Part shown: positions 1 through 32,000 of the stretch, piece by piece
Layout: every line of letters starts with the position of its first letter
How positions within the stretch are numbered: position 1 is the first letter of the stretch
Assembly (NCBI RefSeq): GCF_001306055.1
Contig: NZ_LGHJ01000012.1
Location: 240,001-272,000, forward strand
DNA: 32,000 nucleotides
Direction: 5' to 3'
From: Bellilinea caldifistulae
Lineage (GTDB): Bacteria > Chloroflexota > Anaerolineae > Anaerolineales > Anaerolineaceae
Made by a program: the position numbers and the translations under genes
Notes under the pieces: generated by a model
What the model saw: only the letters and a program-made list of their open reading frames with translations
The model's database searches: none
Told to the model about the DNA's origin: nothing

Positions 1-1
1 C

Positions 2-415
2 GGTATGCAGGAGCTCGCAAACCGTCAAATTGGCCAGCTTTCCGGCGGACAGCAGCAGCGCATGTTCATTGCCCGCGCCCTGGCGCAGGAAGCCGAATTG
101 ATGTTGATGGATGAACCGTTCACCGGACTGGATCTGCCGGCACAGGAAGAACTCTTCCGCATTCTGGACGCTCTACGCGGTCAGGGTGTGACCGTTATGG
201 TCGCCCTGCATGATTTGCAAACCGCTGCTGAACGGTTCGACCGCGTCATGCTGCTCAACCGCCGGTTGATCGGCCTTGGAACCGCCGAACAAATCTTCAC
301 TCCCGAACATCTGTTGACGGCTTACGGCGGTCATCTCCGCCTGATTCCATCGCGGGAAGGGTTGATCGCACTGGGGGATACCTGCTGCGACGAGGGAGAG
401 CATGACCATCTTTGA
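2..415 (+). CDS. metal (Zn/Mn-type) ABC transporter ATP-binding protein, C-terminal part; gene begins upstream of the window
   Basis: Frame is open from the window edge. ABC signature LSGGQQQR, Walker B LMLMDEP and H-loop ALHDL are present. It overlaps the downstream ABC-3 permease gene by 14 nt. Confidence 0.85.
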   Translation, partial: GMQELANRQIGQLSGGQQQRMFIARALAQEAELMLMDEPFTGLDLPAQEELFRILDALRGQGVTVMVALHDLQTAAERFDRVMLLNRRLIGLGTAEQIFTPEHLLTAYGGHLRLIPSREGLIALGDTCCDEGEHDHL

Positions 416-1247
416 AATCTTGCTGCAACCCTTGCAGTACGCCTTTATGCAGCGCGGCATGCTGGCCGCTGTGCTGGTGGGGATCGTCTGCGCGGTGGTG
501 GGTGTGTTTGTTGTCCTGCGCGGCATGGCTTTCTTTGGTGATGCCCTCGCCCATGCCATTTTACCGGGCGTTGCCGTCGGCTACCTGCTCGGCGGGGGGG
601 CACGCGGGCCGCTCTTCTGGTGGGGGCTGCTGACCGGCGTTTTTGCCGCCCTCGGAATTGGCACCATCAGCCGCAGCGCACGGATTAAGGAAGACACGGC
701 AATTGGAATCATCTTTGCCGGAATGTTTGCGCTCGGCATTGCCCTGATCTCCTCGGTGCGCAGTTACACGGCTGACCTCGCCCATTTCCTGTTTGGGGAT
801 GTCCTGGGCGTGCGTACACCCGACCTGCTCCTGACCGCCGCCTTTGGAGCCGCCATCCTGCTGATCATCTTTTTGCTGTACAAGGAATTTGTCGTCCTCT
901 CCTTTGACCCCGTCCTGGCAGCCACCCTGCGCCTCCCGGCTCGTCTGCTGGATTATCTGCTGATGGTGCTGATTGCGATTGCCATTGTGGTTTCCCTGCA
1001 AACTGTGGGGGTCGCCCTGATGGTCGCCATGCTGGTCACCCCGGCGGCGGCCGCCTCACTGCTCACCCGTCGCCTGCCGGTGATGATGGCTCTGGCAGCC
1101 CTGATCGCTTCACTTTCCGGCATCACTGGGCTGTATCTCTCGTACTACCTCAACATTGCCTCCGGCGCGGCAATTGTTTTAACCTGCACCGCTTTCTTTG
1201 GGATCGTGTGGATCATCACCGGGCTGGGGCGCAAAAGCCTTCAGTAG
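402..1247 (+). CDS. metal ABC transporter permease (ABC-3 / ZnuB-MntB-TroCD-like)
   Basis: 281-aa polytopic membrane protein with about 8-9 hydrophobic segments. N-terminus (FMQRGMLAAVLVGIVCAVVGVFVVLRGMAFFGDALAHAILPGVA) is typical of ABC-3 permeases. Translationally coupled to the upstream ATPase gene. Confidence 0.9.
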   Translation: MTIFEILLQPLQYAFMQRGMLAAVLVGIVCAVVGVFVVLRGMAFFGDALAHAILPGVAVGYLLGGGARGPLFWWGLLTGVFAALGIGTISRSARIKEDTAIGIIFAGMFALGIALISSVRSYTADLAHFLFGDVLGVRTPDLLLTAAFGAAILLIIFLLYKEFVVLSFDPVLAATLRLPARLLDYLLMVLIAIAIVVSLQTVGVALMVAMLVTPAAAASLLTRRLPVMMALAALIASLSGITGLYLSYYLNIASGAAIVLTCTAFFGIVWIITGLGRKSLQ

Positions 1248-1354
1248 GCAAAATTGTTCCTGAACAGGGGCGGGGAAAATTTCCCCCCTGCCGAGGAAAA
1301 GTCCATCTGTAGACCAACTTTCTCCATATTCATCAAGGAATTGACCCGCCCGCC

Positions 1355-2005
1355 TTGTCCGCCAGCCTGATCACCGTCCCCTATTGCGTGCCGTATTACG
1401 CCCAAATTGCCAGCCCATGGCTGGCGAATGCCTTTTTTGAAAAAGGTCTGAACCGGGCCCTCGACCCCCACTGGGGCGAAAGCGGTGCATACACATTGGA
1501 AGAATACCTTTACTGGACAAACCGCGCCTGCGGAGCCGCCTGTGTCAAAATGGCGGTCGAGGCTCTGGGGGGTGAACGGCAGCCGCTGATCGAATGGGCA
1601 AGGCGCGGCGTCCGCCTGGGCGGCTACCTGAGCGAAAAACGACCGGATGGCAGCCGTGCCGAACGTGGCTGGCTGCACACCGCCCTGTCCGAACTCATCC
1701 GCCGGGCAGGCTTCTTTGCCGAAGCCCGGCCGCTCACCCTCAAAGAGTTTTTAGCCATCCTCGCTGGCGGCGGGATGATCATTGCCTCGGTTTCCCATGA
1801 AATCGGAACAAACCGGACCATCACCCAACGCGGCGGTCATCTCGTGCTGGTGTTTGGCGCATGGGTGGAAGAAAACGATGTGGCTGCGCTGGTACTGCAC
1901 AACCCCTCCGGGCGCACACCGGCACTGCAGGTCGCGGCTCAAATCCCGGCAGAACGTTTTGCTACGGCTTACACCGGACGGGGGATTGCCATCCGCTCCA
2001 ATTGA
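1355..2005 (+). CDS. peptidase C39-like (papain-fold) domain protein
   Basis: VPYYAQ ... NRACGAACVKMAVEALGG resembles the C39_2 pattern (VPYxSQ ... CGPAS). Downstream GGHLVLVFG and HNP are candidate His and Asn/Asp residues. The start is a TTG with only a weak, distant AAGGAA, so the start coordinate is uncertain. Confidence 0.55.
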   Translation: MSASLITVPYCVPYYAQIASPWLANAFFEKGLNRALDPHWGESGAYTLEEYLYWTNRACGAACVKMAVEALGGERQPLIEWARRGVRLGGYLSEKRPDGSRAERGWLHTALSELIRRAGFFAEARPLTLKEFLAILAGGGMIIASVSHEIGTNRTITQRGGHLVLVFGAWVEENDVAALVLHNPSGRTPALQVAAQIPAERFATAYTGRGIAIRSN

Positions 2006-2176
2006 GTTCTGGCAAAATAGAGTACTTGTTTTATAAACAATTTCTAAGCATTGAGGGTGGAATTCCTTTCTTTATCCTGCTATACTTTATTTAACCTATA
2101 GATTTACTAGGGTATTTTTCTGGAAGATGGGCTGGCCGGCAGGACGTGGCTGTGGCTTAGGGAAAGGAGACGTGTT

Positions 2177-2638
2177 ATGCGGCTTTCCAAGCGTGGCGAA
2201 TATGGCATTCGGGCATTGCTGCACTTAGCGGAACGAGCGAAGGAGCCGCAGCCACTGATTTCACTACAGGCGCTGGCGGAGAAAGAAAACATCCCGGTCA
2301 AGTTTCTGGAGCAGATCATGATCCCGCTGCGGAATGCTGGTCTGGTTCACACTCAGAAAGGCCCCGGCGGTGGTTACAAACTGGCAAAACCTGCCGAACA
2401 AATCTTTATCGGCAGCATCATCCGTATTCTGGACGGCATGCTGGCGCCGGTTACCTGCGTCAGCAAAACCGCTTACGCCCCTTGCGACTGCCCTGACGAA
2501 AAATCTTGCGGTCTGTGTATGGTGATGGCGGATGTGCGCGACGCAATAACGGCTATTCTGGATAACACCACCCTTGCCAGCATTGTCCAGCGCCGGTCTT
2601 TGCTCCTTTCCAGTCAGGAGGATTCAAATGATCCGTAA
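2177..2638 (+). CDS. Rrf2-family transcriptional regulator (IscR/NsrR-like, Cys-rich)
   Basis: N-terminus MRLSKRGEYGIRALLHLA is the classic Rrf2 winged-helix start. AAGGAG lies 7 nt upstream of the ATG. The Cys cluster CVSKTAYAPCDCPDEKSCGLC is compatible with Fe-S ligation. Confidence 0.9.
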   Translation: MRLSKRGEYGIRALLHLAERAKEPQPLISLQALAEKENIPVKFLEQIMIPLRNAGLVHTQKGPGGGYKLAKPAEQIFIGSIIRILDGMLAPVTCVSKTAYAPCDCPDEKSCGLCMVMADVRDAITAILDNTTLASIVQRRSLLLSSQEDSNDP

Positions 2639-3593
2639 AATAAATCCAATCCCCCGGTGGGTTCTTTCAGTTCTCCTAACCAGCCTCTTGTTGACGGGTT
2701 GTGGCAGTAGCAGCCCAAAGCAGGAAACCATTGCAGTTTCCGGCGCATTTGCCCTCTATCCATTAATGACCCAATGGGCAGATGCCTATCAAAAAAACAA
2801 TCCGGGGGTGCGTATTGATGTTACCGCCGGTGGGGCGGGCAAGGGTGTTTCCGATACACTGGCCGGGGCGGTAGATATCGGCATGGTCTCACGCGAATTA
2901 TCACCGGAGGAACTCAACCAGGGCGCTTTTCCAATCGCCGTAGCACGCGATGCCGTCTTTGGCACCCTCAACGCCGCCAACCCGTACCTTGACCAGATTC
3001 TGCAAAAAGGCTTCAACCCCCAAATCCTGGCCGGTATTTACATCACCGGTGAAATCACCACATGGGGAGAGGTGTTGGGCATGCCGGAGATCACCGATCA
3101 AATCCGCGTCTTTACCCGCTCCGATTCGGCCGGGGCAGCCGAGATGTGGGCGCTTTACATTGCCGGCAAAAAGCAGAGCGACCTTTTGGGTATTGGGGTC
3201 AATTCCGATCCCGGCATTCTTGAAGCCGTGATCAGGGATTCGCTGGCAATCGGCTATAACAACCTCAACTATGTGTTCGATGCCGAAACCCAAAAACCGG
3301 TCAGCGGGGTGGTCATCATGCCGCTTGACCTGAACGGCAACGGCTTCATCGACCCGGACGAAATCTTTACCGATAAATCAGCCGCAAGACAGGCAGTCGC
3401 CGACGGGCGCTATCCCTCACCGCCTGCCCGCGACCTGTACATCATCACCAAAGGCAATCCTTCCGGCAGCGTGCGGGATTTCATCCACTGGATCCTCAAT
3501 GAGGGACAGGCTTATGTTGAACCGAATGGTTACATCCCCTTGAACCCCGACCGGATACAGGAGATGCGCGCTCGTCTGGACGATCAGCCATAG
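2628..3593 (+). CDS. pstS: phosphate ABC transporter substrate-binding lipoprotein PstS
   Basis: PBP_like_2 / PstS-type sequence (AVSGAFALYPLMTQWADAYQKNNPGVRIDVTAGGAGKGV). Lipobox LLTGC. I chose the internal ATG at 2628, preceded by AGGAGG, over the ORF-track start at 2574. It overlaps the Rrf2 stop by 11 nt. Confidence 0.9.
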   Translation: MIRKINPIPRWVLSVLLTSLLLTGCGSSSPKQETIAVSGAFALYPLMTQWADAYQKNNPGVRIDVTAGGAGKGVSDTLAGAVDIGMVSRELSPEELNQGAFPIAVARDAVFGTLNAANPYLDQILQKGFNPQILAGIYITGEITTWGEVLGMPEITDQIRVFTRSDSAGAAEMWALYIAGKKQSDLLGIGVNSDPGILEAVIRDSLAIGYNNLNYVFDAETQKPVSGVVIMPLDLNGNGFIDPDEIFTDKSAARQAVADGRYPSPPARDLYIITKGNPSGSVRDFIHWILNEGQAYVEPNGYIPLNPDRIQEMRARLDDQP

Positions 3594-3618
3594 GCTGCCG
3601 CGAAGCGGAGAACTGCCG

Positions 3619-4575
3619 ATGAATACAGCCGCCGGATGGGCAAAACGGCCTGAAAGCCGAACAGGGGTACGCAAGCAGCGTAACCGCATTGCCCGGCGGT
3701 TGTTCTCCATTTCAGCCGGTTTTATTTTTCTGGTCTTATTTGCCATTGTGACAATGCTGGTGCAGCGTTCACTACCGTTATGGCAAAACGTCAGCTTGCC
3801 GGATTTCCTCACCGGCCGGGTGTGGAAACCAGATCAGGGATTGTTCGGCCTGCTGCCGTTTATCCTCGGCACCTTCTGGACAACCGGTTTGGGAATAGCC
3901 TTTGCGCTGCCGCTCAGTTTGTTTTCGGCGATATATCTGGCAGAATATGCCCGGCCGCTGACTCGTACGGTCATCAAGCCGGTACTCGATATTCTGGCAG
4001 GTATTCCCTCGGTTATTTATGGAATGTGGGGGGTGCTGGTAGTCGTACCGGTAGTGCAAACCACTGTTGCGCCGTTATTCAGCCGCGCCTTTCCGGGCAT
4101 CGGCCTGTTCCAGTCCAGCAACCCGACCGGCTTCAGCATCTTATCTGCCGGCATCGTTCTGGCGATTATGATCGCCCCAATTCTGATTGCCATCATGTAC
4201 GAAATTCTTCTGGCAGTACCGGTGGGGCTGCGCGAGGCGTCCATGGCGGTTGGCGCCAGTCGCTGGCAAACCATTAAGTACATTGTTTTGCCCAAAGCAA
4301 CCAGCGGCTTGATTGCCGCAATGATTTTAGGCACCTCGCGGGCGTTGGGTGAGACCATGGCGGTCTTGATGGTGGTTGGCAATGTTGCCGCTCTGCCGCG
4401 CTCTCTGTTTGACCCGGCCTATCCAATCCCCGCGTTGATCGCCAACAATTACGGTGAGATGATGTCCATCCCGCTGTACGACTCGGCGCTGATGGCGGCG
4501 GCTTTGTTTTTGCTGCTCATCGTGCTGAGTTTTAACATTCTTTCCTCACTGGCATTACGGAGAATGCTCCAATGA
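3619..4575 (+). CDS. pstC: phosphate ABC transporter permease PstC
   Basis: Polytopic BPD-type permease with an EAA-like loop (EASMAVGASRWQTIKYIVLPKA). Position directly after pstS. GGAG upstream of the ATG. Confidence 0.9.
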   Translation: MNTAAGWAKRPESRTGVRKQRNRIARRLFSISAGFIFLVLFAIVTMLVQRSLPLWQNVSLPDFLTGRVWKPDQGLFGLLPFILGTFWTTGLGIAFALPLSLFSAIYLAEYARPLTRTVIKPVLDILAGIPSVIYGMWGVLVVVPVVQTTVAPLFSRAFPGIGLFQSSNPTGFSILSAGIVLAIMIAPILIAIMYEILLAVPVGLREASMAVGASRWQTIKYIVLPKATSGLIAAMILGTSRALGETMAVLMVVGNVAALPRSLFDPAYPIPALIANNYGEMMSIPLYDSALMAAALFLLLIVLSFNILSSLALRRMLQ

Positions 4576-5447
4576 ACCCCCAAAGCCGCCTTCGACGTCG
4601 GCTGGCGCGGATTGAAGAAACCGCATTCCTATTTTTGATGCGGCTGGCTTTGATTTCGGTTGTTATGATTTTGGGCTGGATTCTGGCAACACTCCTGATA
4701 AAGGGGATGCCGGTGTTGAGTTGGGAACTGATCAGCCAGCCGCCGCAGGGCGGTTATTACCTTGGCGGCAAAGGTGGCATCCTCAACGCCATCCTCGGCT
4801 CACTTTATCTGGCAGCCGGCGGCACCCTCCTGGCGTTGATCGCTGCTCTGCCGGTGGTTTTCTACCTGACCACCTATCTCCATCAAAAAACCCGCCGCGC
4901 TGCTCTCATCCGCCTGGCACTGGATGTATTATGGGGCATTCCCAGCATTGTCTATGGCGTGTTCGGCTTTCTAATCATGCTCTCGCTGGGATTGCGGGCA
5001 TCGTTACTGGCCGGCATTATCACGCTAGCCTTTCTGGAACTGCCCATTCTGATCCGCGGCATGGACGAGTTCATCCGCACCACACCGGAAGAGCTGGTGC
5101 AATCTTCACTGGCAGTCGGCGCCACCCCCCTGGACACCACTCTCAAAGTGATCAGCCGTCAGACTCTTCCCGGCCTGATCACCGCTGTCCTGCTCGCCTT
5201 CGGGCGCGGGATTGGCGATGCCGCTTCGGTTCTGTTCACTGCTGGTTACACCGACCACCTCCCCACATCGTTGTTCGAGCCGGCCGCTTCTTTGCCGCTG
5301 GCGGTCTTTTTCCAGTTGGGCACACCATTTCCCGCCGTCCAGCAGCGGGCCTACGCCTCCGCCTTAGTGCTGACCATCATCATCCTGGTCATCAGTTTCA
5401 TCAGCCGCTGGCTGATTTCTCGCTTCAATAAGTATCTGGTTCGATAG
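4572..5447 (+). CDS. pstA: phosphate ABC transporter permease PstA
   Basis: ATGA start/stop overlap with pstC. Permease with loop QSSLAVGATPLDTTLKVISRQTLPG. Confidence 0.9.
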   Translation: MNPQSRLRRRLARIEETAFLFLMRLALISVVMILGWILATLLIKGMPVLSWELISQPPQGGYYLGGKGGILNAILGSLYLAAGGTLLALIAALPVVFYLTTYLHQKTRRAALIRLALDVLWGIPSIVYGVFGFLIMLSLGLRASLLAGIITLAFLELPILIRGMDEFIRTTPEELVQSSLAVGATPLDTTLKVISRQTLPGLITAVLLAFGRGIGDAASVLFTAGYTDHLPTSLFEPAASLPLAVFFQLGTPFPAVQQRAYASALVLTIIILVISFISRWLISRFNKYLVR

Positions 5448-5454
5448 GTGCTAC

Positions 5455-6210
5455 ATGGCCGAGTGTATCTCCATCCGGAATTTCAACGTTGCTTTCGGCA
5501 ACACACTGGTGTTAAAAAATATTCATCTGGATATTCCCTGCGGTCAGATTACAGCGATCATGGGGCCGTCGGGCTGCGGCAAGACGACCCTTTTACGCAG
5601 TATCAACCGCTTTCTGGAATTGAGCGACCACGTCACCATTAAAGGCGAAATTCTTATAGACGGTCAAAATATTTACGACCCGCAAGTTGATCCCATTGAC
5701 ATCCGTTCCAAAGTTGGTCTGCTTGCCCAACGGCCCTTTTCATTGCCCATGTCCATCATCGACAATGTCGCCTACGGACTGCGCATTCACGGCATGGCGG
5801 ACGGAAAAGACTTGCACCGAGCCGTCAGGCATTATCTGGAAATGGCAGGGCTGTGGGAGGAGGTCAAGGACAGGCTGCGGGAGCCGGCCGTCCGCCTGTC
5901 CATTGGGCAGCAGCAACGCCTGTGTCTGGCACGCGGGCTGGCAGTGGAACCGGAGATCATCCTCGCCGACGAACCAACCTCTGCGCTTGATCCGATTTCA
6001 GCACAAAACATTGAACAGCGACTGCTGGAACTGCGCGAAAAGTACACCATCGTGCTGGTAACCCATACGGTTCGGCAGGCCCGCCGGCTGGCGGATTATC
6101 TGGTCTTTATGTACCTTGGTGAAATGGTCGAGTGCGGCGAAGCGTCAGCCATTTTCTCCAACCCGCAACACGAGCTGACTCGCGCCTATCTTCACGGGGC
6201 AATCGGCTGA
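5455..6210 (+). CDS. pstB: phosphate ABC transporter ATP-binding protein PstB
   Basis: Walker A GPSGCGKTT, signature LSIGQQQRL, Walker B ILADEPTSALD, H-loop VTHT. The length (251 aa) and the N-terminal 'I.N..V.FG' pattern are typical of PstB. Confidence 0.95.
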   Translation: MAECISIRNFNVAFGNTLVLKNIHLDIPCGQITAIMGPSGCGKTTLLRSINRFLELSDHVTIKGEILIDGQNIYDPQVDPIDIRSKVGLLAQRPFSLPMSIIDNVAYGLRIHGMADGKDLHRAVRHYLEMAGLWEEVKDRLREPAVRLSIGQQQRLCLARGLAVEPEIILADEPTSALDPISAQNIEQRLLELREKYTIVLVTHTVRQARRLADYLVFMYLGEMVECGEASAIFSNPQHELTRAYLHGAIG

Positions 6211-6255
6211 GGTTGATTTCTCTGCCAACTGGCTTGTCGGCGCAGCCTTCCTCTT

Positions 6256-7575
6256 TTATTTTCTGACAAGCGGCAGGTAAACCAGCTCAGCATTGGCGCT
6301 GAACCAGACCCTGTCACACTGCGCCCACACCCCGGCAACCACCTCACCACTGGCGGCCATCTCTCCGCCGGAATTATCCGAACTGCATGATTCGGAATAA
6401 ATCAGACGCTCCCCTTTGATCGGGTCATAAATAAACACCTGCCGTGGTTCGCTGGACTGGGGCTGCCTTTTGTAAGCCATCACAAAACCTCCGCCGGCCG
6501 GCACCATCTCCAGTTCGCGTTCCGAATAGGTGTTATTGGTGATTTGCGTAATCATACCCGCCGCATCCCGCAGCCAAACCTCGGAAGTAGCCGAAATGGT
6601 GTTGTTCCTCAAAAAGCCGATCAGGTAGGCATTGTTCACCCCAACCAGATGCACATCCCCCAGCCGATAGGCACCGCCGGACAGTGTCAATTTCATTTCC
6701 CCACTCCAATCGGTGTTGTCCACTTTGATGTTCTGGTGGTAAATCTCATCATCACTGCCGGAATTATCCTTGACATAGGCAAACGCAACCCGCTCACTGC
6801 CGGCTGTTGAGTAGGTGGTAATGGCAGGCGGATTGAGCAGGTCGCTATCGGCGATCAGCAAGATGCGGTTTTGGGTCATGTTTCCGCTACCATCGGTGGT
6901 ACGGTTGGAGGCATACAGAACACGGCCGGTGCCCGGAGCGCCCCTGGCATACCAGATCACATGCAGGTAGCCGGCCGAATCAACCACACCTTCAACCGTT
7001 CTAACCATCGGGTCGGAGCTTTCCGAGTTCACTTTTCCTCTTTCACTTCCACTGCTCACTTTCTCATAACGCAGCGTGTACTGAGTACCTTCTTGTTTTG
7101 AATAGATCACATAGCCGGTACTGCCGCGGGTGATGACTTTGACTATCGGGCTGAAACTATCCGGGGGATTGTCAGAAAAATCTGGAGTACAGACAACATC
7201 CACTGATGAGGGATAAATCTTGATACAAATGCGGTACTTTGGGGATGAAGCGTCATACTTTTCGTACCACGCAAGGATTACAGTCCCATCAGCCAGCACA
7301 CCGATTTCAGGAGCGGCCGGCCACCAACCCGTTATGAGACGAATCGGCTGCTTATCCTCGATTATGCCCAATCTGGTACGCAGATAGACAAGTTGATGGG
7401 TAGTGGGATCTTCGCCGACGATATGTTTTGTACCCTGGGAATCCACCGCAATCGCCAGCAGATAATTGGCTGCCAGATCATTGAGGGGATGAGGGGGCAT
7501 GAAGGTGATTGTGCAGGCCGCCAACAGGCTGATTACAGCCACAAGGACACTGAATTTGAAAAGGTGCTTAAACAT
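6256..7575 (-). CDS. hypothetical lipoprotein, repeat-rich all-beta (propeller-like)
   Basis: Signal peptide plus lipobox (VISLLAAC). About 8 recurring strand motifs of the form G-x-hydrophobic-x-hydrophobic-aromatic (GTVILAWYEK, GYVIYSKQ, GYLHVIWYARG, RVAFAYVKDN, AYLIGFLRNN, GFVMAYKRQ, VVAGVWAQ) spaced about 45-60 aa apart. Confidence 0.7.
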   Translation of the reverse strand: MFKHLFKFSVLVAVISLLAACTITFMPPHPLNDLAANYLLAIAVDSQGTKHIVGEDPTTHQLVYLRTRLGIIEDKQPIRLITGWWPAAPEIGVLADGTVILAWYEKYDASSPKYRICIKIYPSSVDVVCTPDFSDNPPDSFSPIVKVITRGSTGYVIYSKQEGTQYTLRYEKVSSGSERGKVNSESSDPMVRTVEGVVDSAGYLHVIWYARGAPGTGRVLYASNRTTDGSGNMTQNRILLIADSDLLNPPAITTYSTAGSERVAFAYVKDNSGSDDEIYHQNIKVDNTDWSGEMKLTLSGGAYRLGDVHLVGVNNAYLIGFLRNNTISATSEVWLRDAAGMITQITNNTYSERELEMVPAGGGFVMAYKRQPQSSEPRQVFIYDPIKGERLIYSESCSSDNSGGEMAASGEVVAGVWAQCDRVWFSANAELVYLPLVRK

Positions 7576-7825
7576 AAAAAATCTCCCTTCGTCTGGTCAA
7601 CGGCGATGACCACCCCGTTTACCCCTACCCCTAAACGAGAAGAGATTTTGTGAACCCTCAATTAATAAAACCTGACTTGCTCAATTTCATAATACAACAA
7701 AATCAATGGATTATTTCTTAACAAATCGAGAGAATTTTGGACGGAACGGGCTGAAGATTTGCAGAAAGCAATTGAACCCTCGGCAGGTTGCCAAAGCGGG
7801 TCATCCGGTGTATAAAGAACCAAAT

Positions 7826-8908
7826 ATGACCTCAAAAGGACAATTTCACGCCGTCATCCTGTGGATTGCAGTCGGGGTTTTGCTTCTCGTTCAGGCAGGG
7901 CAGGCCAGCGCCGTAAAAATTACCGCCCCGCCCCTCAATCGTCTTCCGCAGGAAAGGCTTTGTACGGGCAGTTTTTTGCCGGTCAGTCTGCCTCTCACCG
8001 ATTTGGGCAACCATGAATACATCCGCATGGACGGCAACTCGACCGGTTTTACAGGCGGCCTGTACCCCAACGGCGAAAACCAGCCCCCTGCCGCTCACTG
8101 GCTTGCCGGCAGGCTCATTGCTCAGCAGATTGTCCCGCTGGATTCAAACGGCAGTCCCGATTTTCGCAACGGCAAAATTGGGATGATTTCGGTGGGTATG
8201 TCGAATACGGCAATGGAATTTTCCACCTTTCGCAGCCTGGTGATGACCGATAGCCGCCTGAATCCGCATCTGGTACTGGTCAACGGCGCCCAGGCCGGTC
8301 AGACGGCGGAGTACTGGCTGAGTCTCGATTCACCAACCTGGGAAGTGGTCAACCAACGCCTGGAATCCGCCGGTTTATCACCCCAGCAGGTTCAGGTAGT
8401 CTGGCTCAAGCTGACCCGCACCGGCGGTGGAAACTTCCCCCAAAAAGCCCAAACCCTGCAAGCCGACCTGACCACCATTGTCCAAAATTTAAAAGTTAAG
8501 TACCCGCAAGTCAAAATGGTCTTTCTTTCCAGTCGCACCCGTTCCTATACCTACTGGAACGGGCTCAGCCCGGAGCCGGCCGCATTTGAAAGCGGTTTTG
8601 CCGTCAAGTGGCTGATCGAGGAACAAATCAGCGGCACGCCGGACTTAAATTACGACCCTCAACGCGGAGCGGTGCGCGCGCCCTACCTGATGTGGGCAGC
8701 CTATCTGTGGGCTGACGGCATCAACCCCCGCGAGGATGGTTTTATCTGGCTGCCGGAGGATCTGGTGAGCGATTGTACTCACCCCTCGGACGCCGGCCGG
8801 TTAAAAGTAGCCCGGTTGCTTTTACAATTTTTTACCAGCGATCCGGCCGCAACCCCCTGGTTTTTGACTTCCTATCCGCTCTTTCTGCCGCTGGTAACCC
8901 ACCCGTGA
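7826..8908 (+). CDS. hypothetical secreted protein, possibly an SGNH-like hydrolase
   Basis: I chose the internal ATG at 7826, which gives a signal peptide ILWIAVGVLLLVQAGQASA. GMISVGMSNT resembles SGNH block I and DCTHPS resembles block V (DxxH). The CDS call is solid but the functional call is weak (about 0.35). Confidence 0.6.
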   Translation: MTSKGQFHAVILWIAVGVLLLVQAGQASAVKITAPPLNRLPQERLCTGSFLPVSLPLTDLGNHEYIRMDGNSTGFTGGLYPNGENQPPAAHWLAGRLIAQQIVPLDSNGSPDFRNGKIGMISVGMSNTAMEFSTFRSLVMTDSRLNPHLVLVNGAQAGQTAEYWLSLDSPTWEVVNQRLESAGLSPQQVQVVWLKLTRTGGGNFPQKAQTLQADLTTIVQNLKVKYPQVKMVFLSSRTRSYTYWNGLSPEPAAFESGFAVKWLIEEQISGTPDLNYDPQRGAVRAPYLMWAAYLWADGINPREDGFIWLPEDLVSDCTHPSDAGRLKVARLLLQFFTSDPAATPWFLTSYPLFLPLVTHP

Positions 8909-8986
8909 GGTAAACCTTTTACAAACGAACTTTTCCACTGGTAAAACAAAGCCCCTTTAACGATAATCGAAACAGGATGAACAACC

Positions 8987-9532
8987 ATGAACCCATCCGA
9001 AAATCTGGAAGTGGCAACCCTGGGAGGCGGCTGCTTTTGGTGTCTTGAACCCATTTTCGCCCACCTGAAAGGCGTGGAAGACGCAGTGGTCGGTTACGCG
9101 GGCGGTAAGACGACTGCGCCCAGTTACGAACAGGTCTGCACCGGATTGACCGGACACGCCGAGGTGGTACAGGTCACCTTCAACCCGGCGATCATTTCCT
9201 ACCGCGAGATTTTGGAAGTATTTTTCTCGGTGCATGACCCCACCACCCGCAACCGGCAGGGAGCCGATGTCGGCACCCAATACCGCTCGATCATCCTGTA
9301 TCATAACGAGGAACAGCGTCAAACCGCTGAAAACCTGATCGCCGAGTTGAATCAGGAAGGCATCTGGCAAAAGCCGATTGTGACCGAGGTAGTGCCTTTC
9401 ACGGCCTTCTACCCGGCGGAGGAATATCATCAGGAATATTTCGAGAAGAATCCCTACGCCGGGTATTGTCAGGTGGTTATTCAGCCCAAAGTCAGCAAAT
9501 TTCGCAAGCAGTTTGCCGAACGGCTAAAGTAG
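8987..9532 (+). CDS. msrA: peptide-methionine (S)-S-oxide reductase MsrA
   Basis: Catalytic motif GGGCFWCLE, then HAEVVQVTFNP and DPTTRNRQGADVGTQYRS, which are hallmark MsrA blocks. Confidence 0.95.
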   Translation: MNPSENLEVATLGGGCFWCLEPIFAHLKGVEDAVVGYAGGKTTAPSYEQVCTGLTGHAEVVQVTFNPAIISYREILEVFFSVHDPTTRNRQGADVGTQYRSIILYHNEEQRQTAENLIAELNQEGIWQKPIVTEVVPFTAFYPAEEYHQEYFEKNPYAGYCQVVIQPKVSKFRKQFAERLK

Positions 9533-9537
9533 ACTGC

Positions 9538-10305
9538 TCAGGATTGCTTTTTTGCCCGAGTTGGCTTGTCAGGGCGTTTTTTGGGCGGTGAAGTAACCGC
9601 TTCGTCCTCTTTTTCCAGTACAACTCGCAGTCTGGCAGCGCTTTGCACCTGAAAGACCAGCGTTTGACCGGATAATAAACTGGCTTCGCGGCGGTCAAAA
9701 CCTTTTTTACCCACCGAAACCAGCAAGGGTTGATCGGGGCGGTATGTGGAGGGCGGCCGCTCGCCTTTGGCTTTGGCGCCTTTTTCCACCTTTCCCTGCT
9801 CCGGCAAGGGCGGCATCACCACTTTGAGCGCCATCTCAGCTTTGTTCAAGAGATCGGCAACACGGTAAACGCCGGGACGCAGAGGAGTGACCGTAAAAAA
9901 GTCACCCGCCGGAATTTGTTCAGCGTGATTCAGGAGCACCTGTTTTTCCTTGCTACCCAGCCGAATAATCCGAACCTGGAAGGTGGAAACGCCTCGTGAG
10001 CTGTAAAAACCCAGCACCCCACCGGTGTGCAGCCGCAGGTCGGCATCCTCGCGACAGCAATCCCGTTCTGTTGGATTCTTAATCGTAGAGAGATCAAGAT
10101 TGTGCTGATACGGAGCATCCCCATCCACCACCGTGACCACCAGACGAAGTGGAGTACGGTTGGTGCGGCTGATGAATACCTCGTAATCCCCCGCTTCCTG
10201 GAAGTGATGGATCAAGGTAGAAAGCACGCTGATTTGGGTGCTATCGAAAGAGCGTTGAGCGAATAACGCCCGGTTCAATGTAGCTTGTTTTTGATTACTA
10301 GTCAT
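9538..10305 (-). CDS. hypothetical protein, gene 3 of a 3-gene operon (beta-rich, basic tail)
   Basis: GGAGG lies 7 nt upstream of the ATG and inside the end of the preceding gene, with a 3-nt intergenic gap. Two beta-rich halves are joined by a Lys/Pro/Gly linker (PPLPEQGKVEKGAKAKGERPPSTYRPDQP). C-terminal basic tail SPPKKRPDKPTRAKKQS. No family recognised. Confidence 0.8.
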   Translation of the reverse strand: MTSNQKQATLNRALFAQRSFDSTQISVLSTLIHHFQEAGDYEVFISRTNRTPLRLVVTVVDGDAPYQHNLDLSTIKNPTERDCCREDADLRLHTGGVLGFYSSRGVSTFQVRIIRLGSKEKQVLLNHAEQIPAGDFFTVTPLRPGVYRVADLLNKAEMALKVVMPPLPEQGKVEKGAKAKGERPPSTYRPDQPLLVSVGKKGFDRREASLLSGQTLVFQVQSAARLRVVLEKEDEAVTSPPKKRPDKPTRAKKQS

Positions 10306-10308
10306 CGC

Positions 10309-11283
10309 TTAACCTCCAACATCCGCTTGCACGACCATTTCGACATCATCTACCCGCACAAATAGATTGCGAACCGGAACGGTCACCGCCACCAGTTCAA
10401 CTGGCGAACCGCTCAACAGCACCGAAGTACTGATTTCTTTTGCCAGTACCTCCAGCGGGTCATCCACGCGGATCAACGGCACACACGCCCCGAAGAATTC
10501 ACCCACCAGTTGAATGAGCAGGTCTCCCAACCCAAAACTGATGTTGAACAAATCGCTCAGCCACTCGTCAATTTCATCGGGGATATCCAGCAGCCAGCGG
10601 ATGAAATCGGCAATACCGCCGATGATGGCGAGAATCAAATCGCGCACCCAGCCGCCGGGCAGCAGCGCCGTCACTGCGGCGGTCAGCGCGTTTTCAATCA
10701 GGTTGCCGACAATGTCGGCAAAGTCGAACAGGTCAAGGTCAATGAAATCCGGGTTGAGGAAAATATGCCACTGATTATGGTCAGGAAAGGGATCAATGAC
10801 GCTGGCGTTCACCAGTAAATCCCTCAACAAGCCGCAGGGGTCAATCAACGGCGGCGGTATACTGGCATCGTAATAGCGCACCACCGGACGTCCGGCGACG
10901 CTCAATTCCTGCGCCACAAAAGCGGCCAGATCCGGTGAAATGGACACATCCGGGTTGGCGGAGAAGACACACCAGCGCGGCAGACAGATATCCGGGAACG
11001 GCCACGGCATATCAATACATCCGCCGCCCACGCAAATTTCGGGAATATCCAGCCCAAGGGTGAACTGAAACATATCCCAGCGCACATCCAGTTCATCCAC
11101 CAGCACCGAATTGTCGGAGCGGAAATCCACACTGCCCCCTTCCAGATGCCCCTTGACGTGATAGCCGGCGGTAAACGGGCCAAAACTGGTGCTGTCCTGT
11201 GCTTCCCAACGGATGCTATCGCGCAGCACCACAAACAAACGCTGAAAAGCACTTTCGGATACGGCAACGGTCAGGTCAGCCAT
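10309..11283 (-). CDS. hypothetical acidic Cys-containing protein, gene 2 of a 3-gene operon
   Basis: AGGAGG upstream of the ATG, with only 2 nt between the upstream stop (TAA) and the ATG. The N-terminal block DLTVAVSESAFQRLFVVLRD parallels gene 1. Contains a hydrophobic/amphipathic stretch LTAAVTALLPGGWVRDLILAIIGGIADFIRWLL. No signal peptide and no family recognised. Confidence 0.8.
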   Translation of the reverse strand: MADLTVAVSESAFQRLFVVLRDSIRWEAQDSTSFGPFTAGYHVKGHLEGGSVDFRSDNSVLVDELDVRWDMFQFTLGLDIPEICVGGGCIDMPWPFPDICLPRWCVFSANPDVSISPDLAAFVAQELSVAGRPVVRYYDASIPPPLIDPCGLLRDLLVNASVIDPFPDHNQWHIFLNPDFIDLDLFDFADIVGNLIENALTAAVTALLPGGWVRDLILAIIGGIADFIRWLLDIPDEIDEWLSDLFNISFGLGDLLIQLVGEFFGACVPLIRVDDPLEVLAKEISTSVLLSGSPVELVAVTVPVRNLFVRVDDVEMVVQADVGG

Positions 11284-11285
11284 GA

Positions 11286-12224
11286 TTATGCACCTCCTGT
11301 GATGATCAATTTCATAAATGCTTTGAGCTGATCCTCTTCAACCGCCGGGTTGTTGGGCACATCCGCCGGAACAGCAGAGGGTTGCAGCGTCACGGTCCTG
11401 CCGAGCGTCAAACCCATTTCCTGAAATTCTTTATTGACGTCCAGCACCATTTTTTCCAGCGGGATGATCAGCCGCGGCAGGATGCCCAGCTTGAGAACGG
11501 TGGTCAGGTAACATTCGATGGCGCTTTCCATGTCGTTGGGTTGCATGTCCACGATTTCCAGACCGTCCAGGCGGGTTTTGAGCCAGATTTGCTGGGAGCC
11601 GGGTACGCTACCCCACTCAAAATGTCCCACAGCAAACAGTTCCAGACAGAAGCAGATCAGCTGGCGGGTTGGCAGGGGAATGGTGCGGGGTCTTTCACGG
11701 TTATCCACTGCTGCCACGGGGGGAGTGTAGTGAGTGGAGATCCCCGGAACGCGCTCTTTGATTTCGCCGATGGCCAGTTGCTGCTGAGAAACCAGGAAAC
11801 GTTCGATGAGTGGCAGCAATTCGTCAATGATCTCCTTTGATGGACAGTCAATTCCCATACAGCCTTTCAGGCGCAGGGCAAACCGCTGAGCCGGCAGCGC
11901 CCCCAGTTCCGGCGGCAGCCCAAAAACATTGCCGGGGTGAAAATCAATCTGGGCATCGGTCAATTGCAGACAAAAGTTCAAACCAATTGGCACAGGTGCC
12001 CCCAGAATGGGCAACGGTTCCTGCTCGGTAAACAGCGGATTTTTCGCCTTCAACACCCTCTCATCCACCTCGAACTTTACGCAAAACAATCCCGCATTGT
12101 TGTGAAAAAAGGGTGTTGCGTAATTGAACAGCGAGGGACGCTGGCGCATGATGTGGCGCACCAGCCGGTTGATGCCGTCCTCATGGACGGCGCCGAACAG
12201 ATCTGAATGATCGGTAAACGGCAT
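11286..12224 (-). CDS. hypothetical protein, gene 1 of a 3-gene operon (paralogue of gene 2)
   Basis: I chose the ATG at 12224 (MPFTDHS...) because GGAGG sits 5 nt upstream; the ORF-track start at 12248 would place that SD inside the coding region. N-terminal block DLFGAVHEDGINRLVRHIMR. No signal peptide and no family recognised. Confidence 0.8.
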   Translation of the reverse strand: MPFTDHSDLFGAVHEDGINRLVRHIMRQRPSLFNYATPFFHNNAGLFCVKFEVDERVLKAKNPLFTEQEPLPILGAPVPIGLNFCLQLTDAQIDFHPGNVFGLPPELGALPAQRFALRLKGCMGIDCPSKEIIDELLPLIERFLVSQQQLAIGEIKERVPGISTHYTPPVAAVDNRERPRTIPLPTRQLICFCLELFAVGHFEWGSVPGSQQIWLKTRLDGLEIVDMQPNDMESAIECYLTTVLKLGILPRLIIPLEKMVLDVNKEFQEMGLTLGRTVTLQPSAVPADVPNNPAVEEDQLKAFMKLIITGGA

Positions 12225-12262
12225 AGGAACCTCCATTTTTCTGAACAAGGGTGGAATAGCCC

Positions 12263-12285
12263 TCTCAACTGTGAGAAAGTTGAGA
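12263..12285. promoter_or_regulatory. perfect 8-bp inverted repeat (TCTCAACT-N7-AGTTGAGA) about 40 nt upstream of the 3-gene operon start
   Basis: Read directly from the sequence. Its position between the leader hairpin and the SD of the operon suggests an operator or RNA stem. Function unknown. Confidence 0.3.
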
Positions 12286-12330
12286 TGCTCGACTTTGCTG
12301 TGGATCGGGAATGGAGCAGGGGTGGAGAAT

Positions 12331-12358
12331 CAAAACACGCGGGTTCATCCCCGCGTGT
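12331..12358 (-). terminator. GC-rich hairpin followed by TTTT on the minus strand (intrinsic-terminator-like) upstream of the 3-gene operon
   Basis: ACACGCGGG (12335-12343) pairs perfectly with CCCGCGTGT (12350-12358) around a 6-nt loop. The plus-strand AAAA at 12332-12335 reads as a U-tract on the minus strand. The tract is only 4 U, so this is a moderate call. Confidence 0.4.
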
Positions 12359-12395
12359 CTCTCGTCAATATATGGATAATAACCCAGTCGAGTTG

Positions 12396-12424
12396 TTGAC
12401 TATTTTTATCATCAATATCATAAT
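12396..12424 (+). promoter_or_regulatory. sigma70-like promoter reading rightward (TTGACT-17-CATAAT)
   Basis: -35 TTGACT at 12396-12401, exact 17-nt spacer, -10 CATAAT at 12419-12424, in an AT-rich (~33% GC) spacer. Confidence 0.4.
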
Positions 12425-12588
12425 ACTACTATCTCATGCTCATTTCAACCCCTAATTTTTGTCGGGTTTGTAACAAAAACGGTTGGCAAATTCATGACTG
12501 GTAGTGTCCGGGGTTTAAAGACCAACCATCCGCTACATGTCCAGTTTCTCAATCTGTTTTACTAAAACCCACCAGCTTTGTGACAGAC

Positions 12589-12802
12589 TCATCCATGCTC
12601 CTCTTTTGCAAAAAAGGTGAGGAAGATTTCGATCTCAGCGACAACCGTTTCTGCCGGATGACATTTGTTATGATAAAGAATATACTGCCTGACCCAGTGA
12701 AGATAGGTTTTTTTCAATGCTGTAAGGATAATGCTTCAAGCGAATGGCATCTCAAAGCTGGTCGAGAAGTTTTTTGGGTTTTGGAGAGAATGGATCGGGC
12801 AT
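12589..12802 (-). pseudogene. N-terminal stump (~70 codons) of an IntI-type / Phage_int_SAM_4 tyrosine recombinase, inactivated
   Basis: The minus-strand translation is MPDPFSPKPKKLLDQL*DAIRLKHYPYSIEK, then a frameshift in an A7 run, then TYLHWVRQYILYHNKCHPAETVVAEIEIFLTFFAKEEHG*. It matches the remembered IntI1 N-terminus [53 protein letters not shown]. The TGA at 12752-12754 replaces the conserved Arg. No catalytic domain follows. Confidence 0.7.
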
Positions 12803-12957
12803 AAAAACAGCTAAAACTTTTCCATGATTGGATATATAATCCATACAGTAATAATTCTACTCAGAGCATATCTGACAACCCGGCATCATAGCAGTATAAC
12901 CCGCTTTTTTGGTCTGGATATATGGCAAAAATGCAGTGTATCAGAAGTCCGTTAATA

Positions 12958-12964
12958 GTTAGGC
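12958..12964 (+). other. integron core-site-like heptamer GTTAGGC (GTTRRRY), candidate attI crossover point
   Basis: Exact match to GTTRRRY. It lies 155 bp upstream of the integrase-stump ATG on the opposite strand and 42 nt upstream of the helicase ATG. GTTAGGCGC is the exact reverse complement of GCGCCTAAC at 17148-17156. Confidence 0.5.
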
Positions 12965-12999
12965 GCCTCACGATGTAGGCAATCCATGGCTGGTGTTCG

Positions 13000-15900
13000 A
13001 TGACTGAACCTCAATCTGTAGACTTGAATCCGAAGATTCGCCGCACCGTCAATGCCGCGCTCGTTTTATGGACCCGCCGACTCATCGACTACTCGCGAGC
13101 CAACTCCCTCCTCTTCTACCGCGACCTCAAGGTTGGCACTCTCGACCTAACTGCGGAGACGGAGGCTGTGGACCGTCTGCTGGCAGGCGACAAACTCACA
13201 GTTGAGTCACTGGTCTCGACAGGCCGGTACGCAGAGAGCCCTGACCCCGCCGTACGTACCCAAGCCGAGGACGAGGTACGCCAGAAGGTACGGAGCGCGC
13301 TCATCTCGCTCCTGCGCAAGGCGTTGAGCAACCTCGAGGAGAAAGGCATCGAGACGCTCCACCTGGCAATGGGGATGGCTACATGGCCCGCCGACGATGG
13401 TGGGCGGCCGTACGATGCGCCCGTGCTGCTGCTACCGGCCCGAATCGAGGCACGCGGCCGGGCGGGCGACGACCTGCGACTCGCGGTTGCGGGCGAGCCA
13501 CAAATAAACCCGGTACTTCTGTATGTGCTCGAGGAGAAATACGAGATCCGCATCGACGCGTCCTCAGTGCTGAGCATGTGCGGCGGCGAAGACGAATCAG
13601 GGCAGTGTCGTATCGACCTAGAGAAAGTGTTTGAGCACATCGAACATGCGGCTACAAGCGTACCGGGCTTCAGGATAACGCAGCGTGTGGTCCTGGCTAA
13701 CTTTCAGTACGCGAAGATGGCTATGGTCGAGGATCTGAAGAGGAACGGGGACATTATAGCTTCGAGCACCATCGTTGCGGCTGTCGCCGGCCATTCGCTT
13801 TCACGACAGAAGCTGGCCCAAGCGGCGATCGATATCGCGCCAGCCCAGATCGATGACCGCCCGGCGTCCGACGACTACCTGGTGCTCGATGCGGACTCCA
13901 CGCAGCACCGCGCCATCGTGCTTGTCGGCAAAGGGCAGAACGGTGTCATACAAGGGCCACCGGGAACTGGCAAGAGCCAAACCATCTCGAATCTCATCGC
14001 TCAGAGCGTGGCCGAGGGGCGCCGCGTGCTCTTCGTCGCACAGAAGCGGGCGGCGCTGGATGCGGTCATCAAGCGGCTTAGCCATCCGGATGTGGGGCTT
14101 GGTCATCTAGTGCTCGATCTACACGGTGCATCTGTGTCGCGGAAGGAGGTGATGGCGCGGCTTGCAGATGCATTGGAGCAGATACGTATTGCGCTGCCTG
14201 CTGACGGGGTCGAGGCACTTCACCGCGAATTTGAGGTTCGGCGCAAGCAATTAAACGAACACGCACGTCGGGTAAACCAGATTCGCCAACCGACGGGACT
14301 TTCTGTGAACCAGATGGTTGGCAGACTGCTCCGCCTGCCGGCAGCGGCGAAGTCCACGCTTCGACTCCGTGGACAGACACTGGCCGCGCTCACGGCTGAG
14401 CGCGCAAGCGAGGTAAAGCAGTGGATCCAACAGGCTGCTGCCAACCCGACTCTCTTCCTCGGCACAGATCCCTCGTCGTGGAACAACGCGGATATAAGGG
14501 ACGGTCGCGGCGCACAGGAAGCCCTAGACCTGGCCACCAAAGCAGCCAACGAGCTCTGGCCTGAGTTCGAGCGGCTTCTCGAACAGGTAGTGAACCAGCT
14601 TGGCGTCCGGCCACCGAATACGCTCAGTGAGGTTGCTGTGTTCCTGTCCCTTCTCCGTGATGCGGGAAGCATTCGCCAGCAGTACAGTGCCGAGTTTTTC
14701 TCATCAAAGCCTGGCGAGTTGGGGACGGCACTCCAGCCCGCGGCGGCCGGATGGGTCACCCGCGCCTGGGCGTTCCTGAGCAACCCGGTGTACCGCGCTG
14801 CGCGCAAACGCCTGCTCGCATTGCGCACGGAACCGGCACCGGTCGCAACGTTGCGAGAAGAGGCGTTACGAGCCGAGGATATCCTCCGCCGTTGGCAGAC
14901 CCTTGCCCCAACCTCGGCCGTGCCTGTTCGGGCGGATGCTGAAATGGAACTAAGTGCTGCGTTCAACGCCCTTGACGAGGTGACAAAGAAACTTGGGGCC
15001 ATGACGGAAGCAGGGCCGTTTGACGGCATGCAGCTTTCGTCGGCGGGCTCACGGTTGCGGGCGCTCGCAGACGACCGACAGACCCCGTTCCGCTTACCAA
15101 GCATCTACGATCTTCGATCGCTGTTCAGCAAGGCGAATCTCGTCGGTTTTATTGATGATCTCCGCAAGCACGGTGTTGCTGCCGAGCACTGGTCGGCGCG
15201 ATTCGAGTACATCTGGCTTTACTCGGCGCTGGAGCAAGCGTTGGCATCCGATCCATCTCTTGCTTCATTCAACGGCCGAGCACACGAACAGGTCATCGAG
15301 GAGTTCAAGCGTTTGGATCATGAACGCATCCGCCTCGCTGCCCAGCGCGTGCGCAGAGTCCACGCCGAGCGAGCGATCGAGGCGATGAACCGCCACTTCG
15401 ATCAGGCAGATCTGGTTCGGAGAGAGGCTGCCAAGAAGTCACGACACATTCCGCTGCGCGAATTGTTGGCCCGCGCGCCTGATGTTCTCACTGGGATCGC
15501 ACCTTGCTGGGTCGCAAGCCCACTTTCGGTTAGCCAACTGCTGGATGGCAGCAAGAGGCACTTCGACCTCGTCATCTTCGACGAGGCAAGTCAGATCCTT
15601 CAAGAGGAGGCGATCCCCGCGCTCTACCGCGCGGAGCAAGTGGTTGTTGCCGGTGATCGGCACCAATTGCCTCCCACGACGTTCTTTGTGACAGCTGTCG
15701 AGGGCGAGGACGAAAGCCTCGATGACAATGAGACGGACCAGCCTGTCGCCGCGATTGGTGGGTTTGAGAGCTTGCTCGACACGCTGGAAGCCTTCCTGCC
15801 GAACTGGCTCTTGGAGTGGCACTACCGTAGCGAGGACGAGCGGCTCATCACTTTCAGCAACACCCATGTGTACACGGGGCGCCTCGTAACCTTTCCGGGC

Positions 15901-17106
15901 GCGCGTGGTCAGGAGGCAATTCGGCACATTCTTGTACCGCACGACCCCGCGTTAGGTGGACAGGAGGAAAGTGCATCGCGGGAAGTCGAGGAGGTTGTGA
16001 GTCAGGCGATTCTGCACGCGGAAACGCGGCCACACGAGTCCCTCGGTGTCATCACTATGGGCATCAAGCACGCAAACCGCATACAGGCTGCTCTAGACCG
16101 CGCCCTCGACCTCCGGCCCGATCTGTCGGATTTCTTCTCACTGGACCGCGAAGAGCGTTTCTTTGTCAAGAACCTAGAGACCGTGCAGGGCGATGAGCGT
16201 GATGCCATCATCTTGTCGATCGGCTATGGCAAAACGGCAAATGGCGATCTGCCACACCGCTTTGGTCCGCTCACGCAGGACGTCGGTTACCGCCGCCTGA
16301 ACGTGGCCATCACTCGGGCGAGGCGCCGGATGTGCGTCATAAGTTCCTTTTCGCACGATGAGATCGATCTGAATCGCTCCGGGAGTCGGGGCGTACAACT
16401 GCTCAAAGCGTATCTGCAGTACGCTGCTAGTGGAGGCACGCGTCTGCCTGAGGACGAGAGCGCGGGAGAAGTTAGTCTCAATGCATTTGAGGCCGATGTC
16501 CGCGACGCTTTGGAGGCTCAGGGCGTCAAGACGCGACCACAGTTTGGCGCGTCTCGCTATCGCATTGATCTGGTCGCCATGCATCCAAAGAAGCCGGGTC
16601 GGCCGGTTCTCGCGATCGAATGCGATGGGGCATCTTATCATTCGAGCGCCACTGCGCGGGACCGCGATCGACTTAGGCAAGCCCATCTCCAGCGGCTGGG
16701 CTGGCGATTCCACCGCATCTGGTCGACCGACTGGTTCTACCACCGCGAGCAAGAGATTGAGCGCGCAATTGCGGCATACGAGGAGGCTGTTCGCTGGGCG
16801 GATTTATCGGACGCCGGTGGCCGCACCCCGCAAGCTGTGGGCAGTACTCAGCCCATGAGGCAGGCTCAGCAGCAACCAACCGGGCGGCAGCGGGGACCAC
16901 GGCCGCCCGTGCCGGTGCGCGAGACAATCGACCAATACAGCAACCGCGAATTGCGGCAGATCGCCGCGTGGGTCACATCCGACGGTTTGCTACGTACGGA
17001 CGAGGAACTCATCCGCGAGATTTTTGAGGCACTGCCATTTGAGCGGCTAGGCAGCAGAATAAGAGAGCGCCTTAAGACAGTCGTGAAGGCCGTGCGACGG
17101 CATTAG
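13000..17106 (+). CDS. SF1 (Upf1/Dna2-like) helicase fused to a Vsr/DUF559-like PD-(D/E)xK nuclease domain and a DUF3320-type C-terminal tail (DUF4011-family architecture)
   Basis: Walker A GPPGTGKSQT (nt 13954-13983). Motif II LVIFDEASQ (DEASQ at nt 15580-15594). Motif III VVAGDRHQLPPT. Also WHYRSEDERLITFSN, TVQGDERDAIILS and motif VI RRLNVAITRARRRMCVI. Nuclease-like block RYRIDLVAM...VLAIECDGASYHSS...RLGWRFHRIWSTDW (about nt 16477-16749). C-terminal DQYSNRELRQIAAWVTSDGLLRTDEELIREIFEAL. About 530 aa are inserted between Walker A and motif II, as in DUF4011 helicases. Confidence 0.9.
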   Translation: MTEPQSVDLNPKIRRTVNAALVLWTRRLIDYSRANSLLFYRDLKVGTLDLTAETEAVDRLLAGDKLTVESLVSTGRYAESPDPAVRTQAEDEVRQKVRSALISLLRKALSNLEEKGIETLHLAMGMATWPADDGGRPYDAPVLLLPARIEARGRAGDDLRLAVAGEPQINPVLLYVLEEKYEIRIDASSVLSMCGGEDESGQCRIDLEKVFEHIEHAATSVPGFRITQRVVLANFQYAKMAMVEDLKRNGDIIASSTIVAAVAGHSLSRQKLAQAAIDIAPAQIDDRPASDDYLVLDADSTQHRAIVLVGKGQNGVIQGPPGTGKSQTISNLIAQSVAEGRRVLFVAQKRAALDAVIKRLSHPDVGLGHLVLDLHGASVSRKEVMARLADALEQIRIALPADGVEALHREFEVRRKQLNEHARRVNQIRQPTGLSVNQMVGRLLRLPAAAKSTLRLRGQTLAALTAERASEVKQWIQQAAANPTLFLGTDPSSWNNADIRDGRGAQEALDLATKAANELWPEFERLLEQVVNQLGVRPPNTLSEVAVFLSLLRDAGSIRQQYSAEFFSSKPGELGTALQPAAAGWVTRAWAFLSNPVYRAARKRLLALRTEPAPVATLREEALRAEDILRRWQTLAPTSAVPVRADAEMELSAAFNALDEVTKKLGAMTEAGPFDGMQLSSAGSRLRALADDRQTPFRLPSIYDLRSLFSKANLVGFIDDLRKHGVAAEHWSARFEYIWLYSALEQALASDPSLASFNGRAHEQVIEEFKRLDHERIRLAAQRVRRVHAERAIEAMNRHFDQADLVRREAAKKSRHIPLRELLARAPDVLTGIAPCWVASPLSVSQLLDGSKRHFDLVIFDEASQILQEEAIPALYRAEQVVVAGDRHQLPPTTFFVTAVEGEDESLDDNETDQPVAAIGGFESLLDTLEAFLPNWLLEWHYRSEDERLITFSNTHVYTGRLVTFPGARGQEAIRHILVPHDPALGGQEESASREVEEVVSQAILHAETRPHESLGVITMGIKHANRIQAALDRALDLRPDLSDFFSLDREERFFVKNLETVQGDERDAIILSIGYGKTANGDLPHRFGPLTQDVGYRRLNVAITRARRRMCVISSFSHDEIDLNRSGSRGVQLLKAYLQYAASGGTRLPEDESAGEVSLNAFEADVRDALEAQGVKTRPQFGASRYRIDLVAMHPKKPGRPVLAIECDGASYHSSATARDRDRLRQAHLQRLGWRFHRIWSTDWFYHREQEIERAIAAYEEAVRWADLSDAGGRTPQAVGSTQPMRQAQQQPTGRQRGPRPPVPVRETIDQYSNRELRQIAAWVTSDGLLRTDEELIREIFEALPFERLGSRIRERLKTVVKAVRRH

Positions 17107-17147
17107 AGAACTGGGAGTGTACCATGATGAGCACGGATACACGCCTA

Positions 17148-17209
17148 GCGCCTAACAACAGCATGTAGCAGACGGCACTGCACGCTACCGCTGATGCCAG
17201 CCGTTAGCC
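17148..17209 (+). other. attC-like recombination site (R'' GCCTAAC ... R' GTTAGCC) between the two cassette ORFs
   Basis: GCCTAAC (17150-17156) fits RYYYAAC. GTTAGCC (17203-17209) fits GTTRRRY at 6 of 7 positions. The unit is 60 bp. Internal imperfect pairing is GCAT/ATGC (17161-17164 with 17194-17197) and GTAGC/GCTAC (17165-17169 with 17184-17188), with unpaired bases on one arm. Confidence 0.45.
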
Positions 17210-17231
17210 CGCCTTGAGGCAGAAGAGACGA

Positions 17232-17839
17232 ATGGTTCAAATACCAACCATACAAGATATTGAAGCATCCAGACAAGATTTTGAGGCAAATGAGCCGCGG
17301 GATCTCTTTTATCATACTGCAACGGAGTTGGTGTCGCTCGCGCGCTGGAAGGCAGGTCATCGTTTAGTGTTGCCGAAGCATTATTCGTGCTCCTTCAGAT
17401 ATGGAACAAGACGTTCTATCAATACAGAAAATTCGATGGACAACATTTTGCCGAGATAGAGCGGCTTATCAATGACCACTGTTTGATGCTCATCGCTTTC
17501 AGACAACGCTCCATAGAAGGTTTCGACCAGGAGCAGGAGGATGAAGGAAAAGTTAAGCACGTTTTCAAGGCTTTCGAGGAGGTTCTCGGCCCTGTAGGTG
17601 CTGCAAAGTTTTTGCATCTGTTGGCACCGCTTTTCTTTCCGCTTTTGGACCGCGTCATAGCCGAGGCTTACAACCTTCCGCTAGTGAAGATTGGTACCAA
17701 TGCCGACAAGTACCGTCGTTTTATGCGAATTGTGAAGGAGCAGATTAAAACCCTTGGCGGGGAGCAAACTATTAGTCGAAATCCATTGAAAGCGATAGAC
17801 GAGTACAATTACTGCAAGTACACCAAAGAATGGATATGA
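17232..17839 (+). pseudogene. ~200-aa hypothetical gene split by a 1-nt frameshift (second cassette ORF)
   Basis: The frame starting at 17232 reads MVQIPTIQDIEASRQDFEANEPRDLFYHTATELVSLARWKAG and then degenerates. The -1/+2 frame is open from 17294 and reads protein-like from about 17360 (SFSVAEALFVLLQIWNKTFYQY...GPVGAAKFLHLLAPLFFPLLDRVIAEAY...). The switch point is about 17355-17365. A sequencing error is an alternative explanation. Confidence 0.55.
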
Positions 17840-18073
17840 TTAAGTCGTGCGACAATCTAACACGTGGTTCCAGCCGCCCCGCTCCGCTCGCTGCACTTGC
17901 TCCGCGTGCGGCTGAACGCAAACCGTTTCCGCAGCAAAATTTGTGCGCTCCGCCACGCCCGTACCGATTGGCTTCTTAATCCGCTGCTGCTCCTGTTGAA
18001 AATCACCTCCTTTACCTCCAAATTTCGCCCAGATGAGAGGCGTTCCAGGCAACCGATGCTACCCCTACCAGCA

Positions 18074-18082
18074 TGGTATAAT
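18074..18082 (+). promoter_or_regulatory. extended -10 promoter element TGGTATAAT upstream of the L,D-transpeptidase gene
   Basis: Perfect TATAAT (18077-18082) preceded by TGn. It lies 38-47 nt upstream of the candidate start codons. No good -35 element is present. Confidence 0.45.
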
Positions 18083-18119
18083 TTCTTTTGGAACAGTAGG
18101 TCAATAATCCGATTAATGG

Positions 18120-19298
18120 ATGAGTGTGATGAAAAAACTGCTCTTACTGGTATGGATGGGATTGCTGCTGGGGTTCGTACCACCCACCCCCGCACAGGCA
18201 GAATCCTTTTTTCCGCAAATAACGGCCGAATCCGCCGGCAAGCCGCTTTGTCTGCCGGGGGTCTACCTGCAAGAACCGCAGGACTGCCTGCCGCTCGGCC
18301 CGGCACAACGCCTGACCGAACTGGCCCAGACCACCGCCTACCATTATCCCGATGCGCCGCTGCCGGCTTATCGCCCCGCCCCGGATCTGACCCGCGCGCC
18401 GGTCAACATTGCCCGCATCAACCTGCCGGAAAACGAGAAAGTACCGCTGTACGCCACGTTTGAGGACGCCGTCAGCGGCAACAACCCAACCCGCTTTATT
18501 GACCCGGGCCAGTTACGCTATGTTTCCTACATCGCCGTGGAGTACTATAACAATAAGCCGTGGGTTCGCCTGCGTTCCGGCGAATGGCTGCGCGCCTCGC
18601 CGGTGGCGTATTCCTCTTTTCAAGGTCTGATTTTTAAACAAACCCCGAACCACAACTTTGGCTGGATCATGGACACCGTCGAAGTCAGGTCTGCACCCGG
18701 TTACAACGCTCCAACCACCGGCAAGACCCTTTACCGTGAAAATGTCGTCCCAATTTACGCCGTTCAATCAGCCAACAACACCGACTGGTTCATGATCGGC
18801 GTAAACGAGTGGGTCGAGCGCCGTTACATCCGCCAGGTGATGGTCAACCCCACACCCCCCGAAGGTGTGACCAACGACCGCTGGATTGAAGTCAACCTCT
18901 TTGAACAAACCCTCGCCGTTTATGAAAACCGTCAGCTGGTTTTTGCCACGCTGATCGCCAGCGGCGGCGAACCCTTCTTCACCCGCCCCGGCCTGCACCA
19001 GATTTACCAGAAAAAAGAACTGGAAACCATGAGCGGCGCTTTTGAAGCCGACCGCTCCGACTATTACTACCTGCAGGATGTGCCGTGGACTATGTACTTT
19101 GATCAGGCGCGCGCCCTGCACGGCGCTTACTGGCGTACGCTGTTCGGGTATGCCGGGACACACGGCTGTGTCAATTTATCCATCGGCGATTCGAAGTGGC
19201 TGTTCGATTGGGCAAGAGAGGGCGACTGGGTTTATGTGTGGGATCCTTCCGGGCAAACCCCCACCGACCCGAATTTCTACGGCGCCGGCGGAGCCTAG
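18120..19298 (+). CDS. L,D-transpeptidase (YkuD/ErfK domain) with N-terminal signal peptide
   Basis: Catalytic block HGAYWRTLFGYAGTHGCVNLSIGDSKWLFDW (the H...HGC motif). Signal peptide KKLLLLVWMGLLLGFVPPTPAQA. The start could be ATG 18120 or ATG 18129. Confidence 0.9.
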   Translation: MSVMKKLLLLVWMGLLLGFVPPTPAQAESFFPQITAESAGKPLCLPGVYLQEPQDCLPLGPAQRLTELAQTTAYHYPDAPLPAYRPAPDLTRAPVNIARINLPENEKVPLYATFEDAVSGNNPTRFIDPGQLRYVSYIAVEYYNNKPWVRLRSGEWLRASPVAYSSFQGLIFKQTPNHNFGWIMDTVEVRSAPGYNAPTTGKTLYRENVVPIYAVQSANNTDWFMIGVNEWVERRYIRQVMVNPTPPEGVTNDRWIEVNLFEQTLAVYENRQLVFATLIASGGEPFFTRPGLHQIYQKKELETMSGAFEADRSDYYYLQDVPWTMYFDQARALHGAYWRTLFGYAGTHGCVNLSIGDSKWLFDWAREGDWVYVWDPSGQTPTDPNFYGAGGA

Positions 19299-19366
19299 AC
19301 CAGCTGAATTTCCAGCATCGCGTCCGAACGAACGACCTTGACCCTTTTCTGTCAGGTGTCATCCTG

Positions 19367-19395
19367 TTGGCTCTCCAACGGCGGGCAAGTATAAT
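19367..19395 (+). promoter_or_regulatory. sigma70-like promoter TTGGCT-17-TATAAT immediately upstream of the antiporter start codon
   Basis: -35 at 19367-19372, exact 17-nt spacer, perfect -10 at 19390-19395. The ATG at 19404 is only 8 nt past the -10 element. Confidence 0.5.
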
Positions 19396-19403
19396 TCATT
19401 GGA

Positions 19404-20861
19404 ATGATGAATGAATATGTTCTGATTGCAGCCGCCGGTCTTTTGCTGATCAGTGTCCTGGTCAGCAAAATTTCGGATCGGTTCGGTGTACCGGCCTTGC
19501 TGCTGTTTCTTGGTCTGGGCATGCTAGCCGGCTCCGATGGGCCAGGTGGCATTTACTTTGACAATCCGGCGATTGCTCAGTTTGTGGGGGTGATTGCGCT
19601 GGTCTTGATTTTGTTTTCCGGCGGTTTAGACACGGATTTCAAGCAGGTACGGGCGGTTTTGAAAGAGGGGATCCTGCTCTCCACGCTGGGCGTCTTAATC
19701 ACCGCTCTGATAACCGGTTGGATTTGCATCTTCCTTTTGGATTTACCGCCGCTGGTCGGCCTGTTGTTAGGCGCTATTGTATCCTCCACGGATGCAGCTG
19801 CCGTTTTTTCGGTTTTACGCTCCAAAGGCATCAGCCTGAAAGGCAACCTGAAACCACTGCTGGAACTCGAATCCGGCAGTAACGACCCGATGGCCATCTT
19901 CCTGACGATTGGACTGATCCAGTTAATTCAATCCCCGGAGCAATCTGCGCTGAGCTTAATCAGCTCATTTTTTCTGCAAATGCTGCTTGGCGGCGTCATC
20001 GGCGTTGTGATGGGGCGGCTGATGGGGTGGCTGATCAATCACATCCGCCTGGGGTATGAAGGCCTTTACCCGGTGCTCAGTCTTGCGCTCGTTTTCCTGA
20101 CCTTTGGAGTCACCAGCATCCTTGGCGGCAGCGGTTTTCTTGCCGTTTATGTGACCGGCATTGTGCTGGGCAACCGCGAATTCATCCACCGCCGCAGTTT
20201 ACTGCGCTTTCATGACGGGCTGGCATGGCTGATGCAAATTGCCATGTTCCTCACCCTGGGATTGCTGGTTTTCCCATCCCGACTGCCGGCCGTAGCCGGT
20301 AGCGGACTGCTGATTGCAGCGGGCTTGATGTTCCTGTCCCGGCCGTTAGGTGTCTTGCTCTCCCTCATCGGCAGCCGTTTCAGCCTACCTGAAAAAGTTT
20401 TTGTCTCGTGGGTAGGATTACGCGGAGCCGTGCCGATTATTTTGGCAACTTTCCCCTTGCTAGCACAAATCCCGCAGGCAGAATTGATTTTCAACATCGT
20501 CTTTTTCGTGGTGCTCACCTCCGTCCTGTTGCAGGGTACAACCATCACACCGGCAGCCCGCTGGCTGAAGCTGGATGCTCCCGCCTTACCGAAACGCATC
20601 TACCCGATTGAGTACACCCCCGTTGGTGGATTCAAGAGTGAACTTAAAGAACTGGCCGTCCCCCCGAATTCCCCCATGGCGGGTAAAGCCATTGTGGAAC
20701 TGGGGCTGCCGGATGATTTTCTGGTGGTACTGATCGCCCGCCAGAACGATTTTGTCATGCCCAGCGGCGGTACGGTCATTCAACCGGGTGATACCCTGCT
20801 TGCCCTGGCTGACTCAAAAACCTTCGATGAGGTCTGCCGGCGATTATGCCCGCCATCCTGA
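19404..20861 (+). CDS. K+/H+ antiporter, CPA1 family (NhaP2/CvrA-like) with C-terminal TrkA-C (RCK_C) domain
   Basis: N-terminus LIAAAGLLLISVLVSKISDRFGVPALLLFLGLGMLAGSDGPG is typical of NhaP2. About 12 TM segments. C-terminal GKAIVELGLPDDFLVVLIARQNDFVMPSGGTVIQPGDTLLALAD is TrkA-C-like. Confidence 0.9.
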   Translation: MMNEYVLIAAAGLLLISVLVSKISDRFGVPALLLFLGLGMLAGSDGPGGIYFDNPAIAQFVGVIALVLILFSGGLDTDFKQVRAVLKEGILLSTLGVLITALITGWICIFLLDLPPLVGLLLGAIVSSTDAAAVFSVLRSKGISLKGNLKPLLELESGSNDPMAIFLTIGLIQLIQSPEQSALSLISSFFLQMLLGGVIGVVMGRLMGWLINHIRLGYEGLYPVLSLALVFLTFGVTSILGGSGFLAVYVTGIVLGNREFIHRRSLLRFHDGLAWLMQIAMFLTLGLLVFPSRLPAVAGSGLLIAAGLMFLSRPLGVLLSLIGSRFSLPEKVFVSWVGLRGAVPIILATFPLLAQIPQAELIFNIVFFVVLTSVLLQGTTITPAARWLKLDAPALPKRIYPIEYTPVGGFKSELKELAVPPNSPMAGKAIVELGLPDDFLVVLIARQNDFVMPSGGTVIQPGDTLLALADSKTFDEVCRRLCPPS

Positions 20862-20877
20862 AACGAAATTCCTGTTT

Positions 20878-20930
20878 GGGGATATAATCCCCTTTAGGGG
20901 ATATCATCCCCTTTAGGGGATATCATCCCG
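20878..20930. repeat. three tandem 19-bp units, each a palindrome GGGGAT-N3-ATCCCC followed by TTTA
   Basis: GGGGATATAATCCCC (20878-20892), TTTA, GGGGATATCATCCCC (20897-20911), TTTA, GGGGATATCATCCC (20916-20929). The first unit contains TATAAT (20883-20888). Confidence 0.9.
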
Positions 20931-20958
20931 TCAACCAAATCTTATTCAGGAGAAACGA

Positions 20959-22197
20959 ATGGGGCACTTCGATTCAAGGCAGGGCATTGGTACACTGGTC
21001 AATCATTTTAACGAGGGAGAACATCCCTATCACGCGCATGTTTCTCCCATTTACCAGACTTCCACCTTTGGCTTTCCGGACGTGGCTACCGGCGCAGCCA
21101 TCTTCAAGGGAGAAGACAGCGGCTACACCTATACCCGCATTAAAAATCCCAATCAGGTTCAACTGGCCGGGAAAATTGCTGCACTCGAAGGACTGGATCT
21201 GATCCGCGCCCACCCCAACCACAAGCCGGATGAAATTGTGGCTGGTCAGGTCTTTGCCACCGGCATGGCTGCCATCACTACTTCTATTCTGGCAAGGGTC
21301 AAAGCCGGGGACACAATCATTGCCCAGGAAGCCCTGTACGCCGCCACTTTCACCTTCCTGGATCAAATTGCGCCGCGTTTTGGGATCAAGGTCGTCTGGC
21401 TGCGAGACCTGCACCCCCACGCCTGGGAAAAGGCCTTTGAGCAAAATCCCACCGCTGTGCTGGCCTACGTGGAAACTCCCGCAAATCCGACCATGGCAAT
21501 TGTGGATTTAAGCGCCGTGGTTGAAATTGCCCACCGTCACAACGCATGGGTGTTTGTAGACAACACCTTCGCCAGCCCGTATGCCCAGCGCCCGCTTTCG
21601 CTGGGGGCGGATGTTGTCCTGCACTCCACCACCAAATACCTCTCCGGTCACGGCACAATTGTCGGCGGGGCAGCCGTCAGCCGGCATGTGGACTGGGTTC
21701 AAGGTCCGCTCACCAGCCTGCTGAAAACCTTGGGCGGCACGGCAGCCCCCTTCGACTGCTGGCTGACCAGTCAGGGACTGCGCACCTTTGAATTGCGCAT
21801 GCAGCGCCACTGCGAAAACGCCCTCCAGGTCGCCGGCTATCTGGAAGATCACCCCAAAGTGGCACGGGTGTACTACCCCGGCCTTGAATCGCACCCCGAT
21901 TACAACCTGGCCAGGAAACAAATGTACGCGTTTGGGGGAATGATGTCGTTTGAATTGAAAGGCGGACTGGCCGCTGGCGAAGCGCTGCTCAACCATGTGC
22001 AAATGATGACTCTGGCGGTTTCTCTGGGGAATACCGACACCCTCATTCAACACCCCGCAAGCATGACCCACGCCAATGTCCCCCGCGAGGAACGCCTCAA
22101 AATCGGTCTGACCGATGGTTTGGTGCGCCTTTCGGTCGGCGTGGAAAACATCGAAGACATTCTCCGCGATCTGGATCAGGCACTCGCATACGCCTGA
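20959..22197 (+). CDS. PLP-dependent Cys/Met-metabolism enzyme (methionine gamma-lyase / cystathionine gamma-synthase / O-acylhomoserine sulfhydrylase family)
   Basis: Family blocks SPIYQTSTF, YTRIKNPN, ETPANPTM, VDNTFASPY and the PLP-lysine motif HSTTKYLSGHG. AGGAG lies upstream of the ATG. Confidence 0.9.
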   Translation: MGHFDSRQGIGTLVNHFNEGEHPYHAHVSPIYQTSTFGFPDVATGAAIFKGEDSGYTYTRIKNPNQVQLAGKIAALEGLDLIRAHPNHKPDEIVAGQVFATGMAAITTSILARVKAGDTIIAQEALYAATFTFLDQIAPRFGIKVVWLRDLHPHAWEKAFEQNPTAVLAYVETPANPTMAIVDLSAVVEIAHRHNAWVFVDNTFASPYAQRPLSLGADVVLHSTTKYLSGHGTIVGGAAVSRHVDWVQGPLTSLLKTLGGTAAPFDCWLTSQGLRTFELRMQRHCENALQVAGYLEDHPKVARVYYPGLESHPDYNLARKQMYAFGGMMSFELKGGLAAGEALLNHVQMMTLAVSLGNTDTLIQHPASMTHANVPREERLKIGLTDGLVRLSVGVENIEDILRDLDQALAYA

Positions 22198-22220
22198 GTG
22201 GAAGGTGTTTTCCCAACCAA

Positions 22221-22251
22221 AAGCCGCTGCAAATTCTGCAACGGCTTTTTT
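22221..22251 (+). terminator. Rho-independent terminator after the PLP-enzyme gene
   Basis: AAGCCGCTGCA (22221-22231) pairs with TGCAACGGCTT (22237-22247) with one mismatch and is followed by a T6 run (22246-22251). Confidence 0.75.
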
Positions 22252-22351
22252 AAGCATGGGCATCGCCCGTCAAAAACATTTACAACTTTTTTAAGGTAAA
22301 TCCACCTTAAGCGTGTTACAGTTTAATCACAGTAGTTATAGAAGGGAATCA

Positions 22352-24982
22352 ATGAAAGGGCGGTCAGGTTTCTTCTGGATTATCGCAGTTTGGATTGCGC
22401 TGCTGAGCGGCTGGCTGGCAGTTCCGCCTCGGGCTGGCGCGGATTCGATGTTCACCGACGATCAGCCGCCGGTGGACATTGAAGTCCTGCGGGAGATTCA
22501 GGAAGAAGGCAGCGCCGACTACTGGATCACCTTTGACACGAGCGTGGATCTCTCCCCCGCCATGTGGATGGATTGGGAGGAACGCGGCCGATACGTGTAC
22601 GAGCAGCTGACGCGCACCGCTCAACTGACTCAGGCGCGCGTTCAAACAGAGCTGCAGCGCCGCGGGGTGCGTTTCCAGTCCTTCTGGATTCAAAACGCCA
22701 TTTATGTGGAAGGCTCGAACCAGGCCACCCTCCAGCAAGTCTTGAATTATCCGGAGATTCAATCCATCCGTGCCCCGCGCCAGATCTACCTGCACGATCC
22801 TCAGCGCCCCCTTTTCCTGCCGGTCACCGTTCAGGCGGTGGAAGATAACCTGAGCCGAATCCAGGCTCCGCAGGTTTGGAATATCGGTGTAACAGGGCGC
22901 GGCCTGACGGTTGCAAACATTGATACCGGTGTGCACTACACCCACCGCGCCCTGATCAACGCCTACCGCGGCAATCTGGGCGGGGGTAACTTTTCCCATG
23001 ACTACAACTGGTTCGATCCGTATACGTTGACAGGCGCCCCGCTCGATAACAACGGACACGGCACCCATACGATGGGGATCATGGTCGGAAAGGACGGCAG
23101 CAACAATCAAATTGGGGTGGCGCCGGGGGCAGACTGGATCGCCTGCCGCGGCTGCAAAGGCAACACCTGCGGCGAGGCTCAATTGCTGGCCTGCGCCCAA
23201 TTTGTGCTGGCGCCCACCCGTACCGACGCTACCCAACCCAACCCCGACCTGCGTCCGCACGTGGTCAACAACTCGTGGGGAGACTGCGGCAGACAATATG
23301 ACAACTGGTTTCAAAACGCGGTCAATGCCTGGCTGGCGGCCGGCATTTACCCCGTTTTTTCCAACGGCAATGCAGGTGGATGCGGCTATCCTTTCCCGCC
23401 CGGTTTGAACACGGTTGGCAACCCGGCGCGTTACGGCAATGTGACCGGGGTGGGTTCCAGCGGTAAAAGCAACGGCGAGTATGCCGCCCACTCCAACTGG
23501 GGCCCAACCGACAATCCCGACACTATCAACCCGCGTCAGGGGTTCGCCACCCTCAAACCGCAGGTACTGGCACCGGGGGTCTCCATTCGCTCGGCTTATA
23601 CCGGAACGGACACGGCTTACGCTAACCTCAACGGAACATCCATGTCCGCGCCGCATGTGGCCGGGTTGGTAGCGTTGATCTGGCAGGCGGCGCCCTGTCT
23701 GGTGGGCAACTACGCCCTCACCGAAACAATCATCGAACAAACCGCCACCCCGGTGTATTACGACGACGGCTCGCCTGCCACACCGACCAACCTGCCCAAT
23801 TACGCCGCCGGCTGGGGTGAAATCAACGCCCTGGCCGCCGTGCAGGAAGCCCAACGCCGTTGTACGGCCAGTGCAAACCTGCAAGGGCTGGTGCGCGGCA
23901 GCCAGGAATGCAATGTGTCTCATTTTATGCCGATCCATGGTGCCACCATCACCGTTTATCCAGCCGAAACGCCCGGCCAGCCGCTCCGCATCACCACCAC
24001 CGCCGCCGACGGTACCTACCGCCTGACTTTAAGCGCCGGCAACTACCGTCTGATGGTTTCCGCCCCTGGAATGGTCGCTCAGGAAACCAATGTGAGCCTT
24101 TCACCCGGCCAGACCCTGGTGCAAAACTTTGATTTGATGTCGGACCACCCCTGCCTGCAATCCGACGTGAGCGTCCTTCAAGTGGAATTACTCGGCGGTG
24201 AGCAAACCGCTCAGCAGCTCACCCTTTCGAATTCCGGCTGGCAGGAAACCCTCTTTTCCGTCGCCAAGCGGGTAATCAGTCAGCCGTCCATTCTGGCAGA
24301 TGGCGGTTTCGAACTGGGAACTACGTCAGAAAGCCCGTGGCAGCAGTACTCCCGCCTGTTTGGTACCCCTTTATGCAGCGTGGCTACCTGCGGCGGATAC
24401 GGGACGGTACTGCCGCACAGCGGTCAGTGGTGGGCATGGTTTGGCGGAGCAACCCAGCCCGAAGAAGGCTGGCTTGAACAGAGGGTCACCATCCCGCCGG
24501 GCAGGGCTTTCCTGCGCTATTACCTGCAAATTAAGGGATGCGGCAGCCCCAACGATTTCATTCAGATTTCCATGGACGATAACGTGGTTTGGGAACTAAC
24601 CACCAGCGGCATCAAATGTTGGGAAAGTGAATATAGCCGTCGGGAGGTGGATTTATCGGCTTTTGCCGACGGCCAAACCCATCGCTTGCAAGTGTATTCC
24701 CTGCAAACCACCTCCGCCACGACCAATATTTACCTGGATGACCTGTTGCTGTGGCAGGAAGCCGACTGGCTGCAGGTTGAACCGCAAAGCGGCAGCCTGC
24801 CACCCGGCAGCACAATTCCCCTCAACCTGACGGTCAATAGCGCGGGTTTACCGCCGGGCATGCACCGGGCCGTGATAGAACTTCGCAGCGGCGAGGAAAT
24901 CCTCAGCGAGATTCTGGTTGAGGTAAAAGTCAACGCGCCGTATCAGTACTACTTCCCCTTCGTCGGCAACGGCCATCGCTGA
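22352..24982 (+). CDS. secreted S8 (subtilisin-family) serine peptidase with I9-like propeptide and C-terminal beta-sandwich domains
   Basis: Catalytic triad blocks VANIDTGV (Asp), HGTHTMG (His), GTSMSAPHVAG (Ser). I chose the ATG at 22352 (GAAGGGA upstream), which gives signal peptide FFWIIAVWIALLSGWLAVPPRAGA. A CarboxypepD_reg-like segment (TITVYPA...DGTYRLTLSAGNYRLMVSAPG) is present. Confidence 0.9.
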   Translation: MKGRSGFFWIIAVWIALLSGWLAVPPRAGADSMFTDDQPPVDIEVLREIQEEGSADYWITFDTSVDLSPAMWMDWEERGRYVYEQLTRTAQLTQARVQTELQRRGVRFQSFWIQNAIYVEGSNQATLQQVLNYPEIQSIRAPRQIYLHDPQRPLFLPVTVQAVEDNLSRIQAPQVWNIGVTGRGLTVANIDTGVHYTHRALINAYRGNLGGGNFSHDYNWFDPYTLTGAPLDNNGHGTHTMGIMVGKDGSNNQIGVAPGADWIACRGCKGNTCGEAQLLACAQFVLAPTRTDATQPNPDLRPHVVNNSWGDCGRQYDNWFQNAVNAWLAAGIYPVFSNGNAGGCGYPFPPGLNTVGNPARYGNVTGVGSSGKSNGEYAAHSNWGPTDNPDTINPRQGFATLKPQVLAPGVSIRSAYTGTDTAYANLNGTSMSAPHVAGLVALIWQAAPCLVGNYALTETIIEQTATPVYYDDGSPATPTNLPNYAAGWGEINALAAVQEAQRRCTASANLQGLVRGSQECNVSHFMPIHGATITVYPAETPGQPLRITTTAADGTYRLTLSAGNYRLMVSAPGMVAQETNVSLSPGQTLVQNFDLMSDHPCLQSDVSVLQVELLGGEQTAQQLTLSNSGWQETLFSVAKRVISQPSILADGGFELGTTSESPWQQYSRLFGTPLCSVATCGGYGTVLPHSGQWWAWFGGATQPEEGWLEQRVTIPPGRAFLRYYLQIKGCGSPNDFIQISMDDNVVWELTTSGIKCWESEYSRREVDLSAFADGQTHRLQVYSLQTTSATTNIYLDDLLLWQEADWLQVEPQSGSLPPGSTIPLNLTVNSAGLPPGMHRAVIELRSGEEILSEILVEVKVNAPYQYYFPFVGNGHR

Positions 24983-24985
24983 ACC

Positions 24986-26158
24986 TCAACGCAGGTACTT
25001 GAGACCGGTGCCGGTATTCAGCAGCAGCACCTGCTCATCAGCGGCTAACCAGTTGCTCTCGATCAGGTGGTGCAAAGCCGCCACGTTGGCAGCCCCTTCG
25101 GGGGCGGCGAAAATTCCCTCACAACGCGCCAGTTGTTGCTGCGCCCGCATCATCTCCTCATCGCTGACCGCCAGTGCCAGCCCGTTGCTTTCGTACAGCG
25201 TTTGCAGGATGAGACGATCCCCAAAACTCTTTGGCACCCGTAAACCGGAGGCCTGAGTATGAGCATTCTGCCAGAACTCGCAAGTCTCCGCCCGCTTTTC
25301 AAATGCCGCTACAACCGGCGCACAGCCGGCTGCCTGCACCGCCACCATGCGCGGCAGGTGATCTCCTTCCAGCCAGCCCAACCGGCGCAGCTCGCCAAAC
25401 GCCTTCCAGATCGCCGCCAGCCCCATCCCTCCACCAGCCGGATAGACAATCACATCCGGCAAACGCCAGTCAAACGCCTCGGCGATTTCGTAACCCATCG
25501 TCTTCTTTCCTTCCATGCGATACGGCTCTTTGAAAGTGGACACATCCAATGCTCCGTTTTGGCGGGCCGCCTCCACCGAAAGGCGCGCCGCATCGCTGAT
25601 CAGTCCCTCGACCAGAGTCACTTCAGCCCCGGTAATGCGCGACTCTTCGATATTTGCAAGAGGGGTATCCGCCGGCATGAATACCTGAGCAGGAATGCCC
25701 GCCCGGGCAGCGTAGGCTGCTAAGGCTCCGCCGGCGTTGCCGGCAGTTGGAATGGTCAGCCGCTGCACACCCAATTCTCTGGCTCGCGAAACAGCCGCCG
25801 AAAGCCCACGCGCCTTGAACGTACCGGTTGGGTTCAGGCTCTCGTCTTTCAAGTACAGGCGTTGAAGTCCAAGTTCATCCCCCAGCCGTGCCAAAGTCAG
25901 AATGGGCGTATCTCCTTCTCCCAGCGTCACGATGTGGGCTTCATCCCCCACCGGCAGCAGCTCATGCCAGCGCCACATTCCCTTGCGGCGGGCTTGAAAT
26001 TGATCACGCTTTAGATGAGCAGCAGCCGCAGTCCAGTCGTAATCTGCCAGCAGCGGAGTCTGGCAGATGGGACAGAAGGTCTGTACCTGATGGGCATCAT
26101 AGGTTTGCCCGCAATGAGAACATTCCAGATGGCTCAGGTAGGAAAAAGGGGTGTTCAT
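24986..26158 (-). CDS. thrC: threonine synthase
   Basis: N-terminal zinc ribbon CSHCGQTY...CPIC. PLP-lysine motif NPTGTFKARG. Also TAGNAGGALAAYAARAG and the overall PALP fold pattern. Convergent with the S8 gene, with a 3-nt gap. Confidence 0.9.
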   Translation of the reverse strand: MNTPFSYLSHLECSHCGQTYDAHQVQTFCPICQTPLLADYDWTAAAAHLKRDQFQARRKGMWRWHELLPVGDEAHIVTLGEGDTPILTLARLGDELGLQRLYLKDESLNPTGTFKARGLSAAVSRARELGVQRLTIPTAGNAGGALAAYAARAGIPAQVFMPADTPLANIEESRITGAEVTLVEGLISDAARLSVEAARQNGALDVSTFKEPYRMEGKKTMGYEIAEAFDWRLPDVIVYPAGGGMGLAAIWKAFGELRRLGWLEGDHLPRMVAVQAAGCAPVVAAFEKRAETCEFWQNAHTQASGLRVPKSFGDRLILQTLYESNGLALAVSDEEMMRAQQQLARCEGIFAAPEGAANVAALHHLIESNWLAADEQVLLLNTGTGLKYLR

Positions 26159-26190
26159 GCGCCGCGGTAAACTCCTCTTGTCGGGTGGGA

Positions 26191-26218
26191 TTGGTCAGCC
26201 TGCCTGCGTTATTATAAT
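26191..26218 (+). promoter_or_regulatory. sigma70-like promoter TTGGTC-16-TATAAT upstream of the MFS gene
   Basis: -35 at 26191-26196, 16-nt spacer, perfect -10 at 26213-26218, in the divergent thrC/MFS intergenic region. Confidence 0.5.
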
Positions 26219-26298
26219 CCGTCAGGTCTTTTCATTCTGGGGATTTAGGGATAAGATTGGCGCGTTCAAAAAGATTTTGAGAGCAATACCAGCCACCC

Positions 26299-27567
26299 AT
26301 GAAGCCGGTTTTCCACCTGCCTCCTGCTTTACACCATCGCAAATTTGCCCTGTTGTGGGCCGGCATGTTGATTTCGGTAGCCGGTTCACAAATGCAGTTA
26401 TGGGCCTTGTTCTGGCACATCCGCAGCCTCAGTGATCAGCCGGTAGCGGTCAGCGGGGTTGGTGTAGCACGCTTCCTGCCCATTCTGCTTCTCTCATTGT
26501 TTGCCGGTCTGGTGGCCGACCGCCACAACCGCCGGCGCGTCATGCTGACCACCCAATCCCTGATGATGCTCACGGCTCTGGCGCTGGCCGGGCTGACGGC
26601 TTTTGGGGTCATTCAATTGTGGCACATCTACCTGTTGACCGCCCTGCAAGCCGCCGCCATCGCTTTTGATACACCGGCCCGTCAGGCGTTGATTCCCAAC
26701 CTGCTGCCCAAAGCAGACCTGCCCAGCGCATTCAGCCTGAACTCGATTGCGATGACCACCGGTTCGATTGTCGGCCCGGCGCTCAGCGGTGTGGTGATTG
26801 CTTACGCCGGGCAGGAATTCACCTACCTTTTCAACGCCGTTTCATACCTTGCCGTGATCGGCGCTCTGATTGCCATGGGAGAGGTGCCCCAGCAATCAGC
26901 CGCACGGCTCAGCCCCATCCGCGGGATAGACTGGCCGGCCATCCGGCAGGGCATCCGCTTCATCCTCAACTCACCCATCATCCTCTCCTCCATGCTATTG
27001 GACTTCCTGGCGACCTTCTTTTCCTCGGCCAACACCCTGCTGCCCTTCATTGCGCAGGATATTCTGCGAGTCGGGCCGGTGGAATATGGCTGGCTGGCAG
27101 GCGCTCAGTCCATCGGCGGCATACTGGCGGGGCTGGCACTCTCCCAGCGCAGTAACCTCCGTCGGCAGGGTATGATTTTGCTTGATGCGGTGCTGGTGTT
27201 TGGAGCAGCCACCATTGTTTTCGGTCTCTCGCGCTGGTTCTGGTTGACTTTCCTCGCGCTGGCGCTGATCGGCGGGGCGGATGCCGTTTCCACGGTGCTA
27301 CGCAATACCATCCGCCAATTGCAAACGCCGGACGCACTGCGCGGACGCATGGTGAGCATAAACCAGATCTTCTTCATGGGAGGCCCGCAGCTGGGTGAAA
27401 TCGAAGCTGGTCTGGTTGCGCAGGCTTTCGGTGTGCCAACCGCCATCATCACCGGGGGGATTGGCTGCATTCTGGCGGTGGGTCTTATCACCTGGCGCTG
27501 GCCGCAGTTGCGCCGTTTCAACGGTGATGAGCCGGTTCTGGCGGGCGCTGCCAGTCCGGCCGATTGA
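26299..27567 (+). CDS. MFS transporter (EntS/MFS_3-like, 12 TM)
   Basis: N-terminus HRKFALLWAGMLISVAGSQMQLWALFW and the loop motif GLVADRHNRRRVM are typical of this MFS subfamily. About 12 hydrophobic segments. Confidence 0.85.
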   Translation: MKPVFHLPPALHHRKFALLWAGMLISVAGSQMQLWALFWHIRSLSDQPVAVSGVGVARFLPILLLSLFAGLVADRHNRRRVMLTTQSLMMLTALALAGLTAFGVIQLWHIYLLTALQAAAIAFDTPARQALIPNLLPKADLPSAFSLNSIAMTTGSIVGPALSGVVIAYAGQEFTYLFNAVSYLAVIGALIAMGEVPQQSAARLSPIRGIDWPAIRQGIRFILNSPIILSSMLLDFLATFFSSANTLLPFIAQDILRVGPVEYGWLAGAQSIGGILAGLALSQRSNLRRQGMILLDAVLVFGAATIVFGLSRWFWLTFLALALIGGADAVSTVLRNTIRQLQTPDALRGRMVSINQIFFMGGPQLGEIEAGLVAQAFGVPTAIITGGIGCILAVGLITWRWPQLRRFNGDEPVLAGAASPAD

Positions 27568-27798
27568 ACGCTCCCGCCTGTCCTTGAGAGACCCGGTTCA
27601 AAGTCGAGAATTCAACACCGGGAAGGGGAACCCCCACCCACACTGTCAGGTGTCACAACACCCGGCATCCGATTAGCGGGTGCTTACGTCATCGCCATCC
27701 ACCGCAAGACGGCGTGGCACCTATCCCCAACTGACCTTGACCAGGACTTCACAAATGATTGTCTTTTCGGCTCGCAGCAGGTACCATAAAACGAAACC

Positions 27799-28671
27799 AT
27801 GCTGATTCGAATTCGCGAATTTCTCCTGGATCGGTTAACCGGCACTCCTTCCGACCGCGTCTTGAATGAGTCCACCGGGCGCGCCCCGACTCTTACACCT
27901 TCCCAACCGCTGGACGAAGCCCTGCGCGGGTTGATGAACCGTCTGATCGGCGAAGCCGTCAGCCCGGACGGCAGCCGGGTGGACTATGCCCGCCTGCGCA
28001 CCAGTCCGCTGTTCCGAGAAGATTTCATGGAACTGGCAGCCGGACTGGCTCATTTTAATCCAGCCGACCTTCCCGAATTACCGCAGCAAATGAGTTTCTG
28101 GATCAACATCTACAACGTACTGGTGCTGCACGGCGTAATTGCGCTGGGGGTGCAGCGCTCGGTGAGCGAACGCTGGGCGGGCTTAACCTTTTTCCGACAG
28201 GCTGCTTACCGGATAGGCGGGCAGCGGCTCTCTCTGGATGACATCGAACATGGCATTTTGCGCGTCAATCGGGGTCATCCCTTGCTGCCCGGCGCTCAGT
28301 TTGCCGATGGCGACCCGCGCCTGGACTGGGTCCTACCGCGCCTTGATGAACGCATTCATTTCACGCTCAACTGCGCCAGCCGTTCCTGTCCGCCGATTGG
28401 GGTGTACCAACCGGAACAGCTCGACCGGCAGCTTGACCTTGCTACGGCTCATTTTGTAGATCAAGACGTCGAACGGCCAACGGGAAACAGCCTGCGCCTT
28501 TCCAGCATCTTCCGCTGGTATCAGGGTGATTTCGGCGGCAAAGAGGGGGTGATTGACTTTTTACGACGCTATCTACCGGAAAACGACCCCCGCCGTGAAT
28601 GGATCGAAACGCACCGCCACACCCTTAGCCTGATTTATCGTCCGTATGATTGGGGTTTAAATCAATTCTAG
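27799..28671 (+). CDS. DUF547 domain-containing protein
   Basis: FWINIYNVLVLHGVI ... IHFTLNCASRSCPPI ... SSIFRWYQGDFGG match the conserved DUF547 blocks as I remember them. Confidence 0.75.
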   Translation: MLIRIREFLLDRLTGTPSDRVLNESTGRAPTLTPSQPLDEALRGLMNRLIGEAVSPDGSRVDYARLRTSPLFREDFMELAAGLAHFNPADLPELPQQMSFWINIYNVLVLHGVIALGVQRSVSERWAGLTFFRQAAYRIGGQRLSLDDIEHGILRVNRGHPLLPGAQFADGDPRLDWVLPRLDERIHFTLNCASRSCPPIGVYQPEQLDRQLDLATAHFVDQDVERPTGNSLRLSSIFRWYQGDFGGKEGVIDFLRRYLPENDPRREWIETHRHTLSLIYRPYDWGLNQF

Positions 28672-28854
28672 AAAAAACACCCAAAACACGCCAGTTTTGC
28701 CGCCTTAGGGCACTGCCTAGCACGCGTTCCAAGGCGCGGGGGTACAACGGCGAAGTGGAACAAATTGGATGGATGAAATCTGCAACCGAATCGGATATTT
28801 TTCGTTAAAATGATAGTGAAAGGGGGTAAAACCCATTCAGACAAGGAGATTTCC

Positions 28855-30009
28855 ATGCTCAACGACTTAAAATTTTGTCAATTTTGCGGTGCGCCGCTGG
28901 AAGCGGATATGAAAGTCTGCGCAGGCTGCGGGCAGCCGGTTGGCGGCAGCGGTTCTCCCATGGAGTATTTGCAAAGCAGCCCGGAAACCCCGGCAACGCC
29001 ATCTACGCCGCCGGCAAGCTTTACCGAAACCGCCCCTGCTGAACCACCCGCGGAAGAAACGCCAGCACCCCCGCCGCCTCCGCCTCCGGCTGCCACGTTT
29101 TCTCCCCCACCCTCCGGCAGCGGTAAGAGCAAATTTCCCACCTGGTTGATTGTGGTACTGGTGCTGGTGGTGTTGTGCTGCTGCCTGACTTTTGTAATTG
29201 GCGGAATCGCGCTCTTTCAATTTGTGAGCGAAGGGAGTGTTTCGGAAGATGGGATCGTTCCGCCGATTGTTGAGACCTTTGTGCCGTTAAACGCCACGGA
29301 GGAGCCCTTTGTGGTGGCCACTCAACCAATCGAGCTGATGGAAACTGCCCTTGCCCCCCTGGCAACCCTGATACCGGAGGCTACGCTGGCTGTCCTTCCG
29401 ACTCTCCCTGCCCAGCCGGGAATCGGGCAAAGCCTGACCGAAGACACTTTGATGGACGACTTTTCATCCAACCTGTTCGAGTGGGCTGAGGAAGCCGATG
29501 ACATTTCCGTCCACGGCTTTCGGGATGGACGTTACTTCATTCAAGTTCTCCAGCCAGAGTACTTTGCATGGTCATTTATCCCCACCGATTTCAACCCGAC
29601 TTTTATCCGCTTTAATGTTCAGGTAGAAGGAAATGCCAGTGAAGGCACCTTTGGGATCATGTGCAACTTTCAAGACAGCAGCAATTACGACTACGTCGAA
29701 ATTGACCTTGATGCACGCAGCTACCAAATCGGCAGGGAACAAAACGACGAATTCACCCCGTTTACATCCAGCGACTGGGTAGATGCTCTTTACCTGCAGG
29801 ACGACCCCTACGCCGTCAATCAGATCAGCGTGCGCTGCACCCCCGAAAACATCCGCCTGGAAATTAACGGCAACCTCGAAGCAGACATCAACTTCATACC
29901 TGCTGAACCGGATGGCTGGGTGGCGCTTTATGCCGCCTCATGGGACAACCTTTCACCCACTGGCTTCACCGTCTACTTCGATGACCTGATGGCAACGATT
30001 AAAGAGTAA
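28855..30009 (+). CDS. zinc-ribbon / Pro-rich linker / single-TM protein with an extracytoplasmic jelly-roll-like domain
   Basis: I chose the ATG at 28855 (AAGGAG upstream). Zinc ribbon CQFCGAPL...CAGCG. Pro-rich low-complexity region (PAPPPPPPPAATFSPPP). TM segment WLIVVLVLVVLCCCLTFVIGGIALF. The C-terminal ~190 aa are beta-rich. Confidence 0.7.
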   Translation: MLNDLKFCQFCGAPLEADMKVCAGCGQPVGGSGSPMEYLQSSPETPATPSTPPASFTETAPAEPPAEETPAPPPPPPPAATFSPPPSGSGKSKFPTWLIVVLVLVVLCCCLTFVIGGIALFQFVSEGSVSEDGIVPPIVETFVPLNATEEPFVVATQPIELMETALAPLATLIPEATLAVLPTLPAQPGIGQSLTEDTLMDDFSSNLFEWAEEADDISVHGFRDGRYFIQVLQPEYFAWSFIPTDFNPTFIRFNVQVEGNASEGTFGIMCNFQDSSNYDYVEIDLDARSYQIGREQNDEFTPFTSSDWVDALYLQDDPYAVNQISVRCTPENIRLEINGNLEADINFIPAEPDGWVALYAASWDNLSPTGFTVYFDDLMATIKE

Positions 30010-30062
30010 GAAACTGTTGGTGTGGTTTTTAGCCGGTGGAACGACCCGGCTGAAGAAGGACT

Positions 30063-30091
30063 TTGACAACCGAGGTAATTTCCTCTATGAT
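30063..30091 (+). promoter_or_regulatory. strong sigma70-like promoter TTGACA-17-TATGAT
   Basis: Perfect -35 at 30063-30068, exact 17-nt spacer, -10 TATGAT at 30086-30091. It lies 44 nt upstream of the small membrane-protein gene, which has an AGGAGG SD. Confidence 0.6.
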
Positions 30092-30134
30092 ATTAAAAAC
30101 GCTGAGATGAGGTATTTTCTCAGGAGGTGAAGCC

Positions 30135-30404
30135 ATGCCCGGGCCTTTTCAAATGCCGCCCTTGCCTCAACTGCCCTTCTACATCAACCCTTTCCTGTTG
30201 TGGGGGATCATTCTCGTGGCTGCCGTATTGCTGGCATGGACTTTCTTCCGCTTCATTTTTGCAGAACCGGGGGAAAGAGTTGGCGCGTTGGTGCCTTTCA
30301 TGCTGGTTGTGATCGGCTTGTTTTTGCTTTACCTGATCGCGGACAATGCGCCGGCAATCACGGCTTTCTTTCGCCGTCTGACCGCTCCGCTTTTTCGCTG
30401 GTGA
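30135..30404 (+). CDS. small membrane protein (89 aa, 2 TM), hypothetical
   Basis: AGGAGG lies 7 nt upstream of the ATG. Two clear hydrophobic helices (LLWGIILVAAVLLAWTFFRFIF and LVPFMLVVIGLFLLYLI). A good promoter sits upstream. Confidence 0.6.
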   Translation: MPGPFQMPPLPQLPFYINPFLLWGIILVAAVLLAWTFFRFIFAEPGERVGALVPFMLVVIGLFLLYLIADNAPAITAFFRRLTAPLFRW

Positions 30405-30414
30405 CCCTCCAGCG
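30396..30414. terminator. 6-bp hairpin between convergent genes (CGCTGG-N7-CCAGCG), no U-tract
   Basis: Read directly from the sequence. It overlaps the stop codon of the small membrane-protein gene. It lacks a T-run in either direction, so it is weak as a terminator. Confidence 0.3.
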
Positions 30415-30418
30415 AAGA

Positions 30419-31318
30419 TTAATCCTCTTCCGGCGGCGGCGCAGCAGCATCCCCATACGCCATCAGCAGGGCAAACTGGGTAATTGCGTTGTACACATCC
30501 TCTAACTGGCTCTGTAAAGTCAAGTCACTGACAAAGTCCGGCTCTCCCAGTCGCTTGAGCAGCGGCTGGGGGATTTCGGGGGCGCGCACCTGAACCGAGA
30601 AATCGCGGATATGTTCTCCAATCTGCCAGAAATGTTCAATCTGTTCTTCCAGCGGACTGTGTTCTTCCTTCGGGCGGGGCGGCGGTTGATCATCCACCTG
30701 CAAGGTTGGCGGTTCGCCGTTCGAACGCCGGGCGCGCAGCGAGGCGAGAATCTGTTCCTGCGAACGCCCGCGCATGCGGAAGAGCAGGAAGGGATCTTCG
30801 TCGAACCGCTCCCCCAGAATGTAATGTACCGCGGCAATGTGTTTGCAGGGGTTGGCTTTATCGGGGCAGGAACAGGTGGTAATCAAATCGTGGTGCGTTT
30901 GCGGAAATAGACTGACCCCAGCGCTGGCAAAGGCTTCCTCGATATTTGCCGGCATTTCCCCGGCCAGCAGTTGCGCCGCAAAAATGGCCTGATCGGCCAG
31001 CACATTCAGCACCTTGCTCCACTGGGCGTTGGTCAGGTGGGTCAATCGGATGGTAACCCGGTAGGGTTTGGGGCGGGAGCCTTGCACCCGCGCTGTGATG
31101 CCTTCCTTATCCTCATCAATGGAAATTACCTGACCCTGCCGTGCGTAGTACTTGCCGCGCGCCAGCCGCGGCGCCGAAACCAGATTTTCCATTGCTGCAA
31201 TCCAGCGGCGCGCCCACCAGTTTTTTCCAAAAGATCCCCTTACGCTGTGAGCGCGGATGCCGCCGCGCACCTTGCGCGGGCTTAACCCCCATCCCCAGCC
31301 TTCCATTTCATCGTCCAT
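30419..31318 (-). CDS. SWIM zinc-finger protein (partner of the SNF2 helicase)
   Basis: SWIM motif CSCPDKANPCKHIAAVH (CxC-xn-C-xH). N-terminal FGKNWWARRWIAAMENL is typical of SNF2-associated SWIM proteins. It starts 24 nt after the SNF2 gene stop. Confidence 0.85.
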   Translation of the reverse strand: MDDEMEGWGWGLSPRKVRGGIRAHSVRGSFGKNWWARRWIAAMENLVSAPRLARGKYYARQGQVISIDEDKEGITARVQGSRPKPYRVTIRLTHLTNAQWSKVLNVLADQAIFAAQLLAGEMPANIEEAFASAGVSLFPQTHHDLITTCSCPDKANPCKHIAAVHYILGERFDEDPFLLFRMRGRSQEQILASLRARRSNGEPPTLQVDDQPPPRPKEEHSPLEEQIEHFWQIGEHIRDFSVQVRAPEIPQPLLKRLGEPDFVSDLTLQSQLEDVYNAITQFALLMAYGDAAAPPPEED

Positions 31319-31342
31319 AAACTCCGTTGCCTCTCCCTTGGA

Positions 31343-32000
31343 TCACACCGGACGGCGCAGCATGACCAGTTCGCGCAGTTCCTCGGTGGACAATTCGGTC
31401 AACCACTCCTCACCGGTGCCGATGATAGACTGCGCCAGCCCCTTCTTGGATTCAATCATCTCGTCAATCCGTTCTTCCAGCGTGCCAACCGTGATGAATT
31501 TATGCACCTGTACATTGCGGGTCTGACCGATGCGGAAGGCGCGGTCGGTGGCCTGATCTTCCACCGCCGGGTTCCACCAACGGTCAAAGTGAAACACATG
31601 GCTGGCGCTGGTCAGGTTGAGTCCAAACCCGCCCGCCTTCAAAGAAAGAATGAAAATCGGCGGGGCGCTGGGGTCTTCCTGAAAACGGCGTACCATCTGA
31701 TCACGCGCTGCCGGTGGAGTGCCACCGTGCAGGTAATACACCGGGCAGCCCAGCATCTGCGGCAGGTACTGGCTGAGCAGGTGTCCCATCTCGGCAAACT
31801 GAGTAAACACCAGGGCGCGGTCGCCACTCTCCAAAATTTCTTCCAGCATCTCACCCAGGCGGGTCAATTTGCCGCTGCGCCCGTTGGTGTGGTTGCCGAA
31901 AGGTTCGCGCTCAGCCGGCTGTTTAAGAAAGTGAGCCGGATGATTGCAAACCTGTTTTAACTGGGTGAGCATGGTCAACACCAGCCCGCGCCGGGTGATG
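31343..32000 (-). CDS. SNF2-family (Swi2/Snf2, HepA/RapA-like) helicase, C-terminal part; gene continues beyond the window
   Basis: The frame stays open to the window edge ([21 protein letters not shown]). Helicase-C motifs [54 protein letters not shown] (motifs V/VI). Confidence 0.9.

Follow-up and report, generated by a model that had tools for sequence, protein, structure and literature searches.

A conserved three-gene unit of Bellilinea caldifistulae encoding two signal-less, putatively BPI/TULIP-like proteins and a predicted beta-sandwich partner

Lipid transfer by TULIP proteins inside the cell is regarded as a eukaryotic feature, and the complexes of E-Syt and ERMES, in which SMP domains are combined with C2 domains, are cytoplasmic TULIP homo- or hetero-oligomers equipped with beta-sandwich domains that bind membranes. 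Among the TULIPs described from bacteria in the papers cited here, the families with a predicted location lie outside the cytoplasm, and the OrfX and P47 proteins are tied to toxin clusters. TULIP folds have been predicted for the bacterial families YceB/DUF1439, DUF4403, DUF2140, and DUF2993, and all of the bacterial families whose locations were predicted by Levine are extracytoplasmic (PMC6791001); the OrfX and P47 proteins of BoNT clusters are released with the toxin complex (PMC7020563). Precedents for TULIPs with operon-encoded partners are found in OrfX1-OrfX3 and in TipA with its beta-sandwich partner TipB, and this TULIP-sandwich relationship has been suggested to recur in diverse bacteria (bioRxiv 10.1101/2025.09.09.675085). 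TipA is secreted into prey, and its crystallised form was the mature protein lacking the signal peptide; an N-terminal beta-strand that locks helix A is considered a hallmark of double-TULIPs (Caulton et al., bioRxiv 10.1101/2025.09.09.675085). Barrio-Hernandez et al. describe BPI-like proteins from bacteria that are full-length double-TULIPs (TM 0.81 to human BPI); these form a different group and were set aside as candidate relatives of the proteins described below.

The present study concerns a 32,000-nt stretch of the Bellilinea caldifistulae genome (GCF_001306055.1, contig NZ_LGHJ01000012.1, 240,001-272,000 of the forward strand), hereafter the window, to which all coordinates refer. Three genes lie on its minus strand: g1 (11286-12224, 312 aa), g2 (10309-11283, 324 aa), and g3 (9538-10305, 255 aa), with gaps of 2 nt between g1 and g2 and 3 nt between g2 and g3. 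The ATG of each is preceded by GGAGG at a distance of 6-9 nt, which for g2 and g3 is embedded in the last codons of the gene before, and the start of g1 was placed at its ATG rather than at an upstream TTG (12248) because its homologues begin M-P/A-F-T-D. The g3 stop codon is 5 nt from that of the convergent msrA (PF01625), and no convincing terminator was found in the interval between them. The layout thus agrees in its open reading frames, sizes, spacing, Shine-Dalgarno (SD) motifs, and terminator-less end beside msrA with the original prediction, which had been made from the DNA letters alone.

Upstream of g1, a consensus scan recovered a promoter-like site, TTGAAA-17 nt-TATTAT (12420..12448, minus strand, 10/12 matches), both hexamers of which are kept in Bellilinea and Anaerolinea relatives, and which we consider the predicted promoter of the triad. 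Between this site and g1 lies a conserved, structured 5′ leader (12284..12415, minus strand), supported by an alignment of 7 loci. Its elements are a GC-rich hairpin of 12 bp with a U-run after it (~12332-12361) and a long-range helix, CUCGAC/GUCGAG. The RNAalifold structure has compensatory pairs, with 93.6% of cells paired and a covariation score that was reached by 6/500 shuffles, and RNAfold gave z = -3.26. The leader has no match in Rfam; its covariance model (R1) matched only upstream of triads and only in Anaerolineaceae, and a search of other phyla with the same model found no copy outside of that family.

The order g1-g2-g3, which had been put forward as a candidate uncharacterised system, recurs intact in ~45 non-redundant loci from at least 8 phyla (Chloroflexota, Deinococcota, Armatimonadota, Acidobacteriota, Planctomycetota, Actinomycetota, Bacteroidota, and Proteobacteria), with cultured Anaerolinea thermophila (BAJ64676, BAJ64677, and BAJ64679) and B. 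caldifistulae (BECAL_03327-03329) among the hosts. Median gaps across these loci are 3 and 2 nt, and an SD-like motif precedes g2 in 40/45 and g3 in 41/45 of them. An order and spacing shared so widely far exceed what chance would produce. The triad is scattered patchily among phyla, and its Anaerolineae copies are 65-68% identical to those of Deinococcota or Acidobacteriota, a combination that suggests horizontal transfer between phyla. Opposite charges of the second and third proteins are a family-wide property (pI ~4.1 for g2, ~9.3-9.7 for g3). The N-termini of all three families are conserved from Met1, and a hydrophobic, signal-like N-terminal segment is absent in at least 99% of their members, in keeping with the earlier observation that the proteins have no signal peptides.

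None of the three proteins has an accepted family match in Pfam, NCBIfam, PADLOC, or PHROGs, so their description as unrecognisable stands, and sequence and profile searches of the PDB returned nothing meaningful. The curated TULIP families (BPI1/2, JHBP, SMP, P47, DUF1439, DUF4403, DUF2140, and DUF2993) gave no Pfam or NCBIfam match to the window proteins at E <= 1, nor any match to 80 and 82 family members. Foldseek against BFVD found no viral relatives, tblastn found no phage or plasmid copies, and a literature search by accession numbers found no paper. None of the outcomes named beforehand as speaking against a new system appeared: no confident characterised homologues were found, and the genes co-occur in other genomes.

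The g1 family comprises 762 homologue clusters, all labelled 'hypothetical' and without Pfam domains. The AF2 model of g1 (pLDDT 89.3, pTM 0.81) is predicted to be a BPI/TULIP-like alpha/beta wrap that opens with a strand (residues 9-14) and a helix (15-28), and a variable disordered linker occupies residues ~147-180. Foldseek against the PDB placed BPI first (E = 5e-5, probability 1.0) and ranked LBP, OrfX3, JHBP, P47, and SPLUNC1 after it, and 11 of the 12 best PDB matches were TULIP-superfamily proteins. These matches support a structural resemblance of g1 to solved TULIP proteins at the level of the fold only, the TM-scores to BPI being low (0.33 and 0.25).

The g2 family (421 clusters) has a mean column identity of 72% across phyla. 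The window protein is very acidic, as had been noted (pI 4.05; family median 4.06). Its AF2 model (pLDDT 76.9) likewise begins with a strand (residues 2-9) and a helix (10-23), so that the models of both proteins show an N-terminal strand followed by helix A, and a BPI/TULIP-like fold is probable for g2 as well. Its best Foldseek match was again BPI (E = 0.023, probability 0.85; none at E <= 0.001), with further matches to CETP, LBP, OrfX3, Der f 7, OrfX2, and, weakly, Mdm12, and with low TM-scores to BPI (0.27 and 0.21). Residues 189-267 form strongly hydrophobic, amphipathic, and highly conserved helices that were modelled with low confidence (pLDDT 40-57 for the central helices) and that may insert into a membrane or line a cavity. 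A 21-residue HutF_N match in g2 (E = 0.004-0.036) was dismissed as a chance hit. The likeness to BPI/TULIP folds, including OrfX/P47, had been offered as speculation; Foldseek now returns TULIP proteins for g1 and g2, with OrfX3, OrfX2, and P47 among them, which upholds the guess at fold level with low TM-scores. The low TM-scores, the weak g2 E-values, the low confidence of the central g2 helices, and the lack of a sequence or profile link to any Pfam TULIP family or PDB TULIP count against reading the triad as a lipid-binding complex.

The proposal that g1 and g2 are diverged paralogues fared less well. BLASTP aligned them at E = 0.11, outside of the blocks on which the proposal was based, and hhalign gave probabilities of 0.1-1.6% across several settings and two alignment sets. 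Permissive hhalign did bring the IDFHPGN/VDFRSDN block, along with the Cx4C motifs beside it, into register, in a match that was not significant. Paralogy is therefore not confirmed and is without statistical sequence support, being favoured only by the shared fold class and these weak, collinear motifs.

The third protein, g3, is basic (pI 9.74), carries a basic tail, and belongs to a family of at least 526 representatives (E <= 1e-3). It had been described as two beta-rich halves joined by a Lys/Pro linker and ending in a basic tail. The tail is present; the division into halves needs correcting. The internal repeat pairs residues ~17-49 with ~122-154 (hhalign probability 67%, E = 5e-5), no more than a short third beta unit lies past the linker, and that linker is confined to one clade. 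Weak matches to Cupredoxin_1, CarboxypepD_reg, PKD, and Big-like domains occur in a few family members, and weak PDB profile matches were to plastocyanin (E = 0.068), an intracellular proteinase inhibitor, and filamin. Judged by these similarities, g3 is probably a beta-sandwich-like protein with an internally repeated core. A few distant homologues carry HhH-like tails that score below Pfam thresholds, and two metagenome scans for the genomic context of these homologues found nothing.

We tentatively favour, at somewhat short of an even chance, the reading that the three proteins make up a TULIP-like heteromer without signal peptides, one that includes an adaptor subunit and has a lipid or another hydrophobic molecule as its ligand. 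The three genes would be co-translated as a self-contained module that has a promoter and a leader of its own, and their products would assemble into a hetero-oligomer that is probably cytoplasmic or membrane-peripheral. Within it, g1 and g2 would be compact BPI/TULIP-like alpha/beta-wrap proteins with a putative cavity for the hydrophobic ligand, and g3 would be a beta-sandwich adaptor whose basic tail may dock the complex on a polyanionic surface, candidates being an acidic membrane, the very acidic g2, or nucleic acid. Such an arrangement would be comparable to that of C2 domains with SMP/TULIP domains, or of TipB with TipA. In favour of this reading are the conserved order, short gaps, and SD-like motifs of the triad across phyla, its autonomy, the Foldseek matches of g1 and g2, the strand and helix A that open both models, the precedents of OrfX1-OrfX3 and TipA/TipB, and the opposite charges of g2 and g3. 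A bolder version, which we consider rather unlikely, would make the triad the first hetero-oligomeric TULIP machine of the bacterial cytoplasm that lacks signal peptides, composed of two TULIP-like families not modelled before and a beta-sandwich adaptor. It would be a prokaryotic counterpart of lipid-transfer complexes of the ERMES or E-Syt type, would move or store a hydrophobic molecule within the cell, and would be tethered to the membrane or nucleoid by the g3 tail; much of Chloroflexota would have conserved it, with exchange between at least 8 phyla.

The pattern of invariant residues opens another, improbable reading, by which the proteins would form a metal- or redox-dependent complex, or one associated with polyanions or nucleic acid, such as a Zn or Fe-S scaffold or an enzyme, with the Cys and acidic residues as its core and a superficial resemblance to TULIPs. 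Five Cys of g1 (C48, C122, C127, C191, and C238) are invariant in 45/45 loci, as are ~12 Asp/Glu of g2 and the four Cys of its patch, C84-x4-C89-x10-C100-x4-C105, a Cys-rich segment correctly singled out beforehand. Invariant Cys in a reducing cytoplasm are usually metal ligands, a role that would suit proteins without signals that presumably reside there. The low TM-scores to BPI, the msrA neighbour in the Bellilinea clade, weak RdgC-like Foldseek matches, and the basic g3 tails, swapped for HhH-like domains in rare homologues, are also consistent with this reading. Against it, the top Foldseek matches of two independently modelled proteins are consistently TULIPs, no metal-binding or enzymatic family was matched in Pfam or NCBIfam, the Cx4C spacing is atypical of classical Zn or Fe-S motifs, and the HhH matches fall below Pfam thresholds. 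About a dozen invariant acidic residues and nine invariant Cys go unexplained by simple lipid binding and count against the lipid-complex reading. The HhH-like tails, few as they are, point to DNA and not to a membrane, and count against it likewise.

The surroundings of the triad bear on a further possibility, namely that it encodes a membrane-permeabilising toxin or an anti-phage or abortive-infection effector, BPI- or OrfX/P47-like, that is released by lysis or activated by infection. In the window, the triad adjoins a DUF4011-helicase/MTES_1575 nuclease gene and a frameshifted N-terminal integrase remnant of ~75 aa, and these neighbours speak for such a role, as do the closest structures (BPI, OrfX, and P47) in combination with the missing signal peptides, the conserved amphipathic and strongly hydrophobic helices of g2, and the patchy, cross-phylum distribution with its suggestion of horizontal transfer. 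We nonetheless hold this role to be decidedly improbable. The integrase stump was absent from every other triad locus searched by tblastn and the helicase from the triad loci of close relatives, whose homology to the window breaks off at ~12455, a few nucleotides before the promoter-like site on its upstream side; both are specific to this genome and lie outside of the module, and the supposed tie to the stump and its AT-rich spacer is incidental. An integron gene cassette was also considered and rejected, as relatives have no stump and the triad has its own conserved promoter-like site and leader. Across the ~45 loci, the triad is flanked by unrelated housekeeping genes with no recurrent neighbour: the 132 flanking ORFs fall into 118 different Pfam families of at most 3 members each, and Pfam and PADLOC scans of them showed only sporadic PADLOC matches and no enrichment in integrase, toxin, or defence genes. 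Neither a neurotoxin or insecticidal toxin gene nor any linked secretion-system gene was found in these flanks. Clustering of the flanking ORFs yielded no conserved fourth gene, and, in view of this and of the unrelated flanks, the triad is autonomous; in the Bellilinea clade it adjoins msrA. Further points against a toxin or defence role are that g1-g3 have no PADLOC or PHROG matches and no plasmid or phage copies, that the triad includes no sensor or NTPase component, and that a mean column identity of 72% in g2 is atypical for arms-race genes.

An envelope complex that handles lipids after non-classical export, with the conserved Cys as disulfides, is very unlikely: bacterial TULIP families with a predicted location are extracytoplasmic (PMC6791001), secreted proteins typically have many invariant Cys, and the g2 Cys patch has a weak, chance-level similarity to disulfide-rich peptides, but N-termini kept from Met1, the absence of a hydrophobic signal segment in at least 99% of members, and the lack of linked secretion-system genes all oppose it. 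The contrast between the signal-less triad and the bacterial TULIP families predicted to be extracytoplasmic and the OrfX/P47 proteins released with the toxin complex counts, for its part, against the lipid-complex reading.

If the favoured reading of a cytoplasmic or membrane-peripheral lipid-binding complex is true, intracellular lipid handling of the TULIP type would extend to bacteria, databases would gain two or three new protein families, and a three-protein system would become available for the study of adaptor-regulated TULIPs. Strongly conserved and autonomous, and without signal peptides, the triad combines two putatively TULIP-like proteins with a predicted beta-sandwich partner in hundreds of lineages. 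Should the lipid hypothesis fail, an unannotated three-gene unit whose g2 is so highly conserved across phyla would still mark a clear knowledge gap.

Among known systems, YceB/DUF1439, DUF4403, DUF2140, and DUF2993 are placed by prediction outside of the cytoplasm, as secreted, lipid-anchored, or TM-anchored proteins, whereas the triad has no signal peptides. The OrfX1-OrfX2-OrfX3/P47 clusters (8bgm, 9arj, 6ekt) are likewise multi-gene operons of TULIP-fold proteins, and OrfX3, OrfX2, and P47 are matched by g1 or g2 at fold level (E = 0.06-1.2); the triad differs from them in sizes and gene number, in having no sequence homology to the OrfX and P47 chains held in the PDB searched, in the absence of a linked toxin gene from ~45 loci, and in a third component that is predicted to be a beta-sandwich and not a TULIP. 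Mdm12 of ERMES is among the weak g2 matches, but SMP/C2 systems are eukaryotic, membrane-anchored, and without sequence relation to the triad, so the analogy is functional only. TipA/TipB of Bdellovibrio, likened here by description, also has a small, operon-encoded beta-sandwich partner, which regulates the TULIP protein; the triad lacks signal peptides and has two different TULIP-like subunits, and g3 is larger than TipB, internally repeated, and basic in its tail. The structures that g1 and g2 match best are BPI, LBP, and CETP (1bp1, 1ewf, 4m4d, 2obd); at 312 and 324 aa, g1 and g2 are shorter than these proteins (~456 aa), share no sequence or profile similarity with them, and reach TM-scores of at most 0.33. 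Unlike them, the triad has no signal peptides, is divided between two separate polypeptides with a third partner, and bears many invariant Cys and acidic residues; common to all, as far as the models of g1 and g2 indicate, are an N-terminal strand and helix A, after which come antiparallel strands that are long and curved, and helices that are likewise long.

The three minus-strand ORFs described in the original prediction as a tightly coupled operon were found on ORF inspection exactly as stated there, with g1 (312 aa) at 11286-12224, g2 (324 aa) at 10309-11283, and g3 (255 aa) at 9538-10305 in transcription order, separated by gaps of 2 and 3 nt, and with a GGAGG 6-9 nt ahead of every ATG, which for g2 and g3 lies within the final codons of the gene before. 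All three (BECAL_03329, 03328, and 03327; GAP12127, GAP12126, and GAP12125) are annotated 'hypothetical protein'. The start of g1 is the ATG at 12224, not the TTG at 12248, as homologues retain M1, F3, T4, and D5 with no or almost no variation. The predicted convergence with msrA (PF01625) also agreed with the window sequence, the stop codons of msrA and g3 being 5 nt apart with no convincing terminator between them. At the end of g2 (window 10309-10320), the …V-G-G/A-stop codons (GTTGGAGGTTAA) also serve as the g3 Shine-Dalgarno, a dual use of GGAG(G/C) that 41 of 45 loci share and that could account for the conserved '…GG(A)' ending noted earlier.

Further loci were gathered by a g2-motif scan of reference genomes and by looking up contigs that encode several homologues, and the ORFs from all 54 retrieved loci were searched with the g1, g2, and g3 family profiles. 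The conservation of the triad as a unit was upheld, as every locus not cut by a contig end had g1-g2-g3 in this order, with all three genes on one strand. Across the 45 non-redundant loci, the median gap was 3 nt for g1-g2 and 2 nt for g2-g3, and an SD-like motif preceded g2 in 40 and g3 in 41. In the type strain Anaerolinea thermophila UNI-1 (AP012029), an oppositely oriented IS66-family transposase gene (5889-6917) separates g1 (BAJ64679) from g2 (BAJ64677) and breaks their tight coupling, unlike in a related MAG locus, where the operon is uninterrupted; in Ca. Thermoflexus tengchongensis (locus L053, 6001-6917), g2 is represented by two overlapping ORFs of 186 and 237 aa, which points to a frameshifted pseudogene or else to an error of assembly. 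Carriers are mainly Chloroflexota (Anaerolinea, Bellilinea, Longilinea, Levilinea, Thermoflexus, Promineifilum, Ardenticatenaceae, and Chloroflexia). Outside that phylum, the triad occurs in MAGs classified as Deinococcota, Armatimonadota, Acidobacteriota, Planctomycetota, Actinomycetota, Bacteroidota, and Proteobacteria, and contigs 0.18-1.8 Mb long carry several of these copies. At 65-68% identity, certain copies from Deinococcota and Acidobacteriota resemble the window more closely than do some from Anaerolineae (52-54%), which suggests horizontal exchange.

Upstream of g1, ~200 nt are conserved across the Bellilinea and Anaerolinea loci although the genes further upstream differ, and this region includes a promoter-like site and a structured leader of ~190 nt (window 12284-12448, minus strand). 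From the conserved -35 and -10-like hexamers (12448-12420, minus strand), the region passes through a small hairpin, a terminator-like GC hairpin of 12 bp and its U-run (~12361-12332), a long-range helix (CUCGAC/GUCGAG, in which 3 of 7 sequences show a compensatory switch from C-G to U-A), and a further hairpin, after which comes the SD. In the RNAalifold consensus, 9 of 37 predicted pairs had compensatory changes, 93.6% of cells were paired, and the covariation score was reached by 6 of 500 shuffles; RNAfold gave z = -3.26. The leader had no match in Rfam, and its covariance model matched only upstream of triads in Anaerolineaceae (Bellilinea, Anaerolinea). The leader may act as an attenuator or in the manner of a riboswitch; a DNA operator formed by its AGTCGA inverted repeats is just as plausible.

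The proteins had been called unrecognisable, and they were: none of g1, g2, and g3 had a credible match in Pfam, NCBIfam, PADLOC, or PHROGs, or in single-sequence and profile searches of PDB sequences, and 80 g1 relatives and 82 g2 relatives scanned one by one gave no family match. Homologues of g1 formed 762 clusters at 90% identity and those of g2 421; a word-indexed search returned only 13 for g3, and exhaustive HMMER returned at least 526 representatives at 50% identity. Mean column identity is strikingly high in the g2 family (72%), intermediate in the g1 family (49%), and 19% over a wide set of g3 proteins, by which measure g3 is fast-evolving.

Structures were modelled using AlphaFold2 with family alignments and compared with the PDB using Foldseek. 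The g1 model was good (pLDDT 89.3, pTM 0.81) and that of g2 moderate (pLDDT 76.9, pTM 0.61), with low confidence in helices 189-267. For g1 the best match was human BPI (1bp1, 1ewf; E = 5-6e-5, probability 1.0), followed by LBP, OrfX3 from the OrfX1-OrfX3 complex, juvenile-hormone-binding proteins, P47, and SPLUNC1/BPIFA1; BPI was also best for g2 (E = 0.023, probability 0.85), with CETP, LBP, OrfX3, Der f 7, OrfX2, and Mdm12 at lower ranks. All of these listed matches belong to the TULIP superfamily of BPI-type lipid-binding folds, and both models open with a beta-strand and then helix A, the double-TULIP hallmark according to Caulton et al. (bioRxiv 10.1101/2025.09.09.675085). Since TM-scores were 0.33 at most, BPI is ~140 residues longer than either protein, and no g2 match reached E <= 0.001, the models support the earlier guess of a BPI/TULIP-type fold at fold level only. 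The claim that g1 and g2 are paralogues found no backing in sequence (BLASTP E = 0.11; hhalign probability 0.1-1.6%), though the two have a fold class in common. A permissive hhalign run paired IDFHPGN with VDFRSDN and, at similar spacing, g1 C122-x4-C127 with g2 C84-x4-C89, whereas other runs favoured an alternative alignment of g1 16-95 with g2 222-318; the two may be ancient duplicates, with paralogy unproven.

Invariant across the 45 loci are C48, C122, C127, C191, C238, H24, and several acidic residues in g1, and C84, C89, C100, C105, and about a dozen Asp/Glu in g2, including the motif D182-x-D184-x-F-D187-F-x-D190; with a pI of ~4.06 among family members, the acidity attributed to gene 2 holds family-wide. 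Hydrophobicity in g2 peaks at residues 216-234 (Kyte-Doolittle 1.86 against a family median of 2.06), a stretch that holds invariant D226 and R229 and may be a cavity-lining or a membrane-interacting helix.

For g3, some members had weak Cupredoxin_1, CarboxypepD_reg, PKD, and Big-like matches, and the family profile weakly matched plastocyanin, a beta-sandwich proteinase inhibitor, and filamin in the PDB. Residues 17-49 and 122-154 form an internal repeat with the motif 'fDS..L....PG.Y.V' (hhalign probability 67%, E = 5e-5). The basic tail described for gene 3 ends most family members (median pI 9.3), often with [RK]x[FYH]T[ILV]R[RK], but the Lys/Pro linker is restricted to the Bellilinea/Anaerolinea clade. 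Seven distant homologues (P0331, P0311, P0347, P0314, P0335, P0381, and P0387) instead carry C-terminal extensions: three have HhH-like domains (HHH_3, HHH_5/DUF4332) below Pfam thresholds, and four, which are acidic, haloarchaeon-like sequences, have a common helical tail ('VDP..L…SP.EL…NR..A..AIE.RL') that is SAP-like by eye only. These extensions hint that the g3 tail binds a polyanion such as DNA and that the family may reach Archaea; an acidic membrane, the acidic g2, or DNA may be the target. A long eukaryote-like repeat protein (P0278, 1688 aa) matched g3 profile residues 1-33 20 times (…SSPIQVLSTVVHS…) and looks like a spurious repeat match, not a relative.

By analogy with the OrfX1-OrfX3, TipA-TipB, and SMP-C2 systems, we tentatively favour a self-contained, co-translated, signal-less complex, in which g1 and g2 would be compact TULIP-like subunits, both binding a hydrophobic ligand, and g3 would be a beta-sandwich adaptor whose basic tail supplies docking. 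A complex that depends on metal or redox chemistry, or that associates with polyanions, to be weighed with the invariant cysteines and the g3 tails on one side and the consistently TULIP top Foldseek matches on the other, would make that likeness superficial and seems rather unlikely.

All-against-all clustering of flanking ORFs revealed no recurrent neighbour outside near-identical lineages. The 132 nearest neighbours, ordinary metabolic and transport genes, matched 118 different Pfam families with <=3 members each and had only sporadic PADLOC matches, and searches of plasmids and phages found no triad copies. The three genes make up a unit that is both conserved and autonomous. The integrase stump beside it, next to which the original prediction had the operon start, does exist: it comes from an integron/Xer-type integrase of which ~75 N-terminal residues remain (~12560-12815, minus strand), disrupted by a stop and a frameshift (…KKLLDQL*DAIRLKHYPYSIEK… then, frameshifted, …TYLHWVRQYILYHNKCHPAE…) within an AT-rich spacer (GC 0.45), but none of the related loci has it, and it is hence unrelated to the triad. 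Beyond it, a plus-strand gene at 13000-17106 encodes a protein of 1368 aa that combines DUF4011, an AAA_11/AAA_12 helicase (Upf1/DNA2-like), and a C-terminal, restriction-endonuclease-like MTES_1575 nuclease; GC around this gene is 0.59-0.62 against ~0.55 in its surroundings, and no DNA homology to the region was found in relatives' loci. As homology to close relatives stops at ~12455 and the stump peptide was found in no other locus, stump and helicase are an insertion particular to this genome that adjoins the module without belonging to it, and the helicase-nuclease gene is probably an inserted defence-type gene. Two other sizeable ORFs near the triad lack Pfam matches, one of 439 aa (6256-7575, minus strand) with a lipoprotein-like N-terminus (…LLAAC) and one of 400 aa (7706-8908, plus strand) with an internal hydrophobic segment. 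A BPI-like toxin or defence effector is an improbable reading of the triad.

A signal-like N-terminal hydrophobic segment is absent throughout the g1, g2, and g3 families, as predicted for the three window proteins, and an envelope complex, which would have to be exported by a non-classical route, is very improbable. Bacterial TULIP proteins and TULIP-plus-partner operons are already known (PMC6791001; PMC7020563; bioRxiv 10.1101/2025.09.09.675085; PMC10584675); the g1, g2, and g3 families are in none of the curated libraries searched, and we found no paper naming them. The triad differs from the known TULIP systems in being free of toxin-gene linkage, in having two different signal-less TULIP-like subunits, and in its third subunit, a putative repeated beta-sandwich.

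Follow-up and report, generated by a model that had tools for sequence, protein, structure and literature searches.

We describe here an island in the genome of Bellilinea caldifistulae (Anaerolineae), located in a stretch of 32,000 nucleotides (contig NZ_LGHJ01000012.1, positions 240,001 to 272,000; hereafter the window). From left to right, it holds the broken beginning of an integron-integrase gene (intI), an attI region, a first cassette with an intact helicase-nuclease gene and its attC site (attC1), a second cassette with a frameshifted gene and a possible degraded attC site (attC2), and the remnant of a truncated chromosomal gene (Table 1).

Table 1. Features of the island, in positions of the window
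Feature	Position	Strand	Remarks
Island DNA between left chromosomal junction and end of intI remnant	12468-12588		Junction at about 12462-12470
intI pseudogene	12589-12802	-	Initial ~70 codons of an integron-integrase gene, covering just the N-terminal SAM-like domain
A7 run (T7 on + strand)	12708-12714	-	+1 frameshift
In-frame TGA, codon 17	12752-12754	-	Arg at this position in relatives
attI region	12803-12964	+	Crossover core GTTAGGC at 12958-12964
Cassette 1, 4,245 bp	12959-17203	+	From TTAGGCGCC... to G of attC R' core
Helicase-nuclease gene, intact, 1,368 aa	13000-17106	+	DUF4011, SF1 helicase (AAA_11/AAA_12), MTES_1575 nuclease (Pfam)
attC1, attC of cassette 1, 62 nt	17148-17209	-	Minus is the bottom strand, the one that recombines
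attC1 arms	17150-17156; 17203-17209		R'' GCCTAAC; R' GTTAGCC
Cassette 2, about 724 bp	17204-17927	+	From TT of attC1 R' core to GTT of attC2 remnant
Frameshifted gene, about 202 codons	17232-17839	+	Weakly DUF6308-like; frame change near 17360-17366
attC2, putative degraded attC of cassette 2	17855-17931	-	R'' ATCTAAC 17855-17861; R' GTTTCCG 17925-17931
3' remnant of chromosomal small membrane-protein gene	17922-18036	+	Array joined within ACCGTT

The minus-strand frame from 12802 reads MPDPFSPKPKKLLDQL*DAIRLKHYPYSIEK and, past the homopolymer run, continues as TYLHWVRQYILYHNKCHPAETVVAEIEIFLTFFAKEEHG*; both translations, given in a preliminary description of this DNA, were reproduced. That description had recognized an IntI-type N-terminal domain and proposed comparing it with IntI, Xer, and phage-integrase profiles. 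The fragment matches PF13495 (Pfam, E 1.7e-13), and once repaired its sole matches among the NCBIfam models are NF011946 and TIGR02249, both integron-integrase models, with no match to XerC, XerD, or other recombinase models at E < 0.1. It shares 71-77% amino-acid identity with IntI fragments and full-length IntI, and its DNA is 72-82% identical to genes that pass TIGR02249 with about 480 bits; the full-length relatives score 452-485 bits with this model (cutoff 265). The TGA does take the place of a conserved Arg (CGA), as had been proposed; relative L086 has CGA here, so the stop arose in the lineage of the window. L086 also has a 6-base equivalent of the A7 run (GATAAAACC against GAAAAAAACC, read directly from the sequences), and A6 is required for the intact ...TEKTY... 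reading. Four near-invariant residues are substituted (R39Q, R47C, M52T, and G53V). The claim that the catalytic domain is gone also stands: full-length IntI queries detected no integrase sequence in the window past about residue 69, a search of 12250-12588 for the remainder found nothing, and the part of the gene that would encode the extra domain specific to IntI, close to the catalytic core, is deleted. Weak tblastn matches at 9068-9374, considered as the rest of the integrase, turned out to be noise. Judged by sequence, 12589-12802 is the remnant of an integron-integrase gene rather than a functional gene.

The attI region adjoins this remnant and carries a G|TT crossover core. The motif distances given in the preliminary description are accurate to within 1 nt. 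In alignment A4, the attI block is homologous to 11 integron loci from Anaerolineae/Chloroflexota assemblies, several of them with an intact intI, and the homology stops exactly at the [CT]AAC/GTT core (GTT 12958). Homology to these 11 loci runs out at 12962-12969 by blastn. For L086 and L100 it runs out at 12956. Two direct repeats within attI, AGCAGTATAA (12890-12899) and TGCAGTGTATC (12932-12942), may be integrase-binding sites. One promoter-like site faces the cassettes, at 12658-12686 within the intI remnant; it matches the consensus and no more, and the first of its hexamers falls in the segment deleted in L086. At the left end, homology to island-free relatives terminates at 12452-12460, relatives with the integron have sequence in common up to 12485, and the island DNA at 12468-12588 matches neither an integrase nor regions that flank intI elsewhere.

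Cassette 1 is a mobile unit bounded at G|TT and present in different arrays. Its 5' boundary, GTTAGGCGCC, is common to L105, L106, L107/L108, and L109, where the helicase gene shows 86-89% DNA identity, and the sequence upstream of the boundary, other attC arms included, is different in each array. At L107, the helicase cassette sits behind toxin-antitoxin cassettes, each with its own attC. At the 3' end, homology to L083 stops at GTTAG of R', and L083 and L106 carry the same attC as cassette 1. The two ends of the cassette share 9 nt of complementarity (GTTAGGCGC / GCGCCTAAC), just as cassettes in real arrays do, which bears out the inverse match between 17148-17156 and the cassette start pointed out earlier. 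L083 also contains a repeat, GTTAGATT, at 5802 and 10140 that fits none of the insertion products we could derive.

The helicase protein is 100% identical to a Bellilinea caldifistulae protein, and homologues at up to 88% identity are of equal length. It combines the DUF4011, helicase, and nuclease architecture with a strong match to the PADLOC profile of the candidate defence family PDC-S37 (954 bits, E 3e-287; Hhe, 490 bits). Hhe, ProA, and PDC-S37 have the same DUF4011 N-terminus, SF1 core, and C-terminal MTES_1575/DUF559-type nuclease, with model lengths of 1,550-1,911 against 1,368 aa for the window protein. The NCBIfam scores for ProA (930 bits, cutoff 1500) and Hhe (657 bits, cutoff 2000) are both under cutoff, which marks the protein, on profile scores, as a relative of these families and not an equivalog. 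Papers on DUF4011 merely list Hhe-type annotations, and a search for literature on PDC-S37 returned none. Family membership suggests that this is probably an antiphage gene; the intact gene may still be expressed from the intI/attI side and act in phage defence.

The GTTAGGC core, GCGCCTAAC, and the GTTAGCC at 17203-17209 lie where the preliminary description had placed them, but neither the motif count nor the stability of the hairpin is significant by itself. The window contains 3 copies of GTTAGGC where chance alone predicts 2.6, and shuffling the sequence of the hairpin at 17148-17211 gives folds of equal stability (z = -0.32). Because R' is GTTAGCC, which departs from GTTRRRY, a strict regular expression (RYYYAAC...GTTRRRY) does not catch attC1. 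Rfam and tRNA scans of the window found nothing.

By attC covariance models from other genomes, a check proposed earlier, attC1 nevertheless stands far above chance. Two models, R1 and R2, were built solely from attC sites beside intI genes of other Anaerolineae and of cyanobacteria; they are home-made models with rough E-values, not the curated IntegronFinder model. The second attC model is a trimmed one of 68 positions. The consensus structure of the seed alignment has 10 covarying pairs, and in a validation with 80 integrase loci all 33 matches lay upstream of intI and shared its strand. For attC1, R1 aligned along its entire length to the minus strand with 29.9 bits (E about 1e-7), and R2 gave 36.9 bits on the minus strand against 6.9 bits on the plus strand at the same place. 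This is the sole strong match of both models in the window (next best, 11 bits), and it lies on the expected strand. The site has the attC architecture of R''/L''...L'/R' arms, extrahelical bases, and a strand fixed relative to intI, with unpaired T and C at the extrahelical positions of the family; 4 modelled pairs are non-canonical. Its copies in L083 and L106 have a common 23-pair hairpin, and attC1 scores above both.

Cassette 2 has a GC content of 46-47%, versus 60% for cassette 1. Its gene consists of two overlapping ORFs in different frames, with similarity to DUF6308 (E 6e-4 to 1e-3) that is under the Pfam cutoff. With R1, attC2 reaches 5.2 bits (E 0.06 for a 221-nt region), which is not significant by covariance model alone, and cassette 2 begins with a sequence that does not complement its R''. 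The attC-family 13-mer AACGGTTTGCGTT has one exact match in the window (0.03 expected), at attC2 and on the expected strand. The frameshift and the tentative attC2 are additions to the preliminary description. With regard to the CALIN category of IntegronFinder, attC1 and attC2 are spaced about 650 nt apart, and the score of attC2 is far under any sensible threshold. At the right end, alignment A8 places the start of homology to L104, L089, and L087 at ACCGTT; island-free relatives have the whole membrane-protein gene, of about 165 codons.

Comparison with relatives, as had also been proposed, found the island to be variably present. L087-L090 and L104 are without it; L086, L100, and L091 have attI and the intI remnant in common with the window, but the cassette that follows this attI in L086 and L100 is another one, with ends complementary over 10 nt. 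Flank identity to relatives that have no island or another cassette is 82-84%. As such relatives exist and the same cassette occurs in unrelated arrays, the helicase is, from this comparison, not a core gene at the locus.

The sequences show what the parts are and how they are arranged, that cassette 1 is mobile, and that the island is variably present among relatives. We conclude with confidence that the locus is a degenerate chromosomal integron of B. caldifistulae. The intI - attI - cassette - attC - next cassette layout, first read from the motifs, is one on which attI homology, attC models, and cassette boundaries agree, and each of the three checks proposed beforehand came out in its favor. 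An integron integrase would have inserted circular cassettes at attI (crossover G|TT, 12958) through the folded bottom strand of their attC sites, and the latest insertion would be the helicase cassette with its 62-nt attC. Behind it would lie an older cassette, now reduced to a frameshifted gene and a degraded attC, whose far end became fused at GTT to the truncated chromosomal gene. The integrase gene would afterwards have been shortened to about 70 codons, and the fragment would then have gained its stop codon, frameshift, and missense changes. With its integrase gene broken, the array would thus no longer be able to rearrange itself, and further cassette movement would need an integrase from elsewhere.

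Such an integrase might exist. The array could be a living satellite, whose cassettes would continue to be excised and reinserted by an intact integrase from another locus of the B. caldifistulae genome. In favor of this, both attI and attC1 have kept their sequence well, attC1 outscores its copies, intact integrases occur in Bellilinea sp. genomes (P0193 and P0268), the window and L086 differ in cassette at the same attI, and Cury et al. 2016 (PMC4889954) note the possibility that integrase-less arrays are mobilised in trans. However, the best 120 integrase relatives listed include no B. caldifistulae integrase, which is weak evidence, and the decay of the cassette 2 gene and attC2 suggests little turnover. 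We regard a living array as unlikely, if by no means far-fetched.

An arrival of the helicase unit by another route, for example by secondary-site insertion or by homologous recombination between arrays after transformation, so that it merely abuts the intI remnant, is very improbable. A GTT junction connects the distal end of the array with a chromosomal gene, and therefore non-attI events did happen at the locus; natural transformation is also reported to shuffle cassettes (PMC12614218). Against this, the left junction falls exactly on the conserved attI core and the cassette begins at the same base as in other arrays, and a junction of this kind arises specifically from attI x attC recombination.

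It is more improbable still that an ordinary tyrosine recombinase fragment came to lie beside a horizontally acquired defence gene with GTTAGGC and GCCTAAC there by coincidence. The heptamer count and hairpin energy would allow it, and a 32-kb sequence should contain many inverted repeats of 9 nt, but the attC models match strongly at this site only, attI homology terminates at the core, identical cassette boundaries recur in other arrays, and the remnant matches no XerC or XerD model. That the 70-codon frame is a small free-standing SAM-like-domain protein and no gene remnant, as the shortness of all 38 database homologues (42-122 aa, PF13495 only) might suggest, can be dismissed: the short homologues are contig-end fragments or pseudogenes, some homologues run on into the integrase core (...VSASTQNQALNALLFLYR...) or join N- and C-termini (P0030), the copy in the window is interrupted by a stop and a frameshift, and a genome scan gave many full-length 320-aa versions.

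The degenerate integron described here represents, in well-documented form, a type of element that is already known, and it leaves the understanding of how integrons work unchanged. It provides a base-level example of the death of a chromosomal integron, recognisable by an N-terminal integrase remnant and attI, and the comparison defines a conserved attI sequence of Anaerolineae integrons. To our knowledge, the attI sequence is undefined for most integrons beyond the clinical classes.

Cassette recombination is thought to become inefficient above a size that 4.25 kb exceeds. It is conceivable, though we put it forward with some doubt, that the 4.25-kb unit belongs to a pool of outsized defence cassettes that circulate today and cross phyla via Chloroflexota-type integrons, and that the copies in ordinary defence islands (L081 and L084) descend from cassettes. 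These non-cassette copies retain part of the cassette 5' leader, and in a crude neighbour-joining tree non-cassette helicase copies nest within cassette-borne ones. Paired copies with and without attC were also considered as a sign of cassette birth; the tree makes loss of cassette ends more likely. If the pool exists, integrons feed defence islands besides storing genes.

Like CALIN elements and degenerate integrons with intI pseudogenes (Cury et al. 2016, PMC4889954), for which intI loss is one proposed origin, the window has attC-bounded cassettes without a working integrase; unlike them, it retains attI and an N-terminal integrase remnant. The pseudogene screen of that study uses a C-terminal IntI profile with PF00589 and a clustering distance of 4 kb. 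It would probably miss this remnant, because the profile is C-terminal and attC1, at 4.3 kb from the remnant, lies beyond the clustering distance. Standard screens, which work with this profile and distance, would probably overlook such a dead integron as well. With the antiphage integron cassettes described recently (10.1101/2024.07.02.601686, 10.1101/2024.07.02.601719), the window shares a single-gene candidate defence in a first-position cassette. The two studies find integron-borne systems small and streamlined, whereas this cassette is 4.25 kb long and its gene equals the non-cassette homologues in length; a 4.2-kb cassette with a full-length candidate antiphage helicase, spread over several arrays, bears on the view that integron-borne defences have to be small.

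The window also resembles Anaerolineae chromosomal integrons (for example L013, L044, and L003) whose integrases pass TIGR02249. Their attI block and core are homologous to those of the window, and their attC sites belong to one family with attC1 (AACGG...GTC.GC.TGCA...TGTTRGGC), in which the integrase strand carries two extrahelical bases. They likewise have intI and cassettes in divergent orientation and cassette ends complementary beyond 7 nt. The attC1 of the window is of the short 62-nt form found at L010 (3593-3654), not the 130-nt form. Compared with these integrons, the window has an integrase reduced to 70 broken codons, two remaining cassettes, and a distal end fused to a chromosomal gene.

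The GTTAGGC and GTTAGCC motifs and a third motif, noted in the preliminary description as signs of a decayed integron, were all found where it had placed them. By themselves, the three carry little weight. GTTAGGC occurs 3 times in the window (2.6 expected), and a strict pattern scan misses the motif pair because GTTAGCC is not strictly GTTRRRY. Nor does folding energy single out the proposed hairpin, since shuffled sequence folds equally well as the 62-nt interval (z = -0.32). Motif count, strict pattern, and folding being uninformative, the case was decided by comparison with other genomes.

Coordinates of features in the window
Feature	Positions	Strand	Description
Variable island	2006-6270		Rrf2 regulator and four-gene ABC transporter (PBP_like_2 binding protein, two permeases, ATPase)
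Lipoprotein gene	6256-7575	-	PDIAV motif (NF053835, 474 bits)
Three-gene operon	9538-12248	-	Products of 255, 324, and 312 aa
intI stump	12589-12802	-	Pseudogene, ~70 codons; frameshift at 12708-12714, TGA at 12752-12754
attI region	12803-12964	+	Core GTTAGGC, 12958-12964
Cassette 1	12959-17203		Helicase-nuclease gene, 13000-17106 (+)
attC1	17148-17209	-	R'' GCCTAAC, 17150-17156; R' GTTAGCC, 17203-17209
Cassette 2	17204-17927		~724 bp after attC1; lower GC than cassette 1; frameshifted gene, ~202 codons
attC2	17855-17931	-	Putative degraded site

The minus-strand translations reported for the stump were exactly reproduced. With its stop codon and frameshift mended, the 70-residue stump matches PF13495 (E = 1.7e-13); in NCBIfam it matches two integron-integrase models only and no XerC or XerD model, which makes it integron type, as proposed, rather than XerC/XerD. 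The annotated 42-aa stump fragment (P0009) agrees with the window at 41 residues, the sole difference being the start codon. All 38 database homologues are short, and their sequences either continue into the integrase core or carry internal deletions, which rules out a small-protein family and identifies them as contig-end fragments and pseudogenes. Scanning one genome per species gave 283 relatives, from which 80 loci were kept, about two thirds of them with a full-length ~320-aa frame. The 7 full-length relatives tested pass TIGR02249 (452 to 485 bits; cutoff, 265). The window copy has substitutions at near-invariant positions, and no integrase sequence past residue 69 is left anywhere in the window; a weak match at 9068-9374 was judged to be noise. 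Integrase pseudogenes at two other loci (L004, 10001-10207; L006, 6251-6457) end after ...YSTEKT, the spot of the window A-run frameshift, and slippage may be recurrent at the GAAAAAAC run of this integrase family.

In Anaerolineae/Chloroflexota assemblies, 11 integron loci have integrase-upstream regions that align with the DNA from the stump ATG to GTTAGGC. On the integrase strand, the attI consensus block reads ...TATACTGCAATTATGC...GATACACTGCA...ACGGACTTCTGA... and ends with TATTAATTATA adjoining [CT]AAC. Conservation across the alignment ends at this core (window position 12958), and blastn homology of the attI region to other integrons ends at 12962-12969.

Two Anaerolineae loci (L013 and L044) have arrays of ~130-nt repeats upstream of their intact integrases. 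Nine repeats align as a hairpin made up of R box, unpaired spacer, and an L stem in which two bases are extrahelical; compensatory change is seen at 10 pairs, and a covariance model (R1) was built from these repeats. In the 80 integrase loci, R1 found 33 sites, every one upstream of the integrase and on its strand, and is therefore valid as an attC detector. With filters off, its best match in the window is attC1 (29.9 bits; E, about 1e-7; runner-up, 10.8 bits), spanning the full model with a central part of 7 nt in place of 78. A second, trimmed model of 27 attC sites from Anaerolineae and cyanobacteria scores attC1 at 36.9 bits on the minus strand versus 6.9 on the plus strand, with the next best window site at 11. 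The window sequence was kept out of both models. An attC had been proposed here, and both models rank it first, on the strand predicted by the stump's direction.

The 1,368-aa product of the helicase gene is 100% identical to protein P0039 of Bellilinea caldifistulae (Chloroflexota, Anaerolineae), the source of the window, and has homologues with up to 88% protein identity and 86 to 89% DNA identity across 4.1 kb, close ones being present in Nitrospira, Kallotenue, and many metagenomes. Window homology starts at the G of GTTAGGCGCC in L105, L106, L107/L108, and L109, and the upstream DNA differs each time: L105 and L109 have the 3' arm of a further attC there, and L107 has arrayed MazE-PIN and HigB-HTH cassettes, every one bearing an attC of its own and complementary ends. 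In L083, homology continues through attC and stops at GTTAG of R'; the L106 copy also has the cassette's attC, and a 23-pair hairpin is common to the window, L083, and L106 sites. Cassette 1 is clearly a mobile cassette of 4.25 kb that has moved between arrays. Two helicase copies are without cassette ends: L081/L082 and L084/L085, located amid housekeeping genes or within a defence island. They nest among cassette-borne copies in a crude tree, which suggests that their ends were lost. The helicase-cassette attC of L107 (7128-7285) and L108 (4314-4471) breaks directly after CCTAA of R'', followed by unrelated GC-rich DNA, and may reflect insertion into attC. L083 carries the helicase and attC, without the normal 5' boundary, inside an integrative element equipped with a tyrosine integrase of its own. 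There, the 8-mer GTTAGATT occurs twice (5802 and 10140), once 135 nt ahead of the gene and once at the attC R' core.

The protein contains DUF4011, AAA_11/AAA_12, and MTES_1575 Pfam domains and scores 954 bits with PADLOC PDC-S37; NCBIfam ProA and Hhe scores fall under their cutoffs. Family membership and the company of neighbouring genes point to a possible antiphage role.

Metagenome contigs with the neighbouring operon at 82 to 91% identity were compared with the window. The integron island, suspected of being variable, is absent from L087 to L090 and L104, in which a small membrane-protein gene instead separates the operon from the L,D-transpeptidase gene. Window positions 12667-12956 (attI and stump start) are common to L086, L100, and L091, which have an additional 181-nt deletion and whose homology ends at the attI core; the platform therefore predates the split of these lineages. 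The first cassette differs between the lineages: that of L086, which lacks the window stop codon and frameshift, encodes a 264-aa protein, is bounded by GTTGGCACGC / GCGTGCCAAC, and has a long attC.

The cassette-2 gene has weak DUF6308 likeness. Downstream of it, a weak attC-model match (17853-17929, expected strand, 5.2 bits) contains the window's single exact match to the attC-family 13-mer AACGGTTTGCGTT (0.03 expected), and we read the site as a probable degraded attC. Within ACCGTT (17922-17927), a hexamer occurring both in the attC consensus and in the L104 gene, homology to the ancestral membrane-protein gene sets in. This far-end junction would fit integrase recombination at a secondary GTT site and microhomology deletion alike.

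The island at 2006-6270 is a second variable one: it is missing in all close relatives, where ~2005 is joined straight to ~6256-6271. Positions 6512-7947 are absent in L087 and L089, and 6256-8848 in L088 and L090. None of the three operon products matches a Pfam, NCBIfam, or PADLOC family. Closest to the integron, the 312-aa gene has relatives at 34 to 61% amino acid identity in distant metagenome contigs (L092 to L103), on several of which DNA homology extends into the 324-aa gene. Upstream of the operon start, a GC-rich hairpin followed by TTTTG (gagacacgcggggatgaacccgcgtgttttg; 12334-12365, minus strand; window 12243-12272 equivalent) is kept in L086; a terminator scan of the window did not call it.

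Degenerate integrons and integrase-less arrays are already recognised as categories, and integrons are known from Chloroflexi (PMC4889954). Integron defence cassettes have also been described, with their small size stressed (10.1101/2024.07.02.601686); the locus therefore belongs to a known kind of element. Recovery of a unit with attC sites 4 kb apart was poor according to a 2026 preprint (10.64898/2026.03.17.712381). The locus is modestly unusual in that its cassette is 4.25 kb long and has clearly moved between arrays.

Follow-up and report, generated by a model that had tools for sequence, protein, structure and literature searches.

An oversized integron gene cassette in Bellilinea caldifistulae carrying a helicase-nuclease gene of a catalogued candidate defence family

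What kind of genetic unit is a single 4.1-kb open reading frame (ORF) that lies between two apparent integron core sites, and what might its product do? This question is raised by a 32,000-nucleotide stretch of the Bellilinea caldifistulae genome, termed here the window, for which a preliminary description, made from the DNA letters, had proposed a one-protein defence gene within an unusually large integron cassette. The explanation favoured here, which we consider rather probable and well short of certain, is that the locus is the wreck of an integron whose first, mobile cassette (cassette 1) carries a single-protein defence helicase-nuclease of the PDC-S37 family. The features on which this explanation rests are as follows:

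12598-12802, minus strand: intI pseudogene (integron-type tyrosine recombinase), found by tblastn and Pfam
12658-12686, plus strand: sigma-70-like promoter match ATGACA-17-TATACT, found by a consensus scan, inside the intI remnant and facing the cassettes
12803-12958, plus strand: attI-like junction region, located by position, from the intI start to the first recombination point (between G12958 and T12959)
12959-17203, plus strand: cassette 1, 4,245 bp
13000-17106, plus strand: helicase-nuclease ORF, 1,368 aa, of a PDC-S37-, Hhe- and ProA-related family (ORF call, Pfam, PADLOC and NCBIfam)
17148-17211, plus strand: attC1, a covariance-model match, with R'' box GCCTAAC at 17150-17156 and R' GTT at 17203-17205
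17204-17925, plus strand: probable cassette 2, 722 bp, 48% GC, bounded by attC1 and attC2
17852-17933, plus strand: probable attC2, the second-best match in the window to the broader attC model (R2)

That a one-ORF cassette lies between two core sites, as had been claimed, is borne out by modelling of attC, by homology breakpoints and by a shared leader. Because an Rfam scan of the window returned no match and showed no attC family, covariance models of attC were built for this analysis: a first model from 13 sites found in other genomes (window excluded) and a broader model from 36 sites. The first matches attC1 at 44 bits (E 2.2e-9), the sole significant match in the 32 kb, and the broader at 49 bits (E 1.6e-11). 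Within the modelled structure, 86% of cells are paired, versus 22-46% when the pairing partners are slid, and compensatory changes occur in six pairs. attC1 itself forms an imperfect palindrome (R''-L''...L'-R') with two extrahelical bases on its 5' arm; having four non-canonical pairs and scoring 49 bits, versus 55-84 bits in relatives, it is somewhat degraded relative to related sites. Single-sequence folding of the attC candidates gave unremarkable z-scores, a measure that is uninformative for imperfect attC hairpins.

The recombination points of cassette 1 are exact, falling between G12958 and the adjoining TTAGGC at its start and between G17203 and TT at its end. DNA homology to the closest relative (90.6%) is limited to 12955-17210, that is, to cassette 1 only, and, among the homologous loci compared, none aligns with the window to the left of 12955 or to the right of 17210. 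The 41-nt leader (GTTAGGCGCC...) is common to at least nine other loci, where conservation starts from GTTAGGC and similarity ends between G and TT. Moreover, the cassette's own 5' end (TTAGGCGC) is perfectly complementary to its own R'' box (GCGCCTAA): when the two ends are rejoined, as in a circular form, a full-length bottom-strand hairpin is obtained (-16.9 kcal/mol, z -1.96), a fold that is missing from the present junction (-12.2 kcal/mol, z -0.04).

Thus 12959-17203 is truly an integron gene cassette, if an oversized one, consisting of the 41-nt leader, the single 1,368-aa ORF and a 60-nt attC. The ORF is co-oriented, and its untranslated regions, put at about 40 nt beforehand, measure 41 nt on the 5' side and, between stop codon and R'', 43 nt; an SD-like GAGG present in relatives reads ATGG in the Bellilinea cassette. 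The size, given earlier as about 4.2 kb, is indeed unusual: 29 inter-attC intervals within related arrays have a median of 728 bp, as against 4,245 bp here, which is also about twice the upper range of about 2 kb quoted for cassettes (PMC4889954). A foreign origin, which had been read from a GC content of about 62-70%, fares less well: the cassette has 60.7% GC versus 56.3% for the window, an excess of only 4 points, and neighbouring genes span a GC3 range that includes its value of 0.68, which makes GC a weak sign of foreign origin.

In classical integrons, intI is divergent from the cassettes, and the intI remnant upstream of these cassettes has that orientation. Only its N-terminal ~65 codons persist, with one in-frame stop and one frameshift; in a tblastn search with an IntI1 sequence, residues 15-72 aligned with E 2e-6, and the stitched 65-aa translation matches Pfam PF13495 (Phage_int_SAM_4) at 43.2 bits (cutoff 27; E 5.4e-11). 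The 32-kb window holds no other recombinase and no intact integrase anywhere, and so no complete integron. (A 320-aa ORF at 11286-12248 on the minus strand was considered as an integrase and rejected, having no match in Pfam, NCBIfam or PADLOC.) The promoter-like site agrees with the consensus at 10 of 12 positions and is a possible equivalent of Pc, as a pattern match only, given that Chloroflexota promoters may differ. The attI-like region falls within a non-coding stretch (12251-12958, 41% GC), and neither attC model finds an attC in 12803-12958. On the other side, cassette 2 contains a frameshifted DUF6308-like ORF (17231-17459 and 17387-17839), and attC2, which begins 13 nt past the stop of that ORF, has the expected strand and position. 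Of the two or more attC sites on one strand that define a CALIN, attC1 is firm and attC2 weak, its 17 bits (E 0.015) being marginal alone. The locus is a degenerate integron, probably a CALIN (cluster of attC sites lacking integrase) that keeps an intI pseudogene.

The same unit recurs elsewhere. It lies between attC sites in loci L036/L070, L009, L002 and L025, is adjoined by intI fragments in L009, L002, L021 and L022, and has among its neighbouring cassettes in related arrays an Mrr restriction enzyme. (A 4,254-bp contig, L069, has both termini inside attC sites; it was rejected as a circularised cassette, since it shows no terminal overlap and breaks inside attC at both ends.) No attC could be detected beside about half of the close homologues. 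Copies at 70-89% amino acid identity occur in Nitrospira, Rokubacteria, Gammaproteobacteria, Planctomycetota, Chthonomonadales, Thermoanaerobaculia and Chloroflexota, several of them on contigs of 0.1-5 Mb, and dS to the gammaproteobacterial copy is only 0.58. Flanks differ in nearly every locus, and the distribution is patchy, with copies in arrays or beside restriction-modification (R-M) genes. More specifically, non-cassette copies adjoin type I or type III R-M genes, toxin-antitoxin genes and IS elements. Relatives at 25-40% identity are found on 474 plasmids, 207 of them conjugative. A phage collection yielded one distant match only, in an unannotated 11-kb 'Bacteriophage sp.' record. The intI pseudogene, the frameshifted cassette 2 and the cross-phylum spread of the cassette were all absent from the preliminary description.

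The product of the ORF, which is 100% identical to a Bellilinea caldifistulae protein, is composed of the following parts:

13078-13530, plus strand: DUF4011 domain, aa 27-177 (Pfam PF13195, 58 bits)
13894-16347, plus strand: SF1B Upf1-like helicase core, aa 299-1116 (Pfam AAA_11, PF13086, and AAA_12, PF13087)
16486-16773, plus strand: Vsr-type PD-(D/E)xK nuclease (MTES_1575 REase), aa 1163-1258 (Pfam PF18741, 116.8 bits; cutoff 38.2)
16942-17100, plus strand: predicted C-terminal three-helix module, aa ~1315-1367, after a disordered linker (predicted model; helices at pLDDT 85-93)

Three of the four parts proposed at the outset, namely a DUF4011-like N-terminal region, a Upf1/Dna2-class SF1 helicase with an insertion of ~530 aa and a Vsr/DUF559-like nuclease, are recovered by these matches. 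The AlphaFold model of aa 1-300 (pLDDT 79), which includes DUF4011, has no meaningful relative in the PDB (best Foldseek E 0.046, TM ~0.1). The helicase core contains a Walker A motif, GPPGTGKS (aa 319-326, with K325), DEASQ (aa 861-865), GDxxQLPPT, QGDER and RRLNVAxTRA, as well as LFVAxKRAAL; SF1B motifs I, Ia, II, III, V and VI are all present and at least 90-98% conserved among 116 sequences. Between motifs I and II lies the insertion, measured at ~535 aa, for which Pfam gives no match. The closest PDB sequences to the core are IGHMBP2 (E 3.7e-17), DNA2, Sen1 and Upf1.

For the nuclease, the DUF559 profile scores weakly (18.4 bits), and the predicted model confirms a Vsr-like fold: Foldseek matches it to the catalytic domain of I-Bth0305I (TM 0.78, normalised to the target; probability 1.0), and also to TnsA and Hjc, with further matches to Toxoplasma mitoribosomal large-subunit proteins (best E 7.8e-4). 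The candidate catalytic residues D1190, E1207, D1209 and H1214 (RIDL...IECDGASYH) are invariant in the family, and all helicase and nuclease motifs are kept down to 36% identity. The DUF3320-type tail that had been proposed is not recovered as such, since Pfam PF11784 scores 13.9 bits at the C-terminus, below its gathering score of 25 (E 0.055). In the MTES_1575 protein, residues just past the Vsr-REase domain form a winged helix-turn-helix (wHTH) that overlaps DUF3320 (PMC3710099), and the three-helix tail modelled here is probably its counterpart. dN/dS is 0.15-0.24, with 0.24 obtained against the nearest relatives; a value of 0.76 for locus L005 was set aside as probably an artefact of misplaced gene ends.

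To which family does this protein belong? The best defence match in PADLOC is the candidate PDC-S37 (PDLC05009; 954 bits, E 3.4e-287), four protein segments being colinear over positions 5-1444 of the 1550-position profile (judged by E-value and colinearity). The top NCBIfam match is NF058533, 'anti-phage protein ProA' (929.8 bits, below its equivalog cutoff of 1500), and Hhe scores 489 bits in PADLOC and 657.3 bits in NCBIfam (NF042953, below its equivalog cutoff of 2000). Judged by these profiles, the protein is a member of an already catalogued family related to the anti-phage proteins Hhe and ProA. Because the best matches are a candidate system and a profile scored below its equivalog cutoff, defence is suggested by homology; the defence role advanced earlier as an inference remains the best one. 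Literature searches found no published test of PDC-S37 and no paper defining ProA, and a search on DUF3320 in a defence context found no source for either. The notion of an integron-specific, 'streamlined' Hhe was also considered and rejected: among the best 150 of 9,050 cluster representatives (colinear matches), lengths are mostly 1,320-1,400 aa, whether in cassettes or not, so that ~1.35 kaa is the norm for the subfamily, with no integron-linked shortening.

Taken as a whole, the locus would represent a wrecked chromosomal integron, comprising an integrase pseudogene, an attI-like junction and two cassettes, of which cassette 1 would be a mobile unit, as found within working-looking attC arrays of other bacteria. 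From its anatomy, cassette 1 would have been moved by IntI recombination of the folded attC bottom strand between G and TT; in Bellilinea caldifistulae itself no local integrase would now be able to move it. As first cassette, its gene might be expressed from a promoter within the intI/attI region. The cargo appears to be related to Hhe and ProA, both validated as anti-phage proteins, and to be shorter than either; homology suggests how it might act. The SF1B core would load on the genome of a phage or plasmid that is invading or replicating, at single-stranded DNA, a 5' flap or a fork, and would translocate 5' to 3' with ATP (K325, D861/E862), with polarity and substrate both presumed from the helicase class. 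DUF4011 and the ~535-aa insertion may serve as sensing or autoinhibitory parts; the Vsr-type nuclease (D1190, E1207, D1209, H1214), perhaps aided by the wHTH-like tail, would nick or cleave the DNA that the motor tracks; and replication of the invader would then halt.

Other explanations have to be weighed against this one. It is hardly credible that the 'core sites' match by chance and that the unit is nothing more than a horizontally acquired gene: GTTRRRY heptamers are common, the present-junction folding z-scores are unremarkable and the window lacks an intact integrase, but this notion is refuted by the attC model E-values, the covariation, the exact homology breakpoints, the arrays elsewhere and the intI remnant. 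Quite unlikely, too, is that the protein is a DNA-repair or replication-restart helicase-nuclease, with a Dna2-like housekeeping role, that merely rides in cassettes. The identity of its closest solved relatives (IGHMBP2, DNA2, Sen1 and Upf1) would fit such a role, as would a Kallotenue copy that sits among ordinary genes, beside a methylated-DNA methyltransferase-type gene and polA. Likewise, the conserved core genes of Pseudomonas aeruginosa include a large DUF4011 gene (PMC10250203), and members of the family therefore need not all be defence genes. A repair role is harder to reconcile with the patchy, cross-phylum distribution at 70-89% identity, with flanks that differ in nearly every locus, with the gene's occurrence in integron arrays and as a neighbour of R-M and toxin-antitoxin genes, and with best profile matches that are all to defence families.

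We think it unlikely that, instead of degrading phage DNA directly, the protein is directed against mobile DNA such as plasmids, or that it damages host DNA as a toxin of abortive infection. The abundance of 25-40% relatives on plasmids, many of them conjugative, fits competition between mobile elements, and nothing in the sequence indicates discrimination of self from non-self; the validated relative Hhe, however, was scored on phages (bioRxiv 10.1101/2022.06.16.496414), and this alternative overlaps the main explanation, differing from it in target alone. It is likewise doubtful that the cassette in Bellilinea caldifistulae is a silent fossil, frozen after integrase loss and neither expressed nor selected. 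Because the integrase is dead (of intI, only ~65 codons are left, interrupted by a stop and a frameshift), attC1 is degraded (four broken pairs and a score below those of relatives) and cassette 2 is a frameshifted pseudogene, the gene may be a silent relic, and the replacement of the SD-like GAGG by ATGG points the same way. On the other hand, the 4.1-kb ORF remains unbroken and keeps all its catalytic motifs, and dN/dS against the nearest relatives is low, which argues that the gene is still in use; it is, moreover, the first cassette, behind a promoter-like site. On balance, the mobile defence cassette within an integron wreck is the explanation retained here.

Both the PDC-S37 family, as a catalogued candidate, and integron cassettes are already known; what is possibly new is their meeting. 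We know of no description of PDC-S37 that mentions an integron-cassette context, and this context for a PDC-S37-type gene may be previously undescribed. Why it might have been overlooked is suggested by its size: cassette 1 just exceeds the 4-kb window of the standard detection tool, and with more than 4 kb separating the attC sites on its two sides, the default clustering of IntegronFinder would split such arrays, so that the gene would not be annotated as cargo of a cassette. Surveys of integron defences, which used IntegronFinder defaults and reported small, 'streamlined' systems (bioRxiv 10.1101/2024.07.02.601686), could not have seen a unit beyond that window. We judge the chances to be about even that integrons move cassettes well beyond ~2 kb, that this 4.25-kb unit is among the largest single-gene cassettes, integron-carried across at least six phyla, and that the 'streamlined' rule for defence is partly an artefact of detection. 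If so, large one-protein defence genes belong to the integron cassette pool. Moreover, if integrases move 4-kb units, that pool is broader than thought, and integrons become a plausible cross-phylum route for large defence genes among environmental bacteria (Chloroflexota, Nitrospirota, Rokubacteria, Planctomycetota and Gammaproteobacteria). The 1,368-aa protein would also offer a compact, highly conserved representative for the biochemistry of the Hhe-like class.

How does this unit compare with known systems? Defence genes are known in integron cassettes (bioRxiv 10.1101/2024.07.02.601686, 10.1101/2024.07.02.601719), and, like the defence cassettes of sedentary chromosomal integrons (seen as defence biobanks) and the BRiC cassettes of mobile integrons, cassette 1 has single-gene, defence-type cargo co-oriented with the array; unlike those surveyed, it is 4.25 kb long and its hosts are mostly non-Vibrio environmental phyla. 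As in the SF1B Upf1-like helicases IGHMBP2, DNA2, Sen1 and Upf1, its best solved-structure sequence matches, the protein has motifs I-VI, to which it adds the DUF4011 domain and the 535-aa insertion. DNA2 likewise joins a nuclease to a helicase of the Upf1-like class; there, however, the nuclease is an N-terminal PD-(D/E)xK/Fe-S domain, whereas here it is C-terminal and of Vsr type.

With Nhi and Mokosh, to which it had been likened, the protein shares membership in the helicase-plus-nuclease anti-phage class, and both comparisons prove inexact. Nhi is a DUF2075-type helicase of ~610 aa with an N-terminal HsdR-like nuclease (PMC11232893), and the PADLOC matches of the Bellilinea protein include no Nhi model; MkoA and MkoC of Mokosh match at 88 and 70 bits through helicase motifs only, and the Mokosh nuclease is a PLD domain, which the Bellilinea protein lacks. 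The likeness to PDC-S37 extends over DUF4011, helicase, nuclease and tail. ProA is matched over the C-terminal 720 aa (profile positions 1092-1827 of 1903), the N-terminal half of the Bellilinea protein being ~450 residues shorter.

Finally, this is not, as had been supposed, an architecture with no assigned function: besides having PDC-S37 and ProA as its top matches, it is the architecture of Hhe, a one-gene helicase and Vsr endonuclease anti-phage system reported by Gao et al. 2020 and annotated DUF4011, which protects against lambda, T3, T7 and PhiV-1 and is inactivated by the nuclease mutation E1731A (bioRxiv 10.1101/2022.06.16.496414). The Bellilinea protein is shorter (1,368 aa versus profiles of ~1,800-1,900 positions), and only regions 422-567 and 1270-1771 of the Hhe profile align with it. 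Within these, E1731 of Hhe probably corresponds, approximately, to E1207 (profile 1652-1771 aligning with aa 1131-1251), and both proteins possess DUF4011, an SF1 AAA_11/AAA_12 helicase and a Vsr-type nuclease, in the same order and within one polypeptide.

The locus is a degenerate integron, set in the chromosome of Bellilinea caldifistulae (Anaerolineae, Chloroflexota) with ordinary chromosomal genes on both flanks. It comprises an intI pseudogene, an attI-like junction, cassette 1 and cassette 2, an assignment made because an attC site, sharp boundaries, the extent of homology, end complementarity, an integrase remnant and evidence for a second cassette all point to it.

Features of the locus (window positions)
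Left flank: phosphate ABC transporter, MsrA, several ORFs without any family match
12251-12958: non-coding, 41% GC (the window minimum), containing the intI remnant
12598-12772 (-): intI remnant (tblastn match)
12658-12686 (+) and 12878-12851 (-): promoter-like sites
12959-17203: cassette 1, 4,245 bp
17148-17211 (+): attC1
17204-17925 (+): probable cassette 2, 722 bp, 48% GC, frameshifted DUF6308-like ORF
17852-17933 (+): attC2 candidate
Right flank: YkuD transpeptidase, Na+/H+ exchanger, Cys/Met PLP enzyme, subtilase

Several independent lines of evidence establish 12959-17203 as an integron cassette. An attC model was built from 13 attC-like sites lying directly 3' of homologous genes in other genomes (the window being excluded), with the canonical R''-L''/L'-R' pairing written onto the alignment; 86% of its cells pair, versus 22-46% with slid partners, and six pairs contain compensatory changes. 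Within the 32-kb window this model finds a single significant site, attC1 (44 bits, E 2.2e-9), to which a broader model of 36 sites assigns 49 bits (E 1.6e-11). The 5' boundary is as sharp as the 3' one: similarity stops at G|TT in at least nine other loci, where the 41 nt preceding the ATG likewise open with a common GTTAGGCGCC... motif. The blastn alignment to the closest relative at the nucleotide level (L021, 90.6% identity) spans 12955-17210, and no locus aligned to the left of 12955 or to the right of 17210. Moreover, the first bases of the cassette (TTAGGCGC) are perfectly complementary to the cassette's R'' box (GCGCCTAA), a complementarity absent from the bases now 3' of attC1, which belong to the next cassette; once the cassette ends are rejoined, the bottom strand again forms a hairpin of full length (-16.9 kcal/mol, z -1.96, versus -12.2 kcal/mol, z -0.04, for the present junction). 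That the core sites arose by chance, an idea of negligible probability, is refuted.

The integrase itself is dead. Its remnant was located by tblastn with an IntI1 sequence used solely as a probe; once stitched together, its 65-aa translation reaches 43.2 bits against Pfam Phage_int_SAM_4 (cutoff 27), yet it contains one stop and one frameshift, and nothing is left past residue ~72. It is oriented divergently from the cassettes, as intI is in classical integrons. None of the larger window ORFs scanned encodes a recombinase. A second cassette probably follows the first, since the attC2 candidate--the second-best match of the broad model, though marginal at 17 bits (E 0.015)--begins 13 nt past the stop of a small ORF; the DUF6308-like gene has its N-terminal piece in the 17231-17459 frame and the remainder at 17387-17839. 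The preliminary description had proposed a large single-gene cassette here, which the attC model, boundaries, homology extent, end complementarity and intI remnant confirm; its appeal to high GC as a sign of foreign origin carries little weight (60.7% for the cassette versus 56.3% for the window).

Five ORFs of 255-439 aa to the left of the integron remnant, at 6256-7575 (-), 7706-8908 (+), 9538-10305 (-), 10309-11283 (-) and 11286-12248 (-), match nothing in Pfam or PADLOC; the three nearest (9538-12248), which form a tight co-directional block ending at the integron, match nothing in NCBIfam either. At the far right (30419-31981, -), a SWIM zinc-finger protein adjoins a Snf2-type helicase gene running off the window, whose C-terminal domain gives generic ZorD/DpdE/DrmD-type PADLOC matches.

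The size of cassette 1 is unusual. In arrays containing relatives, the median inter-attC interval is 728 bp (n=29), the only large intervals being those of 4,261 and 4,302 bp, both occupied by homologous cassettes, and one of 3.7 kb, which may conceal an attC site. This last interval (L054 10215-13912, in another genome) carries an NmrA/DUF2867 ORF and others, and is either another oversized cassette or one in which the models used overlooked an attC. Cury et al. 2016 (PMC4889954) put the largest cassettes then known at ~2 kb and give 4 kb as the spacing below which IntegronFinder groups attC sites. Because the attC sites flanking homologues are 4.2 kb apart (3566 to 7800 in array L036; 9968 to 14168 in the gammaproteobacterial array L009), a default run would split the array at the large cassette. 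A 2024 survey reporting small integron defences ran IntegronFinder at its defaults (bioRxiv 10.1101/2024.07.02.601686), and the default clustering distance may be why this cassette family has been overlooked. Cassette 1 is thus noteworthy in being about twice the quoted maximum and slightly too large for the standard detection tool at its default setting.

Domains of the 1,368-aa protein encoded by 13000-17106 (Pfam)
aa 27-177: DUF4011
aa 299-1116: helicase core, AAA_11 and AAA_12
aa 1163-1258: MTES_1575 REase, 116.8 bits

A B. caldifistulae protein on a 3.7-Mb contig matches this product with 100% identity. The solved sequences nearest to the helicase core are IGHMBP2, DNA2, Sen1 and Upf1, and the core is assigned by sequence to the SF1B 5'->3' class; the ~535 residues between Walker A (K325) and DEASQ (861-865) have no counterpart in Pfam. 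The DUF4011 region (window 13000-13899, aa 1-300) is predicted to fold confidently (pLDDT 79) into a long helix, a beta-sheet core and helical bundles, with no structural relative detectable in the PDB. For aa 1131-1368, the AlphaFold model (pLDDT 77) best matches the Vsr-like catalytic domain of the homing endonuclease I-Bth0305I (target-normalised TM 0.78, probability 1.0), followed by TnsA and Hjc, and ends, after a disordered linker, in a confident three-helix module. The paper that defined MTES_1575 REase gives it a Vsr nuclease fold and describes, elsewhere in its parent protein, a wHTH overlapping DUF3320 (Anantharaman et al. 2013, PMC3710099). Of the four parts originally described, DUF4011, the helicase core and the Vsr-type nuclease thus stand; the DUF3320 tail is plausible but weaker, scoring only 13.9 bits where a three-helix module is predicted.

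Every helicase motif and the nuclease residues D1190, E1207, D1209 and H1214 are kept across 116 sequences, at identities down to 36%, and dN/dS is 0.15-0.24; by these measures the catalytic motifs are conserved and the gene is under purifying selection. Homologues are numerous (more than 3,000 at E <= 1e-10 among the candidates examined; 9,050 representative clusters, at 50% clustering, at E <= 1e-30), more distant relatives (25-40% identity) occur on 474 plasmids, and several lineages carry close copies, at 70-89% aa identity.

Close copies: lineage, aa identity to the window protein, record
Nitrospira sp. Kam-Ns4a: 88%, 3.9-Mb record
Rokubacteria: 87%, 1.1-Mb contig
Chthonomonadales: 87%, MAG contig
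Gammaproteobacteria MAG: 82%, 682-kb contig
Kallotenue: 80%, 2.4-Mb contig
Planctomycetaceae: 79%, 137-kb contig
Thermoanaerobaculia: 79%, MAG contig

Horizontal transfer is shown by the dS between the window gene and the gammaproteobacterial copy, which at only 0.58 is far below saturation. Among ~44 distinct loci whose 3' flank can be read, an attC match begins 10-45 nt past the stop in 15, and in another six the sequence diverges after no more than the opening 8-25 nt of the attC (GGCGCCTA...). In a neighbour-joining tree attC-bearing copies form one large derived clade, with decayed copies interspersed, and the deepest branches lack attC--a topology consistent with the gene having entered a cassette once or a few times, then spread and become fixed repeatedly. 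Fragments of intI adjoin the cassette in L009, L002, L021 and L022, and one 4,254-bp contig (L069) has both ends inside attC sites. Integrase C-terminal fragments just upstream of cassettes and on the same strand (L021 5672-5863, L022 1538-2014, L026 1001-1087) may represent an 'inverted integrase' layout or rearranged remnants.

Copies lacking attC often have restriction-modification (R-M) genes adjacent, and type III R-M genes lie beside copies in L070 and L073. In Nitrospira sp. Kam-Ns4a (L067 1-19858) no attC was detected at the homologue's locus; the gene has an N-terminal fragment of HsdM on one side and an HsdR gene on the other, and is accompanied by an IS110 transposase, an MqsA-like antitoxin and several very small ORFs, as though an island had split a type I R-M locus. 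The L036 array, on a 615-kb contig (L070 4330-17178), has at least 11 attC sites and starts right at the end of a ResIII (type III restriction) gene, with no integrase seen within 4.3 kb upstream. The gammaproteobacterial array (L009 15250-19521) includes an Mrr-type restriction endonuclease cassette (15805-16674) and two cassettes (15250-15791, 18980-19521) whose equal size (541 bp) and 151-aa ORFs suggest duplication. In a Rokubacteria MAG (L016 ~10030-10120) the C-terminal tail of another copy (..IRELFDELPFGRLGSRIRARL..) directly upstream of the homologue suggests tandem paralogues; a third copy, 70% identical, lies on another contig (L006).

Cassette anatomy, a dead integrase, mobility across phyla, and homologue neighbourhoods rich in R-M and mobile genes are observed; the following mechanism is the likeliest. 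Cassette 1 would have been moved by IntI recombination of a folded attC and, as first cassette, would be transcribed from a promoter in the intI/attI region, for which 12658-12686 is a candidate (a sigma-70-like match in pattern only, to a consensus that may not suit Chloroflexota promoters). The protein would use ATP to translocate 5'->3' along invading DNA (ssDNA, flaps or forks), thereby delivering the Vsr-type nuclease to its substrate, while DUF4011 and the ~535-aa insertion would act as sensor or brake and the C-terminal tail would aid DNA binding. A housekeeping role in repair, for which it may be said that a DUF4011 gene is a core gene in P. aeruginosa (PMC10250203), seems quite improbable; an anti-plasmid or abortive role, instead of direct attack on phage DNA, is unlikely, and it is similarly doubtful that the gene, its catalytic residues intact, is a silent fossil in this genome specifically.

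Profile scores against defence and candidate-defence families
PADLOC PDC-S37 (defence candidate): 954 bits, E 3e-287, colinear with profile positions 5-1444 of 1550
PADLOC Hhe: 489 bits
PADLOC MkoA: 88 bits, helicase motifs only
NCBIfam anti-phage protein ProA: 930 bits, curated cutoff 1500
NCBIfam Hhe: 657 bits, curated cutoff 2000

Read against the curated cutoffs, these scores place the protein in the PDC-S37 candidate family, and it is related to Hhe and ProA without being an equivalog of either. The interpretation offered initially is partly supported: the claim that the architecture lacks an assigned function fails, and the GC argument is weak. Integron-driven shortening is ruled out, since a length of ~1.35 kaa is typical across the subfamily (best 150 of 9,050 clusters). 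Nhi, one of the comparisons first drawn, is inexact, its helicase being of another kind, DUF2075; the study concerned (PMC11232893) gives Halomonas Hhe the annotation DUF4011 protein. A single gene suffices for the Hhe system, which acts against lambda, T3, T7 and PhiV-1 and requires its own nuclease glutamate (bioRxiv 10.1101/2022.06.16.496414). The finding thus joins two known kinds, Hhe-like helicase-nuclease defence candidates and integron cassettes that carry defence genes.
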